Under the pieces are notes generated by a model that was not told the origin of the DNA, ran no database searches, and saw only the letters and a list, made by a program, of their open reading frames with translations. Both the position numbers and the translations under genes were made by a program. 64,000 nucleotides of DNA from an uncultured Bacteroides sp. (GTDB lineage: Bacteria > Bacteroidota > Bacteroidia > Bacteroidales > JACABE01), in assembly GCA_964636105.1 (NCBI GenBank), contig CAZWRD010000001.1, positions 21,917 to 85,916 on the forward strand, written 5' to 3'. Shown here in pieces: positions 1 to 64,000 of the stretch; the first letter of the stretch is position 1; each line of letters opens with the position of its first letter.

Positions 1-61
1 TTGTTATTTAATGCATTTTTAAGTGCTTACGACAAAAATATTGATTCAGGAAATAAGTAAA

Positions 62-1576
62 ATGGAATATTTAAACGATTTTTTCACATACGATGCCAAT
101 GCACCAATGATTTTTACCAGATTTTATTTCTGGATATTTTTTGCGATTGTACTCAGCATTTATTCAATAATATACAAGAAAAAAGCCGCTCGAAATACCT
201 ATCTTTTTATAGTTAGTTCATTCTTTTACTATAAATCTGGTGGCTATTTCTTCATTATTCTTGCATTTACAACTCTTTTCGATTATGCTGTTGGATTGTG
301 GATAGATAAAGCGAAAACTGATATCCGTAAAAAAGTTTATCTTACATTAAGTATTATTATGAATCTGGGCGTTTTGGCATATTTCAAATACAGCTATTTC
401 CTGATTGATACCATAAATAATTTATTCGACATTAATCTAAAAGTAGTTAACTATCTGGCTTTATGGACAAACGGTGTTGCTGGAACTAAAATTGATATTA
501 CTTCCATAATACTTCCAGTTGGAATTTCTTTTTATACTTTTCAATCAATTAGTTATACTGTTTCTGTTTATCGAAAAAAAATAGCACCTTTACACAATAT
601 ATTGGATTATGGTTGTTTTGTAACATTTTTCCCTCAATTGGTTGCAGGTCCCATTGTTAAGGCGTATGACTTTATACCTCAACTATATAAAGATTATTCT
701 CTTACAAAAAAGGAATTTGGATTTGCATTATTTTTGATTTTAAATGGATTAATCAAAAAAATGCTGGTTTCCGATTATATCTCAATCAACTTTGTTGACA
801 GAGTTTTCGATAGCCCACTCTCCTATTCTGGTTTTGAGAACCTAATGGCAGTTTATGGTTATGCCATTCAAATTTATTGCGATTTTTCTGGTTATACAGA
901 TATTGCCATTGGAGTCGCATTAATATTGGGATTCAGGCTACCAATGAATTTTAACTCACCTTACAAAGCAACAAATATTACAGAGTTTTGGCATCGCTGG
1001 CATATCTCGTTATCTACTTGGCTGAGAGATTATTTATACATTCCTTTAGGTGGAAATAAAAAAGGAAAAATCAGAACTTATATAAATTTATTCCTAGTTA
1101 TGCTTATAGGCGGACTTTGGCATGGAGCAGCTGTTAGGTTTATTATTTGGGGCGCGTTGCATGGCTTGGGGCTGACAGTGCATAAGTTATGGATTAATTT
1201 CTTTCCTAAAAAAGAAAAGGAAAATCAAATCAACCGATTTATCTCTTTATTTATTACTTTCCACTTTGTATTGTTTGCATGGCTTTTTTTTAGAGCCGAT
1301 AGTATGAGAAGTGTATGGAGTATATTGAATCAAATTTTCTGGCATTTCAATTGGAATATGATATTTGAAATTGTAGTTTCATATAAAAATGTTTTTTCAA
1401 TAATCTTAATCGCATTTATAATTCATTGGTTGCCAACAAAAATTAAAGAAAATTATAAAAACACTTTTATTGCAATGCCAATTTATGCCAAAGCTTTAGT
1501 AGTTGTTGTCATCGTATTTATTCTCTTTCAATTAAAATCATCCGAAATACAACCATTTATCTATTTCCAATTTTAA
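62..1576 (+). CDS. MBOAT-family membrane-bound O-acyltransferase (AlgI/DltB-like)
   Basis: ORF 23..1576 is multi-TM throughout. It has the conserved MBOAT His region FWHRWHISLSTWLRDYLYIPLGG and a later GLWHGA. I prefer the ATG at 62 (MEYLNDFF) over the GTG at 23. Confidence 0.85.
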   Translation: MEYLNDFFTYDANAPMIFTRFYFWIFFAIVLSIYSIIYKKKAARNTYLFIVSSFFYYKSGGYFFIILAFTTLFDYAVGLWIDKAKTDIRKKVYLTLSIIMNLGVLAYFKYSYFLIDTINNLFDINLKVVNYLALWTNGVAGTKIDITSIILPVGISFYTFQSISYTVSVYRKKIAPLHNILDYGCFVTFFPQLVAGPIVKAYDFIPQLYKDYSLTKKEFGFALFLILNGLIKKMLVSDYISINFVDRVFDSPLSYSGFENLMAVYGYAIQIYCDFSGYTDIAIGVALILGFRLPMNFNSPYKATNITEFWHRWHISLSTWLRDYLYIPLGGNKKGKIRTYINLFLVMLIGGLWHGAAVRFIIWGALHGLGLTVHKLWINFFPKKEKENQINRFISLFITFHFVLFAWLFFRADSMRSVWSILNQIFWHFNWNMIFEIVVSYKNVFSIILIAFIIHWLPTKIKENYKNTFIAMPIYAKALVVVVIVFILFQLKSSEIQPFIYFQF

Positions 1577-1626
1577 GAAATTGTTATTTTTCAATAAAGT
1601 AAAGTAAAACATCTGTATATATTTGT

Positions 1627-1634
1627 TACTTTTG
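1627..1634 (+). promoter_or_regulatory. Bacteroidota-type -7 promoter box (TActTTTG) upstream of the response regulator
   Basis: Exact match to TAnnTTTG, 22 nt upstream of the ATG at 1656. This motif is the established -7 element of Bacteroidetes sigma-A promoters. Confidence 0.45.
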
Positions 1635-1655
1635 TAACAGTAAAAATTTTTTAAA

Positions 1656-2339
1656 ATGAAAACAGAAAATTTCAGTATTTTATTAGTTGATGACGAACCA
1701 GATATTTTAGAATTTCTAGGTTATAATCTTCGGAAAGAAGGCTATACTGTTCATACTGCCGAAAATGGGAAAGAAGCAATTGATAAAGCTGCAAAATTAA
1801 TCCCTCATTTAATAATACTGGATGTGATGATGCCAAAAATGGATGGAATTGAGACATGTACTGAAATTAAAAAAAATCCAAAATTAGCTAATTCATTAAT
1901 TGTATTTCTTACAGCTCGTGGCGAAGATTACTCACAACTTGCTGGTTTTGAAGCAGGAGCTGACGATTACATTACAAAACCTATCAAACCTAAAATTATT
2001 ACCAGCCGCATTAAAGCCTTGCTCCGCAGATACAAAGATGATGAATCTCCAAATAATTCGGTTGAATTGAAAGATATCATTATCGACAGAGAAAAATATG
2101 TTGTTATTAAAGACGGTAAAGAAATAATTCTTCCTCGAAAAGAGTTTGAACTTCTACTTATGCTTTGCTCTAAGCCAAATAAAGTATTTACACGAAGCGA
2201 AATTTTCACAAACGTATGGGGCGATGATGTAATTGTTGGCGACAGAACTATTGACGTACATATCAGAAAGATACGCGAAAAAATCGGGATTGAAAACCTG
2301 AAAACAATTAAAGGTGTTGGCTATAAATACGAAGAATAA
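1656..2339 (+). CDS. OmpR/PhoB-family response regulator (REC + winged helix)
   Basis: Receiver motifs LLVDDEPD, ILDVMMPKMDG and ITKP. C-terminal winged-helix motifs RTIDVHIRKIREKI and GVGYKY. Confidence 0.9.
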   Translation: MKTENFSILLVDDEPDILEFLGYNLRKEGYTVHTAENGKEAIDKAAKLIPHLIILDVMMPKMDGIETCTEIKKNPKLANSLIVFLTARGEDYSQLAGFEAGADDYITKPIKPKIITSRIKALLRRYKDDESPNNSVELKDIIIDREKYVVIKDGKEIILPRKEFELLLMLCSKPNKVFTRSEIFTNVWGDDVIVGDRTIDVHIRKIREKIGIENLKTIKGVGYKYEE

Positions 2340-3388
2340 TGTTTAATGCCAATCCTCATAAAATTGCTACCAGCAATGCTATATTTATAACTGCCTTTTC
2401 ACTAGCTCTTTATGTTGTTTCTAGCCTCATTATTCCGGCTTTTAATGTATTGGTTTTCTTTTCATTTGCCATTCTGATTTTTATTTTTTCGTTTTTAATT
2501 ATCAGATACTCTGTTGAAAAATTTTTGTATGAAAAAATTAGAATCATATACAAAACCATTCACAAACTAAAGGTTTCTAAAAAAAACTTAAGAGATAAAC
2601 AAAAAGGTAATGGCGACATACTAGAGAGTGTTAACCAAGAGGTTATAGATTGGGTTGACGATAAAAGTAAAGAAATTGAAGACCTTAAAAAGCTGGAGGT
2701 TTATCGTCGCGAATATATTGGCAATGTTTCGCATGAGCTTAAAACCCCAATATTCAATATTCAAGGCTATATTTTAACCTTATTGGATGGTGGACTTGAT
2801 GACCCAAGTATCAACAAAGAATATTTAATGCGTACAGAGAAAAGCATTAATAGAATGATTGCTATTATCCAAGATCTAGAGGAAATTTCGAGGCTGGAAA
2901 CAGGTGAACTAAAACTAGAATTTATAAAATTCGATATTATTTCTTTGGTAAAAGAAGTAGTTGATTTTTTGGAAATTAAAGCTAAAAAAAGAAAAGTAAA
3001 ATTAAATATTATACCATCAATAACTAAACAAATTATTGTAAATGCTGATAAAAAAAGGATTAGACAAGTACTCACCAATCTAATAGAAAACTCATTGAAA
3101 TACAATGCTGATGAAAATGCGCAAACAAGAATAAGTTTTTATGATATGGATGAACATATTTTAATTGAAGTTACTGATAACGGCATTGGTGTAAGCGAAC
3201 AAGATTTACCTCGTTTATTCGAAAGATTTTATCGTACAGATAAAAGCCGGTCGAGAAGTGAAGGTGGTACAGGTTTGGGATTATCTATCGTTAAACACAT
3301 TATTGAAGCCCACGACCAAACGATTAATGTAAGAAGCTCTATTGGAGTTGGGACCACTTTCGGATTTACATTACAAAAAGGAAATTAA
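2339..3388 (+). CDS. Sensor histidine kinase (2 TM, HisKA + HATPase_c)
   Basis: Two N-terminal hydrophobic helices, then H-box NVSHELKTPIFNIQGY, N box NLIENSLKY, G1 DNGIGV and G2 GTGLGLSIV. The start overlaps the regulator's stop (TAATG), which suggests translational coupling. Confidence 0.9.
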   Translation: MFNANPHKIATSNAIFITAFSLALYVVSSLIIPAFNVLVFFSFAILIFIFSFLIIRYSVEKFLYEKIRIIYKTIHKLKVSKKNLRDKQKGNGDILESVNQEVIDWVDDKSKEIEDLKKLEVYRREYIGNVSHELKTPIFNIQGYILTLLDGGLDDPSINKEYLMRTEKSINRMIAIIQDLEEISRLETGELKLEFIKFDIISLVKEVVDFLEIKAKKRKVKLNIIPSITKQIIVNADKKRIRQVLTNLIENSLKYNADENAQTRISFYDMDEHILIEVTDNGIGVSEQDLPRLFERFYRTDKSRSRSEGGTGLGLSIVKHIIEAHDQTINVRSSIGVGTTFGFTLQKGN

Positions 3389-4129
3389 CTATTTATACGA
3401 TTTAACGGCTGCGGCAACCTCTTTTATCAGTTGAGCTGATTTTTCGATACCATTACCAACTACTACGATATCAGCACCTGATTTGCAATCTTCTATAGCT
3501 TTTTCGGGTGAATTAATTCCTCCTCCACAAATAATTGGAGAGCTTGTATTAGACCTTACTTTTTCTATCATACTTACTGAAATGGGATTGATAGCACCAC
3601 TTCCGGCATCCATATAAATCAATTTCAAACCAAGCATTTCACCAGCCATAGCGGTACATGCTGCAATATCACTTTTATCTGCAGGTATGGGCATGGTATT
3701 GCTCATATACAAAGCCGAAGTTGGCTTACCACTGTCAATCAACATATAAGCAGTTGGAATTACTTCTAATTTACTCTCTTTAATATAAGGAGCAGCAATA
3801 ACATGATTTCCAATTAATAAATCGGGATTTCGTCCCGAAATCAATGATAAAAATAAAATGGCATCAGCAAATGGACTTATTTGCAAATTGTTTCCTGGAA
3901 AAATAATAACGGGTATTGATGAATTTGATTTTAATATTTTAATGCAATTGTCTAAGCTATTTTTGCTTAGCAAACTTCCTCCTACAAAAAAATAATCGAC
4001 ACCAGCTTCGGAAGAAAGCAAAGAAATTGCTTCCAATTGCTTGTTATTTGGCTTATCAGGATCTACAAGTACGGCAAACTGTTTGTTTAAATTGCTTTTC
4101 TTATCTATTATTGAAGTAAAAATGCTCAT
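3389..4129 (-). CDS. Geranylgeranylglyceryl-phosphate synthase family prenyltransferase (PcrB/GGGPS fold)
   Basis: 246 aa with family motifs VLVDPDK, DYFFVGGS, LIYMDAGSGA and ICGGGI...IVVVGN. Size and motifs fit the PcrB/GGGPS TIM-barrel family. Confidence 0.8.
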   Translation of the reverse strand: MSIFTSIIDKKSNLNKQFAVLVDPDKPNNKQLEAISLLSSEAGVDYFFVGGSLLSKNSLDNCIKILKSNSSIPVIIFPGNNLQISPFADAILFLSLISGRNPDLLIGNHVIAAPYIKESKLEVIPTAYMLIDSGKPTSALYMSNTMPIPADKSDIAACTAMAGEMLGLKLIYMDAGSGAINPISVSMIEKVRSNTSSPIICGGGINSPEKAIEDCKSGADIVVVGNGIEKSAQLIKEVAAAVKSYK

Positions 4130-4187
4130 AATCTCTAAATATTTACAAAGGTATAATTTTTTATTATACTACGTTTTTAATTTAACA

Positions 4188-5084
4188 TCAATTCTGATTT
4201 TTTTGAGGTTTTGATTTTATTAATTGTTGTACTAATATACCTGCTATAATAAAAAACAAACCCAAAAGTGTTGAATAATGAATGCTTTCGCCAATAAAAA
4301 TATATATAAAAAACAAGGACATAAAAGGCGACAGAAATATTAACTGACTCACTTTATCGGTTGATGAAGAATATTTTAATGCAGTAAGCCAAAATACAAA
4401 TGTCAAACTCATTTCAAATAATCCTATATAAATAAAAGCTGGTATTGCCGCTGTTTGCAAATGAAAACCTTCGGTTGAAAGCATCAATATTAACGAAAGT
4501 ATGCTTCCTGAAAGAAAATTAAAAAAAAGCTTTATTACACTATCATTGTGATCTTTTACATTTAATAACCAATACAAAGCCCAAACCACCGAGCTACTCA
4601 AAGCCAGCATATCGCCTCCAAAATCGGAAAACCTAAAAGCCATCAAATTGGCTTTGGTTGATATTATAATTATTCCCAAAAAGCTTAATAGGATAGCTAA
4701 ACCGCTTTTGAGACTAAGTTTTTGTTTTAAAATAGGTATCGATAAAAGTATGAGCATTACGGGCCAGGTATAATTAAGCGTCATGGCTTCCTGCGCTGGC
4801 AGTATTGAATAAGCTTTAAACAAAATTACATAATACAAAAACGGATTCAATATGCCTAAACTCATTGAAATAAATATCTGTTTTGATGTAATTTGCCTTA
4901 AAATTTTAAGCTTATTTTGCAATATCATTATCAGAAATAGCAACATCAAAGAAACAAAACTAGTGAAGAAAAGCAATTGAATAAATGAAGCATTTTTCAA
5001 TGCAATTTTAAAGGCAGTGGCTACAGTTGACCAGCACAATACGGCAAGCAAAGCGAAAATATAGGCTTTTTTCTGATTTGGCAT
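4188..5084 (-). CDS. EamA/DMT-superfamily transporter
   Basis: 298 aa with about 10 hydrophobic helices in two similar halves, as is typical of EamA domain pairs. Confidence 0.75.
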   Translation of the reverse strand: MPNQKKAYIFALLAVLCWSTVATAFKIALKNASFIQLLFFTSFVSLMLLFLIMILQNKLKILRQITSKQIFISMSLGILNPFLYYVILFKAYSILPAQEAMTLNYTWPVMLILLSIPILKQKLSLKSGLAILLSFLGIIIISTKANLMAFRFSDFGGDMLALSSSVVWALYWLLNVKDHNDSVIKLFFNFLSGSILSLILMLSTEGFHLQTAAIPAFIYIGLFEMSLTFVFWLTALKYSSSTDKVSQLIFLSPFMSLFFIYIFIGESIHYSTLLGLFFIIAGILVQQLIKSKPQKNQN

Positions 5085-5131
5085 CTTTTGTTTAATTAAA
5101 ATTTTAATTATATAAGGTAAATAATTGATAA

Positions 5132-5512
5132 TTATTTATCCTGCTCAAATTTAATATGTTTCAAATTTTGTTTCAAACTTACATCTGCTCTAAAACAGAT
5201 TTTTTTTGCATGAACTTTTCGGGGTGTACAATCTTCAGCATTATCAAAACCTTCGCTACTAGCTGAAATTGTAAATATCCCCAAATCATCCAATTTTACA
5301 CTATAACCTTGATGCAAATGCTCTTCAATCAATTCTACCAAACCTATTATTGTAGCTCGCACATCTGCAACACTTAAAGTGCTACGTTGCGATAGTTTCT
5401 TTGCAAGCTGCACTATATCAACACTTCCTGATCGTATCGGAACTGCATAATACTTGTGATCGTTGCCACTTAAACTGCTTTTTTTAGTTTTTACCCTGTA
5501 CTTAAACCCCAT
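5132..5512 (-). CDS. HU-related DNA-binding protein (Bacteroidota HU_rel type)
   Basis: 126 aa. The pattern YYAVPIRSG..V....LAKKLSQRSTLSVADVRATIIGLVELIEEHL.QG.SVKLDDLGIFT matches the Bacteroidetes-specific HU-like family as I recall it. Confidence 0.7.
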   Translation of the reverse strand: MGFKYRVKTKKSSLSGNDHKYYAVPIRSGSVDIVQLAKKLSQRSTLSVADVRATIIGLVELIEEHLHQGYSVKLDDLGIFTISASSEGFDNAEDCTPRKVHAKKICFRADVSLKQNLKHIKFEQDK

Positions 5513-5576
5513 AAAACTATTATTATTTTTAAAATACTAATTAGGATTTTATTATTATTCTGTGTCCATTTTTAAT

Positions 5577-5668
5577 TATAATATATATCTTATACATCTT
5601 TTAATATATATCTAAATGCTTATATAATATATATCTTATTTGAATTTTAATATATATTAAAAATAAAA
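5577..5668. repeat. Four AT-rich direct repeats with exact 23-bp phasing (degenerate 46-bp tandem duplication)
   Basis: AATATATATCT starts at 5580, 5603 and 5626. AATATATATTA starts at 5649. A 17-bp perfect copy TATAATATATATCTTAT occurs at 5577-5593 and 5623-5639. Confidence 0.85.
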
Positions 5669-5941
5669 ATGAAACACAAATAAAGATACAAATATAAGAA
5701 AGTTTTTAATTTTGAAAGCTTATTTTAAATCTTTTATCTTTACTAATTCATATTTTACAAAAATAACAATGAGTCCAATCTGACAAACTGTCATGTTGAT
5801 AATAAAACCTAAGAGGTTTTGAAAACTTGTTAGGTTAAGGCATTCAAGACTAATCTCATTGATATTATCATTTTTAAATCAATCCGATTTCATTAAGAAT
5901 AAATATCAATGTGATTTCTTTGTGGTTTGCAAGATTATAAC

Positions 5942-5949
5942 TAATTTTG
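5942..5949 (+). promoter_or_regulatory. -7 promoter box (TAatTTTG) upstream of ahcY
   Basis: Exact TAnnTTTG, 25 nt upstream of the ATG at 5974. This supports that ATG over the TTG at 5947, which lies inside the box. Confidence 0.45.
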
Positions 5950-5973
5950 CAAACAATTAAAAAAAATAATAAC

Positions 5974-7383
5974 ATGACAGATTATAACTTAAAATACAAG
6001 GTAGCAGATATCAACCTTGCTGATTGGGGAAGAAAAGAAATAGAAATAGCCGAAAAAGAAATGCCAGGTTTAATGTCGTTGCGTAAAAAATACGGAGCAG
6101 AAAAACCGTTAAAAGGAGCTAGAATAACCGGTTCTTTACACATGACCATCCAAACAGCCGTTTTAATCGAAACTTTGGTAGAATTAGGAGCAGATGTACG
6201 TTGGGCAAGCTGCAATATATTTTCAACACAAGATCATGCAGCAGCAGGCATAGCAGCAGCAGGCATCCCTGTTTTTGCTTGGAAAGGCGAAACTTTAGAA
6301 GAATACTGGTGGTGTACAAATCAGGCATTATCTTTCCCTGGTGGAAAAGGTCCAAATTTGATAGTTGATGATGGTGGCGATGCAACCTTATTAATTCATA
6401 AAGGATATGCAGCTGAATTAGATCCTAAAACCATTGAATATACTGCTTCAAACAAAGAAGAATCAATCATTCTTGATACCATCAGAACCATATTAAAAGA
6501 AGATAACCAAAAATGGACAAGAGTAGTTGCTGAATTACAAGGTGTTTCAGAAGAAACAACAACTGGAGTTCATCGTTTATATCAAATGTTGGAAAAAGGT
6601 GAATTACTGATTCCTGCTATCAACGTAAACGACTCTGTAACCAAATCAAAATTCGATAACCTTTATGGATGTCGCGAATCATTGGCAGATGGTATCAAAA
6701 GAGCCACTGATGTAATGATTGCAGGTAAAGTAGTTGTAGTATTAGGTTATGGTGATGTAGGAAAAGGATGTGCACATTCAATGCGTTCGTACGGAGCAAG
6801 AGTTATTGTTACTGAAATAGATCCAATTTGTGCACTTCAAGCTGCTATGGAAGGTTTTGAAGTAAATACGATGGATGATGCAGTTACCGAAGGTAATATT
6901 TTTGTAACTACTACAGGAAACAAAGATGTTGTTACTGCTGAACATATGGCAAAAATGAAGGATCAGGCAATTGTTTGTAACATTGGTCATTTCGATAACG
7001 AAATACAAGTTGATAAATTAGAAGAATGGAAAGGTATCCAAAAAATAAACATCAAACCACAGGTAGATAAATATGTTTATCCTGATGGGCATGCTATTTT
7101 TATGTTAGCTGAAGGCAGATTGGTTAATTTAGGTTGTGCTACCGGACACCCATCATTTGTAATGAGTAACTCATTCACCAATCAAACATTGGCTCAATTA
7201 GATTTGTGGAAAAACAAATACGAAGTAGGTGTTTATCGTTTACCAAAATATTTGGATGAAGAAGTTGCACGCTTACATTTAGAACAAATTGGAGTAAGAC
7301 TTACCAGATTAACAGAAGAACAAGCTGCTTATTTAGGTATTTCACCAGATGGTCCTTACAAAGCAGATCATTACAGATACTAA
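5974..7383 (+). CDS. ahcY: Adenosylhomocysteinase (S-adenosyl-L-homocysteine hydrolase)
   Basis: Full-length match by eye: [41 protein letters not shown] site [16 protein letters not shown], and the C-terminal YKADHYRY. Confidence 0.95.
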
Positions 7384-7402
7384 GAAACATTTCGACAATA
7401 AT

Positions 7403-7430
7403 AAAAACCGGAAGCATTTCCGGTTTTTTT
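7403..7430 (+). terminator. Rho-independent terminator after ahcY
   Basis: Stem CCGGAA (7408-7413) pairs with TTCCGG (7418-7423) around loop GCAT. A T7 run follows. Confidence 0.75.
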
Positions 7431-7575
7431 ATTAAGGAATGGTTTATTAAACTCCAAATCAGCAAAGAATAAGAACTTATTCATAATAAAAATAAAACAA
7501 AGGCAACTAATAACTAATAATAGCTGTCTTTAAAAAAATCTAAAAATTCATTTAGTAAGTATATCAAATTTAAGT

Positions 7576-9639
7576 ATGAAAAAGAAACTTTTTATTACAT
7601 TAATCGGCCTTTTATTATTTTATTCAGCAAAATCACAATTTGTGTTAACTGCAATGATAGATACGATTCCAACAAGCGTTTATCACATGTGTGCTGGAGA
7701 CACTTTGGATTTGAATGCAGTAAAAACCGATTATTTGATGAATAATAATTTCAACAATTCATCAATTGGTGTAGGTTGGTCAATCACATCTGGATTAGTT
7801 GCTTCATTTAACAATCCTTGTCCGCCAGTAACTTTACCCGCAACTGGTGCAACATTTTGGTTTGGAGGGAATGCATATCCAAGAGAACTAATTACAATTG
7901 GATATGACATACATTGTTATACAAATTGTTATGTTGAATTTGATATGAAATACGGAGCAAATCAGAATTCAGCCAATTGCGAATCACCAGATGAACCAAC
8001 AGAAGGAGTTCATTTAACGTACTCAACAACAGGAGGCGCTACATACACCCAATTTACAGGAGAAATTGCCCCATCAGGAACTTTCGGATCTCCCGGATAC
8101 GTTAACGGAAGCGGTGGTTATTGGACTCCAGTTTCGGGTAATGCTGCAACTGGTCCATATTATACATGGAATCATTATAAAACTCAATTACCGGCTACTG
8201 CAATTTCTACAAATACGAAAATCAGATGGTATCAACAACTGGCAAGTGGAAATACATTTGATCATTGGGGAATTGACAACGTACAAATATCTTGTCCTAC
8301 AATACCTTATCCCGAATGGTCATGTGTAGAATTGCCATTCTGGACAAATTCAAACTTAAATCCCACACCATTTGTAATAAATCAACCAGGCACCTACCAT
8401 TATGTAATACAAATTGTTGACTTAACCGGTAATTCGCATTGTGTTGAAACTGACACTATCAAAGTAATTGTTCATGATCCAAATATTTTAACTGTAAATT
8501 CGGGATTAGACAGTATAGCTATTTGCATTGGTGAATCAGCCACTCTTTATGCTCAAAGTTCGATTAGTGGAGTGATTAACTATCAATGGAATACCACTCC
8601 TGTTACAAATAATGACACTGCAATTGTAAGCCCATTAGCAAACAGACAATATATAATTACAGCTAAAGATAATATTGGCTGTACTGTAAAAGACAGTATC
8701 AAAGTTATAGTTCAAAACAAGCCAATCCCATTTGCAACAAATGATACTGCTTGTATAGGAAATTCTGTAACTTTAACTGCCTCTGGTGGCGAAATATATC
8801 AATGGAGCAATGGTTTTACAAATGACACAATTACATTATCTCCTTTATCCACAACCACTTATAAAGTAATAATTTCAACACTTGCAGGTTGTAAAGACTC
8901 TATTGATGTAACTGCAATAATTCATCCACTCCCGAGCATTCAATTAACAAATAACACAACCATTTGTATGGGAGATACCGCAACACTAACAGTAAGTGGA
9001 GGTGCAAATTATCAATGGAGTACTTCAGAAACAACTCCAGATATTAAAGTAAGTCCATCAACTCTTACAACTTACAGTGTAATAGTAACTAGTATTAATG
9101 GATGTATTGACTCTAGCAATGTTGATGTTGATGCAATTCCATTACCAACACCCCTTATTTTGCAAGATGTTGATACCATTTGTAAAGGAACATCCACAAC
9201 ATTAATTGCTAGTGGTGGAAGCTCATACTTATGGAATACCGGGGAAACCGTTTCTACTATATTAATTGCGCCTTATATGTCATCTTTTTATTCTGTTACG
9301 GTAAGCAATACATTAAACAACGTTACATGTTCTGCTACAGCCAACACAAAAATGAATGTAAGAAACTGTAATCTTATTTTTGTACCAAATTCTTTTGTCC
9401 CATTTGGTTATAATACAATTTTTAAACCTTCAGGAGAATTAAAAGCTGCAAGAAATTATTCCTTCCAGATTTTCAATAGATGGGGACAACTTATATATGA
9501 AACCAATGATACAGAAAAAGGATGGGACGGTAGATTAAACGGAGAATATGTTCCAGCTGGTGCTTATGTTTATTATCTGAAATTTGACAATGTTGATGAT
9601 AAATTTGAAAAAATTGGGACTGTAACTGTAATATTCTAA
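7576..9639 (+). CDS. Secreted surface protein with T9SS type B C-terminal sorting domain (paralog 1)
   Basis: Signal peptide MKKKLFITLIGLLLFYSAKSQ, then an N-terminal Cys-containing domain of about 225 aa ending DHWGIDNVQISCP. Five repeats of about 75 aa follow (C.G(D/E/N)(S/T).TL.ASGG..Y.W). The C-terminus FVPNSFVPFGYNTIFKP...FQIFNRWGQLIYE...GWDGR.NG...P.G.YVYY is typical of the gliding-motility-associated CTD (TIGR04131 type). Confidence 0.85.
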   Translation: MKKKLFITLIGLLLFYSAKSQFVLTAMIDTIPTSVYHMCAGDTLDLNAVKTDYLMNNNFNNSSIGVGWSITSGLVASFNNPCPPVTLPATGATFWFGGNAYPRELITIGYDIHCYTNCYVEFDMKYGANQNSANCESPDEPTEGVHLTYSTTGGATYTQFTGEIAPSGTFGSPGYVNGSGGYWTPVSGNAATGPYYTWNHYKTQLPATAISTNTKIRWYQQLASGNTFDHWGIDNVQISCPTIPYPEWSCVELPFWTNSNLNPTPFVINQPGTYHYVIQIVDLTGNSHCVETDTIKVIVHDPNILTVNSGLDSIAICIGESATLYAQSSISGVINYQWNTTPVTNNDTAIVSPLANRQYIITAKDNIGCTVKDSIKVIVQNKPIPFATNDTACIGNSVTLTASGGEIYQWSNGFTNDTITLSPLSTTTYKVIISTLAGCKDSIDVTAIIHPLPSIQLTNNTTICMGDTATLTVSGGANYQWSTSETTPDIKVSPSTLTTYSVIVTSINGCIDSSNVDVDAIPLPTPLILQDVDTICKGTSTTLIASGGSSYLWNTGETVSTILIAPYMSSFYSVTVSNTLNNVTCSATANTKMNVRNCNLIFVPNSFVPFGYNTIFKPSGELKAARNYSFQIFNRWGQLIYETNDTEKGWDGRLNGEYVPAGAYVYYLKFDNVDDKFEKIGTVTVIF

Positions 9640-9640
9640 C
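9169..9640 (+). repeat. Near-identical duplicated segment, copy A (3' end of paralog 1)
   Basis: 9169-9640 aligns to 12050-12521 at offset 2881, with mismatches only at 9210, 9216 and 9243. I checked 9244-9640 (397 bp) line by line and it is identical. Upstream identity drops to roughly three quarters. Confidence 0.9.
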
Positions 9641-9656
9641 TTTACAAAATTCAAAG

Positions 9657-9692
9657 AAAAAAAGAGTTGCAAAATTGCAACTCTTTTTTTTT
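9657..9692. terminator. Bidirectional rho-independent terminator (copy A of a duplicated hairpin)
   Basis: AGAGTTGC (9663-9670) pairs with GCAACTCT (9677-9684). It is flanked by an A-run and a T-run, so it can serve the convergent genes ending at 9639 and 9691. Confidence 0.75.
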
Positions 9693-10116
9693 AATTCGTA
9701 ATTCGTAAATAATTACCATCATAAGAAGTTCGGTAATGTTTCAAAGAGACATGGACAGGACCTTGATAAGGCGAACCATCGGTATAAATAAAATGAGAAC
9801 TGCAACACGAATCAATCATTGTAACATTTGAAGGCTCAACTTCAACCCTACACCCATTTTTATAATCATAGGGACATGCTCGATCGTAAGCAACAAATTC
9901 ATCCTGACTAAGACGAAACACAACAATACCATTATATCCACCTGTAAGATATTCCCAGCCTCCAATTACATTTAGTTTATAATATAAAGTAGAATTGGGT
10001 TGAATATAAAAATTCACATACATATAAGGTATTGTTTCAGATTCATCTTTTGAGCATGAATTGCCTAAAAACCCACTTAAAAACAACAAAAATAAAAAAA
10101 ACAATCTCCTTTTCAT
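9691..10116 (-). CDS. Small lipoprotein with degenerate Rieske-like Cys pattern
   Basis: Lipobox FLGNSC. The central YDRACPYDYKNGC ... DSCCSSHF ... GP resembles the two Rieske ligand loops (CxH, CxxH), but the first His is Tyr. Confidence 0.5.
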   Translation of the reverse strand: MKRRLFFLFLLFLSGFLGNSCSKDESETIPYMYVNFYIQPNSTLYYKLNVIGGWEYLTGGYNGIVVFRLSQDEFVAYDRACPYDYKNGCRVEVEPSNVTMIDSCCSSHFIYTDGSPYQGPVHVSLKHYRTSYDGNYLRITN

Positions 10117-10346
10117 CTGTTTATTTTTTAAATTATTTAATTGTCAGATGGAACTCGCCAAATAAACATCCTCCTGTGAGTGAATATTTTCTCATGGCTC
10201 GTTTCATCAATAAATATATTAATATATATACTAATGCAAAAATACAAATTAATTGCTAATATAATTTCCTAAAATTTTTTAGTTAAATTAATATTAACAG
10301 GCAACTACTTATCCAAAATAGATGTCATTATGTAAAATCTTTTTTA

Positions 10347-10354
10347 TAATTTTG
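10347..10354 (+). promoter_or_regulatory. -7 promoter box (TAatTTTG) upstream of paralog 2
   Basis: Exact TAnnTTTG, 13 nt upstream of the ATG at 10367 and 22 nt upstream of the ATG at 10376. Confidence 0.4.
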
Positions 10355-10366
10355 TAAACAATTATA

Positions 10367-12520
10367 ATGCTTAATATGAGAAAAATAATTTTTGCCTTAT
10401 CTATCGGAATCTTTTTTATGTTTTCAGCAAAAAGCGTAAAATCACAGTTTATGCTTACCGCAATGGTTGATACAATTCCAACAGATACAGTACATAGATG
10501 CATAAATCAAATTTTGGATTTAAACTCTGCAGGCTCTGCTAATTTCCTGATGAATAACAACTTCAACAATCAAAGTTTAGGAGTGGGTTGGTCAAATTTA
10601 GATGCTAATCCAGTTTTTAATAACCCTTGCCAATGCCCTTTTGTTGGAGGTGTGCCTCCAACAACTTGTAATACCGGTGTACCTGGACAATTAGGACCGA
10701 ACGGATCTTATGCTTGGGTAGGTACAACTGCAGCAACAAATAGAACCTTGGTTACTCAAACATATGATTTAACTACATATCAAGCAATTGGAGGCTGTAA
10801 GATAAAATGGTGGATGATGTATGGTATTACCTCTAATGCAGGTTCTTGCGAAGATCCCGATGCAACAGATGAAGGTGTTCATCTACAATACTCAACAAAT
10901 AATGGTGCAACATGGACAGATTTTCCTGGAGGAACAAATAATTATCCAGTTGGGAACTTATCGCCTACTCCACCATTTAACACTACGACAATGGGATTTG
11001 GAGGATATTGGACACCATATGGTTCAACAAGCCAACAACAACAAAGCACTGCATACTTCTGGAATCTTTACCAAAATAATGTTCCCGCAATCGCATATAC
11101 AAATCAAACCAAATTTAGATGGGCACAGTTGGCTACTTCAAGTACAGGTTATGATTCTTGGGGTATTGATGAAGTTGAAATTACATGTCCTACCAATCCA
11201 TTTATTCAATGGGAATGTTTAGAAATTCCTACATGGTCGTTTAGCAATTTTAATCCTCCTCCTTTTGTTTGTACTCAAGCAGGCACTTTTCATTATGTAG
11301 TAACTTTAGTTGACTTAAACACTGGAAATTCTGTTTCAGACACCATCGTTGCTATTGTTCACAATCCAAGTGTTGACATTAATGCTGGAGCCTCAAATGT
11401 TGCCATTTGTATTGGAGATACTACAACATTGTTCTCTTATGGAAATGGTCTTAGCAATTATAATTGGAACACCAACCCTGTTGTCTTTAATGATTCAGTA
11501 AAAGTAAATCCTATTGTAAACACTTCTTATGTTGTTACTGCTCAGGACATGTACAATTGCATTATTCATGATACAATTTCTGTTATTGTAAACCCATTAC
11601 CAGTAATTACAACAACCAATGGTAGTGCATGTATAGGTGATACAATTGTATTATCAGTAAATGGAGGTTCAACATATTTATGGAACAACGGAGCAACAAC
11701 TGCTTCAATATCTGTTGCACCATCATCACCAACAACAACTTATGGAGTTACAGTTTTAACAGCAGAAGGTTGTAAAGATACTTCTTCAGCTGTTGCAACA
11801 ATTTTACCCAAACCAACTATCCAACTAACTGATAATACTACAATTTGTATGGGTGATAGTGCCACATTAACTGCAAGTGGTGGCACCGTTTATTTATGGA
11901 ATACAACAGAAACAACACCAAGTATTAAAGTAAGCCCAACAACGCTAACGTCTTATACAGTTGCTGTTACGGATGCAAATGGCTGTTTTGATTCAAAATC
12001 TGTTGATGTTGATGCAATTGCTTTACCAACACCACTTATAATGCAAGAAGTTGATACCATTTGTAAAGGAACATCCACAACATTAATTGCAAGTGGAGGA
12101 AGCTCATACTTATGGAATACCGGAGAAACCGTTTCTACTATATTAATTGCGCCTTATATGTCATCTTTTTATTCTGTTACGGTAAGCAATACATTAAACA
12201 ACGTTACATGTTCTGCTACAGCCAACACAAAAATGAATGTAAGAAACTGTAATCTTATTTTTGTACCAAATTCTTTTGTCCCATTTGGTTATAATACAAT
12301 TTTTAAACCTTCAGGAGAATTAAAAGCTGCAAGAAATTATTCCTTCCAGATTTTCAATAGATGGGGACAACTTATATATGAAACCAATGATACAGAAAAA
12401 GGATGGGACGGTAGATTAAACGGAGAATATGTTCCAGCTGGTGCTTATGTTTATTATCTGAAATTTGACAATGTTGATGATAAATTTGAAAAAATTGGGA
12501 CTGTAACTGTAATATTCTAA
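10367..12520 (+). CDS. Secreted surface protein with T9SS type B C-terminal sorting domain (paralog 2)
   Basis: Same architecture as 7576..9639. The N-terminal domain starts QFMLTAMVDTIPTD and ends DSWGIDEVEITCP. The SGG..Y.W repeats follow, and the last 133 aa are identical to paralog 1. The alternative start at 10376 (MRKIIF) is equally plausible. Confidence 0.85.
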   Translation: MLNMRKIIFALSIGIFFMFSAKSVKSQFMLTAMVDTIPTDTVHRCINQILDLNSAGSANFLMNNNFNNQSLGVGWSNLDANPVFNNPCQCPFVGGVPPTTCNTGVPGQLGPNGSYAWVGTTAATNRTLVTQTYDLTTYQAIGGCKIKWWMMYGITSNAGSCEDPDATDEGVHLQYSTNNGATWTDFPGGTNNYPVGNLSPTPPFNTTTMGFGGYWTPYGSTSQQQQSTAYFWNLYQNNVPAIAYTNQTKFRWAQLATSSTGYDSWGIDEVEITCPTNPFIQWECLEIPTWSFSNFNPPPFVCTQAGTFHYVVTLVDLNTGNSVSDTIVAIVHNPSVDINAGASNVAICIGDTTTLFSYGNGLSNYNWNTNPVVFNDSVKVNPIVNTSYVVTAQDMYNCIIHDTISVIVNPLPVITTTNGSACIGDTIVLSVNGGSTYLWNNGATTASISVAPSSPTTTYGVTVLTAEGCKDTSSAVATILPKPTIQLTDNTTICMGDSATLTASGGTVYLWNTTETTPSIKVSPTTLTSYTVAVTDANGCFDSKSVDVDAIALPTPLIMQEVDTICKGTSTTLIASGGSSYLWNTGETVSTILIAPYMSSFYSVTVSNTLNNVTCSATANTKMNVRNCNLIFVPNSFVPFGYNTIFKPSGELKAARNYSFQIFNRWGQLIYETNDTEKGWDGRLNGEYVPAGAYVYYLKFDNVDDKFEKIGTVTVIF

Positions 12521-12521
12521 C
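12050..12521 (+). repeat. Near-identical duplicated segment, copy B (3' end of paralog 2)
   Basis: Partner of 9169-9640: 3 mismatches in 472 bp, with the last 397 bp identical. Confidence 0.9.
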
Positions 12522-12536
12522 ATAACAACATTCAAT

Positions 12537-12572
12537 AAAAAAAAAGAGTTGCAAAATTGCAACTCTTTTTTT
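12537..12572. terminator. Bidirectional rho-independent terminator (copy B of the duplicated hairpin)
   Basis: Same AGAGTTGC-AAAATT-GCAACTCT hairpin (12545-12566) as at 9663-9684, with flanking A and T runs. Confidence 0.75.
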
Positions 12573-12602
12573 ATTCCATTAAATGGAAAATAAAATTGAT
12601 TT

Positions 12603-13055
12603 TTAGTTTAAAAGTTCTTTCACAATAGCTGCAACTATTTTATTATCAGCCTTACCAGTTAATTGTTTACTGGCTAAACCCATAACTTTGCCCATATCTC
12701 TTACTCCACTTGCACCTGTTTCAGAAATAATTTGCTTTATAATATTTTTAATCTCATCCTCAGTAAGTTGTGCTGGCAAATATTTCTCTATAATAGAAAC
12801 TTGAAATATTTCTACATCATACAAATCATTTCTTCCTTGAGCCTTATAAACTTCAGCAGCTTCTTTGCGCTGTTTGATAAGCCTTTGTAATGTTTGTAAT
12901 TCCACTTCCTCAGGCACTTCTGCAGTTGCTGTATCTTTCCCAGTTTTTATGAGTAATAATGCAGCCTTAACAGCACGAAGAGCTTCTAACTTTTCTCTAT
13001 CTTTAGCAAGCATTGCTGCTTTGATATCGTCATTTATTATTAATTCTAAGCTCAT
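12603..13055 (-). CDS. yqeY: GatB/YqeY domain protein
   Basis: MSLELIINDDIKAAMLAKDREKLEALRAVKAALLL is a typical YqeY N-terminus. The ATG at 13055 lies 1 nt after the ftsZ stop. Confidence 0.85.
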   Translation of the reverse strand: MSLELIINDDIKAAMLAKDREKLEALRAVKAALLLIKTGKDTATAEVPEEVELQTLQRLIKQRKEAAEVYKAQGRNDLYDVEIFQVSIIEKYLPAQLTEDEIKNIIKQIISETGASGVRDMGKVMGLASKQLTGKADNKIVAAIVKELLN

Positions 13056-13056
13056 A

Positions 13057-14637
13057 TTAATCAACATTATCGTGTAAAAAAGAATTATTTGATCTTATTT
13101 CAACTTTTTTATCTCCATTATCTGATAAAGTATATCTTGAAATTTCAGATTCGGAAGAAGAAGGAATATCAGCTAATGGCACATTCCTACGAACATATGC
13201 TGGTTGATTTTCAATTTCAGACAAACCTTCAGGTGTTTTTATTTTCATGCTTAAATCTCGCAAACGAGCTTTTCTTTCCTGAAGTTTTCTATCAATATCT
13301 TCCTCAGATATTTGAGATTCAGTAAAAAGATTGTCATTTAAATTCTGAACAACTTTAGGTGTTTCTGTTGGTTTAATAAAAACATAAGGACTTTCTTCCA
13401 AAACATTTTCTTCTTTTGCAGTTTCTTGCTGATTATAAGTAGGCTCTAAATATTGGGTAGAAGAAGTCGTAATGGTATTTTCAACTTTGAAAGAAGTAGT
13501 ATTATTATCAACAATGTCAATAGATTTATCAACAAAAGTTATTTCGTTCAACTGATCGTTACTTACTTTATTTTCAACAGGTTTTATTATAGGCTTATTT
13601 TCAACTGGAGATTCTAATGGAATGATTGTTTTTCGAGTAAATTTATTACTCTCCATTTCTAATTCTCTGCTTTTATCAAAACCAGTAGCAACCAGAGTAA
13701 TAGAAAGTTTCTCACCCAAAGAATCCTCTTTGCCTGCACCCCAGATAATATCAACATCAATACCAGCTTCATTTACAATATAGTCAGTAATTTCAGCAAT
13801 TTCATCCATAGTAACTTCGGCAGAACCGGAAGCAAAATAAAGTAAAATATTCTGAGCACCTCTAATATTATTATCATTTAATAATGGAGAATTGATAGCC
13901 ATTTCAATCGCTTTATAAGCTCTATTTTCACCTTCAGCAACACCAGAACCCATTAATGCAACACCGCTTTTTTTCATAACAGTATTTACATCTCTAAAAT
14001 CGATGTTTACAAATGCTTTTACAGTAATAATTTCAGCAATACCTTTGGCTGCAGTTGCAAGAATATTATCAGCTTTCTCGAAAGCCTTACCTAAAGGTAA
14101 ATCTCCAAATTCACGTAATTTATCATTATTGATAACCAGAATAGCATCAACATGTTTTCTTAGTTCTTTAATTCCTTCCTCTGCTTGTAATTTTCTTTTT
14201 CTACCTTCAAAAGAAAAAGGAAGTGTAACAATAGCAACTGTAAGTATTTTGTTTTCCTGATCATCAAGCAAGTCAATTTCTTTAGCAATTGCAGCAATAA
14301 CAGGAGCCGCACCAGTACCTGTACCACCACCCATTCCAGCAGTTATGAATAGCATTTGAGTGTTTTTTTCGAGTATTGCTTTAATCTCATCAGACTTTTC
14401 TTCTGCAGCTTTTTGAGCTACAGCAGGGATATTTCCAGCACCCAATCCTTTACCCAATTGAATCTTGGTTGGAATAGGACTGGAGTCCAAAGCTTGTGCA
14501 TCGGTATTGCAGATAATAAAATCTACTCCATTTATACCTTGATCAAACATAAAATTAACGGCATTACTACCTCCCCCTCCTACTCCAATAACCTTAATTA
14601 TGGATGACTGGTTTTTTGGCAAATCAACTTTTAACAT
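13057..14637 (-). CDS. ftsZ: Cell division GTPase FtsZ
   Basis: Motifs IKVIGVGGGGSNAVN and the tubulin signature GGGTGTGAAPV. A long disordered linker follows, then the conserved tail PAYVRR and the terminal NSFLHDNVD. Confidence 0.97.
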   Translation of the reverse strand: MLKVDLPKNQSSIIKVIGVGGGGSNAVNFMFDQGINGVDFIICNTDAQALDSSPIPTKIQLGKGLGAGNIPAVAQKAAEEKSDEIKAILEKNTQMLFITAGMGGGTGTGAAPVIAAIAKEIDLLDDQENKILTVAIVTLPFSFEGRKRKLQAEEGIKELRKHVDAILVINNDKLREFGDLPLGKAFEKADNILATAAKGIAEIITVKAFVNIDFRDVNTVMKKSGVALMGSGVAEGENRAYKAIEMAINSPLLNDNNIRGAQNILLYFASGSAEVTMDEIAEITDYIVNEAGIDVDIIWGAGKEDSLGEKLSITLVATGFDKSRELEMESNKFTRKTIIPLESPVENKPIIKPVENKVSNDQLNEITFVDKSIDIVDNNTTSFKVENTITTSSTQYLEPTYNQQETAKEENVLEESPYVFIKPTETPKVVQNLNDNLFTESQISEEDIDRKLQERKARLRDLSMKIKTPEGLSEIENQPAYVRRNVPLADIPSSSESEISRYTLSDNGDKKVEIRSNNSFLHDNVD

Positions 14638-14810
14638 GCTATATATGTTTATATTATAAAATGTATTTTCTTATTTATTTATCAAATTTTCAATATTATT
14701 TATAAAAAAAATCACTGATTTTAAAAACGAAAATTAAGCAGGATAAATTTATAAATAAATTTTTAATTTAAACAACTTTTGTTTTATTTTAGTTAACAAT
14801 TTGTTGTTAA

Positions 14811-16079
14811 TTACTTTACCTCATCATCAAAGAGCCCTTTAAACTTCTCAAGCAAGTTCAAAGAGCTTGGACGTCTGGGCTTTACCTCTGGTTTTGGATT
14901 ATTGGCATCCCTACTATTTTCTCTCTCTGTTCTTTCCAAACCTTTGATAACCAAACCAACTCCTGTTGAATAAATTGGGTTAGCCAATTCTTCTTTTGCA
15001 TTACTTGAAAGATGCTCATTTGGATAACCGATTCGTGTATCCATTCCTGTCATAAATTCAGTAAGTTGCGATATATGTTTTAATAACGAACCTCCGCCAG
15101 TAATTACAATACCTGCAATTAATTTTTTCTCATAACCAGAACTCTTAATTTCGTACATCACATGTTCCAAAATTTCTTCCATGCGAGCCTGAATAATGTT
15201 AGCAAGATTTTTCAATGAGATTTCTTTTGCTTGCCTGCCTCTTAAACCAGGTATTGCCACAATTTCTTCATCCCTATTTTCGCTAGCCAATGCAGAACCA
15301 AATTTGGTTTTCAAAGCTTCTGCTTGGCTTTTAATAATGGTACAACCTTCTTTAACATCTTCAGTTATAATATTTCCACCAAGAGGAATAACGGCTGTAT
15401 GTCTGATAATACCATCTTGAAAAATTGCCAAATCAGTGGTACCACCACCAATATCAACCAAAGCTACACCTGCTTCTTTTTCACGTTCATCTAAAACCGC
15501 ATCTGCCGAAGCTAATGGTTCAAGTATCAATTCCTTAACTTCAAGATTTGCCTTTTTAACGCTTCTTAAAATATTCTTTATAGCAGAAACTTGCCCTGTA
15601 ATTATATGAAAATTAGCTTCTAAACAAACTCCAAAAATACCTATTGGTTGCTTTATACCTTGTTCATTATCAATAATAAATTCTTGAGGAATTACATCAA
15701 TTATTTCTTCGCCTGGTTTCATTACCAATTTATGCATGTTTTCGATAAGTGCATCAACATCTTTTTGAGAAATTTCTTCTTCAGACGAATTTCTAAGTAT
15801 ATTACCTCTTTGCTGTAAACTTTTAATATGCTGACCAGCAATACCAACATATACTTCACAAATTTCAACTTCTGATAATTCTTCAGCTTGTTGAACGGCT
15901 GCACGTATAGATTCTGCTGTTCTTTCAATATTAATTACCGAACCACGCATAACACCTACTGAATCGGTTTTCCCTGATCCTAAAATTTCGATTTTCCCAT
16001 GAATGTCTTTTCTTCCAACAATAACTGCAATTTTTGTTGTCCCGATATCGAGACCTACAATGATTTCACTCTGGCTCAT
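14811..16079 (-). CDS. ftsA: Cell division protein FtsA
   Basis: Actin-fold motifs VGLDIGTTKIAVIVG, VDIGGGTTDLAIF and ITGGGSLL. Its position between ftsQ and ftsZ also fits. Confidence 0.95.
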   Translation of the reverse strand: MSQSEIIVGLDIGTTKIAVIVGRKDIHGKIEILGSGKTDSVGVMRGSVINIERTAESIRAAVQQAEELSEVEICEVYVGIAGQHIKSLQQRGNILRNSSEEEISQKDVDALIENMHKLVMKPGEEIIDVIPQEFIIDNEQGIKQPIGIFGVCLEANFHIITGQVSAIKNILRSVKKANLEVKELILEPLASADAVLDEREKEAGVALVDIGGGTTDLAIFQDGIIRHTAVIPLGGNIITEDVKEGCTIIKSQAEALKTKFGSALASENRDEEIVAIPGLRGRQAKEISLKNLANIIQARMEEILEHVMYEIKSSGYEKKLIAGIVITGGGSLLKHISQLTEFMTGMDTRIGYPNEHLSSNAKEELANPIYSTGVGLVIKGLERTERENSRDANNPKPEVKPRRPSSLNLLEKFKGLFDDEVK

Positions 16080-16091
16080 ATACTTACAAAT

Positions 16092-16928
16092 TTAATTTTT
16101 AATATTTCCTGAAGCAATATTTGTCACTAAATCGCTCCGTTTGGTACAAACTACCTGATTATTATATTTCAGGTTAATAATGCTATATTTATCCCAACCT
16201 ATTTTGTTGAATCCATCTTTGTATAAAACCATTAATTTACTAAACTTATCTTCCAGATTATCAATGCTTCCAAATACAATAATTTGGTCGCCTAATTTAG
16301 GAAATAATTCGATTTCTTTATGCTCATTAACAAAAATTTCTTCAATTTGTGCATTAAAAAAATCATTTCTGCTCAAAAATTCTGCAATTTTAAAAACACT
16401 ATACAAAACAGTATCTTTTGCAAGATTTATTGTATCATTTCTCAGTGTAGAAACCGTCGAAATAAAAGGTGTATATACAGAAGAAACATTTCCATTTACA
16501 ACAACTACTCTAGCCGGACAAGCTAATTTTACAGGCATCTTAACACCCATATCATCTAAATAAAACTGCTGATTTTGTTTGTTAATTATTCTTACCAAAG
16601 GCTTCCTCTGAATTAGTTTAATATTTACATCAGCATTAAAACTCACAAACACTTCAGCTTGTAATACATATGGATTGTCATTCAAAATACTTTCAATTAA
16701 TTGTTCATCAATTTCGGAAATCGTTTTACCAATTATCGAGTCGCTTTTGCTTATCAAATATGTTCTTATTTCATCCTCTGTTATAAACGACTCAGAACCT
16801 CTATAATCTATACTAATTTCCATAGACTTACAAACTTTGTTCTGATGATAAATCCCAGTGAGAACCAATCCAACAATTACACTTATTGCTAAAGTTACCC
16901 ATAAAGCTATTTTTAATATCTTGTTCAT
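16092..16928 (-). CDS. ftsQ: Cell division protein FtsQ (POTRA domain)
   Basis: Single N-terminal TM, followed by POTRA-like and FtsQ-like regions. Its position in the dcw cluster fits, and its start overlaps the murC stop (ATGA). Confidence 0.8.
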   Translation of the reverse strand: MNKILKIALWVTLAISVIVGLVLTGIYHQNKVCKSMEISIDYRGSESFITEDEIRTYLISKSDSIIGKTISEIDEQLIESILNDNPYVLQAEVFVSFNADVNIKLIQRKPLVRIINKQNQQFYLDDMGVKMPVKLACPARVVVVNGNVSSVYTPFISTVSTLRNDTINLAKDTVLYSVFKIAEFLSRNDFFNAQIEEIFVNEHKEIELFPKLGDQIIVFGSIDNLEDKFSKLMVLYKDGFNKIGWDKYSIINLKYNNQVVCTKRSDLVTNIASGNIKN

Positions 16929-18277
16929 ATACCAAATTTATTTTCAATGAGTTCAACTAATTGATCAATATCACCCGCCCCTAAAGTTAAAAGTACTTCA
17001 GGTGTTTTTTTATCTAAAAACTTTAAAACTTGGGATTTGTCAAATAAATATTTTTCAGTGCTATTAATTTTATCCAAAAGCATTTGCGATGTAATTCCAG
17101 GTATAGGAAGTTCTCTTGCAGGATAAATATCCAAAAGGATAACAGTATCAAGAAGTTCAAGACTTCTAGCAAATTCATCAGCAAAATCTCTTGTACGACT
17201 AAATAAATGAGGTTGAAAAATTCCTGTAATTTTTTTACCAACATATAAACTTCTAACGGATGAAATACAAGCTTTTAACTCTTCGGGATGATGAGCATAA
17301 TCATCAATATATGTAAAACTATCTGACTTTATTCTGATATCAAAACGTCTGTTAACTCCTTTAAAACTAAAAATTGCATTTCTTATTTCATCAGATTTAA
17401 CTCCTGTTAATAAAGCAATAGAAATGGCAAGTACGGCATTTTCAACATTATGCATACCTGGATAATTCATTTTTAAATTGAGAATGGTTTCAAAAGGCGA
17501 AACAAAATCGAATAAATAGGAAGCATTCTCTATTCTTATGTTTCTTGCATAGAAATCTGAATTACCGCTAAGTGAGTATGTATATGATTTAATATCAGAT
17601 GAGATATTTAAGTCCAATCCTTTTTTATAAATCAGAATACCATTCTTCTTCAGATTACCAATATATTCTTCAAAAGATTTTTTTAATTCCGATTTATCTC
17701 CATAAATATCAAGGTGATCAGCATCAATAGAACTAATAGTTGCAATATTTGGATGTAAAGTTAAAAAAGAACGATCAAACTCATCTGCCTCAATAACAAC
17801 ATATTCACTTTTTGAAGAAAGCAATAAATTACTTTGATAATTTTTAGAAATGCCACCTAAAAAAGCACTACAATCAACAACTGACTGCTTCAGCAAATGA
17901 GAAGTCATAGTAGAAATAGTTGTTTTACCATGAGTTCCAGCTATGCCAATTCCTTTAGAATTTTGGGTAATTAAACCCAAAACTTCTGATCTCTTATATA
18001 AATTAAAATTATTCTCTTTAAAAAAAATCAATTCTTTATGATCTGACGGAATTGCAGGCGTATATATCACAATATCAATATCATTTTCAAGTAAAGCTAA
18101 ATCTTCTTCAAAATGAATTTGAATTCCTTCTTTTTGAAGCTGAATGGTTAATGCTGTAACGGTCTTATCATAACCAGATACTTTTATGCCTTTTGCCATA
18201 AAATATCTGGCAATAGCACTCATACCAATACCTCCGATACCCAAAAAATATATATGTTTTAATTTACCAAAATCCAT
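16925..18277 (-). CDS. murC: UDP-N-acetylmuramate--L-alanine ligase
   Basis: Motifs HIYFLGIGGIGMSAIA and GIAGTHGKTTISTM, plus Mur ligase middle and C-terminal domains. I prefer the ATG at 18277 (MDFGKLK) over 18301, which would overlap the upstream gene. Confidence 0.93.
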   Translation of the reverse strand: MDFGKLKHIYFLGIGGIGMSAIARYFMAKGIKVSGYDKTVTALTIQLQKEGIQIHFEEDLALLENDIDIVIYTPAIPSDHKELIFFKENNFNLYKRSEVLGLITQNSKGIGIAGTHGKTTISTMTSHLLKQSVVDCSAFLGGISKNYQSNLLLSSKSEYVVIEADEFDRSFLTLHPNIATISSIDADHLDIYGDKSELKKSFEEYIGNLKKNGILIYKKGLDLNISSDIKSYTYSLSGNSDFYARNIRIENASYLFDFVSPFETILNLKMNYPGMHNVENAVLAISIALLTGVKSDEIRNAIFSFKGVNRRFDIRIKSDSFTYIDDYAHHPEELKACISSVRSLYVGKKITGIFQPHLFSRTRDFADEFARSLELLDTVILLDIYPARELPIPGITSQMLLDKINSTEKYLFDKSQVLKFLDKKTPEVLLTLGAGDIDQLVELIENKFGI

Positions 18278-18281
18278 AGTT

Positions 18282-18596
18282 TTAATTTTCAGTTTGATCA
18301 TAAATATTTAAAACATCTTCCAAACAATGCGATATGCCTTTTAATCCACAAACAGTTAATGACAATAAAACAGTATCCAATACTTCGTCACGGCTAGCTC
18401 CAGCCTTTTTTGCCATAGGAACGTGATATTTAATAGCTACAAAATCAGAAGTAACAATTTTCATTGCAATATAAATCAATTGTTTCGTTTTTGGCTCAAG
18501 ACCCTGAGTTTTTATCAATGACATAATCAATTGATTATATGCGTCGGCAACATCTGGAGCTTCTTTTTGAAAAATTAATAAAGGATTCTTTTCCAT
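18282..18596 (-). CDS. Carboxymuconolactone decarboxylase (CMD/AhpD-like) family protein inserted in the dcw cluster
   Basis: 104 aa. LEPKTKQLIYIAMKIVTSDFVAIKYHVPMAKKAGASRDEVLDTVLLSLTVCG resembles the CMD helical core. It is packed 4 nt from both the murG stop and the murC start. Confidence 0.6.
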   Translation of the reverse strand: MEKNPLLIFQKEAPDVADAYNQLIMSLIKTQGLEPKTKQLIYIAMKIVTSDFVAIKYHVPMAKKAGASRDEVLDTVLLSLTVCGLKGISHCLEDVLNIYDQTEN

Positions 18597-18600
18597 ACAA

Positions 18601-19695
18601 CTATTTATTAATTAAAGATATAACAACATCTGCAATTTGATTAGCAGCATTTGGATATGCTAAAAGTTTTATATGTTTTGATAATAAATCCATTTTAACA
18701 TTATCGTCAAGCAATTGATTTAATGCAATTTTTAATTGGACACGAGCTTCAACATCTTTTACTAGAATTGCAGCATTTGCATCAACCAAAGCCATAGCAT
18801 TTTTAGTTTGATGATCTTCAGCAACATTTGGCGATGGGATTAATATTACAGGTTTCCCAACAATACATAATTCAGAAATGGCTATTGCCCCAGCTCTTGA
18901 AATAATAACATCAGCAGCCGAATATGCCATATCCATTTGATTTATAAACTCAAAAACTTTTATATTCTGATAGTTTTTAATTGCAATTTCCTGCTTTGCA
19001 ATTTCGTAATAATACTTTCCTGTTTGCCATATCAATTGAAAATCATTATCTTCAATAAAATTAAGAAAACCATGAACGCTTTCATTGATTGTTCTTGCAC
19101 CTAAACTACCTCCAATAACTAAAATCGTTCTTTTATCTACTTTCAAACCAAAATTTTCAATTGCCGTGTTTTTATCAATTTGATTATCTACAATCGAATT
19201 TCGCACTGGATTTCCTGTTAAAATCAACTTATTAAAAGGGAAATACTTATCCATATTCTGATAAGCAACACATATTTTATTTACTCTGTTACCCAAAATT
19301 TTATTGGTAATACCAGGATAAGAATTTTGTTCTTGAATAAGCGTAGGAATCTTTTTATTGCACGCCATCCTAAGTGTAGGCCCACTAGCATAACCTCCAA
19401 CACCAATTACAACATCGGGTTTAAAACTGGAAATAATATTATTTGCATTTAACATGCTAGAAATAACCTTTAAAGGGAAAAGCAAATTTTTTATTGTTAA
19501 TTTTCGTTGCAAACCACTTATCCATAAACCTTTTATTTGAAAACCAGCAGCTGGAACTTTTTCCATTTCCATTCTGCCTTTAGCTCCAATAAACAAAATA
19601 TCAATATCTTGGACTTTGCTTTGCAAAGCATTAGCAATTGCAATTGCAGGATAAATATGACCACCTGTTCCACCACCACTTATTATTACTTTCAT
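18601..19695 (-). CDS. murG: Lipid II glycosyltransferase MurG
   Basis: Motifs MKVIISGGGTGGHIYPAIAIA and GGYASGP, with a C-terminal GT28 region (ISRAGAIAISE). Confidence 0.95.
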   Translation of the reverse strand: MKVIISGGGTGGHIYPAIAIANALQSKVQDIDILFIGAKGRMEMEKVPAAGFQIKGLWISGLQRKLTIKNLLFPLKVISSMLNANNIISSFKPDVVIGVGGYASGPTLRMACNKKIPTLIQEQNSYPGITNKILGNRVNKICVAYQNMDKYFPFNKLILTGNPVRNSIVDNQIDKNTAIENFGLKVDKRTILVIGGSLGARTINESVHGFLNFIEDNDFQLIWQTGKYYYEIAKQEIAIKNYQNIKVFEFINQMDMAYSAADVIISRAGAIAISELCIVGKPVILIPSPNVAEDHQTKNAMALVDANAAILVKDVEARVQLKIALNQLLDDNVKMDLLSKHIKLLAYPNAANQIADVVISLINK

Positions 19696-19705
19696 AGCTA
19701 TATAA

Positions 19706-20899
19706 TTAAATTGAAGGTTGAACAGCTTTTAATTGATTTGATTTTTCATCGTTTTCAGCTTTAGATTTTTTTTCATCTTCAAGTTCAACTTCAGCACTCA
19801 CACTCAACATTATACCAATTGCAATACTAGTAAACCAAATAGAAGTTCCACCCATACTTACCAAAGGTAAAGGTTGACCAGTAACAGGAAATATACCAAC
19901 AGCTACCGCCATATTTGCTATTGCCTGAAAAACAAGCATTAAACAAACCCCGATTGTTAAAAAAGCACCAAAAGACCCAGGACTTCGTGCCGAAATTCGC
20001 ATTCCTCGATAAAGCAATATTAAATATAATAGCAAAATAAAAACACCCCCAATAATACCGTATTCTTCAATTATTATTGCGTAAATAAAATCAGAATAAG
20101 GATGTGGTAAGAAATTTCGTTGAGTACTATTACCTGGAAATTTTCCAAAAACTTTACCGCCAGCAATTGCAATTTTGGCTTGATCAGCTTGATAATTTTC
20201 ATCACTTTCTTTATTAAAATGATTTTCAATTCTATTTTTCCAAGTACCAAAACGACCAACTTCGGGAAAATTAAATATAATAACCATAAATAAAGATGAT
20301 GCAACAATAATTACGGCGACTAATCCTAATAAATGATAATAATTTACCCTACCTATAAATAATAATATCAAGCAAGTAGCAAACAAAAGTACAGCAGTCG
20401 AAAGATTAGCCGGCATAATCAATGCACAAACACCAATTATTGTTAACACAATAGGCATAAATGATGACTTAAAATCATTAATTTTTTCTTGATTTTTCGA
20501 TAACATTCTAGCAACAAACATAATAAGTGCAATTTTTGCTAAATCGGATGTTTGAAATGTAAGATTCACAATAGGCAAAGTAAGCCAACGACTAGCTTCA
20601 TTAATTCTTCCTGCAAATAAAGTAAAAATAAGTAGCGGAACAGCTAGTATTATTGCAATTTGGGAAATACGTGAATAATAAGTATATTTGACCATATGCG
20701 CCAAATAAATAAGAAAAAAACCTACAATCAATATGCCAAAATGTTTGAAAAAATAATATTCAGTATTTCCACTCTGATACTTATATGCAAGTGTACCTGT
20801 TGAACTATAAACAGATAACAAAGAAAAAACAGACAGTATTAAAACAACTATCCAAATTACTTTATCACCTCTAATATTGTTTGCAAAATTCTTCATCAT
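19706..20899 (-). CDS. ftsW: SEDS-family peptidoglycan polymerase FtsW
   Basis: About 10 TM helices, with SEDS motifs SDFIYAIIIEEYG and GQPLPLVSMGGTS. Its dcw position fits. Confidence 0.9.
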   Translation of the reverse strand: MMKNFANNIRGDKVIWIVVLILSVFSLLSVYSSTGTLAYKYQSGNTEYYFFKHFGILIVGFFLIYLAHMVKYTYYSRISQIAIILAVPLLIFTLFAGRINEASRWLTLPIVNLTFQTSDLAKIALIMFVARMLSKNQEKINDFKSSFMPIVLTIIGVCALIMPANLSTAVLLFATCLILLFIGRVNYYHLLGLVAVIIVASSLFMVIIFNFPEVGRFGTWKNRIENHFNKESDENYQADQAKIAIAGGKVFGKFPGNSTQRNFLPHPYSDFIYAIIIEEYGIIGGVFILLLYLILLYRGMRISARSPGSFGAFLTIGVCLMLVFQAIANMAVAVGIFPVTGQPLPLVSMGGTSIWFTSIAIGIMLSVSAEVELEDEKKSKAENDEKSNQLKAVQPSI

Positions 20900-20916
20900 T
20901 TACTTACTTTACTGCT

Positions 20917-22260
20917 TTACAAATCATTAACTGCTTTTCTGAATTGCTTTCCTCTATCTTCATAATTCTCAAATAAATCAAAACTAGCGCAAGTTGGCGA
21001 CAATAATACTACATCACCAGAATTTGCTAAATAATAAGCATTTTCAACAGCTTCTTTAGCTGATTTAGTCTCAATAATATTTGGAATTAAATCAGAAAAC
21101 ACTTCAATAATTTTAGCATTGTCAATTCCTAAACAAATAATCGCTTTAACTTTCGACTTGATTAATTGACGTAAACTCTTATAATCGTTACCTTTATCTT
21201 GACCACCAACTATCCAAACCACAGGTTTTGTCATACACTCTAAAGCATACCACGTAGAATTAATATTAGTCGCTTTTGAATCGTTGATAAACTCAATTCC
21301 ATGAACCTTAGCTACAAACTCCAGCCTATGCTCTACCCCTTGAAAGTCAGACATACTTTCTTTAATGATATCTTTCCTGATATCTAAAATCCGAGAACTG
21401 ATACCAGCTGCCATCGAATTGTAAACGTTGTGTCTTCCTTGTAATGCCAATGCTTCTAAATCCATGTTAAATGTATTTGATTTTATGTTGAATATAATTT
21501 TTTTGTTATCGATATAAGCTCCATCTCCTTCAATTTTATCAAAAAAAGAAAATGGTATTTTTTGTGAATTAATTTTATAATTATCTATATATTTAAGAGT
21601 TATCTCATCATCCTTACAATAAATAAAAGAATCGTTATGGCTCTGATTATTGCAAATTTTGAATTTTGAATTAATATAATTTTCAAAATTATAATCGTAT
21701 CTATCTAAATGATCGGGAGTTATATTAGTTAACACAGCAATATCTGCCTTAAAATCAAACATATAATCCAATTGAAAACTACTAATTTCTAATACATAGA
21801 TATCAAAATCATTTTCAGCAACTTGCAAAGCAAAACTTTTCCCAATATTTCCGGCTATACCTACATTTAATCCAGCCTTTTTCAGAATATGATAAATTAA
21901 TGATGTTGTGGTTGTTTTTCCATTACTACCTGTTATACAAACCTTTAATGCATTTGTATATCTATATGCAAATTCCAATTCATCAATAATCGGAATCCTT
22001 TTTTCTTTAATCTTAGTAATAATAGAAACTTTATCTGAAATACCAGGACTCTTTATAACCTCGCATGCAGCTAAAATTATTGATTCTGAATGTTTTTCTT
22101 CTTCAAAATGAATATTTTCAGCAATTAATTTTTGAGAATATTCAGCTTTAATCTTTCCAAAATCAGACACAAAAACATTGTAACCCTGCTTTTTAGCAAG
22201 AACCGCAGCTCCAACTCCGCTTTCACCAGCTCCAAGAATTACAATGTTATTGTTTTGCAT
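20917..22260 (-). CDS. murD: UDP-N-acetylmuramoylalanine--D-glutamate ligase
   Basis: Motifs IVILGAGESGVGAA and ITGSNGKTTTTSL, plus Mur ligase domains. Confidence 0.93.
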   Translation of the reverse strand: MQNNNIVILGAGESGVGAAVLAKKQGYNVFVSDFGKIKAEYSQKLIAENIHFEEEKHSESIILAACEVIKSPGISDKVSIITKIKEKRIPIIDELEFAYRYTNALKVCITGSNGKTTTTSLIYHILKKAGLNVGIAGNIGKSFALQVAENDFDIYVLEISSFQLDYMFDFKADIAVLTNITPDHLDRYDYNFENYINSKFKICNNQSHNDSFIYCKDDEITLKYIDNYKINSQKIPFSFFDKIEGDGAYIDNKKIIFNIKSNTFNMDLEALALQGRHNVYNSMAAGISSRILDIRKDIIKESMSDFQGVEHRLEFVAKVHGIEFINDSKATNINSTWYALECMTKPVVWIVGGQDKGNDYKSLRQLIKSKVKAIICLGIDNAKIIEVFSDLIPNIIETKSAKEAVENAYYLANSGDVVLLSPTCASFDLFENYEDRGKQFRKAVNDL

Positions 22261-22261
22261 A

Positions 22262-23515
22262 TTATCTTAATTTTAAAGTAACTATAGTAAAAACAGCAAG
22301 CATTAACCCTACAATTACAAACCTAACTACTATTTTAGGCTCAGAATATCCAAGTTTTTGAAAATGATGATGTAATGGCGACATTCTGAAAATTCGTCTG
22401 CCTTCGCCATATTTCTTTTTAGTATATTTAAAATAGCTAACTTGCAACACAACAGATAAATTTTCAACTAAAAAGATTCCACATAAAATTGGGATTAATA
22501 ACTCTTTGCGTATCAGAATTGCAAGTACAGCAATGATTCCACCAATTGACAAACTTCCTGTGTCTCCCATAAAAACCTGTGCAGGATAAGTATTATACCA
22601 CAAAAAACCAATGGTTGCACCAACAAATGCACTTACAAAAATAGTTAGCTCGCCAATATTAGGTATATACATAATATTCAAATAATTAGCGAATATTATA
22701 TTACCAGAAACCCATGCTAAAATACCCAAAGTAGCACCAATAATAGCCGAAGTACTCGTTGCCAATCCATCAATACCATCCGTTAAATTTGCTCCATTTG
22801 AAACCGATGTAATAATCAGAATTACAATAGGAATAAAAATAAGCCATGCCCATTTTTGATAATTATCTCCTATCCATGAAATAAAAATTGAATAATCTAA
22901 TTCATTATTCTTAAAAAAGGGAATTGTTGTCTTTGTTGATTTAATAGCCTCTTTATTAAAAACTTCTTTTGCTCTTTCGTAATTAGCCTCATTCAAAATA
23001 TTGGTTGATTTTACCACCGTACTTTCCTGAACTTTTTCTTTAATTACAATTCCATCATGAAAGTACATAGTAAATCCAATAATCAAACCTAAAGTAATTT
23101 GACCCAAAACTTTAAATCGTCCAGCTAAACCTTCTTTATCTTTTTTAAAAACCTTAATGTAATCATCTAGAAATCCAATCATTCCAAGCCATACAGTGGT
23201 TACAATCATCAGTATAACATATATATTATCTAATTTTGCAAACAATAATGTTGGAATTAAAATTGAACCCAAAATAATTAATCCACCCATAGTTGGCGTA
23301 CCTTGTTTTTCTTTCTGACCTTCGAGACCTAAATCTCTAACTGTTTCACCTACTTGCTTTTTGTTTAAAAAAGCAATTAAACTTTTGCCAAAAAGTAATG
23401 AAATGGTTAGCGAAACAATTACCGCCAATGCAGCTCTAAACGAAATGTATTGAAATAATCCTGCTCCCGGAAAATCAAATACCTTATGTAAATAATCAAA
23501 TAAATAGTACAACAT
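22262..23515 (-). CDS. mraY: Phospho-N-acetylmuramoyl-pentapeptide transferase
   Basis: Motifs [32 protein letters not shown] and PLHHHF. Confidence 0.95.
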
Positions 23516-23524
23516 ATCAGTTAT

Positions 23525-24979
23525 TTATAATAAATATTCTTTTAAAATTTCTTTGTCATCAAAATGATATTTTATCCCTTTAATCTCTTGGTATTTTTCA
23601 TGACCTTTGCCTGCAACCAAAATAATATCACCCTCTTTAGCCATTACACAAGCTATTTTTATTGCTTCTTTTCTGTTTAAAACGGTTAAAACCTTACGTT
23701 TTAGTGATATATCAATACCCTCCTCCATTTGCTTTAAAATTTCTTCTGGATCTTCATCTCGCGGATTATCTGAAGTAAGAATTGTAAAATCACTATTTTC
23801 AGAGGCTAGCTTTGCCATTATTGGTCGTTTTTGAGCATCTCTATTCCCACCTGCACCCACAACAGTTATTAGCTGTTCGTTATGAGTTCTAATAGCATCT
23901 ATGGTATTAAAAACATTAATTAATGCATCAGGAGTATGAGCATAATCAACTATTGCTGTTACGTTTTCTGAAGATTTGATGTACTCAAACCTTCCTTCAG
24001 CTGAATTTAAATTGCTTAAAATTTGTAATATTTCAATTTTATCAGCACCCAACAATATAGCCGTTGCGTATATGGCGGTTAAATTATATGCATTAAATTT
24101 TCCAACAAGTTTTGTAATTACGTCAATTCCATCAATATTTAAATGCAAACCTGATAATTCATTCTCAATAATTTTACATTTAAAATCTGACACAGATTGC
24201 AAACTATACGTATAACAATGAGCTTTAGTGTTTTGAATCATTATCAGTCCATTCTTATCATCCATATTTGTCAAAGCAAAAGCATTTATCGGCAGTTGAT
24301 CAAAAAACAGCTTTTTGGCTTTAATATATTCTGAAAATGTTTTATGAAAATCGAGATGATCATGCGTAATATTACTAAAAATTCCACCCGAAAATGTTAA
24401 TCCAGCAATACGATTTTGAACAATTGCATGCGAACTTACCTCCATAAAACAATAGCTTACTCCCTCTTCAATCATTTGATTTAAAAGCAGATTCAACTGT
24501 AAGGCATCAGGAGTGGTATGAGTTGAAGGAATTTCTTTATCATGAATTTTATTGCTAATTGTTGACAACAAACCTACCTTATAACCTAATAATTTGAATG
24601 CATTATATAAAAGGGTTACGGTTGTGGTTTTTCCATTTGTACCTGTAATTCCTATCAATTTCAAATTTGCAGAAGGATTATTAAAAAAATTAGATGAAAT
24701 AATACCCAACGCAAAAGCCGAATTTGTTGTTTTAATGTAAGTTAGCTTTTCATTTAATTGAGCAGGAAGCTTTTCGCAAACAATTGCAATAGCTCCTTTT
24801 TCAACAGCTTGATTTATATACAGATGACCATCAGACATGGTTCCATTTACTGCAATAAATAAACTTTGATTTTCAACTTTTCGCGAATCGAAATCAATTG
24901 ATGAAATCATTATTTGGTTATCCCCAAATAACTCATAATCACCAATATTTTTCAACAAATCCAATAGCTTTTTCATCAC
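23525..24979 (-). CDS. murE: UDP-N-acetylmuramoyl-tripeptide synthetase (MurE)
   Basis: Motifs GITGTNGKTTTVTL and DYAHTPDAL, and the DNPR motif (SDNPRDEDP). Confidence 0.93.
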   Translation of the reverse strand: MMKKLLDLLKNIGDYELFGDNQIMISSIDFDSRKVENQSLFIAVNGTMSDGHLYINQAVEKGAIAIVCEKLPAQLNEKLTYIKTTNSAFALGIISSNFFNNPSANLKLIGITGTNGKTTTVTLLYNAFKLLGYKVGLLSTISNKIHDKEIPSTHTTPDALQLNLLLNQMIEEGVSYCFMEVSSHAIVQNRIAGLTFSGGIFSNITHDHLDFHKTFSEYIKAKKLFFDQLPINAFALTNMDDKNGLIMIQNTKAHCYTYSLQSVSDFKCKIIENELSGLHLNIDGIDVITKLVGKFNAYNLTAIYATAILLGADKIEILQILSNLNSAEGRFEYIKSSENVTAIVDYAHTPDALINVFNTIDAIRTHNEQLITVVGAGGNRDAQKRPIMAKLASENSDFTILTSDNPRDEDPEEILKQMEEGIDISLKRKVLTVLNRKEAIKIACVMAKEGDIILVAGKGHEKYQEIKGIKYHFDDKEILKEYLL

Positions 24980-24986
24980 TTTTGTC

Positions 24987-27425
24987 TTAATTTTTCTTTT
25001 TATTTTCTGCTTTTTTTAATTCTGTTTTCTTATCTGTTTTCTTTTTATCTACCAATGTTTTTACATCCTTCTTTTTTTTATTTTCCTTTTTATTGTCTTG
25101 TTTTTTTGCATTTTCTGTAGATTTAGTCAATTTCTTTTTATCCTTAGAATCAGCTTTGGGTTTTTCTGCTTTCTTATTATCAACCTTAACTTTTTCTGTT
25201 TTCAGATTTTCTGATTTATCCTTTTTCACCTTTTCAGATTTAATTGCAACTTTCTCACGAATAGTATCTGAATTAATTAAAGTATCATTTTGATTTACAA
25301 ATATTTGTTTAGATAAAACCACATTGGCATTTTTTTCAAGAAACAATGTAATTAATTGATTTTTCGAACATTTTGAGCCTTTTGGTATTGATTGCTTTGA
25401 AACTTTTCCTTTTCCTGAAACATTTACTTTCATTCCAAGTTTTTCAGCAAGATAAACAGCATCTTTTAAGCCCATTCCTTTAAAATCGGGAACAACTCCA
25501 AGTTTATATTCAATTGATTTATATTTATTTAAACTATCTTTCCTTATCGAAACCAAATAATCAGCATCTGTATTATCGCTAAAAAAAGGCAAGTTCAAAT
25601 TAGAATAAATTGTATAAATTTCCTGTTTATTTCCTGCTTCTACAAATGGTATTGCAATCTTTTTATACTCAATTTTGCGTTGCTGATGTATATCTAATTC
25701 AGTAGCATAAACTTTATCAGCAATTTCTTTAAAAACCGGAGCAGCAATTGCACCTCCATAATATATTCCTTTGGTAGGATTATTTACAATTACAATACAA
25801 GTATATTTCGGATTATCAGCAGGGAAATAACCAACAAAAGAAGCTCGATAAATATTACTTTCTTTATTATTGTGATAATCAATTTTTGCAGTACCGGTTT
25901 TTCCGGCAATTTTATAAACAGTATTTAATAAGTGCTTTGCAGTACCATGTTCAACTACACCTTGCAATATAGCTTGTACTTTAAGAAGTGTTTTTTCAGA
26001 GCAAACAGATTTATTTAAAACTACAGCTCCTCTTTTTTCGATAAGTTTACCCGTTTGCATAATTTCTTTTACAAACAAAGGTTTAACCATAACTCCATTA
26101 TTTGCAATAGAATTATAAAAAGTTAAGGTTTGCAATGGCGTTATCATCAATTCATATCCTATTGACATCCATGGCAATGATGTTTTTGACCAAGTTTTAT
26201 CCTTTGTGTTTTTTACATATGGTCGGCCTTCACCTTTTAAATCGATACCTAAGGATTTGTTTAAATTCATATCATATAGATAATCTACGAATTTTTGTGG
26301 ATTTTTACTAAAAGTACGAGTTGTTATTTCCGAAATACCAACATTTGAAGAAACTTCAAAAGCTTTACTTAAAGATATTCTACCATAACCTTCCTCGTGC
26401 GAATCTTCCATTTTTCTATTAGCATAACTACTTATACCTGTATTTACAAGCTCATTTGTATCAAATTTTCCTTCCTCCAAAACAGCAATTAAAGAGGCTA
26501 ATTTAAATGTAGAGCCAGGTTCAGCACTTTCACTTATTGCAAAATTTAAATCTTCTCCATAAGAGCCATCTTTATGTCGTTTTAAGTTTGCAATTGCCTT
26601 GATATATCCTGTGTTTACCTCCATTAAAATAGCACATCCATGATCTGCGTCATTAGAATCAAGGCATTTCAATAGTGCATTTTCAGCAACATCCTGAATA
26701 TTAATATCAATAGTCGTAATAATATCTTTCCCGTTTTCTGGTTCTATCTGATTATCACGTTCTACAGGTCGCCATATGCCATTAGCAATTTTTCGCATTA
26801 AACGTTTCCCACTAACACCTTCTAATTCTTTGCTATATGCTCCTTCTAAACCTACATATACATTCGAATTCAAATTTTTATACCCTATTGTGCGGCTTGC
26901 CAGCATTTTAAAAGGCATTTTTCTATAATCTTTTTCTTCTACTATAAAACCACCTTTAAATTTACCTTTCTTCAAAATCGGGAAATTTCTTAATCTTTTC
27001 AACTGAGTATAATCAATATTTCTTTTGATGAGCAAATCTCTTTTACCACTTTTTCTACCTGCAACTAAAATATTTTTAAAATCACTACTTGATTTTTCAG
27101 GAAACAATTTTGATAAACTATCACATAAGGCATTAACATACAATTTAAAAGTATCCTTATGAACTACAGATTTGTGTAAATCAAGTTTTACATCAAAAAT
27201 TGGTATAGATGTAGCAAGTAAATTTGAATCAGATGAAATTATATTTCCCCTAACAGCTTCTACAGTTTCGTAACGAAGCGTAAGATTTTCGGCACGTTGA
27301 CGCCACATATCTCCATCAACATATTGTATTACAATCACTTTATAAATTATAACAATTGCAAAAATCAATATAAAAGCATATATCAGTTTTATTCTCCAAA
27401 CAATATCATTCTTCTCCTCTTTCAT
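24987..27425 (-). CDS. ftsI: Class B penicillin-binding protein FtsI/PBP3 with C-terminal PASTA domain and Lys-rich tail
   Basis: N-terminal TM, transpeptidase motifs STFK and KTGTA, and a PASTA-like VPDFKGMGLKDAVYLAEKLGMKVNVSGKGKVSKQSIPKG. The 89-aa tail contains 37 Lys by my count. I prefer the ATG at 27425 (MKEEKND), which lies 4 nt after the ftsL stop. Confidence 0.9.
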   Translation of the reverse strand: MKEEKNDIVWRIKLIYAFILIFAIVIIYKVIVIQYVDGDMWRQRAENLTLRYETVEAVRGNIISSDSNLLATSIPIFDVKLDLHKSVVHKDTFKLYVNALCDSLSKLFPEKSSSDFKNILVAGRKSGKRDLLIKRNIDYTQLKRLRNFPILKKGKFKGGFIVEEKDYRKMPFKMLASRTIGYKNLNSNVYVGLEGAYSKELEGVSGKRLMRKIANGIWRPVERDNQIEPENGKDIITTIDINIQDVAENALLKCLDSNDADHGCAILMEVNTGYIKAIANLKRHKDGSYGEDLNFAISESAEPGSTFKLASLIAVLEEGKFDTNELVNTGISSYANRKMEDSHEEGYGRISLSKAFEVSSNVGISEITTRTFSKNPQKFVDYLYDMNLNKSLGIDLKGEGRPYVKNTKDKTWSKTSLPWMSIGYELMITPLQTLTFYNSIANNGVMVKPLFVKEIMQTGKLIEKRGAVVLNKSVCSEKTLLKVQAILQGVVEHGTAKHLLNTVYKIAGKTGTAKIDYHNNKESNIYRASFVGYFPADNPKYTCIVIVNNPTKGIYYGGAIAAPVFKEIADKVYATELDIHQQRKIEYKKIAIPFVEAGNKQEIYTIYSNLNLPFFSDNTDADYLVSIRKDSLNKYKSIEYKLGVVPDFKGMGLKDAVYLAEKLGMKVNVSGKGKVSKQSIPKGSKCSKNQLITLFLEKNANVVLSKQIFVNQNDTLINSDTIREKVAIKSEKVKKDKSENLKTEKVKVDNKKAEKPKADSKDKKKLTKSTENAKKQDNKKENKKKKDVKTLVDKKKTDKKTELKKAENKKKN

Positions 27426-27429
27426 ACTT

Positions 27430-27840
27430 TTAATTATTTGATTTAATAATAAATTTTTGTGGAGGAATTGTTGATTCTTTAATTCCAAGTGAATCTAATT
27501 TACGAGCAACTTCGGATTGTTTGCTTTTATACATAAAATCAGATTTTGTAGTAATATGCTCAAATCTAAGCTCTTTTAACTCTTTTTTAAGCAAATTAAT
27601 TTCTCTATAATTCTTAATAGCCCAATAATTATTAGCGATATAAATAATCCCTAATAACGAGATAAATAAAATTAGAGGAACCAATTTCAAAAATCCATTG
27701 CGAGTTAAAAAAGTACCATTTAATAAAATATCCATTAAATTTCCCGCAGCAGTTTCTTTAGGCAACAACGATCGTAATTTAAAATTACTGTTTTTCTTAA
27801 CCTTTACTTCCTCAGGCTTTTTTATTGTATTTTTACCCAT
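27430..27840 (-). CDS. ftsL: FtsL-like division protein (single TM + coiled coil)
   Basis: Small bitopic protein (TM LVPLILFISLLGIIYIA followed by LLKKELKELRFE) in the canonical slot between rsmH and ftsI. The likely start MGKNT at 27840 overlaps the end of rsmH. Confidence 0.7.
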   Translation of the reverse strand: MGKNTIKKPEEVKVKKNSNFKLRSLLPKETAAGNLMDILLNGTFLTRNGFLKLVPLILFISLLGIIYIANNYWAIKNYREINLLKKELKELRFEHITTKSDFMYKSKQSEVARKLDSLGIKESTIPPQKFIIKSNN

Positions 27841-28738
27841 AGCAAACCCTTTCAGCAATTCGTAATTTGGCACTTCTCGATCTTGTATTTCGTTCTATTT
27901 CATCTTCTTGAGGAATTATCGCTTTCCTACTGATGATTTTAAATGGAGAAATAATATTTCCATAAAAATCCTTTTGAATTTCACCTTTAAAATTTCCCGA
28001 TTTCATAAAATTCTTCACCAATCTATCCTCAAGTGAATGATAAGAAATTACAACCAATCTTCCGCCTGGCTTTAGGCATTCTATTGTTTGTAAAAGCATT
28101 TCTTTTAAAACTTCAAGTTCCTCGTTCACTTCTATTCTGATTGCCTGAAAAATCATTGCTAATGTTTTATTTTCCATTTTTCGTGGCAAGCATTGAGAAA
28201 CAGCCTCTTTTAAATCTTCGGTATTTTCAATTGGTTTTACTGTTCGGTAATTTACTATTGAATTTGCAATTTTCCATGCATTTTGCAATTCTCCATATTC
28301 TTTAAAAATACTCTTTAATTCGTCAACTGTATAATTATTAACAACATCCTTAGCTGACTTGCCTTGATTTTGATTCATTCTTAAATCAAGTTCGCCATTG
28401 AAACGAATAGAAAATCCTCTTTCAGCAACATCAATTTGATGAGATGAAATACCTAAGTCAGCAAGAATTCCATCTACTGGACAAGCATTGTATAACTTTA
28501 AAAAATTTTTTAAATACCTGAAATTGTGATTAATCAGTGTAAATCTTTCATCTTCAGGAACATTAACCAATGCATCATCATCTTGATCGAAGGCAAGCAA
28601 TCTGCCATTCTCGTCAAGATTATTCAATATTGCTCTCGAATGACCACCGCCACCAAAAGTAACATCAGCATAAATTCCACCTGAAATAATTGACAAGCCT
28701 TCTAAACTCTCAATTAACATTACCGGATTATGATACAT
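27833..28738 (-). CDS. rsmH: 16S rRNA (cytosine1402-N4)-methyltransferase RsmH/MraW
   Basis: Motifs HNPVML, DVTFGGGGHS, DLGISSHQ and ISYHSLEDR. Confidence 0.95.
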   Translation of the reverse strand: MYHNPVMLIESLEGLSIISGGIYADVTFGGGGHSRAILNNLDENGRLLAFDQDDDALVNVPEDERFTLINHNFRYLKNFLKLYNACPVDGILADLGISSHQIDVAERGFSIRFNGELDLRMNQNQGKSAKDVVNNYTVDELKSIFKEYGELQNAWKIANSIVNYRTVKPIENTEDLKEAVSQCLPRKMENKTLAMIFQAIRIEVNEELEVLKEMLLQTIECLKPGGRLVVISYHSLEDRLVKNFMKSGNFKGEIQKDFYGNIISPFKIISRKAIIPQEDEIERNTRSRSAKLRIAERVCYG

Positions 28739-28749
28739 CCTTTGCTTTT

Positions 28750-29214
28750 TTAATCGTTGTTGATATCTACTAGTCTTTCATTAGCATAAGCAACATAATC
28801 CATTGTTGAACAATCATTTACCTCATTGTATTTTTCAACATCCCAGATTTCTAATATATTAATTCGCGAAATGAGTACGATATCTTTAGATATACCGCCG
28901 GCTTTTTTTAAATCTGAAGGAATCAGAATTCTATCATTCTGATCAAGATCAATTTTGTTTCCTTCAGACAGTTTTCTGATGAGTATTAAATCTTTAGGAT
29001 TATATGGATTAAGTCTTTTCTTTATTTTTTCAATTTCAATATCCCACTCTGCCATCGGGTATAATTCCAGATAAGGACCAAAAATACTGTTCCGCATGAC
29101 TAATCCATTATTAATCACACTAATAAGTTGTTTTTTCAAAGTAGAAGGAAATTTAAACCTTCCATTTGAATCAACAGTACAATATTCTTTTCCTATGAGT
29201 GCCAACATTTTCAA
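28750..29214 (-). CDS. mraZ: Transcriptional regulator MraZ
   Basis: 154 aa with two SpoVT/AbrB-like halves (DSNGRFKFPSTLKKQL and DQNDRILIPSDLKK). It is the first gene of the dcw cluster. Confidence 0.9.
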   Translation of the reverse strand: MKMLALIGKEYCTVDSNGRFKFPSTLKKQLISVINNGLVMRNSIFGPYLELYPMAEWDIEIEKIKKRLNPYNPKDLILIRKLSEGNKIDLDQNDRILIPSDLKKAGGISKDIVLISRINILEIWDVEKYNEVNDCSTMDYVAYANERLVDINND

Positions 29215-29257
29215 TTTTAAAAATTCAGGATGTAAATTTACACAAAAAAATCATATA

Positions 29258-29310
29258 AAACCATTTTGTTAATAAATTTTCCATATTAATCCAAAAAATC
29301 CCATTTTTAA
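29258..29310 (-). promoter_or_regulatory. Candidate MraZ operator: phased TGG direct repeats upstream of mraZ
   Basis: On the plus strand, CCA starts at 29261, 29281, 29291 and 29301. On the mraZ strand these read AAAATGG, AATATGG, TTTTTGG and AAAATGGG. Three are spaced exactly 10 bp apart and the fourth is 20 bp away. They lie 47-93 bp upstream of the mraZ ATG. Confidence 0.4.
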
Positions 29311-29562
29311 AATTTTATACGCATAAATTTCATAAAGGTTACGAAAAAAAATATCATCATTTATACATCTGATTACATGAATATTACAAACATTTATAAC
29401 CTAAAATATTATTAAAAAAAGGCAAAAATCCCTTCCTTAATTTTATTTTTTAATTTTCTTTCAAAAAAATAAAAATGTTGATAACATGAATAAAAGCCAT
29501 TTTAAAATTGATTACGATTAAGGATTTTTTAAAAAAATATTGAGAATTATGGATGTTTATTG

Positions 29563-29570
29563 TACTTTTG
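29563..29570 (+). promoter_or_regulatory. -7 promoter box (TActTTTG) upstream of the acyltransferase operon
   Basis: Exact TAnnTTTG. The TTG at 29580 is too close to it, which supports the ATG at 29625. Confidence 0.45.
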
Positions 29571-29624
29571 TAGCAATAATTGTCAAAAAATAAAAATAAT
29601 TTGAGTAGTCAACAATTTGAAATA

Positions 29625-30455
29625 ATGGAAGATTTCATTGATTTAAAAAGGATTATCGGAAATAAAAGTCCGAAATTATTAAAATATATCCCATCATTTA
29701 TATTTAATTACCTAAATAAAGTAATACATGTAAAGGAACTAAATGCAGCTATTTATCGCAATAAAGACAAAATAGGAATTGATTTTGCCACTGAAATTTT
29801 GAAAGAATTTGACGTTAACATTCAAATAGTTGGTTTAGAAAAAATTAGCAAAACCGGAAGATATATTTTAGCTTCTAATCATCCGTTAGGTGGCTTGGAT
29901 GGAATGGCTCTTATAAGTAGAATTGGAAATTACAGAAATGATATTTTATTTCCAGTGAATGATTTACTTATGAACCTCCCTCAATTAAAGCCCATCTTTA
30001 TACCAATAAATAAACATGGGAAAAATATCGACAATATTAAAATATTAGACAATGCTTTTGCTTCCGATTCAATGATACTCTATTTTCCTGCAGGATTGGT
30101 TTCGAGAAAACAAAAAAAGGGGATAATAAAAGATTTAGAATGGAAAAAAACATTTATTAATAAAGCGAAACAATATCAACGCGATGTTATACCAGTACAT
30201 ATTGATGGGAAAAATTCAGATTTTTTTTATAATTTGGCAAATATCAGAAAAAAAATTGGTCTTAAAGCAAATATCGAAATGCTGTATTTAGTTGACGAAA
30301 TGTATAAACAAAAAAACAAAACCATAAATATAACTATTGGAAATCCAATTTCATACAAAACATTTGACAAAAGTCTTTCTGATAGCAAATGGGCTGAAAA
30401 AGTAAAAGAATTTGTTTATAATTTAAGTAAAAACATAAACAGTTCAATTAATTAA
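29625..30455 (+). CDS. glsA: Lysophospholipid/PlsC-type O-acyltransferase, GlsA/OlsA-like
   Basis: Acyltransferase motif ILASNHPLGGLDG, followed by FPAGLVSR. It lies directly upstream of an OlsB/GlsB-like N-acyltransferase, as in the Bacteroidales glycine-lipid locus. Confidence 0.6.
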   Translation: MEDFIDLKRIIGNKSPKLLKYIPSFIFNYLNKVIHVKELNAAIYRNKDKIGIDFATEILKEFDVNIQIVGLEKISKTGRYILASNHPLGGLDGMALISRIGNYRNDILFPVNDLLMNLPQLKPIFIPINKHGKNIDNIKILDNAFASDSMILYFPAGLVSRKQKKGIIKDLEWKKTFINKAKQYQRDVIPVHIDGKNSDFFYNLANIRKKIGLKANIEMLYLVDEMYKQKNKTINITIGNPISYKTFDKSLSDSKWAEKVKEFVYNLSKNINSSIN

Positions 30456-30472
30456 AATATTATCTTTACAAA

Positions 30473-31405
30473 ATGGAAACAATTATTCAGGCAATAAATA
30501 TTGATTTAATTGAAAAAGAATTAACTCAGGAAAGATTTTTAAGAAAAACCAATAATGGCAATAAAGAAATTTATATTATTAATCATCACAATTCACCCAA
30601 TACAATGTTGGAAATTGGAAGATTACGTGAGTTAAGTTTTAGAGACGCTGGAGGTGGAACTGGCAAATCAATTGATATTGATGAATTTGACACATGCGAA
30701 TCTCCATATGAACAATTGTTGGTTTGGAGCCCCGAAGACAAAGAAATAATAGGAGGTTATCGCTTTATAGATGGTAAAAATATAAAAATCTTAGAAAACG
30801 GTGAACCTTATTGCGCAACAGCAGAATTATTTCATTTTTCACCCTATTTTATTAAAGAATATTTGCCATATACTATTGAACTTGGTAGATCGTGGGTTCA
30901 ACCCAAATATCAACCAACTTATAATATCAGAAAGGGAATTTTTTCACTCGATAATTTATGGGATGGGCTAGGAGCTATTACACTCGACTATCCAGAAATG
31001 AAATATTTTTTTGGCAAAATTACCATGTATCCGCGTTTTAACATTACAGCAAGAGACCTTATACTTTACTTTCTGAAAAAATATTTCCCAGATACTGATG
31101 GAATGGTATATCCACACGAAGAACTTAATATAGTTACAGACTTAGAAGAACTTAAAAGTATTTTTAATTCAGGGAATTATGATGATGATTATCGGATTTT
31201 GATGAAAAATGTCAGAAGACTTAACGAATCTATTCCACCATTAGTAAATGCATATATGAATCTATCATCAACAATGAAATCTTTTGGAACTGCTATCAAC
31301 CAAAGCTTTGGCAAAGTAGAAGAAACTGGAATTTTAATTACAATTACTGATATTTACGACATAAAAAAACACAGACATATAGCAACTTACAAAAAAAACC
31401 AATAA
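30473..31405 (+). CDS. glsB: GNAT-fold amino-acid N-acyltransferase, GlsB/OlsB-like (hemolysin-like)
   Basis: GRLRELSFRDAGGGTGKSIDIDEFD and YRFIDG are typical of the OlsB-type N-acyltransferase family. It is adjacent to the PlsC-type partner. Confidence 0.6.
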   Translation: METIIQAINIDLIEKELTQERFLRKTNNGNKEIYIINHHNSPNTMLEIGRLRELSFRDAGGGTGKSIDIDEFDTCESPYEQLLVWSPEDKEIIGGYRFIDGKNIKILENGEPYCATAELFHFSPYFIKEYLPYTIELGRSWVQPKYQPTYNIRKGIFSLDNLWDGLGAITLDYPEMKYFFGKITMYPRFNITARDLILYFLKKYFPDTDGMVYPHEELNIVTDLEELKSIFNSGNYDDDYRILMKNVRRLNESIPPLVNAYMNLSSTMKSFGTAINQSFGKVEETGILITITDIYDIKKHRHIATYKKNQ

Positions 31406-31409
31406 TATA

Positions 31410-32018
31410 ATGCCAATAAAAACAGCCAAATTTTTTATCAGCAGTCAAAAAATAAGTCAATGCCCTAAGCCTAACTTGCCTGAGTATGCTTTTATAGGCA
31501 GATCAAATGTTGGAAAATCATCATTGATAAATATGCTTACCGATCACAAAGATTTGGCAAAAACATCATCAACTCCAGGGAAAACAAAATTAATTAATCA
31601 TTTTCTGATTAATGATTCGTGGTATCTGGTTGATTTGCCTGGATATGGATATGCAAAGCTTTCGAAATCGATTAAAGATAAATGGCAAAAAATGATAGAA
31701 GACTATTTGTCGCACCGAGAAAGTTTGATGACAATATTTGTATTAATAGACTCGAGACTTGAACCTCAGAAAATTGATTTAAAATTTATTGAATGGCTTG
31801 GAGTTAATCAAATTCCGTTTTCGATTGTATTTACAAAACTCGACAAAATAAATGCCAAGCAACTAGCTGAAAATACCAATAAATTCAAACAAGAATTGTT
31901 AACACAATGGGAAGAATTACCAACAATATTTCAGTCTTCAGCAAAAACAGAAAGCGGGAAAAAGGAAATTATTGATTATATTGAATCTTCTTTGGGCTTA
32001 TTTGTTCCAATTAAATAA
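31410..32018 (+). CDS. engB: Ribosome-biogenesis GTPase EngB/YihA
   Basis: G1 GRSNVGKSSLIN, G3 DLPGYGYAK and G4 TKLDK. It starts 4 nt after the upstream stop. Confidence 0.92.
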   Translation: MPIKTAKFFISSQKISQCPKPNLPEYAFIGRSNVGKSSLINMLTDHKDLAKTSSTPGKTKLINHFLINDSWYLVDLPGYGYAKLSKSIKDKWQKMIEDYLSHRESLMTIFVLIDSRLEPQKIDLKFIEWLGVNQIPFSIVFTKLDKINAKQLAENTNKFKQELLTQWEELPTIFQSSAKTESGKKEIIDYIESSLGLFVPIK

Positions 32019-32049
32019 AAAAAAGCTGATATTTCTATCAGCTTTTTTT
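32017..32049. terminator. Bidirectional rho-independent terminator
   Basis: AGCTGATA (32024-32031) pairs with TATCAGCT (32036-32043) around loop TTTC. It is flanked by A7 and T6 runs between convergent genes. Confidence 0.8.
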
Positions 32050-32061
32050 AGTAAAAATAAA

Positions 32062-32409
32062 TTATTTTATTTTAATTAAAACCTGCGATTTATTTACAGA
32101 ATCGCCTTCTTTAATATTTACCTCTGCAATTACACCATTAACAGGTGCAAGCAACTCATTACTCATTTTCATTGCTTGAAAAATCAATAGTTTATCCCCC
32201 TTTTTTACCTTTTCTTTTGGTTTTACAAAAACTTTAAGTATGGTACCTGGTATAAAAGCATAAATATCCTTCGGATCTTTTGCTTTATAAGGCTTGCGCT
32301 CCTGATTTTTCTTCGGAATAGTAGTTTGATAGTGTACACCATCTATATTAATAAGATCCCAATTTTCAATACTACTGCCATCTTGTTCGATATTATTTAT
32401 CTCTTCCAT
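32062..32409 (-). CDS. Biotin carboxyl carrier-type biotinyl domain protein
   Basis: C-terminal biotinyl domain with the AMKM biotinylation motif (LIFQAMKMSNEL). Confidence 0.85.
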   Translation of the reverse strand: MEEINNIEQDGSSIENWDLINIDGVHYQTTIPKKNQERKPYKAKDPKDIYAFIPGTILKVFVKPKEKVKKGDKLLIFQAMKMSNELLAPVNGVIAEVNIKEGDSVNKSQVLIKIK

Positions 32410-32473
32410 TATTATTATGTATTAATGAAACATTTTAAATTTAAAGTATTACTAGCCTGAAAAATTAATTACA

Positions 32474-34021
32474 TCAGAACGGAGGAATACCATGTTTTTT
32501 ATATGGACGAGTTTCTTGTTTGTCTTTAGAAATATCTAATGCATGTATTAAAAAATGCCTAGTCTCAGTAGGATCAATAACTGCATCAACATAGCCATAT
32601 GCAGCTGCAACATAAGGATTTGCAAACTTTTTCTTATATTCAGCTATTTTCTTTTTACGCATTTCTTCTGGGTTCTCAGCAGCCAAAATTTCGCTTCTGA
32701 AAATTATATTGGCAGCACCCTCTGGTCCCATAACTGCTATTTCGGCAGTTGGCCAAGCAAATACGAAATCAGCCCTTAAATGATTAGAACACATGGCAAT
32801 ATAACCACCACCATAAGCTTTACGCAAGATTACCGTTATTTTGGGTACAGTAGCTTCTGAATAAGCATACAATATTTTTGCACCATGACGAATAACACCA
32901 GCATGTTCCTGATCAATTCCTGGCAAATATCCAGGTAAATCAACCAAAGTAACCAAAGGAATATTAAAAGCATTGCAATATCTGATAAAACGTCCTGCTT
33001 TATCGGATGAATCAACATCAAGTACACCTGCAAGAACTAAAGGCTGATTTGCCACAAATCCAACAGTTTGTCCGTTTAATCTCGAAAATCCAACTACAAT
33101 ATTTGCAGCCCATTTTTCATGTACTTCCAAAAATTCAGAATCGTCGCAAATAGCTTTAATTATACTTCTTACATCATATGGCAATGCAGGATTAGTAGGA
33201 AAAATGCTGTCAATTTTATATGTTTTTAATTTTGGAGCTTTTTTGGGAAAAGCTTCTGCTTTTTTTGTATTATTCCAAGGAATATAGCTAACCAATTTTT
33301 TAATTTGTTCAAAACACTCATCTTCACTTTCAGCAAAAAAATGAGCATTTCCAGTAACTTCAGCCTGCACTCTGGCACCACCCAATTCTTCCATTGAAAT
33401 CTCTTCACCAAGAACTGTTTTAATTACCTCGGGCCCAGTAATAAACATTTTTGAAATTTTATCTACCACAAAAACAAAATCTGTTAATGCAGGCGAATAC
33501 ACAGCACCCCCAGCACAAGGTCCTAAAATTACAGAAATTTGAGGTATTACCCCAGAAGCTAAAGTATTACGATAAAAAATTTCGCCATAACCAGCTAAAG
33601 AATTTACTCCCTCCTGAATACGGGCTCCACCAGAATCGTTAATACCAATAATTGGCACTTTCAACTTCATCGCATGATCCATAATTTTTGTAATCTTTTT
33701 GGCATGCATATATCCTAAAGAGCCACCTGCAACTGTAAAATCCTGTGCATAAATACATATAGGATGACCACTTATTGTACCCGTTCCTGTTACAACTCCG
33801 TCTCCAGGAAGATACTTTTTGTCCATATCGAAATCCTTTCCAGAATGTTCGACAAATAAATCATACTCAAAAAAAGAATTAGGATCTAATAATGTAATAA
33901 TTCTTTCTCTGGCTGTTAGTTTTCCTGTAGCCTTTTGTTTTTCAATAGCCTTAGAACCACCACCTTGTAGCGCTTCTTGCATTCTCTTTCTGAGGTCTAT
34001 GGTTTTTTGTTTTACTGACAT
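32474..34021 (-). CDS. Acyl-CoA carboxylase carboxyltransferase (propionyl-CoA carboxylase beta / methylmalonyl-CoA decarboxylase alpha type)
   Basis: 515 aa. Motifs GKLTARERI, DFTVAGGSLG, NDSGGARIQEG, GPCAGGAVYSPALTDF and the C-terminal RKAYGGGY. Confidence 0.92.
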   Translation of the reverse strand: MSVKQKTIDLRKRMQEALQGGGSKAIEKQKATGKLTARERIITLLDPNSFFEYDLFVEHSGKDFDMDKKYLPGDGVVTGTGTISGHPICIYAQDFTVAGGSLGYMHAKKITKIMDHAMKLKVPIIGINDSGGARIQEGVNSLAGYGEIFYRNTLASGVIPQISVILGPCAGGAVYSPALTDFVFVVDKISKMFITGPEVIKTVLGEEISMEELGGARVQAEVTGNAHFFAESEDECFEQIKKLVSYIPWNNTKKAEAFPKKAPKLKTYKIDSIFPTNPALPYDVRSIIKAICDDSEFLEVHEKWAANIVVGFSRLNGQTVGFVANQPLVLAGVLDVDSSDKAGRFIRYCNAFNIPLVTLVDLPGYLPGIDQEHAGVIRHGAKILYAYSEATVPKITVILRKAYGGGYIAMCSNHLRADFVFAWPTAEIAVMGPEGAANIIFRSEILAAENPEEMRKKKIAEYKKKFANPYVAAAYGYVDAVIDPTETRHFLIHALDISKDKQETRPYKKHGIPPF

Positions 34022-34371
34022 TTGTTTTTTAGTTTAATGAAACCTATTTACCCAAATTAGCTACAAAGATATAATCTTTTTTGCTAATAATTTATGTTTT
34101 ATAATAGTTTAACTTAATGTGATAAACAAGCATTTTATAGGTTTCCATTCTGTAATACCGTTAGTTATAATTTCTTAAATAGGAGATTTTATTTTAATTT
34201 TAATACTTTTTAACTTTTATTAAGATATATCTCATTCGGGTTTTTGGATTGCTAAATATCAAATATAATATTTCAATAACTTTTCTCCAATTATCATATT
34301 TATCTGATAACAAATTATTTATATTTTTTACTAAAAAAACTTAAAGCGTATTGGTGTAAACTTAATTTGAT

Positions 34372-34379
34372 TATTTTTG
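34372..34379 (+). promoter_or_regulatory. -7 promoter box (TAttTTTG) upstream of dut
   Basis: Exact TAnnTTTG, 16 nt upstream of the ATG at 34395. Confidence 0.4.
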
Positions 34380-34394
34380 TAAAAAAAATTTCAA

Positions 34395-34826
34395 ATGGAT
34401 ATCAAAATTGTAAATCATTCCAAACATCAGCTACCTTCTTACGAAACAATAGCATCAGCTGGTATGGATTTAAGAGCAAATCTAAATGAATCAATCTTTC
34501 TTAAACCTCTAGAAAGGGTATTAATACCAACAGGTTTATTTATCGAACTTCCTTTAGGATATGAAGCTCAAATAAGACCTAGAAGTGGATTAGCTTACAA
34601 ATACGGAATAACTGTTTTAAATACACCCGGTACTATTGATGCCGATTACAGAGGCGAAATTAAAATAATTTTGGTAAACCTTTCTAATAATGATTTTTTA
34701 ATTAATGATGGTGAAAGAATTGCACAAATGATTATTTCTCAACATGCTACAATTAAATGGAAACAAGTTGATTCGCTAGAAGAAACAATAAGAGGAGCTG
34801 GTGGTTTTGGACATACTGGAAAGTAA
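34395..34826 (+). CDS. dut: dUTP diphosphatase
   Basis: Motifs [26 protein letters not shown] and the C-terminal [10 protein letters not shown]. Confidence 0.96.
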
Positions 34827-34985
34827 CTAACTTAACTACAACAAATTGCTCTTCACTATTTTTTTAATATTAATTTTTACACTAAATAAAATAAACAGAT
34901 GAAACGAGCCATCAGAAAAAATTCTCACACATGAGGATGATTATAATGGCGAGTTCCATATGTACAAATATAAATAAATAAACAT

Positions 34986-35996
34986 ATGAAAATAATAATA
35001 CCAATGGCAGGCATGGGCAAAAGAATGCGCCCACATACACTTACAATCCCAAAACCACTTATTCCTGTTGCAGGAAAACCAATTGTACAAAGACTTGCTG
35101 AAGATATCGTAAAAATTTGCAACGAAGAAATTGAAGAAATCGCATTTATAATTGGTGATTTCGGTATTGAAGTAGAAACCCGATTAATAGAAATTGCCGA
35201 AGGATTGGGAGCACAAGGCAAAATTTATTATCAATCAGAACCTTTAGGAACAGCACATGCAATACTTTGTGCTCAAAAATCTCTAAATGGAAAAGTTACG
35301 GTTGCTTTTGCTGACACTTTATTTAAAGCCGATTTTATATTAGACGAAACCAAAGATGGTATTATTTGGGTACATGAAGTTGATGATCCGAGTGCTTTTG
35401 GAGTTGTAAAAACCAATGAAAATGGAATTATAACTGATTTTATTGAGAAACCAAAAGAATTTATCTCAAATAAAGCCATCATAGGTATTTATTATTTTAA
35501 AGATGGTGAATATTTAAAAAATGAATTACAATATTTAATTGACAACAACATTATTAAAGGGAGCGAATACCAACTTACTGATGCTTTGCAAAATATGATG
35601 GAAAAAGGCACAGAATTTTCGGTAGGAAAAGTTAATGAATGGCTGGATTGTGGTAATAAAGATGCTACTGTTATTACAAATCGCAGATTATTAATAAATA
35701 GTAATGGAGATAAATTAATTTCAGATACTGCTGAAATTACCAATTCTATAATTAACAACCCATGCTTTATTGGTGAAAATGTTCAAATTACCAATTGTAT
35801 TATTGGTCCATATGTTTCTATAGGAGAAAATTCAATAATTAGCCATTCAATTATTACTGATACTATTATTCAAACCAATTCAAAAATAAAAAACGCCAAT
35901 ATCGACAATTCAATGATTGGTAATTTTGTTGAATATAAGGGAGATATAAACGAATTGAGCATTGGTGACTTTACTACTATTAATTACAATATTTAA
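34986..35996 (+). CDS. Sugar-phosphate nucleotidyltransferase with C-terminal left-handed beta-helix
   Basis: N-terminal MKIIIPMAGMGKRMRPHTLTIPKPLIPVAGKPI (NTP_transferase signature). Hexapeptide-like repeats follow near the C-terminus. Confidence 0.8.
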   Translation: MKIIIPMAGMGKRMRPHTLTIPKPLIPVAGKPIVQRLAEDIVKICNEEIEEIAFIIGDFGIEVETRLIEIAEGLGAQGKIYYQSEPLGTAHAILCAQKSLNGKVTVAFADTLFKADFILDETKDGIIWVHEVDDPSAFGVVKTNENGIITDFIEKPKEFISNKAIIGIYYFKDGEYLKNELQYLIDNNIIKGSEYQLTDALQNMMEKGTEFSVGKVNEWLDCGNKDATVITNRRLLINSNGDKLISDTAEITNSIINNPCFIGENVQITNCIIGPYVSIGENSIISHSIITDTIIQTNSKIKNANIDNSMIGNFVEYKGDINELSIGDFTTINYNI

Positions 35997-36077
35997 AGCA
36001 TAAATACAATAATTATAAACTAAAATCGTTTATTAATCTTTTTTGTTATAAACAATACTAACCAATGCGCTTTGCAA

Positions 36078-37817
36078 ATGACTTTTAATAATAAAACATT
36101 TTATATACTGTTTATCCTTTTCTTTTCAGCTTTTTCTTGCAAAGTAGCTGAAAATAAAAGTTCTATTTCAAAAAATAAAACACAAACAGTTACATCTCAA
36201 AAACTTGTTTTAGACGGAATATTTATTGATGCAAATAAAGAAAAACTTTTAGGCAATTATAAAAATGCACTTGAACTTTTTTTAACAGTAATAAATAAAG
36301 ATCCTGATTATTCAGCTGCATTGTATGAAATTGCTCGCATTTATCAATCGCAAAACAAAAATTCAGAAGCTCTCTTGTATGCTAAAAAAGCTTCTGATTT
36401 AAACCCTGATAATATTTGGTTTCAGATTTTACTTTCTGATTTATATAAAGCAAATCAAAAATTTAAAGAATCTTGTAATGTCTGGCAAAACATTGTTAAG
36501 AAGAACCCAGAAAATATTGATTATTACTATGATTATGCCAATGCTTTTCTTTATGACAATAATTACACTGAAGCAATAAAAATATACGATTTAATTGAAA
36601 AGAAAACAGGTATTTCGGAAGGTGTTTCTTTACAAAAACAAAAAATATATTTATCTCAAAACAAATTTGATAAAGCGGTTGCAGAGGTAGAAAATTTGTC
36701 AAAAGCATTTCCCAACGAAATCAAATATTTAGCAATGCTTGCAGAAATGCATATGAACAAAAAAAACTACGATAAGGCACTAAGTTATTATTTAAAAATA
36801 CAAGAAAAAGAACCTAATGATAAATTTATACATATTTCATTAGCAAGTTATTACAGAGAAACTGGAAATAAAGAAAAATCATATCAGGAACTAAAAAAAG
36901 GATTTGCAAACCCAAATTTAGAAATAGACACAAAAATTCAAATTCTCTTATCATATTACTCTATTACAGAAATATACAACGAATTAAAATCACAAGCATT
37001 TGAACTTTCTGAAATTTTAGTAAAAACACATCCTAATGATGCAAAAGCTTATTCTATTTTAGGAGATTTTTTGTACAGAGATAAAAAATTTGAAAAAGCA
37101 CGCGAAGCTTTTAGAAAAGTAAATAAAATAGATAGCAGTAAATATGAAATTTGGGAAACCGTTTTAATTATAAACTCAGAGCTTAATGACACAATTTCAT
37201 TAGTTAATGAAGGAGAAAGGGCAATAGAACTATTCCCAGAACAACCACTTTTGTATCTGTTTACAGGTATTGCACACTTTCAATCAAATAAACTTACAAC
37301 AGCTATAGAAAAATTGGAAATAGGTTCAAAATTAGTAGTTGATAACGATAAATTACTATCTCAATTTTATACTTATATTGGAGATATACAATACAAAAAC
37401 AAAAATTACGACAAAGCATTCAAGGCTTTTAACAAAAATCTGGAAATTGACCCAGACAATGTTTATGTTTTAAACAATTATACTTATTATCTATCGTTGC
37501 AAAATGAAGATTTAGATAAAGCTGAACAAATGGGGCGAAAATTAAATATTCTTGAACCAAATAATGCCTCATATCAAGATACTTATGCTTGGGTGTTTTA
37601 CAAATTAGGTAAATATGAAGAAGCTAAAAAATGGATTCTCAAATCATTGGAAAATGGAGGAAATGAAAATGATATCATTCTCGAACATTTAGGTGATATT
37701 TATTATAAGTTAGGAGATACTAGTAAAGCATTGGAATACTGGCTAAAGGCAAAACAAAAGGGTAATGGGTCAGAATATTTGCAAAAAAAAATAGATGAAA
37801 AGAAATTATATGAATAA
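36078..37817 (+). CDS. TPR-repeat lipoprotein
   Basis: Lipobox FSAFSC, with many TPR-like units (A..Y...A..Y....N...A). I prefer the ATG at 36078 over the TTG at 36072. Confidence 0.8.
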   Translation: MTFNNKTFYILFILFFSAFSCKVAENKSSISKNKTQTVTSQKLVLDGIFIDANKEKLLGNYKNALELFLTVINKDPDYSAALYEIARIYQSQNKNSEALLYAKKASDLNPDNIWFQILLSDLYKANQKFKESCNVWQNIVKKNPENIDYYYDYANAFLYDNNYTEAIKIYDLIEKKTGISEGVSLQKQKIYLSQNKFDKAVAEVENLSKAFPNEIKYLAMLAEMHMNKKNYDKALSYYLKIQEKEPNDKFIHISLASYYRETGNKEKSYQELKKGFANPNLEIDTKIQILLSYYSITEIYNELKSQAFELSEILVKTHPNDAKAYSILGDFLYRDKKFEKAREAFRKVNKIDSSKYEIWETVLIINSELNDTISLVNEGERAIELFPEQPLLYLFTGIAHFQSNKLTTAIEKLEIGSKLVVDNDKLLSQFYTYIGDIQYKNKNYDKAFKAFNKNLEIDPDNVYVLNNYTYYLSLQNEDLDKAEQMGRKLNILEPNNASYQDTYAWVFYKLGKYEEAKKWILKSLENGGNENDIILEHLGDIYYKLGDTSKALEYWLKAKQKGNGSEYLQKKIDEKKLYE

Positions 37818-38661
37818 ATCGAAACTTTTTTGGCTTATAATTTACTTACTATCAACACTCTCACTGCTTTCTTGTAAATCTCAGAAAACAATTTCTAGCA
37901 CACCAAATCGAGCAATTGCTGATACAATTCAAATAAAGACAGTATTGGTTTCAGATAGTATTATTAATAAAATGACTGAAAACCAATTTAACTTTGAATG
38001 GCTATCGGCAAAGTTTACAGCAGATTATGAAACAGATAACAACAACACCTCATTTAGTGGACAAATTAGAATTAGAAAAGATAGCTTAATATGGATTTCA
38101 ATTTCAAAATTTTCGATTGAAGGTGCACGTATTCTTATAACACAAGATAGCATATTTGTAATCAACAGAATGGATAATAATTATTTCAAATCAGATTTCA
38201 ACTATATCAATCGATTTATTAATTCAACCGTAGATTTTGATATGTTACAAGCATTTATAGTTGGAAATGATTTTAAATATTATGAAAAAAATAAATTTAA
38301 AACCAGTTTCGATGGAGAAAACTTTCAATTAAACACAATAAATAGACATAAATTAAAAAAATATATTAGAAACGAAAATGAAAAACTAAAAATACTTGTG
38401 CAAAATATAGAAATTAATCCAAAAACTTATAAAATAATCAACTTAAATGTAAAAGAAGTTAAAGAAAACAACAAGTTAAAAATTTCATATTCTGATTTTG
38501 AGAACATTAACAATCAATTACTAGCAAAAATATTACAAATTTCAATAATTTCAGAAAAAGTTATTGGAATTAAATTAGAATATTCAAAGGTTAATCTGAA
38601 TGAAGAATTAAGTTTCCCATTTAAAATACCTGAAAATTATGAAAGAATAATTCCAAAATGA
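37810..38661 (+). CDS. DUF4292-type lipoprotein (LolA/LolB-like fold family)
   Basis: Lipobox LSLLSC. The sequence resembles the Bacteroidota DUF4292 family that follows this TPR gene in many genomes (from my recollection). Its start overlaps the TPR gene's stop. Confidence 0.55.
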   Translation: MNKSKLFWLIIYLLSTLSLLSCKSQKTISSTPNRAIADTIQIKTVLVSDSIINKMTENQFNFEWLSAKFTADYETDNNNTSFSGQIRIRKDSLIWISISKFSIEGARILITQDSIFVINRMDNNYFKSDFNYINRFINSTVDFDMLQAFIVGNDFKYYEKNKFKTSFDGENFQLNTINRHKLKKYIRNENEKLKILVQNIEINPKTYKIINLNVKEVKENNKLKISYSDFENINNQLLAKILQISIISEKVIGIKLEYSKVNLNEELSFPFKIPENYERIIPK

Positions 38662-38680
38662 TTTTTTTTTTTTAATTTTG
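38662..38680 (+). promoter_or_regulatory. T12 homopolymer immediately followed by a -7 box (TAatTTTG)
   Basis: T run at 38662-38673, the longest homopolymer I noticed in the window. TAATTTTG at 38673-38680 lies 20 nt upstream of the ATG at 38700. Confidence 0.4.
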
Positions 38681-38699
38681 ACGTTCAAGAAAAAACGGA

Positions 38700-40013
38700 A
38701 TGCAATATCATACTATTCAATATAAACGACAAATAAAAAGCATTATTGTTTCAATAATTTTTATAATATGCTTTGTATCTGCACAATCGCAAAACGATAA
38801 AAAAAAATTACAAGAAAATAAAAAAAAGATTGAACAAGAAATCCGTTTTACAAACCAATTACTTAAAGAAACAAAAAAAGACAAGCAAAATTCTTTGAAT
38901 CAACTAATTGTATTAAAAAATCAAATCAATAAAAGAGAAGAATTAATTACAAATATTAACCAAGAAATTAATGTAATAAATACTGAAATTAATTATACCC
39001 AAAATTCGGTAGAAAAACTAATAAATGACTTATCAAACTTGAAAACTGAATATGCGAGAATGATAATTGCTGCAAATAAAAACAGGGGTTCAAATAATAT
39101 TTTGATGTTTATTTTTGCTTCAGAAAATTTCAATCAAGCCTTCCAAAGAGTAAAATATTACAAACAATATGCTTCATACAGAAAAGCTCAGGCTCAATTA
39201 ATTACAAATAAACAATCTGAATTATCTCAAAAAAGACTAGAATTATTAAGTCAGAAACAAAGCCAAAATCAATTGTTAGAAAATAATGAAATTGAGAAAA
39301 ATCAGTTAACTTATGAGCAAGAAACAAAAAACAAAGCCGTACAACAACTACAAAAAACAGAAAAAGAATTATTAAAAACCTTAAGAAAAAAAGAATCAGA
39401 AGCGAAAAAATTACAAAAAGATATTGAATATATTATTGCAGAAGAAGTAAGAAAAGCGAAAGAAGCTTCAAAATTAAGGGCAGTAAATAAAGTAAAACCA
39501 GAAAAAAACACAAGCAATCCTAGCAAATCAGAAAAAGAAGAAGTAAAGGCAAAAACCACTTCAGAAATTCTAACTGATACGCCTGAAGAAATGGCTTTAT
39601 CAAATAGCTTTGCCACAAATAGAGGAAAACTACCATGGCCTTCAGAAAAAGGTATTATTTCAAGTACTTTTGGCAATCATTCTCATCCCGAATTACCAGG
39701 TATTGTAATTAATAATGATGGTATAGATATAACAACCAATAAAGGAGCAACAGCAAGAGCCATTTTTAACGGTGATGTAACTGCTGTTATATCTGGACCT
39801 AATGGAAATGACGTGGTAATTATCAGACATGGAAATTTTTTATCAGTTTACTCAAATTTGGCTGCTGTGTATGTTAGAAGAGGCGAAAAAGTAAATACTA
39901 AGCAAAGAATTGGTTTAATTTCAACCAATGATGATGATGACAAAACCATACTTCAATTTCAAATATGGAAGGGCAACAGTAAATTAAATCCAGCTGAGTG
40001 GATTAGCAGATAA
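38700..40013 (+). CDS. EnvC-like murein hydrolase activator (coiled coil + degenerate LytM/M23 domain)
   Basis: Signal/TM segment, then a long Q/K/E-rich coiled coil and a C-terminal M23 fold. The metal ligands are replaced: NNDGIDI where HxGxD is expected, and LQFQIW where LHFE is expected. E. coli EnvC is non-catalytic in the same way. Confidence 0.75.
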   Translation: MQYHTIQYKRQIKSIIVSIIFIICFVSAQSQNDKKKLQENKKKIEQEIRFTNQLLKETKKDKQNSLNQLIVLKNQINKREELITNINQEINVINTEINYTQNSVEKLINDLSNLKTEYARMIIAANKNRGSNNILMFIFASENFNQAFQRVKYYKQYASYRKAQAQLITNKQSELSQKRLELLSQKQSQNQLLENNEIEKNQLTYEQETKNKAVQQLQKTEKELLKTLRKKESEAKKLQKDIEYIIAEEVRKAKEASKLRAVNKVKPEKNTSNPSKSEKEEVKAKTTSEILTDTPEEMALSNSFATNRGKLPWPSEKGIISSTFGNHSHPELPGIVINNDGIDITTNKGATARAIFNGDVTAVISGPNGNDVVIIRHGNFLSVYSNLAAVYVRRGEKVNTKQRIGLISTNDDDDKTILQFQIWKGNSKLNPAEWISR

Positions 40014-40193
40014 CTATTAAAATGTCCTGAATTGAGAAATTATTCCCTAATTAACATTTTAATGATTGATAATTTTTCATGAAAACATATCACAATTTAA
40101 TTTTCTATTTAAAACTATAATTCACAAACAATAACATATCAATTATTTACATTTCACCTATTAAAAACAACACACAAATTGACTTTATTTTTA

Positions 40194-40201
40194 TACCTTT
40201 G
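40194..40201 (+). promoter_or_regulatory. Distal -7 box (TAccTTTG) upstream of the giant surface-protein gene
   Basis: Exact TAnnTTTG, 130 nt upstream of the ATG at 40331. Confidence 0.3.
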
Positions 40202-40284
40202 CACATAATTTGTATGCAATAATCATTAAAACAAAATTGTTAATAAATTAACAGAAATAAAACAAACACTGTGAACTTATTAAT

Positions 40285-40292
40285 TACCTTTG
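40285..40292 (+). promoter_or_regulatory. Proximal -7 box (TAccTTTG) upstream of the giant surface-protein gene
   Basis: Exact TAnnTTTG, 39 nt upstream of the ATG at 40331. Confidence 0.45.
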
Positions 40293-40330
40293 TGTTAAAT
40301 TAGGTTGAATTACATTTAAAATAATAATTT

Positions 40331-43300
40331 ATGAAAACAAATGTTTACTTTTCAGAAAAAAGTAATTTGTTCATCATCAACACACTAAAGTATTTTTTTG
40401 TTACTTTAGTTTTGATATTTACAATGGGAAATAGTGCAAAAGCACAAAATTGTTCAGTTAATGCAAATATTGACTTTACTTTATGTGCAAATGAGCCTCT
40501 CCTATTAGTAGGACAAAAAGCAGGATTATTTTACGGAAGTGGGACAACAACATGGTCACAAATTAGTGGACCAACCTTAAATATATTGTCGCCCAATGCA
40601 TTAACCACAGCAGTTACGGGACATGTAGGAAACACAGTCTATAAATTTAGGATTACAACCAAATGTTTGGATGGAACTCTAACATATGATGATGTTACTT
40701 ATACTGTAAAACCTATAACTCAGTCAAATGCAGGACCTGACCAAACCATTTGCCCAGGAAGCCCTGCTGGGTTAATGTCAGCAAATTCTGTTGGAGTAAA
40801 TGAAACTGGCTCTTGGCTGGTAACAGGTACAAACAATGGCGTTACAGTAAGTAATTCATTAGCTCCAACTTCTGCATACAACTTAGATGCAACCAAATCG
40901 GGTGTAACCAAAATGGTTTGGACTATAAATAACACAAATAGCTGTTTATCAAGAGATACCATGATTATTACAAACCGAGGAGGTGTAAGTCCTGTAAATG
41001 CAGGAACAGATAAAATCATGACTAATTGCTATTCAAGCACACAAACCACTAGTATGACGGCTAGTTTTGGAGGGAGTGGAATTGATGGACAAATTGGGAC
41101 ATGGACACTTTTAACTGGTCCTAGTATTCCAACTATCGTAAGCCCAAATAGTAACACTACCAATGTAACTGGATTAATAGAAGGAACATACAAATTGCTA
41201 TGGTCAGTTAGTGGTCCTTGCGCAAATGGAGCAGATACTGTTCAAATAATTGTACCACCAGCTACATCAAATGTTACAAGTGTTTCAATTAATTCTATCC
41301 CTGCGTTTTGCGATGGAAGAACATCAGCTTTATTAACAGCCACAACTCCATTATATACAAATGAAACCGGATTGTGGACAAAAACATCCGGTCCAGCAGG
41401 TGTAGTTATTGAAAATCCCACAAACCCCTTAACAAATATAACAGGCTTAAACGGAAGCAATAGTTATGGTTTTAAATATACAATTACGAATTCATTAACG
41501 GGATGTTCATCAAGCAATACGACAACACTCAGTTATTCTCCTCCTGCAAGTATTGATATTTCAGTAGATCAAACGATATTACCTTGTGGACAAACTTTTG
41601 CTTTTATTCCATATACAACCAGCGGTGGAGGTACAGTACAATGGAGTATTATAAGTGGACCAAAAACACCAACATACAACACAATTCCAACTAATTATGC
41701 TAATGCAAGTGGATCTCCATTAACGATAAACGGATTAACAGTTTCGGGAACTTATGTAATTAGACTAAAAAAATCTTCAGGTACCGGACCAAGTTGTAAT
41801 ACCGTTTTTGATGATGTAACCGTTATTGTATCAGCAAACCCAACTGGATCGAATTCAGGAACAAAACAAATTCTTGCTTGTAATATTACACAAACAGCCC
41901 TTGCAGGGAATCTACCATATGTAGGTATAGGTTCATGGACACAGGTAAGTGGACCAAATACTGCAACAATAGATTCTGTTAATAAATTTGATTCACCAAT
42001 AAAAAACATGGTAAGCGGAATCTACAAATTTCGTTGGCTAATTACCGCAGGACCTTATTGCTCAACACAACAATCTGATGTAACCATTGTTGTAGTTTCA
42101 GCTAATCCATCGCAAGCAAATGCAGGACCTGATGTAACATCTTGTGCAAATACACCTTTATACCTAAATGGTAATAATCCTTTACTAAACGAAGTAGGTT
42201 CATGGTCTGTTATTCCTTCTTCCGGAATAAGTTTTTCAGATGTAAATTCACCAAATGCAATTGTAAATGGTTTAGCTGCAAATACTACATATCAATTTAT
42301 TTGGAAAATACAAAATGCTTGTAGTTTCAACACAGATACTATGATAGTAACAACAAACAATATTACTGGACCAATTCAATCAAATGCAGGACCAGACCAA
42401 TGTAAAAATGCAGGAACAACCAATACAACTTTAGCCGGAAATAATCCAGGAACTAGTACCGGAACTTGGACACAAATAAGTGGAAATTCTGCAACAATTA
42501 CAAACCCAAATCTTAATAATACAACTGTTACAGGATTATCTAATGGAACATATACTTTTGAATGGTCATTATTATCAGTTGGAGCATGTAATCCAACAAG
42601 AGATACAGTTATAATTACAATTTCTTCACCTGCAACAACAGCCAATGCGGGAAGTGACCAGCAAATTTGCGGAAATTCTGCTAACTTACTGGGTAATATT
42701 CCCTCTATCGGAACTGGAACATGGTCGCAACTATCTGGTAATGGTGGAGCCACAATTAATGATTCAAGTTTAAACAATGCTAATGTTTCAGGATTAACAA
42801 ATGGAGTTTATAACTTTTTATGGACAGTATCAAATAATGCTTGCCCAGCAAATTCAGATACTGTAAAAATATACGTTACAAATCCACCAACAGTTCCAGA
42901 TGCAGGTTTGGACTTCTCCGTTTGCGGTTATGATACTACTTCTTTAGATGCTAATATAATCACAACAGGAACAGGAACTTGGCTTTTTGTAAGTGGACCA
43001 AACACACCCACTTTTTTAAATGCAAATAACCCAAAAACAAAAGTAACAGGATTGATAACAGGTACTTATGTTTTTAAATGGTCAAGTTATAGTGGTCCAT
43101 TCTGCCCAAGTAATTCAGATAATGTTTCAATATCTGTTGTATTACCAGCCAATGCAGGCATAGACCAAAATTATTGCGAGGCTACTACTACAGTCAATTT
43201 AAGTGGTACAAATCCCTCCACAGGAACATGGTCGCAAATTAGCGGACCTAATACATCTCTAATTACAACTACATCAACAAATACTGCAACTGCATCAAAC

Positions 43301-46300
43301 TTAATAACAGGATCTTATAGTTTCTTATATTCTATAAATGCACCTGGATGTACAAGTAAAGATACTATGTTAGTTAATTTATACGCTCCTCCAACTGTAG
43401 CAAATGCAGGTTCAGATTTATCTTATTGCAACGAAGATACCATCCTATTATCTGGGAATATACCCATTTTTGGCACAGCAACATGGACAAAACTTTCAGG
43501 ACCTTCTGGCGGAAATTTTAAACCAAATGCCAATTCACCAAATGCAATATTTACAGCATCTACAGCTGGAACTTATGTTTTTGTCTACAAAATAAGTAAT
43601 TATACTTGTAGCAATTCTGATCAAGTAATAGTAAGAAATTATGCTGTACCAACAAATGCAAATGCAGGTTTTGATCAGAATGCAATTTGTACAAATTCAA
43701 CGTTAATGTCTGCAAATTTACCTTCAAATGGTCTTGGTAACTGGACTTTAATTAATGGCCCAAATACACCCAATATTGTTTCTCCAATCCTTCCAAACAC
43801 AAATATTAACAATTTAATTCCTGGAGAATATAATTTTGAATGGAATATTAGCAGTGGTATTTGTCCAATTAAAAAAGATACAGTTAAATTGATTGTAAAT
43901 CAACCACCAACCAATGCAAATGCAGGGGTTGATCAGCTTTTGTGTAATACATCTTCTTTAAATCTACAGGGAAATACACCAAGCATCGGAACAGGAAACT
44001 GGACACAGTTTAGTGGACCTAATACTGCTGTTTTTACAGATGAAACAAGTCCTAGTACTTTAGTTAGCAATTTAATAAATGGTACATATATTTTCAATTG
44101 GACAACATCATTTTCGCCATGTTCGTCAACAGACCAAGTAATTATTACAAATTACCAAAATCCAACAACTGCAAATGCAGGTTCAGATATAAATAACTGC
44201 CTGTTTACGCCACTTGCTTTAAATGCAAACAATCCAAGTCTTGGTATTGGACAATGGAGCCAGCTTTCAGGTCCCGTAACTACAAATATACTTTCACCTA
44301 ATTCCCCAAATTCTTATATATTGGGAACCGTGCCAGGAAATTATTCGTTTATTTGGACAATTAACAACGGAATCTGTAATTCAAGCAAGGATACTGTTGA
44401 TGTTGTTGTTTCTGATATTCCAACAATGGCTATTGCTGGTTCAGATCAAACAATATGTAATGTTACAACTTTTAATTTAACAGGAAACACTCCTTCACAA
44501 GGTATTGGAACATGGACTCAAACAAGTGGTCCAATAATTAATATTAGCAACAATAACAGCCCTACATCAAGCGTAACAAATGTTTTGCCTGGCACATATA
44601 ATTTCATTTGGCAAACAAGTAATAACTTCTGTACTTCTACTGACAATGTGAACTTTACTGTTTACGGACAACCCGTTTCCAATGCTGGTAGTAATCAGGA
44701 ATATTGTAATACAAATTCGTTCCTAATGTCAGCTAACACACCTATTTACGGTACCGGAAATTGGACAAAAATAAGTGGTCCTAATACGCCAACCATTACT
44801 ACTCCATCATCACCAAATACAGTTATCACAGGCGCAACCACAGGAACTTATGTATTTAGATGGACTGTTTCAAATGGAAATTGCACACCGGTTACATCTG
44901 ATGTTACCATAACCAATTATGTTTTACCTACTATTGCTAATGCTGGAAACAACCAAAACATTTGTGCTACATCAGCCACAATGTCTGCTAATACAGTAAG
45001 CGTTGGAACAGGTTTATGGTCGCAAGAAAGTGGTCCAAATACTGCTACAATAACTAACCCAAATTCGAAAAATACAACAATAACAGGGTTAGTTCAAGGG
45101 TCTTATGTCTTTAAATGGACAATTAGCAATGGAAATTGTAGTTCATCATCTTCATTAGTTACAATTAATGTATCAGCAAATCCTACTATTGCAGATGCTG
45201 GAACTGCTCAAAATTTATGTAATGCGACTTCTGTTTCTTTAAGCGGAAACAATCCTGCAATTGGAAACGGTTCATGGACAATGGTAAGTGGTCCTAATAC
45301 ACCTTTATTTACAAATGCAAGTTTATTCAATACAGATGTAACCAACTTAACTAATGGCACTTACATCTTTAAATGGACTATCAGCAATGGTGTTTGTACT
45401 GCTTCTGAAAATCAGGTTACAATAACTAATAATCAATTACCAACCATTGCAAATGCAGGTGCAACTCAAAACCTTTGTAATGTTACTACTACAAATCTTG
45501 ACGGAAATATTCCAACTGTTGGAACTGGTGCTTGGTCGTTAATTAGCGGTCCTAATACGCCAACAATTACCAATTCTGCTTTAAACAATACTTCTGTAAC
45601 AAATATGATTACTGGAACTTATGTTTTCAGATGGACTATTTCTAATACAAATTGCACTCCTTCTTCAACTGATGTTACTATCAATAATGTTGAATTACCG
45701 ACAATTGCAGATGCTGGAAGTAACCAATCTTTCTGCAAAAGTCAAACATCAACTTCATTATCAGCAAATAATGCTATTATTGGAATTGGAACTTGGAGTC
45801 AGGTTTCTGGACCAACAACAGCTACATTCGGGAGTTTAAGTAATCCGATGACAAGTGTTTCTAATTTAGTTTACGGTAATTACATATTCAAATGGACTAT
45901 TAGCAATGGCAGCTGTACGCCTAGTACTTCTGAAGTAACATTACAACTTATCAATTGCATACCTATTGCTATTAATGATACGAATTCAACACCTGAAAAT
46001 ACTGCTGTAAGTGGAAATATATTACTAAATGATAGCGACCCAGATAATGACCCATTAGTGGTTACAAATTTTATAGTTGGTGGCATTAGCTATCCAGTAG
46101 GAACTTTAGTAAACATTCCAGGTATTGGAACGATTATCATTAATTCTGATGGTAGTTATACATTTACTCCTGCAACTCACTGGAGTGGTGTTGTTCCAAA
46201 TATTCCTTATACAATCTCTGATGGATTTGGCGGAACTGCAACTGCTGATTTGATAATTACTGTAACTCCAGTACCTCATTACATCGATTTGAGTGTAACA

Positions 46301-48388
46301 AAAAAACTTACTGATCCAAATCCGTTGATTAACGATAGTATATTTAAAAACGATACTGTAACTTTCACTATTGTTCTTAAAAACAATAGTCCTATTTTCA
46401 ATGCAACAAATATAGTTGTTTTAGATACTTTACCTTCTCAACTATCCTATGTTTCGGCTATAGCTTCTTATGGGAATTATGATCATGTAAGTGGACTTTG
46501 GACTTTGGCAACTTTAAATTCACTTGATTCTGCTTTACTTTATGTTAAAGCTAAAGTTGACACTTCTGCTGAAAATTATGCTTATATCATCAGTCATAAT
46601 AATCCAGATTCTAATTTGTATAACAACAAAGATTTTGCTAATGTTACTGTTACCAAATCATCTGGTGGAAATGATGGTGGTTTAGAAAGTAATGGTAATT
46701 TGGCTTCTAAAGTTGGTTTGCGTAACTTCTTACGCCACAAAGAAAGAAATGACATGTACGATCATCCTGAAAAACTGGAATTATTCTCGCCTGCATCAGT
46801 GGTAGCAGTTAAAGCTAAAGGTACACAATCTACTGAAATGATTAACTTTATACCAATGATTGGACCAACAAATACGCCTGCTTTGGTTACTACACCTTCT
46901 GATTTAATTGGAATTAGCAATGCCATTGAAGTTGTTGCGGTTGACTATTTCGATAATGTAAAACGTAAAGCTGCTATATTGGCTATTGCTTCTAATGTTG
47001 GCACAGTTTACGAACATACCAAAATGGTTTGCGATAGATTAGATGGTGGAAATCTGAAAAGTATAAACCATGTTTATATTAAAGAAATTCCTTTTATTAT
47101 GGCTAACATTGTACAGGATAACGGAAACGAAGACCTTACAGTTAGCTTTATTGCATACAAAAGCGGTAATACTTATTATATTGATAATGCTTGGGATTTG
47201 GAACAATACAATCCTACTGGTAATCATGCTGTTCTTAACTTCCAGGTATGGACAATTAACAAAGAACAAACGATTGAATTGGTTGGCAGATTATTGGATA
47301 GAATTAGTTTTATGGGCTATAATGTTGTTTACAAAAAAAGCATTACTTCTTTACCTGAGTTTCCAAAAGTTTATGTACAAAGCGGAAATTATAAAGAAGG
47401 TAATTTGGATATGAACTTGGTTAATTCCGATGGTGCTTCTGCAATTACGCTTGATGGAAACAAAGCAATTGTTGAAGATGGATTAAGATTCCCATTCAAT
47501 TACTCAAGTCCTATTCCTAACGCTTACAATAGTAATGTATCAGTTCCTACAGGAAACATTTTTGATATTGGTTTCAGTTTAAGTAATAATTCCTCTCAGG
47601 CTAAAGACGTATTGTATTTTGCTGATGGGCCTTGGGGTAGAGAGTTTGACGAAACTGGTGCGGTAATCTCTGATTTTAGTATTTCTACTCAGTTTAACCC
47701 TCCTTTATCTGGTGCTTTTAATTTGGGACGTAATGCAAACTTGGAAGGCTCAGTTAAAACTTATGCTTCTTTATATAGAGTGTTGAGAGTTGGTAACAAG
47801 TCTGTTAATCTAACTAATTACAATAAACTTGAGTTTACAGCTTTGGGTTCGGGTAGTTTTGATGTAATTATTAGCAAAGCAGGCATTTCAGCATGGAACG
47901 ATCAGTATAAAACTACTGTAAATCTGGATTATAATATTGCGAATAATTTCAAAATCCCGATTTCGCAGTTTGCCAATGCGCAAGGTCAGCACAACCTGGA
48001 TTTGAATGATGCTGTTTCGGTAGTTTTTGTGAAAAAAGGTAATAATTCTACTTATCAGAATTTTGCGATCAATGTTAGCGATATGAGATTCATAAATAAT
48101 TTCAGCGGTATTGATCCTAAAGCAGCTACTTTAAACCAGATTGATGTGTATCCTAATCCATTCAGCAGTAATTCTACAATTACGTTCAGTTTGAATAAAA
48201 CTGAAAATGTAAAAGTTGGCTTATATGATTTACAAGGCAAACTTATCAGATTAATTGCCGACAAACAATTTGGCATGGGTATCAACAACATTAATATTAA
48301 TGCAGATAATCTTGCTTCGGGTATTTATATGATTAAGGTTGAAACCAATAGTTTTAATTCTTACGAAAAAATTATCATAAGCAAATAA
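40331..48388 (+). CDS. Giant (2685 aa) T9SS-secreted repeat adhesin-like protein with type A C-terminal sorting domain
   Basis: Signal peptide ending SAKAQ, then about 21 tandem repeats of about 85 aa. A cadherin/Big-like module follows (NDTNSTPENTAVSGNILLNDSDPDNDPL), then a DUF11-like module (DLSVTKK...LDTLPSQLSYV). Next come about 480 aa with no motif I recognise. The protein ends in a Por_Secre_tail-type CTD (VYPNPFSSNSTITF...LASGIYMIKV). Confidence 0.9.
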   Translation: MKTNVYFSEKSNLFIINTLKYFFVTLVLIFTMGNSAKAQNCSVNANIDFTLCANEPLLLVGQKAGLFYGSGTTTWSQISGPTLNILSPNALTTAVTGHVGNTVYKFRITTKCLDGTLTYDDVTYTVKPITQSNAGPDQTICPGSPAGLMSANSVGVNETGSWLVTGTNNGVTVSNSLAPTSAYNLDATKSGVTKMVWTINNTNSCLSRDTMIITNRGGVSPVNAGTDKIMTNCYSSTQTTSMTASFGGSGIDGQIGTWTLLTGPSIPTIVSPNSNTTNVTGLIEGTYKLLWSVSGPCANGADTVQIIVPPATSNVTSVSINSIPAFCDGRTSALLTATTPLYTNETGLWTKTSGPAGVVIENPTNPLTNITGLNGSNSYGFKYTITNSLTGCSSSNTTTLSYSPPASIDISVDQTILPCGQTFAFIPYTTSGGGTVQWSIISGPKTPTYNTIPTNYANASGSPLTINGLTVSGTYVIRLKKSSGTGPSCNTVFDDVTVIVSANPTGSNSGTKQILACNITQTALAGNLPYVGIGSWTQVSGPNTATIDSVNKFDSPIKNMVSGIYKFRWLITAGPYCSTQQSDVTIVVVSANPSQANAGPDVTSCANTPLYLNGNNPLLNEVGSWSVIPSSGISFSDVNSPNAIVNGLAANTTYQFIWKIQNACSFNTDTMIVTTNNITGPIQSNAGPDQCKNAGTTNTTLAGNNPGTSTGTWTQISGNSATITNPNLNNTTVTGLSNGTYTFEWSLLSVGACNPTRDTVIITISSPATTANAGSDQQICGNSANLLGNIPSIGTGTWSQLSGNGGATINDSSLNNANVSGLTNGVYNFLWTVSNNACPANSDTVKIYVTNPPTVPDAGLDFSVCGYDTTSLDANIITTGTGTWLFVSGPNTPTFLNANNPKTKVTGLITGTYVFKWSSYSGPFCPSNSDNVSISVVLPANAGIDQNYCEATTTVNLSGTNPSTGTWSQISGPNTSLITTTSTNTATASNLITGSYSFLYSINAPGCTSKDTMLVNLYAPPTVANAGSDLSYCNEDTILLSGNIPIFGTATWTKLSGPSGGNFKPNANSPNAIFTASTAGTYVFVYKISNYTCSNSDQVIVRNYAVPTNANAGFDQNAICTNSTLMSANLPSNGLGNWTLINGPNTPNIVSPILPNTNINNLIPGEYNFEWNISSGICPIKKDTVKLIVNQPPTNANAGVDQLLCNTSSLNLQGNTPSIGTGNWTQFSGPNTAVFTDETSPSTLVSNLINGTYIFNWTTSFSPCSSTDQVIITNYQNPTTANAGSDINNCLFTPLALNANNPSLGIGQWSQLSGPVTTNILSPNSPNSYILGTVPGNYSFIWTINNGICNSSKDTVDVVVSDIPTMAIAGSDQTICNVTTFNLTGNTPSQGIGTWTQTSGPIINISNNNSPTSSVTNVLPGTYNFIWQTSNNFCTSTDNVNFTVYGQPVSNAGSNQEYCNTNSFLMSANTPIYGTGNWTKISGPNTPTITTPSSPNTVITGATTGTYVFRWTVSNGNCTPVTSDVTITNYVLPTIANAGNNQNICATSATMSANTVSVGTGLWSQESGPNTATITNPNSKNTTITGLVQGSYVFKWTISNGNCSSSSSLVTINVSANPTIADAGTAQNLCNATSVSLSGNNPAIGNGSWTMVSGPNTPLFTNASLFNTDVTNLTNGTYIFKWTISNGVCTASENQVTITNNQLPTIANAGATQNLCNVTTTNLDGNIPTVGTGAWSLISGPNTPTITNSALNNTSVTNMITGTYVFRWTISNTNCTPSSTDVTINNVELPTIADAGSNQSFCKSQTSTSLSANNAIIGIGTWSQVSGPTTATFGSLSNPMTSVSNLVYGNYIFKWTISNGSCTPSTSEVTLQLINCIPIAINDTNSTPENTAVSGNILLNDSDPDNDPLVVTNFIVGGISYPVGTLVNIPGIGTIIINSDGSYTFTPATHWSGVVPNIPYTISDGFGGTATADLIITVTPVPHYIDLSVTKKLTDPNPLINDSIFKNDTVTFTIVLKNNSPIFNATNIVVLDTLPSQLSYVSAIASYGNYDHVSGLWTLATLNSLDSALLYVKAKVDTSAENYAYIISHNNPDSNLYNNKDFANVTVTKSSGGNDGGLESNGNLASKVGLRNFLRHKERNDMYDHPEKLELFSPASVVAVKAKGTQSTEMINFIPMIGPTNTPALVTTPSDLIGISNAIEVVAVDYFDNVKRKAAILAIASNVGTVYEHTKMVCDRLDGGNLKSINHVYIKEIPFIMANIVQDNGNEDLTVSFIAYKSGNTYYIDNAWDLEQYNPTGNHAVLNFQVWTINKEQTIELVGRLLDRISFMGYNVVYKKSITSLPEFPKVYVQSGNYKEGNLDMNLVNSDGASAITLDGNKAIVEDGLRFPFNYSSPIPNAYNSNVSVPTGNIFDIGFSLSNNSSQAKDVLYFADGPWGREFDETGAVISDFSISTQFNPPLSGAFNLGRNANLEGSVKTYASLYRVLRVGNKSVNLTNYNKLEFTALGSGSFDVIISKAGISAWNDQYKTTVNLDYNIANNFKIPISQFANAQGQHNLDLNDAVSVVFVKKGNNSTYQNFAINVSDMRFINNFSGIDPKAATLNQIDVYPNPFSSNSTITFSLNKTENVKVGLYDLQGKLIRLIADKQFGMGINNININADNLASGIYMIKVETNSFNSYEKIIISK
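40445..45955 (+). repeat. Intragenic tandem array of about 21 divergent ~85-aa repeats
   Basis: Repeat consensus read from the translation: (A/S)NAG.DQ..C....L.GN.P..G.G.W(S/T)Q.SGPN...I......T.V..L..G.Y.F.WTISNG.C..S.D.V.I. I counted 21 W-x-x-x-(S/T)G(P/N) cores. The 3' units are the most alike. Confidence 0.85.
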
Positions 48389-48406
48389 TCTGACTTAGTT
48401 ATACTT

Positions 48407-48444
48407 AAAAAGCCTGAAAAACTGTTGTTTTTCAGGCTTTTTTA
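48407..48444 (+). terminator. Rho-independent terminator after the giant gene
   Basis: 12-bp stem AGCCTGAAAAAC (48411-48422) pairs with GTTTTTCAGGCT (48427-48438) around loop TGTT. A T6 run follows. Confidence 0.85.
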
Positions 48445-48582
48445 TTCACAACCTTTTACTTACCTCAAAATTAATAATGTTACCGAAATGAAATATGTAA
48501 TACCACACGAAACAGCATTGTTATTAAAAATTCATCATATTTGTGTTAAATTCTGCCAGTGTAATGCTTTAAAACTATAAAC

Positions 48583-48617
48583 AAAAAAGAGGTTGCCTTT
48601 TACAACAACCTCTTTTT
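48583..48617. terminator. Hairpin terminator usable on both strands (downstream of minus-strand gene 48638..49168)
   Basis: AGAGGTTG (48588-48595) pairs with CAACCTCT (48606-48613). A-rich and T-rich runs lie on both sides. Confidence 0.65.
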
Positions 48618-48637
48618 ATTTTAAACCGAATTAATTA

Positions 48638-49168
48638 TTATGCATCAATATCAATTTTAAAAGCATTAAAAATCATATCGGCAGCCACTTGAGTTGCACC
48701 ATGATAAGTTGCTTCCAAAATTTCCTTATCTTCCCATCCTAAAACATGCAATTTTTCAACATCCTCTTTTGTAATTGAATTTGAATCTTTCACCACTTTC
48801 AATACAAAAAACAACATTGCTTTTTCATTATCTTCCAAAGGAACATTTTCAGGATTTTCCAAAATATCCTTCAGCATATCAGGAAAAACCCCATATTGAA
48901 ACAAAATACCTGCATTCATCCCAACACAATATTCACACTTTTCCTGTTCCGAAACCATCAAGCGAATAAAAGCCATCAACTTTCCTCCAATTTTTGGATG
49001 TTTGAAATAATAATTCAGGTTATTAACCTGTTGTCCCAAGACATGTTCGCTCGAACTATAAATCTTAAACGCATTGGGTACAAACCCCATCGAATCTATC
49101 ATCCGTTGATAAATTTCACCTACAAATCCTGTAGCTTCTTCTTTTTCTATCACTTTTATTAAAGACAT
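48638..49168 (-). CDS. Carboxymuconolactone decarboxylase / AhpD-like peroxidase-related family protein
   Basis: 176 aa. GFVPNAFKIY and the CxxC segment SEQEKCEYCVGMN are typical of the CMD/peroxidase-related family. The His that usually follows CxxCxxx is absent. Confidence 0.65.
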   Translation of the reverse strand: MSLIKVIEKEEATGFVGEIYQRMIDSMGFVPNAFKIYSSSEHVLGQQVNNLNYYFKHPKIGGKLMAFIRLMVSEQEKCEYCVGMNAGILFQYGVFPDMLKDILENPENVPLEDNEKAMLFFVLKVVKDSNSITKEDVEKLHVLGWEDKEILEATYHGATQVAADMIFNAFKIDIDA

Positions 49169-49186
49169 ATCTATTATTTATTTAAT

Positions 49187-49702
49187 TTAAAAATACAATT
49201 CCGCTGACGTAACAGTGTTGCTTTTATGCAACATTCTGTCATAAATAAAAATTTCAAATTTTACTGTATCCGAATGCAAATAAGGCTGCATTAGGTCAAC
49301 ATCCAATTTAGTGGTAAACTCTCCTTTAACCGAACCATTAGCGCTTACAGGTACAATATAAGGTATGCGATATTTAAACACTATCGTATCGTTTTGTTGT
49401 GTATTCTGATTAAAAACCACAAAAGGTTTATATAAACCGTTAATCTTCTCAAAAATATTAATATATAAATTGTAATGATAAATACTTGTAGAATCAAAAG
49501 GTGGAAAAACCTGATCGGAATACAAGCCTATATCACCATCGCCATCAGTAAATGAAATCACCAAATATCCCTTCTGATCAGTAACATCATTAATAAAACT
49601 TTTATATTCAATTACAGGTACTACCGGATATTCCTTTTCTTTTGAACAAGAAAAAATTCCAAAAATTGCTATTATTACAAGAATAAAGTATAATTTTGAC
49701 AT
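49187..49702 (-). CDS. Lipoprotein of unknown function
   Basis: Lipobox GIFSC and an acidic FTDGDGDIG motif. I recognise no family. It lies 18 nt upstream of the CMD gene on the same strand. The likely start is MSKLYF at 49702. Confidence 0.6.
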   Translation of the reverse strand: MSKLYFILVIIAIFGIFSCSKEKEYPVVPVIEYKSFINDVTDQKGYLVISFTDGDGDIGLYSDQVFPPFDSTSIYHYNLYINIFEKINGLYKPFVVFNQNTQQNDTIVFKYRIPYIVPVSANGSVKGEFTTKLDVDLMQPYLHSDTVKFEIFIYDRMLHKSNTVTSAELYF

Positions 49703-49802
49703 AAATTTCAAAAACATAATGATTACAATTGATTATTAGTCCTATTTAGCTCACTCAGTTAAAGGCATAAAATTACAAAAATAACTTAAACAATCATTAG
49801 GA

Positions 49803-50792
49803 ATGCAATTAAATACTTTAAAAAATAAAATATTCGGAATTCAGAACGACACTGAATTTAACGAAATTGCACTCGAAATATTTCGTTACCAATATAATAA
49901 TAATCATATTTATAAACAATTTATTGATATTAATGATTTCAAAATATCAGAAATAAATCATTATAAAAACATTCCGTTTCTACCAATAGAGTTCTTTAAA
50001 ACCCATAAGATATTAAGCAGCAACATAATCCCTGAAATATTTTTCGAAAGCAGTGGTACAAGCGGAATGACAAGAAGTAGGCATTACATCTCAAATATTA
50101 ATCTCTATGAAAAAAGTTTTCTGAAAAGTTTTGAAACATTTTTTGGAAACATAGCAAATTATTGTCTCATTGCACTTTTGCCAAATTATCAGGAACAAAA
50201 AAACTCATCACTTATATATATGATAAATAAATTAATTACAGCTACCCAAAATAATGATAGTGGATTTTATCTGTATAATTTAGAAAATCTGGCAAATAAA
50301 CTCATAGATTTAAAAGAAAAAAAACAAAAAACAATTTTATTTGGAGTTACTTATGCACTTTTAGATTTAGCCGAAAAGTTTCCGGTAAATATTCCAGAAG
50401 CTATTATTTTTGAAACTGGAGGGATGAAAGGAAGACGCAAAGAAATGATAAGAGAAGAATTGCATAATACACTTAAAACAGCATTTAAAGTAAATACAAT
50501 ACACGGCGAATATGGGATGACAGAACTCTTATCCCAAGCCTACTCAAAAGAAAATGGCAGATTTTATGCCCCAAAATGGATGAAAATACTAATACGCGAA
50601 ACAAATGATCCATTCTCAATACTCGACAACAATAAAACTGGAGGAATTAATATAATTGATTTGGCAAATATAGAATCATGCAGCTTTATAGCCACTCAAG
50701 ATTTAGGAATCCATTTTGAAGATGGAAGTTTTGAAATTTCGGGAAGGTTCGACAACAGTGATATCAGAGGCTGTAATCTGATGCATATATAA
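49803..50792 (+). CDS. LuxE/PaaK-like adenylate-forming acyl-protein synthetase family protein
   Basis: 329 aa. The N-terminal FRYQYNNN.IYKQF, IPFLPIEFFK and SSGTSG(M)TRSRH resemble LuxE-type acyl-protein synthetases. Many Bacteroidota annotate these as acyl transferase. Confidence 0.5.
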   Translation: MQLNTLKNKIFGIQNDTEFNEIALEIFRYQYNNNHIYKQFIDINDFKISEINHYKNIPFLPIEFFKTHKILSSNIIPEIFFESSGTSGMTRSRHYISNINLYEKSFLKSFETFFGNIANYCLIALLPNYQEQKNSSLIYMINKLITATQNNDSGFYLYNLENLANKLIDLKEKKQKTILFGVTYALLDLAEKFPVNIPEAIIFETGGMKGRRKEMIREELHNTLKTAFKVNTIHGEYGMTELLSQAYSKENGRFYAPKWMKILIRETNDPFSILDNNKTGGINIIDLANIESCSFIATQDLGIHFEDGSFEISGRFDNSDIRGCNLMHI

Positions 50793-50832
50793 AAAAAGAG
50801 GCTGTTACAAAATTGAAACAGCCTCTTTTTTT
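50790..50832. terminator. Bidirectional rho-independent terminator
   Basis: GAGGCTGTT (50797-50805) pairs with AACAGCCTC (50816-50824). It is flanked by A7 and T8 runs between convergent genes. Confidence 0.8.
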
Positions 50833-50848
50833 TATCAAAAAGTTTTAA

Positions 50849-51655
50849 TTATAAAACATTGATTTTTTTAGTAACAATACCTTTTTCTGTTTCAGTTGCT
50901 ACAAAGTAAACACCTGATTTTAATTCAGAAATAGCAATTTTAGCTACATTGTCTTTTACTAATTTTTCAATTACAACTTGACCAACTGTATTGTAAACTT
51001 TTACAGATTTAATAGTTGCAATAGAATTAACTGTGATAAAATCTGTAGCAGGATTAGGATAAACACTGATAGTGTTGTTTTCTGCTGTAATATCATTAAT
51101 TGAAGATGGTTGAGCAACTTTAATATCATCTACAAAAACAAAGAACATATCAGTTGATTGTTGAATAAAAGCAACACGGATAGTTTGTCCAGCTAATGAT
51201 TGCAAAGAATAAGATTTAGTTGAAAAAGCTGTATCTTCTTCAGCTGAAGCATAAGCATTGATAGTGAAATCAGTTTTGTTAATACCAGTTGTTGAAATTT
51301 TCACTTTTAAACCATCTTTATAATCAAAATCCTGAGCTTTTGATCTGAAAGTTAATGCTAAATTAGAACCTGCAGGTAAAGTGATTGCTGGAGTAATTAA
51401 CCAACGATCAGCAGCAACTACAGATGTAAACCAAGAAGGACTTCCAGCTACTTTATTTGCAGTATCGCCTGGTTGAGCTAAAACACTCCATGCTGTTGGA
51501 AACAAAGATGCTATATTAGCATGAGGAGTGTTGTTATCATTAATTAATGTGAAAGTTGATGGCATACTACCACCTTGGAAATTTTCAAAAAACACTTGTG
51601 AAAATGAAAATTTTCCGATAAATAAGATCGCTAATAAAATGTAAAATTTTTTCAT
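50849..51655 (-). CDS. T9SS type A CTD cargo with choice-of-anchor-J / MAM-like N-terminal domain
   Basis: Signal peptide MKKFYILLAILFIGKFSFSQ. The N-terminal domain reads FFENFQGG.MP..F......ADRWLITPAITLPAG...L.F. The C-terminal tail VYPNPATDFITV...LKSGVYFV is Por_Secre_tail type. I prefer the ATG at 51655. Confidence 0.8.
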   Translation of the reverse strand: MKKFYILLAILFIGKFSFSQVFFENFQGGSMPSTFTLINDNNTPHANIASLFPTAWSVLAQPGDTANKVAGSPSWFTSVVAADRWLITPAITLPAGSNLALTFRSKAQDFDYKDGLKVKISTTGINKTDFTINAYASAEEDTAFSTKSYSLQSLAGQTIRVAFIQQSTDMFFVFVDDIKVAQPSSINDITAENNTISVYPNPATDFITVNSIATIKSVKVYNTVGQVVIEKLVKDNVAKIAISELKSGVYFVATETEKGIVTKKINVL

Positions 51656-51770
51656 GATTTTTTTTAAATTTAAATTTATAATATTTTGAAGTGCAAATTT
51701 AAACAATATTTTTAAATTAAAATGCTTTTTTTTGTTTTTTTAATAACTTAATTTGGTTAAAAACAATCGT

Positions 51771-52181
51771 TTAATTTTCAATACCTTCCATAGCTTCTCT
51801 CCTATTCTCAGTTCTATTTACTTTTATTTTTTCTTTTTGTTTTTCAATAATTTCCAAATATTTTTGATATTGTTCGTCAGAAAGTAATTTTTTGATCTCT
51901 AAATTCTGATTTTCTTTTACAGCCTGTATTTCCGCTAACTTTTCACCACGCTTTGTTGGTTTAGTTGATCGCAATACCTTCAATTTTTCAATAGAGTTTA
52001 AAAGAACTTTTTCAACATTTAACTGCTGATCTTCTGTTAAATTACAAGCTTTTGCCAAAAATTTTGTCTGATTTTTTGCTCTTTCTTCAGGTGATTTTGT
52101 ATTCTGCATTTCTTGTTGAGCAAAAGTAAAATTGCTAATAAGTAAAATCAGAATTAATCCAACAAATCTTAAAGTCTTCAT
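51771..52181 (-). CDS. Small secreted helical protein with LTxxQ-like motifs (Spy/CpxP-like)
   Basis: Signal peptide ending FTFAQQ. K/E-rich helical sequence with LTEDQQ and LSDEQY motifs. Confidence 0.45.
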   Translation of the reverse strand: MKTLRFVGLILILLISNFTFAQQEMQNTKSPEERAKNQTKFLAKACNLTEDQQLNVEKVLLNSIEKLKVLRSTKPTKRGEKLAEIQAVKENQNLEIKKLLSDEQYQKYLEIIEKQKEKIKVNRTENRREAMEGIEN

Positions 52182-52244
52182 ATACATATTTATTTATTAT
52201 TTTTACTTAGAGTATTGAAAAGTAAAAAAGTTTAAAGAAAAAAA

Positions 52245-52622
52245 TTATTTTTTAAAATCCTGTAATTCAATTGCCTCAAATACCGCAAACAAAATATATA
52301 AAAGGAAAAAACTAATAATAAATGGAATAGCATCTGATTTGTGTGTAAAAACATATAATAACAAAACAATCAGAAGCAACATTAATTTAGAAAAAGTAAC
52401 TAACATATAATTGGTAGTAAACTTTGCAAAACTTTTTTCAGAACCTTTAAGAAGCAGGTAATGTGTTAATAATGTAATTGAAAAAAACAAAGGTATCAAA
52501 TATAAAAGAGCAGGTGTAACAAATGAAATTGGCAATAAAAATTTTGATAATAATGCAACTGCAAAAAGAACCATAGTAAATACTATGAGTTTCTTTATAA
52601 ATTTTTGAAAGATAAGGTTCAT
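52245..52622 (-). CDS. Small 4-TM membrane protein
   Basis: 125 aa with four hydrophobic segments. Its start shares one base with the upstream stop (TAATG). Confidence 0.6.
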   Translation of the reverse strand: MNLIFQKFIKKLIVFTMVLFAVALLSKFLLPISFVTPALLYLIPLFFSITLLTHYLLLKGSEKSFAKFTTNYMLVTFSKLMLLLIVLLLYVFTHKSDAIPFIISFFLLYILFAVFEAIELQDFKK

Positions 52623-52837
52623 TATTTTTTTATAAAGTCTTTAATAACATAAAATATAGCCAATGAAACAGATAACAATGAAAAAATTAAAGTAAAAATT
52701 GGCAATCCATTTGTAAAAAATTCATCAAGCTTAATACCTATATATACCCCTACCAAAATTATAAAAATCATTTGGAAAGCTATAGATGAATACTTTACGT
52801 AATCATTAAGAGAATTTTTAGGATTTTTCAGTTTCAT
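52622..52837 (-). CDS. AtpZ/AtpI-like small membrane protein
   Basis: YVKYSSIAFQMIFIILVGVYIGIKLDEFF plus a second TM matches the AtpZ/AtpI family pattern. The likely start is MKLKNPK at 52837. Confidence 0.6.
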   Translation of the reverse strand: MKLKNPKNSLNDYVKYSSIAFQMIFIILVGVYIGIKLDEFFTNGLPIFTLIFSLLSVSLAIFYVIKDFIKK

Positions 52838-53207
52838 TTTTAGAGTTGAACAAATTGTTATTCTTTCCACTATTCATATTACATGATCCAGAAAACTGAG
52901 CACCAGGCTCAATAGAAAGTTTATTGACTGTAATATCACCAATTAGCTTGGAAGTGCTTTTTAATGACAACATTTCCAACACATTAACATTAGCTTTTAC
53001 ACTTCCCGAAAAATCTGCATTTTGGCATACTATTTCACCCTCTACAGAACCAGTTGCACCAATTACAAGTTTCCCTTTAGCATTTATTGTTCCAATTAAG
53101 GTACCATCAATTCTGAAATCGCCATTTGCACTTATCTCACCTTTAACTAATGTTCCAGCTCCCAATATATTAATAGAGGAAGAATCAATTTCATTAACTT
53201 TTGCCAT
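52818..53207 (-). CDS. Bactofilin (polymer-forming cytoskeletal protein)
   Basis: Beta-helical repeats G.L.KGEI...GDFRIDG.L.G.I...GKLVIG..G.VEGEI, typical of the bactofilin/DUF583 fold. Confidence 0.85.
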   Translation of the reverse strand: MAKVNEIDSSSINILGAGTLVKGEISANGDFRIDGTLIGTINAKGKLVIGATGSVEGEIVCQNADFSGSVKANVNVLEMLSLKSTSKLIGDITVNKLSIEPGAQFSGSCNMNSGKNNNLFNSKNETEKS

Positions 53208-53282
53208 TACTCTGATTTTTTAAATTATAAACAAAATACAAACCTACATCTTTTTTATTAAAAAACAAAATTTTTCTATTTC

Positions 53283-56084
53283 CTATTTAGTTTTTAAATA
53301 GATACTATTGAAAAAACTCTGATATCCTTCTATATCTTTCAATTTCATTAATACATTAAAATTTGTATTTGAGATAACATTATCTATAGGATTTGCATTT
53401 GATATTGACGAATAGATATAATCATTGGCTTTGATAGCTTTATAATAAATTAAGGCATCATCAGCAGTCGAAAATTGAGTAACTGATATAATATGAGTAT
53501 TTTGATTATAAATAAAACTATTAATTTCTAAATTTGAAGATGAATAAAATTTGCGATTGAAATCAGAAATTTTAATTTTTAAAACATTAATATTTACCTT
53601 ACTGGCATCTATCAATAAAATAAAAAAATGGGGCGAAACTTCGTTAAAATTATAAGCAGACATGATACTTGGTTCTTGTTTTGGCAGTACAATTTTTGTG
53701 GTATCAGCTTTATTAATAGTAGTATTTGTCAAATCTGTTTTAGGCTTTTCGTTCTCTTTTTCTACTTTATTTTCCTTTGAAACTTTTTCTTTTTCTGCCT
53801 TTTTATTATTTTTATTTTTAGATTTATCATTGCTTTCGGCAATTATTTGACCACTTGATAAACTTATGTCTCCTTTTTTTAAATAATCCAATACCATTTG
53901 TGCCAAAGGAACAATTTCATGATTTGGATAGGTTGATATCAAATTATTCAAACCATTAACCAATGTATCTTTCCCAAAAATTTTACCTTTAGATAATGCT
54001 TTTAGATATTCAAATTTAGGATAAATGGGGGTGATTTTAAATTTTTCGGTAGCAATCTGATAATCTGCAATCACTTTACTATAATTACCTAAAACAAATT
54101 CTTTGTAAGTTTCTTCATATAGCAAATTCACTTCATTGTTTTTTGCTCTAATCTCTTTGTAATAATTTGGATCTGAAATAATTTTAGCATAATCACTTTC
54201 AGGATATTTAGAAAGAATCAAGCCTTTATAATAATCTCGTTTGGTAGTATTATTTAAATCACTAAATATACGATATAACTGATAATATGCTTTAAGCGTA
54301 TTTTTACCTTCGGGAAATCTATTAAGAAGCGTGTCGTAAGTTTCCTGAGATTTTCGTAAATCTTTTAAACCTTCATAATAAATATAGGCTGTATTAAACA
54401 AAGCTTCTTCAACTTTCTCTTTTGATTTAAGCATTTTTTCATCGGTAAGAGGAAGATTTTTTAAGTAATAATTTTTATTTTTAGGATTATTCGCATTTTT
54501 CAATGTATCTCCAGCATCTGTTGAGTTTTCCTCATCTGACAATTCAGCTTTTTGATCACCATAATCAAAAGTTTGCTTATTACTTATACGCCAAAGGTCT
54601 TCTAATTTTCGCTTCCCCCATTTCTTTCCAAATTCAGAAAACCCAAAGCTCATTGTAGATGGATTATAAAAATACCATTCACCCATCGCATTTTGTCCTT
54701 GAGCATTAGCTCCTGGTCGTTGATTTGAATTTTGTTGCAGAACATTTAATGCCATCCTATTGGAATTTTCTAATTCTTTTTGCAATTGTTCTTCTTTTAA
54801 AATCTGAGCAATTACATTATTTATCTTCATATCTCTAGCATCTGGTTTCATTTTCGCCATTGCTTGCAAACTATCCTGTACCTTAACTACTTGAATGTTT
54901 CTAACTAATTCATTCAATACATTCGTTTTGCTCTTTATTAATTCGTAATTTGGGAAATCTTTTGGCAAAAACATTACAGTACTATCATAATAAGCCTGAG
55001 CATTTTCATAATCTGGTAAATCAAAATAAATATCCGCTAGCTTTAATGCTGAAACTGCTTTTTGATAATTATTTCCAGCACTATTACTTACAGAAAGTTT
55101 TAAATAATTAACACCATTCTCAAAATCTTTATTTTTTATAGCAACCTCAGCCATAGCATAATAAATTTGATCAAGAAATTCTTTGTTCTTTTGATCCTTG
55201 AGCATTTTAGTAAGTTTTTTCATCAAATCTTTGCTATCGCCACTTTTAGCATCATAACACATTGCCAAATTTATTTTGGCATTAAATGCCATTTCGTAGG
55301 GTGGATTTTTTTTGATTACTTTTTTATAAAGTTCAGAAGCTTTGTTAAGTTCTCCTGATTTCTGATAAATCTGTGCTAATATATATTTTAACCTAGTTTT
55401 GGTGTCTTTTTTCCAATTTTGACTAATGGCTGGAATTATAAATCCAATGGCTGGCTCGTAATTTTCTTGCTTTATATAAAACTCAGCATAAGCCATATTC
55501 ATATCTCTTTCGAGGTATTTTGGGGCATTTCCTTCATTAATTTTATTTTTAACTTGATCGAGAAATGACTGGGATATACCATACTCTCCAATTTGATTAT
55601 TTGCTCTTGCCAACCAAATCATGGCATCATACTTAATAGAATTATTTTTAAATTGGCTCAAAATAAAATTAAATGTTCTAATAGAAGCTCTATAATCTTG
55701 CTTGTAATAATTAGCTTTCCCTATCATTAGATATGCATCATCTATCCATCTGATATGTTCTTTGCCTTTTATAAAAATAGAATGCATTTTTATAACTTTT
55801 GCAGCTTTTTCAATTGCTCTATCCATTTGTGGATTAACCTTTTGAGCTTCATCCTTGGTTCCCAACTGGTAAACAGGCAAAATTTTCGAATAATTATCCT
55901 TTGAGGAAGTGGCAAGTTCTTTTACACCTTCCTTCAAACTCTCATTACCATTCCAATAGGCATTGTAATGAGCCGTTAAATTATGATAAACTCTTCTTGT
56001 AAAAGTACTTTTTTTAGTTGAACATCCAACAGTAAAAAAAAGCAACAAGAGCAATGCGTATAAATATGTATTTTTCCTAATCAA
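53283..56084 (-). CDS. sprE: SprE/PorW-like T9SS-associated TPR lipoprotein
   Basis: Lipobox FTVGC, followed by STKKSTFTRRVYHNLTAHYNAYWNG, an N-terminus I associate with SprE/PorW. TPR units run throughout its 933 aa, with an internal K/E-rich low-complexity segment. Confidence 0.55.
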   Translation of the reverse strand: MIRKNTYLYALLLLLFFTVGCSTKKSTFTRRVYHNLTAHYNAYWNGNESLKEGVKELATSSKDNYSKILPVYQLGTKDEAQKVNPQMDRAIEKAAKVIKMHSIFIKGKEHIRWIDDAYLMIGKANYYKQDYRASIRTFNFILSQFKNNSIKYDAMIWLARANNQIGEYGISQSFLDQVKNKINEGNAPKYLERDMNMAYAEFYIKQENYEPAIGFIIPAISQNWKKDTKTRLKYILAQIYQKSGELNKASELYKKVIKKNPPYEMAFNAKINLAMCYDAKSGDSKDLMKKLTKMLKDQKNKEFLDQIYYAMAEVAIKNKDFENGVNYLKLSVSNSAGNNYQKAVSALKLADIYFDLPDYENAQAYYDSTVMFLPKDFPNYELIKSKTNVLNELVRNIQVVKVQDSLQAMAKMKPDARDMKINNVIAQILKEEQLQKELENSNRMALNVLQQNSNQRPGANAQGQNAMGEWYFYNPSTMSFGFSEFGKKWGKRKLEDLWRISNKQTFDYGDQKAELSDEENSTDAGDTLKNANNPKNKNYYLKNLPLTDEKMLKSKEKVEEALFNTAYIYYEGLKDLRKSQETYDTLLNRFPEGKNTLKAYYQLYRIFSDLNNTTKRDYYKGLILSKYPESDYAKIISDPNYYKEIRAKNNEVNLLYEETYKEFVLGNYSKVIADYQIATEKFKITPIYPKFEYLKALSKGKIFGKDTLVNGLNNLISTYPNHEIVPLAQMVLDYLKKGDISLSSGQIIAESNDKSKNKNNKKAEKEKVSKENKVEKENEKPKTDLTNTTINKADTTKIVLPKQEPSIMSAYNFNEVSPHFFILLIDASKVNINVLKIKISDFNRKFYSSSNLEINSFIYNQNTHIISVTQFSTADDALIYYKAIKANDYIYSSISNANPIDNVISNTNFNVLMKLKDIEGYQSFFNSIYLKTK

Positions 56085-56116
56085 AGCAAAATTTTCGTTT
56101 AATAACTCTTTTTTTG

Positions 56117-56124
56117 CAAATTTA
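56117..56124 (-). promoter_or_regulatory. -7 promoter box (TAaaTTTG on minus strand) upstream of the sprE-like gene
   Basis: The plus strand reads CAAATTTA, which is TAAATTTG on the gene strand. It lies 33 nt upstream of the ATG at 56084. Confidence 0.4.
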
Positions 56125-56292
56125 TTTTATTTTTTTGATTTTTTACTAAAATTTCAACTATTTTCATGCAAATAATAATACATCTGTTTGCATTAACAGC
56201 AATTAAACGTTATTTATTTGCTTATATTCAACAACTTGCATTTTTTTTCAATAAAAATGAATTATTTATTTCGATATTAAAGAGTTTTCGAT

Positions 56293-56300
56293 TACTTTTG
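56293..56300 (+). promoter_or_regulatory. -7 promoter box (TActTTTG) upstream of the zinc-ribbon signalling gene
   Basis: Exact TAnnTTTG, 40 nt upstream of the ATG at 56340. Confidence 0.45.
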
Positions 56301-56339
56301 TATGTTAATTAGAGAAATATTATACACGACAAAAAATAT

Positions 56340-57728
56340 ATGTATTCTGAAATCAACGGCAGAAAATTAAGTAATTCAGCAAATAAAGAAATTTATTTGA
56401 TTACTGATTACAAATTGCAAAACATAAAAAATGTTGTAATTTGCGATGCTTTAATTTTAGATTACTCTGATGATGAGGGTTGTAAGAATTTTATTAAAGA
56501 AATCAGAAACTCACTAATTGAATCAATTTATTTAGTACCTGTTTTTATATATTCTCAATACTCAGTAGTTGATGATTTTACAACCTATTTGAGTGATGGA
56601 GTATTTTCAATTATTAACGAACAAACTCTTGTAGAAAAAATACAAAATTTAATTCAACGTAGAGATCAACTGAAAGTAATTGAGGCTTCAACAACTGAAA
56701 GCCGAATAATAAATAAATTACTTAGATATCAATATACAAGAAATAAAGAATTACAACCTATCATTAATCACAAATCGCATATAGGGTATGAATTTCCACT
56801 TGTTAGTTCACATTTTCCTGATGAAGAATCGACAAGGCTAATCGCTATGCTGAACAATCTTTCTGAAAAAGATGTTTTTGTAAAACAATTTGTTGACAGA
56901 GTTCATATATGTAATCAATGTAATTCTGCTTTTTTAAATTATAGAGAAACTTGCCCAAAATGCAATTCGTATAATCTTGTAGCAGAAAGCCTTATACATC
57001 ATATTGAATGTGGTTACATTGGTTTAGAAAAAGCATTTGGAAATCCGCGACAACTCATTTGCCCCAATTGCGAAAAACAACTTTGGCAACTTGGCACCGA
57101 CTTCACAAAACCATCGGGAACATATAGTTGTAATAACTGCAAACATCTTTTTAGGGAATCAATAAAAAAAGCATTTTGTTTTAATTGCAAAAATACTTCA
57201 ACAATAGATTTACTTAATAATATAATTATAAGTAGTTATAAAATTACTGATAATGGTATAAAAATGGCTATTGGTGAACCTAAAAAAGAAATTGAGAAAA
57301 CAGAACCTAGCATTAGCGGTTTTGTTTCTTTTACAACTTTTACAACTTTTTTAGAATATGAAATTCAAAGAGCAAAAACGTCAAATACTTCAGTTTCAAT
57401 TGGAAAAATAAAAATTGATATTTCATTAAATGATAAGAATCGATTAGGAGTTAGATTATTAAAACTTGTTGAAGAAATTGGTGATTTTATTAAAAACACT
57501 TCTTCATCGGGAGATATTATTACTATTGGCCCAAACGATGTATTCTTAATTATTTCACCGTTTAACTCTTTAACAAAACTAGATTTTTTATTGGGCAATA
57601 TGCAAATTTCTGTTCAAAAAATGATAAGTATGGCTTTCCCAGATTTTGATATCAGTGTTAGAGTTAAGTCCAATTTTATAGATGGAAGAACTCAAAAAAA
57701 TGAAATGATAAATGATTTAATCAGATAA
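56340..57728 (+). CDS. Pseudo-receiver / multi-zinc-ribbon / degenerate GGDEF-like protein (function unknown)
   Basis: Residues ~20-105 are receiver-like (VVICDALILDYSDDEG, VPVFIYS). Residues 191-284 carry five CxxC pairs (CNQC, CPKC, CPNC, CNNC, CFNC). Residues ~325-450 align by eye to a GGDEF fold, but read TIGPNDVFLII at the signature position. Confidence 0.6.
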   Translation: MYSEINGRKLSNSANKEIYLITDYKLQNIKNVVICDALILDYSDDEGCKNFIKEIRNSLIESIYLVPVFIYSQYSVVDDFTTYLSDGVFSIINEQTLVEKIQNLIQRRDQLKVIEASTTESRIINKLLRYQYTRNKELQPIINHKSHIGYEFPLVSSHFPDEESTRLIAMLNNLSEKDVFVKQFVDRVHICNQCNSAFLNYRETCPKCNSYNLVAESLIHHIECGYIGLEKAFGNPRQLICPNCEKQLWQLGTDFTKPSGTYSCNNCKHLFRESIKKAFCFNCKNTSTIDLLNNIIISSYKITDNGIKMAIGEPKKEIEKTEPSISGFVSFTTFTTFLEYEIQRAKTSNTSVSIGKIKIDISLNDKNRLGVRLLKLVEEIGDFIKNTSSSGDIITIGPNDVFLIISPFNSLTKLDFLLGNMQISVQKMISMAFPDFDISVRVKSNFIDGRTQKNEMINDLIR

Positions 57729-57767
57729 GTATAATAACATAAAAAAGCCATCTGATATCGGTCTTTT

Positions 57768-58865
57768 TTATTTATCGCAATTTAGTGTAATTTTCACAAT
57801 AGTTCCAAGTCCTTGTTTGCTGGTAATACTAAAACTTCCATCAAAAAGTTTAATTATTCTTTTAGCAATCGTAATTCCAAGTCCAATTCCTAGTTGTTGA
57901 TTCATATCTTTATTAAACTGCATATAAGCCCCAATATCTGCTATTTGTTCTTCGCTCATCCCAATACCTTCATCAATAAAAGAAATATGCATTTTATTAT
58001 TTTCAATACCAGAAACAACTTTAATTATTGAATTTTTTGGTGAATATAAAATTGAATTTTCTAACATTTCCTTTAATAAATCTCGGTAAAATTGTTCAGG
58101 AATTTGTAATACAGCATCTTCTAATGACAATTTCAAGTCTTCAGTACGATTATATGCAGTTGCTAACTCATTGCATACTTCTTCAGTAATCAACTTAATA
58201 TTGGGTGAAAGCATTTGATGTAAATCTTTTATATCACCATTTTGAAGAGATAAAGATTCTAGTCTGTAAAAGAGCAGGGTTTTTAAAACTATCTTATTTA
58301 ACTTTAAACCAGCATTATAAATTAATGAAACAAATTCAATAATTTCATTTTTGGCCATCTGATTTTGCTCTGTTAATATCATGCTCGAAAAGCCAATAAT
58401 AGCTCTTAATGGTTCAGATATCTCTTTTGCAATTGGAGCACCCAGATTTAAAGTAAGCTCGTTAAGTTTTTTCTCGCTTCTGCGTTTAAATTCTTTAACT
58501 CTATTTAAACGAACTTCAACAGCCTGTATAACTTCTTCAATTGTAAAAGGTTTCGAAATATAATCATCAGCACCCATTTGCATACCTTTTCGTAAATCTT
58601 CTCTGGTATCTTTTGCCGTAAGAAAAATAAAAGGAATATTTACTGTTAAAATATTACGTCTTAATTCTTCAAGAACCTTAAAACCATCCATTTGCGGCAT
58701 CATAATGTCACAAATAATTAAATCGGGTTGTTTCTTGCGAGCTACATCAACACCAATGGTTCCATTTTCGGCTTGAAACATTTCATAACCTTCAGTCTCG
58801 AGAATTTCAATAATATTTTCGCGAACCTGTAGATTATCCTCAATAACTAGAATTTTTTCAGACAT
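57768..58865 (-). CDS. Receiver domain fused to a histidine-kinase-like module lacking the phospho-acceptor His
   Basis: The REC looks intact (LVIEDN, IICDIMMPQMDG, ISKPF). The DHp-like segment reads IAKEISEPLRAIIGFSSMI, with Lys where the H-box His is expected. The N box (MLENSILYS), G1 (DEGIGM) and G2 (GIGLGITI) are present. Confidence 0.75.
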   Translation of the reverse strand: MSEKILVIEDNLQVRENIIEILETEGYEMFQAENGTIGVDVARKKQPDLIICDIMMPQMDGFKVLEELRRNILTVNIPFIFLTAKDTREDLRKGMQMGADDYISKPFTIEEVIQAVEVRLNRVKEFKRRSEKKLNELTLNLGAPIAKEISEPLRAIIGFSSMILTEQNQMAKNEIIEFVSLIYNAGLKLNKIVLKTLLFYRLESLSLQNGDIKDLHQMLSPNIKLITEEVCNELATAYNRTEDLKLSLEDAVLQIPEQFYRDLLKEMLENSILYSPKNSIIKVVSGIENNKMHISFIDEGIGMSEEQIADIGAYMQFNKDMNQQLGIGLGITIAKRIIKLFDGSFSITSKQGLGTIVKITLNCDK

Positions 58866-58910
58866 AAAATAAAATTTTTACGAAATTACAATTTTTTCAT
58901 ATTAAATTGC

Positions 58911-58918
58911 TACATTTG
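58911..58918 (+). promoter_or_regulatory. -7 promoter box (TAcaTTTG) upstream of the REC-PAS-kinase gene
   Basis: Exact TAnnTTTG, 27 nt upstream of the ATG at 58945. Confidence 0.45.
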
Positions 58919-58944
58919 ATAAATATTTTTTAAAAATATTTTTT

Positions 58945-60552
58945 ATGCCTAAAAATGTATTGATAACAGAAGACGATGCAGTTTCTGCCAAATTTTTGCA
59001 GGAAACCTTAAAAAAATTAAATTATAATGTTGTTGAAATTGCGCAAACAGCCGAAGAATCAATAAGTAAAGCAATTGAGTATAATCCTGACATTGTAATA
59101 ATGGACATTAACCTTCCTGGCGAAATAGATGGGATAGAGGCAACAAAAAGAATAAGAACAACACTAAAAATTCCTGTTATTTATTTAACTGGAGCCGCCG
59201 ATACCGATACACTTGAACGTGCATTAAAAACAGAACCAAATGGTTATCTATTAAAACCTTTCAAAAAACAGGAATTATTTACAGTTATTGAAATGGCTCT
59301 TTATAGAGATTCATTGGAAAAAAAATTAAAAGCCAATGAACAATTAATGGCTCTAACCCTTGAGTGTATTGGAGATGGGTTAATTACAACAGATACTGAT
59401 GGATATGTTACACTTATAAATAAAGAAGCAGAAAAACTTACGGGTTATTTTCTAAAAGATATTAAAGGAAAAAAAATTACAGAAATTTATCCTGTAAAAA
59501 TTGAAGGTTCAGATAAATTTTTCCAAAATTTCTTATCGCTTCTTAATCATTATCAATATAATGAAGAAAATCAGGATTTGATTTTATTTTCAAAAAATCA
59601 TAATTATTTACCTATAAACCAAACAATAGCGCCTTTAAAAGATGAAAACAAAACAATAAAAGGCTATATAATTACTTTTAGAGACATTTCTTTGAAGAAA
59701 AAAGCGGAAGAAACTTTAAAAAGAATAAACGAAGAATTGGAAACAAGAGTTAATGAAAGAACCATTGAACTTAAAAATAAAAACAAAGAGCTTGAAAATG
59801 AAATTAATAAGCGAAACATCGTTGAACACAATCTTTATAAAGCTTTAGAAAAAGAAAAGGAGCTTAATGAATTGAAATCGAGAGTAGTAACAACAGTTTC
59901 GCATGAATTTAAAACACCTTTAACTTCTATTTTGAGCTCAGTGGAACTTTTGCAAAGATATGAAACGAAAGATCCTGTGGATGAAAAAATTAGCAAACAT
60001 TATGAATTTATCAAACGATCAGCAAAAGTTCTAACTCAAATGATAAACGACATGCTTTTGATAGAAAAGATTGAAGCTGATAAATATGAATTTCATTTTG
60101 AAAAAGAAAATATTGAAAGATTTACGAAAAGCATTATTGATGAGTTTAAAGAAAGTACAGGTAAAAATCACATATTTAAACTAATAACAGAAAATATTCC
60201 ACAAGAAACAGACATTGAAAAAACTTTATTGAGAAGGATTCTGAACAATTTAATTTCTAATGCAGTAAAATATTCAGAAGAAAGTTCCGAAATAAATATA
60301 TCTTTGAAGTACAAGAAAAAGAGTTTTGAAATTTCAATTTCAGATTCAGGGATTGGGATTCCTGAAGAAGATAAAAAACACTTATTCAATCTTTTCCATA
60401 GAGCAAAAAATGTTATGAATTACGATGGTACTGGTTTGGGATTATCAATAATTCAACGATCACTCGACTTACTTAAAGGAAATATTACGTTTAAAAGCGA
60501 ATTAGGGGTTGGTTCTACTTTTACTGTAGTTTTCCCCGATTCAAAAAAATAA
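58945..60552 (+). CDS. Hybrid REC-PAS-histidine kinase
   Basis: N-terminal REC (LITEDDA, VIMDINLPGEIDG, LLKPF), a PAS-like region (GDGLITTDTDGYVTLINKEAEKLTGY) and a coiled coil. H-box TVSHEFKTPLTSIL, N box NLISNAVKYS, G1 DSGIGI and G2 GTGLGLSI. Confidence 0.88.
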   Translation: MPKNVLITEDDAVSAKFLQETLKKLNYNVVEIAQTAEESISKAIEYNPDIVIMDINLPGEIDGIEATKRIRTTLKIPVIYLTGAADTDTLERALKTEPNGYLLKPFKKQELFTVIEMALYRDSLEKKLKANEQLMALTLECIGDGLITTDTDGYVTLINKEAEKLTGYFLKDIKGKKITEIYPVKIEGSDKFFQNFLSLLNHYQYNEENQDLILFSKNHNYLPINQTIAPLKDENKTIKGYIITFRDISLKKKAEETLKRINEELETRVNERTIELKNKNKELENEINKRNIVEHNLYKALEKEKELNELKSRVVTTVSHEFKTPLTSILSSVELLQRYETKDPVDEKISKHYEFIKRSAKVLTQMINDMLLIEKIEADKYEFHFEKENIERFTKSIIDEFKESTGKNHIFKLITENIPQETDIEKTLLRRILNNLISNAVKYSEESSEINISLKYKKKSFEISISDSGIGIPEEDKKHLFNLFHRAKNVMNYDGTGLGLSIIQRSLDLLKGNITFKSELGVGSTFTVVFPDSKK

Positions 60553-60585
60553 AAAAGGTTCTATATTTTATATAAAACCTTTTTT
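60551..60585. terminator. Bidirectional AT-rich hairpin terminator
   Basis: AAAAGGTT (60553-60560) pairs with AACCTTTT (60576-60583), with an inner TATAT/ATATA pairing. It lies between convergent genes. Confidence 0.55.
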
Positions 60586-60594
60586 ACAAATTCT

Positions 60595-62265
60595 TTAAAA
60601 CAAACCTGATATTACACCATCATTATCTATATCTATAATTTCAGCAGATGGTTCTTCGGGTAACCCAGGCATTCGCATAATGGTACCTGCAATCGGTATT
60701 ACAAAACCAGCTCCAGATGCCAATTGTACTTCTCTTATTTTTACAGTAAAACCCTTAGGTCTTCCTTTGCGATATTGATCATCGGATAAAGATTTTTGAG
60801 TTTTAGCCACACAAACTGGCAATTCTCCAAAACCCAATTCATTTATCTTCGCAATGTCAACTTTAGCCTGTACAGAATATTCAACATGATTAGCACCATA
60901 CATTTTGGTAGCGATTTCATTAATTTTTTCTTCTATTGTCCATTTAAAATCATACAATGGTTTAAAACAAGAAGAACAATCAGAAATAGAATCAATTACC
61001 ATTTGAGCAAGTTCTTTGGCTCCATCTCCGCCTTTCTCCCAACTTTCTACTAGTGAAACTTTTACATTAAGTTCAGCCGCTTTTTTCATTATTATTTCGA
61101 TTTCCGCAATTGTATCAGTTGAAAATTTATTGATTGCAATTACTGGCGAAATTCCATAATATCTTATATTTTCAACATGTTTTTCTAGATTCTCCAAACC
61201 GGCCATTAAAGCAGCTGTATTTTCTATATTCAAATCTTTCAATTTAACCCCACCATGATATTTTAAGGCTCTTATTGTAGCAACCAAAACAACAGCATTT
61301 GTTGACAAACCGCCATATTGACTTTTGATATTGAAGAATTTTTCGGCACCCAATTCTGATGCAAAACCAGCTTCTGTAACCACATAATCAGATAAAGACA
61401 AACCCATTTTGGTTGCAATTATTGAATTGGTACCTTGTGCAATATTTGCAAATGGTCCTCCATGAATAATTGCTGGATTACCTTCTATCGTTTGAACAAG
61501 ATTTGGCATTATTGCATCTTTCATTAAAGCAGCCATTGCGCCTTGTGCTTTTAAATCTCTGGCATATATGGGTTTGCCTTCATAAGTAAACCCAATAAAA
61601 ATATTTCCTAACTTATTCTTTAAATCTTCAATGTTTTTAGCTAAACATAAAGTAGCCATCACTTCAGATGCAGCTGTAATATCAAAACCAGTTTCACGAG
61701 GTACACCTTGCTTTGAACCACCTAATCCAATAACAATATCACGTAATGATCTCTCATTCATATCCATAACTCGTTTCCAACGGATGGTTCGGGGATCGAG
61801 ACCTAAATTGTGTTTTGTACTTTGAATATTATTATCAATTAAAGCAGATAAAAGATTATGCGCTTTTTCCACAGCAGAAATATCACCAGTAAAATGCAAG
61901 TTAATATCCTCCATTGGAAGAACTTGCGAAAAACCTCCTCCAGTTGCACCGCCTTTAATTCCAAACACTGGACCCAATGATGGTTCGCGTAAAACAACTG
62001 TTGCTTTTTTCCCAATTTTGTTTAAACCTTGAGTTAACCCAATTGAAGTAGTGGTTTTGCCTTCACCAGCTGGCGTAGGTGTTATTGCTGTAACCAAAAT
62101 CAATTTACTTTTTTTTACATTTTCTTCATTTATAAGTTTTAACGGTAGTTTTGCTTTGTATTTTCCATACAATTGCAAATCATCTTCTTCTATTCCAATA
62201 GATTTGGCTATTTGGACAATAGGTTTGATTTTAATTTCTTGTGCAATTTCGATATCACTTTTCAT
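60595..62265 (-). CDS. fhs: Formate--tetrahydrofolate ligase
   Basis: 556 aa. Motifs SDIEIAQ, TPTPAGEGKTTTSIGL, PSLGPVFGIKGGA.GGG and GFVIPI.G.IMRMPGLP. Confidence 0.96.
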   Translation of the reverse strand: MKSDIEIAQEIKIKPIVQIAKSIGIEEDDLQLYGKYKAKLPLKLINEENVKKSKLILVTAITPTPAGEGKTTTSIGLTQGLNKIGKKATVVLREPSLGPVFGIKGGATGGGFSQVLPMEDINLHFTGDISAVEKAHNLLSALIDNNIQSTKHNLGLDPRTIRWKRVMDMNERSLRDIVIGLGGSKQGVPRETGFDITAASEVMATLCLAKNIEDLKNKLGNIFIGFTYEGKPIYARDLKAQGAMAALMKDAIMPNLVQTIEGNPAIIHGGPFANIAQGTNSIIATKMGLSLSDYVVTEAGFASELGAEKFFNIKSQYGGLSTNAVVLVATIRALKYHGGVKLKDLNIENTAALMAGLENLEKHVENIRYYGISPVIAINKFSTDTIAEIEIIMKKAAELNVKVSLVESWEKGGDGAKELAQMVIDSISDCSSCFKPLYDFKWTIEEKINEIATKMYGANHVEYSVQAKVDIAKINELGFGELPVCVAKTQKSLSDDQYRKGRPKGFTVKIREVQLASGAGFVIPIAGTIMRMPGLPEEPSAEIIDIDNDGVISGLF

Positions 62266-62455
62266 TTTTCCTATTTTTATACTGTAATTTTCTTTTAGAA
62301 ATGACGCTTTTCGGTAAAACTGTCGAAAAAAATATTAAATCAGTAATAACTTCTAATGTTTTATAAACAAATGTATTACTAATATAAAAAACATTGAACA
62401 ATTTTTTTTGTTCATATTATTTTCTAGTTAAATACAATAATCCATTCAATTTTTA

Positions 62456-62463
62456 TACTTTTG
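62456..62463 (+). promoter_or_regulatory. -7 promoter box (TActTTTG) upstream of the phosphodiesterase gene
   Basis: Exact TAnnTTTG, 39 nt upstream of the ATG at 62502. It lies inside the TTG-extended ORF 62394.., which argues against that extension. Confidence 0.45.
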
Positions 62464-62501
62464 TTTTTGGAATTAAGAATCATTTTTATAAAGAATCAAG
62501 T

Positions 62502-63515
62502 ATGAGAAAATCAAGAATTTTGCTAATTGCATTTATATTTATTTCGCTTTTTACACAAATAAGAATACAAGCTCAGGATAAGTCATTTAAGTGCATCATT
62601 TTAGGAAATAGTGGCGGCACTGAGGGAAATATGTCTGCTTATATGTTATCTACACTTAAATCGGATAATTACATTTGTATTGATGCGGGAACATTACAAA
62701 ATGGGATTAGTAAAGCACTTAAAGAAAAAAGTTTCGGAAAATTTAAGCTTCCAAAAACAGAAAAACTAAATTCTGAAACTTATATTTTACAAAATTTCAT
62801 AAAAGGGTATTTGATTTCTCATGCTCATATTGATCATATTGCAGCGTTAGTAAGCAATGCCCCAATTGATAGCCGAAAATATATTTATGCCACACAATAT
62901 ACGATGGAAAATTTGAGTAATCATATATTTAACAATCGAATTGCTGCAAACTGGGCAAACGAAGGAACAAAAGAGCCTTTGAAGAAATATAAATATATTA
63001 CATTACCACAAAATCAGGATATTGAGCTAAATGAAACAGAGATGTCCGTTAAAACCTATTATACTAGTCATGGGAATGAATATATTTCATCTGCATTTTT
63101 AATCAAAGCTGGAAATAATCATTTTTTGTATTTCGGCGATTGTGGAAGTGATGAAATTGAACGGAACAATTATATGTTTGAAATATGGAACAATATAGCA
63201 AATCTGATTAAAGCAAAACAGCTAAATGCAATAATGATAGAATGCTCTTACCCCGACGAACAACCTGACAACATGCTTTATGGACATTTAAAACCCAGCC
63301 TACTTACCAAAGAATTGAATCAGTTAGCAAGAATAATTAATGAAAAAGAACCAGAAAAAGCTTTAAAAGGGTTGAAAATAATTATTTCGCATGTAAAAAC
63401 AAATGGCGATAAGAACGATAACTCTCTGAATACCATAAAATATCAACTGGAAAAAGGCAATAACCTAGATGTAAAATATATTTTTCCGGAACAAGGGGAA
63501 AAAATTGAATTTTAA
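62502..63515 (+). CDS. Exported class II 3',5'-cyclic-nucleotide phosphodiesterase (metallo-beta-lactamase fold)
   Basis: Signal peptide MRKSRILLIAFIFISLFTQIRIQAQD. Class II PDE signature region LISHAHIDHIAAL, then FGDCGSD and ISHVK. The overall length fits the PDEase_II family. Confidence 0.75.
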   Translation: MRKSRILLIAFIFISLFTQIRIQAQDKSFKCIILGNSGGTEGNMSAYMLSTLKSDNYICIDAGTLQNGISKALKEKSFGKFKLPKTEKLNSETYILQNFIKGYLISHAHIDHIAALVSNAPIDSRKYIYATQYTMENLSNHIFNNRIAANWANEGTKEPLKKYKYITLPQNQDIELNETEMSVKTYYTSHGNEYISSAFLIKAGNNHFLYFGDCGSDEIERNNYMFEIWNNIANLIKAKQLNAIMIECSYPDEQPDNMLYGHLKPSLLTKELNQLARIINEKEPEKALKGLKIIISHVKTNGDKNDNSLNTIKYQLEKGNNLDVKYIFPEQGEKIEF

Positions 63516-63526
63516 AGAAAACTAAA

Positions 63527-64000
63527 GTGAAAATAATCAGAATTATAATTTGTTTTTTTCTGATAGCATTTGCATTTAAATCGCAAAGTCAGATTAGTGA
63601 AGGAGGTACACCACCTTCATCTCTTTATGATATTGGCAAATCTGGTATCGAAACTATTGAAATTTACAAACCAGATTTAACCCAAATCTATATCGAAGAT
63701 TCAATATCAGAAAAAAACGGAGAAGCTTATAGAATGGGTATATTACTTAAAGTTGAAAAAAATATTTTAAACTCAGGTAATTGGACATATCTAAATAATG
63801 GTGATAAAATATGGAGATTAAGAATCAGAACCAAAGGTGCTTTGGCTACTTCATTGTATTTCAGTAAATTTTATTTACCAATTGGTTCAAAATTATTTCT
63901 TTATAACGACAACAAATCACAGGTAATTGGTAGTTTCACATATAAAAACAATCACAAGAGCGAATTATTCGCCACCGAACTAACAGAAGGTGAAGCTGTA
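63527..64000 (+). CDS. Secreted protein, 3'-truncated by the window edge (N-terminal region like Bacteroidota S1/lysyl-endopeptidase-type precursors)
   Basis: The frame is open from the GTG at 63527 to the window end and is not in the supplied track. Signal peptide VKIIRIIICFFLIAFAFKSQSQ. The pattern GGTPPS...W.L.I...GA...LYF..F.LP.GSKLF.YN resembles protease pro-regions I recall. The function call is weak. Confidence 0.5.
   Translation, partial: MKIIRIIICFFLIAFAFKSQSQISEGGTPPSSLYDIGKSGIETIEIYKPDLTQIYIEDSISEKNGEAYRMGILLKVEKNILNSGNWTYLNNGDKIWRLRIRTKGALATSLYFSKFYLPIGSKLFLYNDNKSQVIGSFTYKNNHKSELFATELTEGEAV

Follow-up and report, generated by a model that had tools for sequence, protein, structure and literature searches.

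Organization of the Locus

The gene studied here occupies positions 56340..57728 on the forward strand of the window, by which we mean the whole 64-kb stretch of DNA that was analyzed. It is a complete open reading frame with an ATG start, 462 codons plus a stop codon and 0 internal stops, found intact exactly where the first-pass annotation of the sequence had placed it. The gene is monocistronic; a TPR lipoprotein gene upstream is divergent to it, and a kinase-like gene downstream is convergent. The latter (57768..58865, minus strand) encodes a protein of 365 aa with a receiver domain (Pfam REC, E=3e-30) and an ATPase domain (HATPase_c, E=7e-15). Pfam reveals no HisKA domain in this protein, and in an alignment beside true histidine kinases its H-box is without the phospho-accepting His, the orthologues carrying K, Q or N in its place. 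The next gene (58945..60552, plus strand) encodes a hybrid histidine kinase of 535 aa with the Pfam architecture REC-PAS-HisKA-HATPase.

The 462-aa protein, whose N-terminus MYSEINGRKL is kept in homologues, had been read as a composite of three parts, and this architecture is real: a TackOD1 domain identified by Pfam and a GGDEF-like domain identified by Foldseek and profile comparison are preceded by an N-terminal part that is weakly receiver-like. A scan of Pfam and NCBIfam returned TackOD1 and sub-threshold zinc-ribbon families alone. The AlphaFold model has a pLDDT of 86.8 and a pTM of 0.60 at full length, compared to a pTM of 0.78 for residues 1-312 modeled alone; as pLDDT also falls below 50 in residues 314-324 (57279..57311, plus strand), we regard this segment as a flexible linker from TackOD1 to the GGDEF-like domain.

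The claim that no characterized protein shares such an architecture agrees with our searches of Pfam, the PDB by Foldseek, the family profile and the literature, none of which revealed one. Our literature search found TackOD1 mentioned in one paper alone, and no paper joining a zinc ribbon, GGDEF and a glycosyltransferase operon. Database clusters of the homologues are named merely "GGDEF domain-containing protein" or "rubrerythrin/GGDEF domain-containing protein". DUF2652, a family described as cyclase-like proteins in Bacteroidetes, is unrelated.

The TackOD1 Zinc Module

Residues 119-302 (56694..57245, plus strand) comprise a two-helix N-terminal part followed by a zinc-ribbon beta core, with pLDDT values mostly of 84-97 in the AlphaFold model. 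They match Pfam PF18551 over profile positions 5-188 of 188 (E=1.7e-48; 165.1 bits at a cut-off of 32), and the name TackOD1, initially offered with caution, is therefore correct. The domain is defined by five CxxC motifs and one HxxC with eleven conserved Cys (Galperin et al. 2018). All five CxxC pairs and the HHIEC motif noted in the first reading of the translation are present, namely CNQC (191-194), CPKC (205-208), HHIEC (220-224), CPNC (241-244), CNNC (264-267) and CFNC (280-283), and the complete set of five CxxC and one HxxC is shared by the window protein and 68 of 81 aligned sequences.

The 12 zinc ligands (C191, C194, C205, C208, H221, C224, C241, C244, C264, C267, C280 and C283; 56910..57188, plus strand) are invariant or nearly so among 37-40 homologues. 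In the Salibacter/Crocinitomicaceae clade (8 loci), C205, C208 and C267 are lost in 8/8 and C264 in 5/8, with the other ligands kept. From this covariation of ligand losses, rather than from model coordinates, we infer three nested Zn sites: an outer one formed by 191/194 and 280/283, a middle one by 205/208 and 264/267, and an inner one by 221/224 and 241/244. About 3 Zn per monomer would be expected from this arrangement, and about 2 in the Salibacter-type variant. When the model of residues 1-312 was compared to the PDB by Foldseek, the TackOD1 core had no significant neighbor; zinc modules of MCM, Rpb9 and HypA appeared at E>0.3 only.

A Putative, Truncated Receiver-Like Domain

The N-terminal alpha/beta domain (residues 1-112; 56340..56675, plus strand) is modeled with a pLDDT of approximately 90 and contains the family-conserved residues R56, Y64, L65, P67 and D86. 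By AlphaFold secondary structure, hhalign and Foldseek it weakly resembles a truncated receiver, or pseudo-receiver. The first-pass annotation had proposed a pseudo-receiver without the usual acidic pair. That pair is indeed missing and profile and structure matches, albeit weak, consistently point to receivers, but Pfam Response_reg (PF00072) does not match the window protein. hhalign against the REC profile gives a probability of 24% and a pairwise E=8e-4, which is weak, in an alignment that starts at REC beta2 and pairs D41 with the phospho-Asp and S72 with the conserved Thr. D41 is conserved in Bacteroidota alone and variable outside.

A Foldseek search with residues 1-312 gave sub-threshold receiver matches (E 0.17-1.0, prob 0.33-0.85), among them 4qpj_D (prob 0.85), the CikA pseudo-receiver 2j48 (prob 0.69) and PleD. 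Aligned at full length, WspR and PleD, which are REC-GGDEF proteins, match over >440 columns, but with an rmsd >20 Å. The catalytic set of a receiver is incomplete: the beta1-alpha1 unit is missing, and the domain is devoid of both the Mg2+-binding acidic pair that this unit bears and the Lys that phosphorylation needs.

A Degenerate GGDEF Domain

Residues 325-462 (57312..57725, plus strand) adopt a degenerate GGDEF fold, as had been suspected. Pfam GGDEF (PF00990) does not match the window protein even at E<=10, while a Rheinheimera homologue (L075) passes the cut-off with 29.1 versus 23.8 bits. Foldseek with the AlphaFold model found 70 PDB matches at E<=1e-3, and 50/50 of those listed are GGDEF-domain proteins, e.g., WspR 3i5b with a TM of 0.70 and an rmsd of 3.1 Å over ~145 columns; target TM reaches 0.74 at an rmsd of ~3 Å. 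The family profile matches DgcR (6zxm, E=5.6e-12) and further the 3ign cyclase, GcbC, DosC, FimX and WspR, with E values from 5.6e-12 to 1e-3.

In the alignment to DgcR, the position of its GGEEF is occupied by P398-N399-D400-V401-F402 (57531..57545, plus strand), and no intact GG(D/E)EF motif emerges, in accordance with the degenerate signature described initially. Across the window protein and its relatives, the per-locus table gives NESxF, NNNTF, PNDVF and SVNSF at this position. The first metal-binding Asp is replaced by K358 and the N/D guanine-recognition pair by K366/N367, all in columns that are unconserved in the family. The active site of the domain is dead, judging by these substitutions. 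Two motif matches proposed by eye, IKID for the metal-binding DxD and SLND for FKxxND, did not hold: they are approximately two residues off register and not conserved in the family, other Bacteroidales reading LSLRTPAA... at this place, and thus are due to chance. The inhibitory site is missing as well, just as the first reading had it. Where DgcR has RKSD, the window copy has S389-S390-G391-D392 (57504..57515, plus strand), and thus it contains no RxxD I-site. The GGDEF-like domain is the most constrained part of the window protein, with a domain dN/dS of 0.026-0.136.

Distribution of the Family and a Polysaccharide-Export Operon

Far from being an orphan, as it had been called, the window protein has relatives in 44 protein clusters and 103 genome loci from at least seven phyla, including Bacteroidota, Gammaproteobacteria, Nitrospirae and Aminicenantes. 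In almost all relatives the gene is part of a tight four-gene operon encoding a TolC-like/GH-like fusion, an HlyD-like adaptor, the TackOD1 protein and a PgaC-like GT2, with the TackOD1 gene in third place in most of them. A GT2 gene is located within 6.5 kb of the TackOD1 gene in 46/54 Bacteroidota loci and 26/27 non-Bacteroidota loci, i.e., the operon context was found in 72/81 relatives. Wherever coordinates are listed, it lies directly downstream of the TackOD1 gene, often with overlapping stop and start codons. The GT2 matches PgaC_IcaA at E~1e-47, which is below the equivalog cut-off, and the scores of the adaptor for HlyD_D23 and HlyD_3 reach or exceed the respective Pfam thresholds. 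The remaining gene, which together with the HlyD-like gene precedes the TackOD1 gene, encodes a protein of 700-860 aa with an OEP match in 7/20 members, GH18 in 4/20, and similarity to the hydrolase-like PDB chain 10yv (E=1.2e-6). This polysaccharide-export operon is previously undescribed. Its GH18-like and PgaC/NodC-like signatures would point to a polymer that contains GlcNAc.

Cultured carriers of the operon are Roseivirga pacifica (CGMCC 1.12402), Salibacter halophilus (KCTC 52047), Rheinheimera metallidurans and Thalassotalea profundi. GT2 orthologues were also matched in Tenacibaculum. Paenimyroides and Flavobacterium have short versions of the TackOD1 protein that are devoid of the GGDEF domain and yet reside inside the operon, which suggests that the receiver-like domain and TackOD1 constitute the core and GGDEF an input module. 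An archaeal-type relative (P0044) possesses a different C-terminal domain.

The I-Site and the Kinase Pair

According to the alignment and the per-locus table, RxxD is read in each of the 28 members that fall outside the main Bacteroidota branch, e.g., as RETD or RESD in Rheinheimera and Thalassotalea, and outside Bacteroidota the GGDEF motif is dead. A dead GGDEF with an intact RxxD is the mark of I-site c-di-GMP receptors such as PelD, PssE and YdaK, and this is what the non-Bacteroidota relatives look like. In Bacteroidota, all members but one (L058) have S, L, F, T, K or Q in place of the I-site Arg, with D392 of the RxxD position kept in most Bacteroidales.

The two REC-kinases next to the window gene had been expected to co-occur with it across Bacteroidota, and in most loci of this phylum the pair is indeed found beside the operon. 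The 365-aa kinase-like gene adjoins the TackOD1 gene in most Bacteroidota loci; orthologues of the 535-aa hybrid kinase adjoin the TackOD1 gene or its operon exclusively in Bacteroidota. Where the flanking DNA was long enough to judge, 0 loci combined an intact RxxD with adjacent kinases, 16 had an intact RxxD but no such kinases, 29 had lost RxxD and possessed the kinases, and 4 were devoid of both. This anticorrelation largely tracks one phylogenetic split and thus represents few independent events. In early Bacteroidetes genomes, histidine kinases were numerous, while diguanylate cyclases were not encoded at all (PMC1183210).

Gene Loss and Selection in the Window Clade

In the window clade the locus has lost its genes for synthase, adaptor and channel, while the TackOD1 protein and the kinase pair are kept. 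Genes for GT2, HlyD-like and OEP proteins were detected neither at the locus nor elsewhere in the 64-kb window, and among the best 120 of 1,937 GT2 matches none lies on a contig with one of the window-clade lengths of 101,584, 97,289, 249,788, 725,648 and 446,974 bp, which is a weak test that covers relocation within the same contig. Consequently, a role as regulator of a synthase may no longer apply in the window organism. The window copy is a derived one that has shed both its I-site and its synthase neighbors.

The ORF is intact in 7/7 window-clade genomes, with 462-467 aa and all 12 zinc ligands conserved, which bears out the conservation in related genomes that the first-pass annotation had asked about. 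Comparisons with L005, L003, L004 and L006 gave a dN/dS of 0.05-0.14 for the window protein at dS>1, and the protein is under strong purifying selection. Two relatives with 45-46% identity, L007 and L008, have no kinase or GT2 gene next to the TackOD1 gene and still conserve the protein, which argues for a function independent of both. What is left there of the export genes is a truncated adaptor-like ORF of 225-239 aa compared to ~350 aa. In the closest relatives, a gene for a class II cAMP phosphodiesterase is syntenic at a distance of 4.6 kb.

Proposed Function and Alternatives

The window gene encodes a real, conserved and non-enzymatic product, and the earlier idea of a sensor or receptor rather than an enzyme, given the degenerate signature and the dead active site, was of the right class. 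We propose, with a probability of about one half, that the protein is a non-catalytic regulatory adaptor which descends from a regulator of a polysaccharide synthase and is now coupled to two kinases. It would be a soluble protein built of a truncated receiver-like part, TackOD1 as a scaffold with three zinc sites, and a dead GGDEF domain attached by a flexible linker. The family would have started out as the regulatory subunit, on the cytoplasmic side, of a machine for the synthase-dependent export of exopolysaccharide. This machine would be composed of an inner-membrane PgaC-like GT2, a periplasmic HlyD-like adaptor and an outer-membrane TolC-like/GH-like fusion. Outside Bacteroidota, the dead GGDEF domain with its RxxD most likely binds c-di-GMP and thereby would switch on the synthase, as in PelD, PssE and YdaK. 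In Bacteroidota, where c-di-GMP signaling is scarce, the I-site Arg would have been lost and the REC-kinase pair fixed beside the operon; this pair, one true hybrid kinase and one His-less protein, probably took over as the source of regulatory input, either touching or modifying the receiver-like or the GGDEF-like domain. In the window organism, the protein probably relays the output of the two kinases to a target encoded away from the locus, which may be a relocated synthase or a new partner.

A nucleotide receptor is a rather improbable alternative. The Bacteroidales protein would still bind c-di-GMP non-canonically, or GTP, (p)ppGpp or cAMP, in its dead GGDEF domain, and the kinases would be mere neighbors. 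The strong constraint on this domain, the retention of D392 and the syntenic cAMP phosphodiesterase gene fit such a receptor, and the PDB entries 9g85 and 9g86 show a PleD GGDEF-containing protein binding ppGpp and pppGpp. However, the I-site Arg is replaced throughout Bacteroidota except for L058, the metal-binding and base-binding residues of the A-site are unconserved, the kinase pair is linked in 29/33 I-site-less loci, and the early Bacteroidetes genomes contain no diguanylate cyclases (PMC1183210). We consider equally improbable a DNA-binding transcription regulator, with TackOD1 and the helical part as output, the receiver-like and GGDEF-like domains as inputs, and the polysaccharide operon or other genes as its regulon. 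TackOD1 entered the literature as an output domain of response regulators in archaea, among them REC-wHTH-TackOD1 proteins, and its Cys pattern was compared with the zinc-binding insert of PriA (Galperin et al. 2018); moreover, the gene survives without synthase genes in the window clade, and the archaeal-type relative carries a different C-terminal domain. Against this stands the position of the gene, which in most relatives is flanked by those for adaptor and synthase, with codons that overlap or abut; stoichiometric subunits, such as PelD, PssE and YdaK, are typically encoded in this manner. The Pfam scan detected no HTH or other DNA-binding family on the window protein, and a Foldseek match to the DNA-bound OmpR-type regulator 8uvk is insignificant (prob 0.28, rmsd 18 Å).

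That the gene is a decaying relic of a lost polysaccharide operon without current function is very unlikely. The locus is devoid of genes for synthase, adaptor and channel, and the remnant adaptor-like ORF of L007 and L008 is what such decay would leave behind, but the reading frame and zinc ligands are kept in all seven window-clade genomes at a dN/dS far below one, and the intact ORF together with these selection data led us to reject pseudogene status. Least credible of all is a diguanylate cyclase that is active in spite of its unusual signature. The fold would allow it, and D360 by coincidence occupies the column of the second Asp in the DxD region; the PNDVF signature, K358 at the first metal-binding Asp and the absent N/D pair, at positions unconserved in the family, speak against catalysis, and this function was rejected.

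Returning to the adaptor coupled to kinases, a broader scenario can be put forward as tentative: the operon may represent an undescribed, wide-spread, synthase-dependent polysaccharide secretion system in which the TolC-like channel is fused to a GH18-like hydrolase and the TackOD1 protein is a dedicated gatekeeper. This gatekeeper would have been rewired from c-di-GMP to kinases in Bacteroidota, which largely lack c-di-GMP signaling, and in the window would occur in a synthase-free version with a new target. If true, the window organism would represent a further step, in which gatekeeper and kinase module were freed from the synthase, and TackOD1, also found at archaeal pilus loci, would gain a first functional context in coupling signaling domains to envelope-spanning polymer machines.

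Comparison with Known Systems

Degenerate GGDEF domains that sense c-di-GMP for polysaccharide synthases are an established theme, represented by PelD, PssE, YdaK and BcsE. The degenerate GGDEF domain of PelD binds c-di-GMP at an RxxD, and PelD is the inner-membrane regulatory subunit of a synthase-dependent system with a hydrolase and an outer-membrane export component. It differs from the window protein by TM helices and a GAF domain before GGDEF and is not known to have zinc ribbons; the Pel system further relies on the GT4 enzyme PelF and a PelB/PelC export route in place of GT2, HlyD-like and TolC-like parts. PelD of Pseudomonas aeruginosa is described as a c-di-GMP receptor required for exopolysaccharide production (PMC2170427).

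PssE of Listeria monocytogenes has a DKDDA motif with an RxxD five residues upstream, binds c-di-GMP with a Kd of 0.79 µM and is essential for EPS (PMC4125290), and RxxD mutants of YdaK from Bacillus subtilis abolish EPS (PMC5422440). These two proteins, both required for polymer synthesis, resemble the window family in their dead GG(D/E)EF and share the upstream RxxD with the non-Bacteroidota relatives, and like the relatives they are encoded in an operon with a processive GT2 synthase and a glycoside-hydrolase-like component. In contrast to the window protein, which is soluble, devoid of RxxD and not located beside a synthase, they are anchored in the membrane by TM helices and contain neither TackOD1 nor a receiver-like domain. 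A sequence relationship to the window family beyond the generic GGDEF fold is not detectable.

A shared architectural logic is seen in BcsE, the enterobacterial cellulose secretion regulator, in which a degenerate receiver precedes a degenerate GGDEF. BcsE is reportedly a soluble protein with a degenerate REC*-GGDEF* tandem, the "GIL" domain, that senses c-di-GMP through RxGD and regulates a GT2 synthase. It is not known to contain a TackOD1 insert, whereas the window family has a three-zinc module of ~190 aa between the two degenerate domains, and no BcsE chain is among the 42 PDB sequence matches of the family profile at E<=1.

Regarding the operon, a tripartite system of GT2, membrane-fusion protein and TolC is described as making mixed-linkage glucan (PMC13438883). 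This BgsA/BgsB/TolC system and a cyanobacterial cellulose synthase with an HlyD-like adaptor and TolC follow the same operon logic as the relatives, under c-di-GMP control. BgsA has its c-di-GMP site in the synthase's own C-terminus (PMC5567048), while in the relatives a separate TackOD1-GGDEF* protein would carry it. Furthermore, the TolC-like protein of the relatives is fused to a glycoside-hydrolase-like domain, and the window has no such partner genes.

The archaeal TackOD1 response regulators (REC-TackOD1 and REC-wHTH-TackOD1; arCOG06883) share with the window protein PF18551 with its five CxxC and one HxxC and probably an N-terminal receiver-type domain. They are tied to loci of an envelope-spanning machine, the thaumarchaeal type IV pilus, as is the window family by its operon, but possess a canonical REC and no GGDEF, and this comparison names the domain without explaining its function. 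Compared to all these systems, the placement of a three-zinc TackOD1 between a pseudo-receiver and a dead GGDEF domain is new, and so is the four-gene export operon dispersed over at least seven phyla. The loss of the second-messenger site where a kinase pair appears beside the operon constitutes a natural experiment, and this contrast makes it testable how lineages without c-di-GMP control the synthesis of biofilm-type polysaccharides. TackOD1, known only as an archaeal "output domain", thereby gains a concrete context.

Domain architecture of the TackOD1 protein

The clean open reading frame at 56340-57728(+) spans 462 codons and encodes a soluble protein of three domains. Residues 119-302 match the Pfam family TackOD1 (PF18551; E=1.7e-48; 165 bits, cut-off 32) over positions 5-188 of the 188-position model, so that the name suggested in the first-pass annotation proved right. 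TackOD1 is defined by 11 cysteines in five CxxC and one HxxC motifs; it is known from TACK archaea, "some bacteria" and thaumarchaeal type IV pilus loci, and its function was called obscure (Galperin et al. 2018, PMC5847659). The translation contains every one of the six metal-binding motifs listed at first pass: CNQC (191-194), CPKC (205-208), HHIEC (220-224), CPNC (241-244), CNNC (264-267), and CFNC (280-283).

All twelve candidate zinc ligands are kept in 68 of 81 aligned sequences. In eight loci of a Salibacter/Crocinitomicaceae/Cryomorphaceae clade (L037, L039-L044, and L047 in our numbering of relatives' loci; e.g., L042 9971-11377, in locus-internal coordinates), C205 and C208 are missing together with C267 (8/8) and C264 (5/8), and the remaining eight ligands are kept. 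This joint loss implies that the two motifs share one zinc site, and the covariation argues for three putative nested sites formed by 191/194 with 280/283, 205/208 with 264/267, and H221/C224 with 241/244. The proteins of this clade would then represent a two-zinc form.

For the flanking domains, neither Response_reg nor GGDEF was matched in Pfam or NCBIfam, even at E<=10. An AlphaFold model of the full-length protein, built with 37 homologues, reached a mean pLDDT of 86.8, with a disordered linker at residues 314-324 and a small alpha/beta domain at the N-terminus (pLDDT ~90). A model of residues 1-312 (pLDDT 91.1, pTM 0.78) had no PDB neighbour at E<=1e-3 in Foldseek; below that threshold, the best matches were to receiver domains, the CikA pseudo-receiver among them. 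Alignment by hhalign against a profile of the neighbouring kinases' receiver domains was weak (probability 24%, pairwise E=8e-4). It makes sense all the same: it begins at REC beta2, places D41 ("ALILDY") on the phospho-Asp and S72 ("PVFIYS") on the conserved Thr, and contains nothing equivalent to the acidic pair of beta1 or the Lys of beta5. D41 is almost invariant in Bacteroidota and is D, E, Q or S elsewhere, while R56, Y64, L65, P67, and D86 are invariant across the whole family. Of the pseudo-receiver proposed at first pass, the missing acidic pair thus stands and the fold itself is weakly suggested; "truncated pseudo-receiver" seems a fair label, given with modest confidence.

The C-terminal domain is a degenerate GGDEF domain. 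Foldseek returned 70 PDB matches at E<=1e-3, and all 50 listed are GGDEF-domain proteins, among them the T. maritima domain (TM 0.74) and the isolated WspR domain (target TM 0.70, rmsd 3.1 Å, ~145 columns). A profile built from 40 diverse members of the family matched DgcR (6zxm) at E=5.6e-12, as well as further cyclases and the degenerate domain of FimX. In the DgcR register, the I-site R-K-S-D corresponds to the family consensus r-e-s-D and G-G-E-E-F to n-e-s-v-F; the window protein has S389-S390-G391-D392 and P398-N399-D400-V401-F402 at these positions. The degenerate signature and the absence of an RxxD I-site were therefore both read correctly at first pass, and the protein is without a canonical I-site. 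The proposed metal-binding matches "IKID" and "SLND", in turn, lie about two residues off register: the first metal-binding Asp is K358 and the N/D pair is K366/N367. As these columns are also unconserved in the rest of the family, the two matches are coincidental.

Distribution of the family and its operon

Far from being an orphan, as it was first called, the protein has relatives in 44 protein clusters, mostly full length and 34-99% identical. In a scan with each GTDB species represented by a single genome, 103 loci were found and 80 retained, from Bacteroidales, Flavobacteriales, Cytophagales, Nitrospirae, Aminicenantes, Desulfuromonadales, Desulfobacteraceae, Fibrobacterota, Victivallales, and numerous Gammaproteobacteria. 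Among the carriers that have been cultured are Rheinheimera, Thalassotalea profundi, Roseivirga pacifica, and Salibacter halophilus. The records name these proteins only "hypothetical", "GGDEF domain-containing protein" or "rubrerythrin/GGDEF domain-containing protein".

Comparison of neighbouring ORFs across all loci revealed a closely packed unit of four genes read in one direction, in which stop codons often overlap the start codons that follow; it extends from Bacteroidota to Gammaproteobacteria, Nitrospirae, and Aminicenantes (L001 4418-10706; same layout in L009-L082). Its first gene encodes a protein of 700-860 aa with an N-terminal signal or anchor, in which a TolC/OEP-like part (outer-membrane-efflux matches in 7/20 members) is fused to a C-terminal TIM-barrel-like, GH18-like domain. 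The latter carries an invariant D558-x-E560 in the consensus motif "HLDIEPH", matches GH18 in 4/20 members, and resembles the hydrolase-like PDB chain 10yv (E=1.2e-6). A single-pass HlyD-type membrane-fusion protein (~350 aa), the TackOD1 protein, and a 436-aa multi-pass GT2 follow. The GT2 is similar to PgaC/IcaA, NodC, and chitin synthases, matches TIGR03937 at E~1e-47, under the equivalog cut-off, and adjoins the TackOD1 gene in 46/54 Bacteroidota loci and 26/27 others. Together, the four genes supply the components of a synthase-dependent tripartite export system whose polymer, judging by the GH18-like and NodC/PgaC-like signatures, may contain GlcNAc. In gammaproteobacterial loci, an ORF of ~240 aa that opens with a hydrophobic signal-like segment is found immediately 3' of the GT2 gene (L075 12617-13348; L076 12747-13472; L061 12648-13370, minus strand) and may encode a fifth component.

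Paenimyroides and Flavobacterium encode short TackOD1 proteins of 315-320 aa that have no GGDEF domain and still reside in the operon, with the GT2 gene starting within about 10 nt (L059 9908-10870; L060 4463-5425; L079 2892-3839). Some lineages thus manage without the GGDEF module, which suggests that the receiver-like and TackOD1 parts form the core acting with the export machine, the GGDEF domain being an input module.

Loss of the I-site and association with two kinases

The signature is dead in every family member. Outside the main Bacteroidota branch, each of the 28 members, including L058 from a MAG labelled Bacteroidota, keeps an RxxD exactly five residues before it (e.g., RETD, RQSD, RPSD). 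In all Bacteroidota except L058 the Arg is gone (TLATD, TLSTD, KPSE, DSSC, and SSGD in the window).

Orthologues of both window kinases, the REC-kinase-like protein (57768-58865(-)) and REC-PAS-HK (58945-60552(+)), adjoin the operon in Bacteroidota only. Among loci with enough flanking DNA, the kinases are adjacent in 0 of 16 with an intact RxxD and in 29 of 33 that have lost it, so that the co-occurrence proposed for examination at first pass is evident. The nominal Fisher p of 1e-9 does not refer to independent events, since the pattern mostly tracks one deep split. The first Bacteroidetes genomes contained many histidine kinases and no diguanylate cyclases (Galperin 2005, PMC1183210). The simplest reading is that the c-di-GMP input of the regulator was swapped for a two-component input in Bacteroidota.

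The 365-aa REC-kinase-like protein, composed of REC and HATPase_c, is without the phospho-accepting His: its H-box reads 'PIAKEISEPLRAIIGF', compared with 'TTISHEFRTPMTTI' in true kinases of the same alignment, and each of the ~31 orthologues has K, Q or N there. Its ATP-binding boxes (N, G1, and G2) appear intact by eye. The protein may represent a conserved pseudo-histidine-kinase and, the H-box His being absent, may work by binding rather than phosphotransfer, as does the pseudo-kinase DivL.

The window clade

The window and L003-L008 form a clade of seven genomes. In the window and L003-L006 (60-87% identity), the order is TackOD1, REC-kinase-like (minus strand), REC-PAS-HK, with no GT2, adaptor or channel gene at the locus. 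L007 and L008 (45-46% identity) have no kinases nearby; directly upstream of the TackOD1 gene they carry a truncated HlyD-like ORF (L007 1413-2132; L008 9261-9938) of 225-239 aa, compared with ~350 aa in full operons, which keeps the N-terminal TM segment, and their loci are devoid of GT2. It follows that the operon was taken apart around the gene, and the truncated ORFs could mark a halfway point in its decay or encode a functional partner in shorter form. Just before the truncated gene of L008, a 123-aa ORF of tandem "MQSFRST" heptad-like repeats (8840-9211(+)) is probably a DNA tandem repeat, not a gene.

Elsewhere, the 64-kb window is ordinary chromosome, with a dcw cluster, T9SS cargo genes, and housekeeping genes, and contains no EPS synthase; a weak check of the best 120 of 1,937 GT2 matches found no synthase relocated on the same contig. 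Upstream of the TackOD1 gene, a bactofilin gene (52818-53207(-)) adjoins that of a 933-aa TPR protein (53283-56084(-)) with a lipoprotein-type N-terminus (…FTVGCSTKKS), an arrangement kept in L003-L005 and L007; by size and features, we take the TPR protein to be reminiscent of the T9SS lipoprotein PorW/SprE. The gene for a class II cAMP phosphodiesterase that begins with a signal-like segment (62394-63515(+); PF02112, E=1.7e-49), syntenic in L003-L005, is the only cyclic-nucleotide gene among the annotated window ORFs. Cargo includes a 2,685-aa T9SS protein (40331-48388(+)) with K319L-like PKD, DUF11, and cadherin-like repeats and a Por_Secre_tail, and two paralogous ~700-aa proteins (7576-9639(+), 10367-12520(+)) with a "Reelin subrepeat B" domain and a CHU_C T9SS signal.

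The TackOD1 gene is intact in all seven genomes. With dN/dS of 0.054 against L005 and 0.13-0.14 against L003, L004, and L006 (dS>1), it is under strong purifying selection, and the GGDEF-like domain is its most constrained part (0.026-0.136). The ORF is thus conserved in related genomes, a point on which the first-pass annotation had made its reading depend.

Proposed function and comparison with known systems

The window protein is conserved and linked to two kinases. Ancestrally, it would have been a regulatory adaptor through which c-di-GMP gated a GT2 synthase; in Bacteroidota, the adaptor would take its input from the kinase pair, and in the window organism it would hand the kinase signal to a target not encoded nearby. 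We give this reading as a whole, a non-catalytic adaptor derived from a c-di-GMP-responsive synthase gate, a probability of about 50%.

Two alternatives, a non-canonical nucleotide receptor and a DNA-binding regulator, are equally improbable. A relic is very improbable; the dismantled operon is what one would see around it, and the purifying selection speaks for a gene in use. An active cyclase can be dismissed almost entirely, its fold notwithstanding: Lys replaces the first metal-binding Asp, the N/D pair is absent and the signature is dead, so that the protein is predicted to be unable to make c-di-GMP.

The family-level account is attractive and can be tested with cultured strains, its mechanism being our inference; the window copy is the family's least informative member. 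The receiver-like/TackOD1/GGDEF architecture, the four-gene operon containing it, and the apparent replacement of c-di-GMP control by kinase control all appear undescribed in the literature. Degenerate-GGDEF receptors in EPS operons, in contrast, are a known kind. PssE (DKDDA, RxxD five residues upstream, Kd 0.79 µM) is essential for EPS (PMC4125290), exchange of R202 or D205 for Ala in YdaK abolishes EPS production (PMC5422440), and PelD is a c-di-GMP receptor needed for exopolysaccharide production (PMC2170427). These proven receptors combine a dead A-site with an intact I-site in a GT2 operon, and the non-Bacteroidota relatives share this combination of features. The relatives' four-gene set also resembles BgsA/BgsB/TolC, which makes mixed-linkage glucan, and likewise the cyanobacterial cellulose system.
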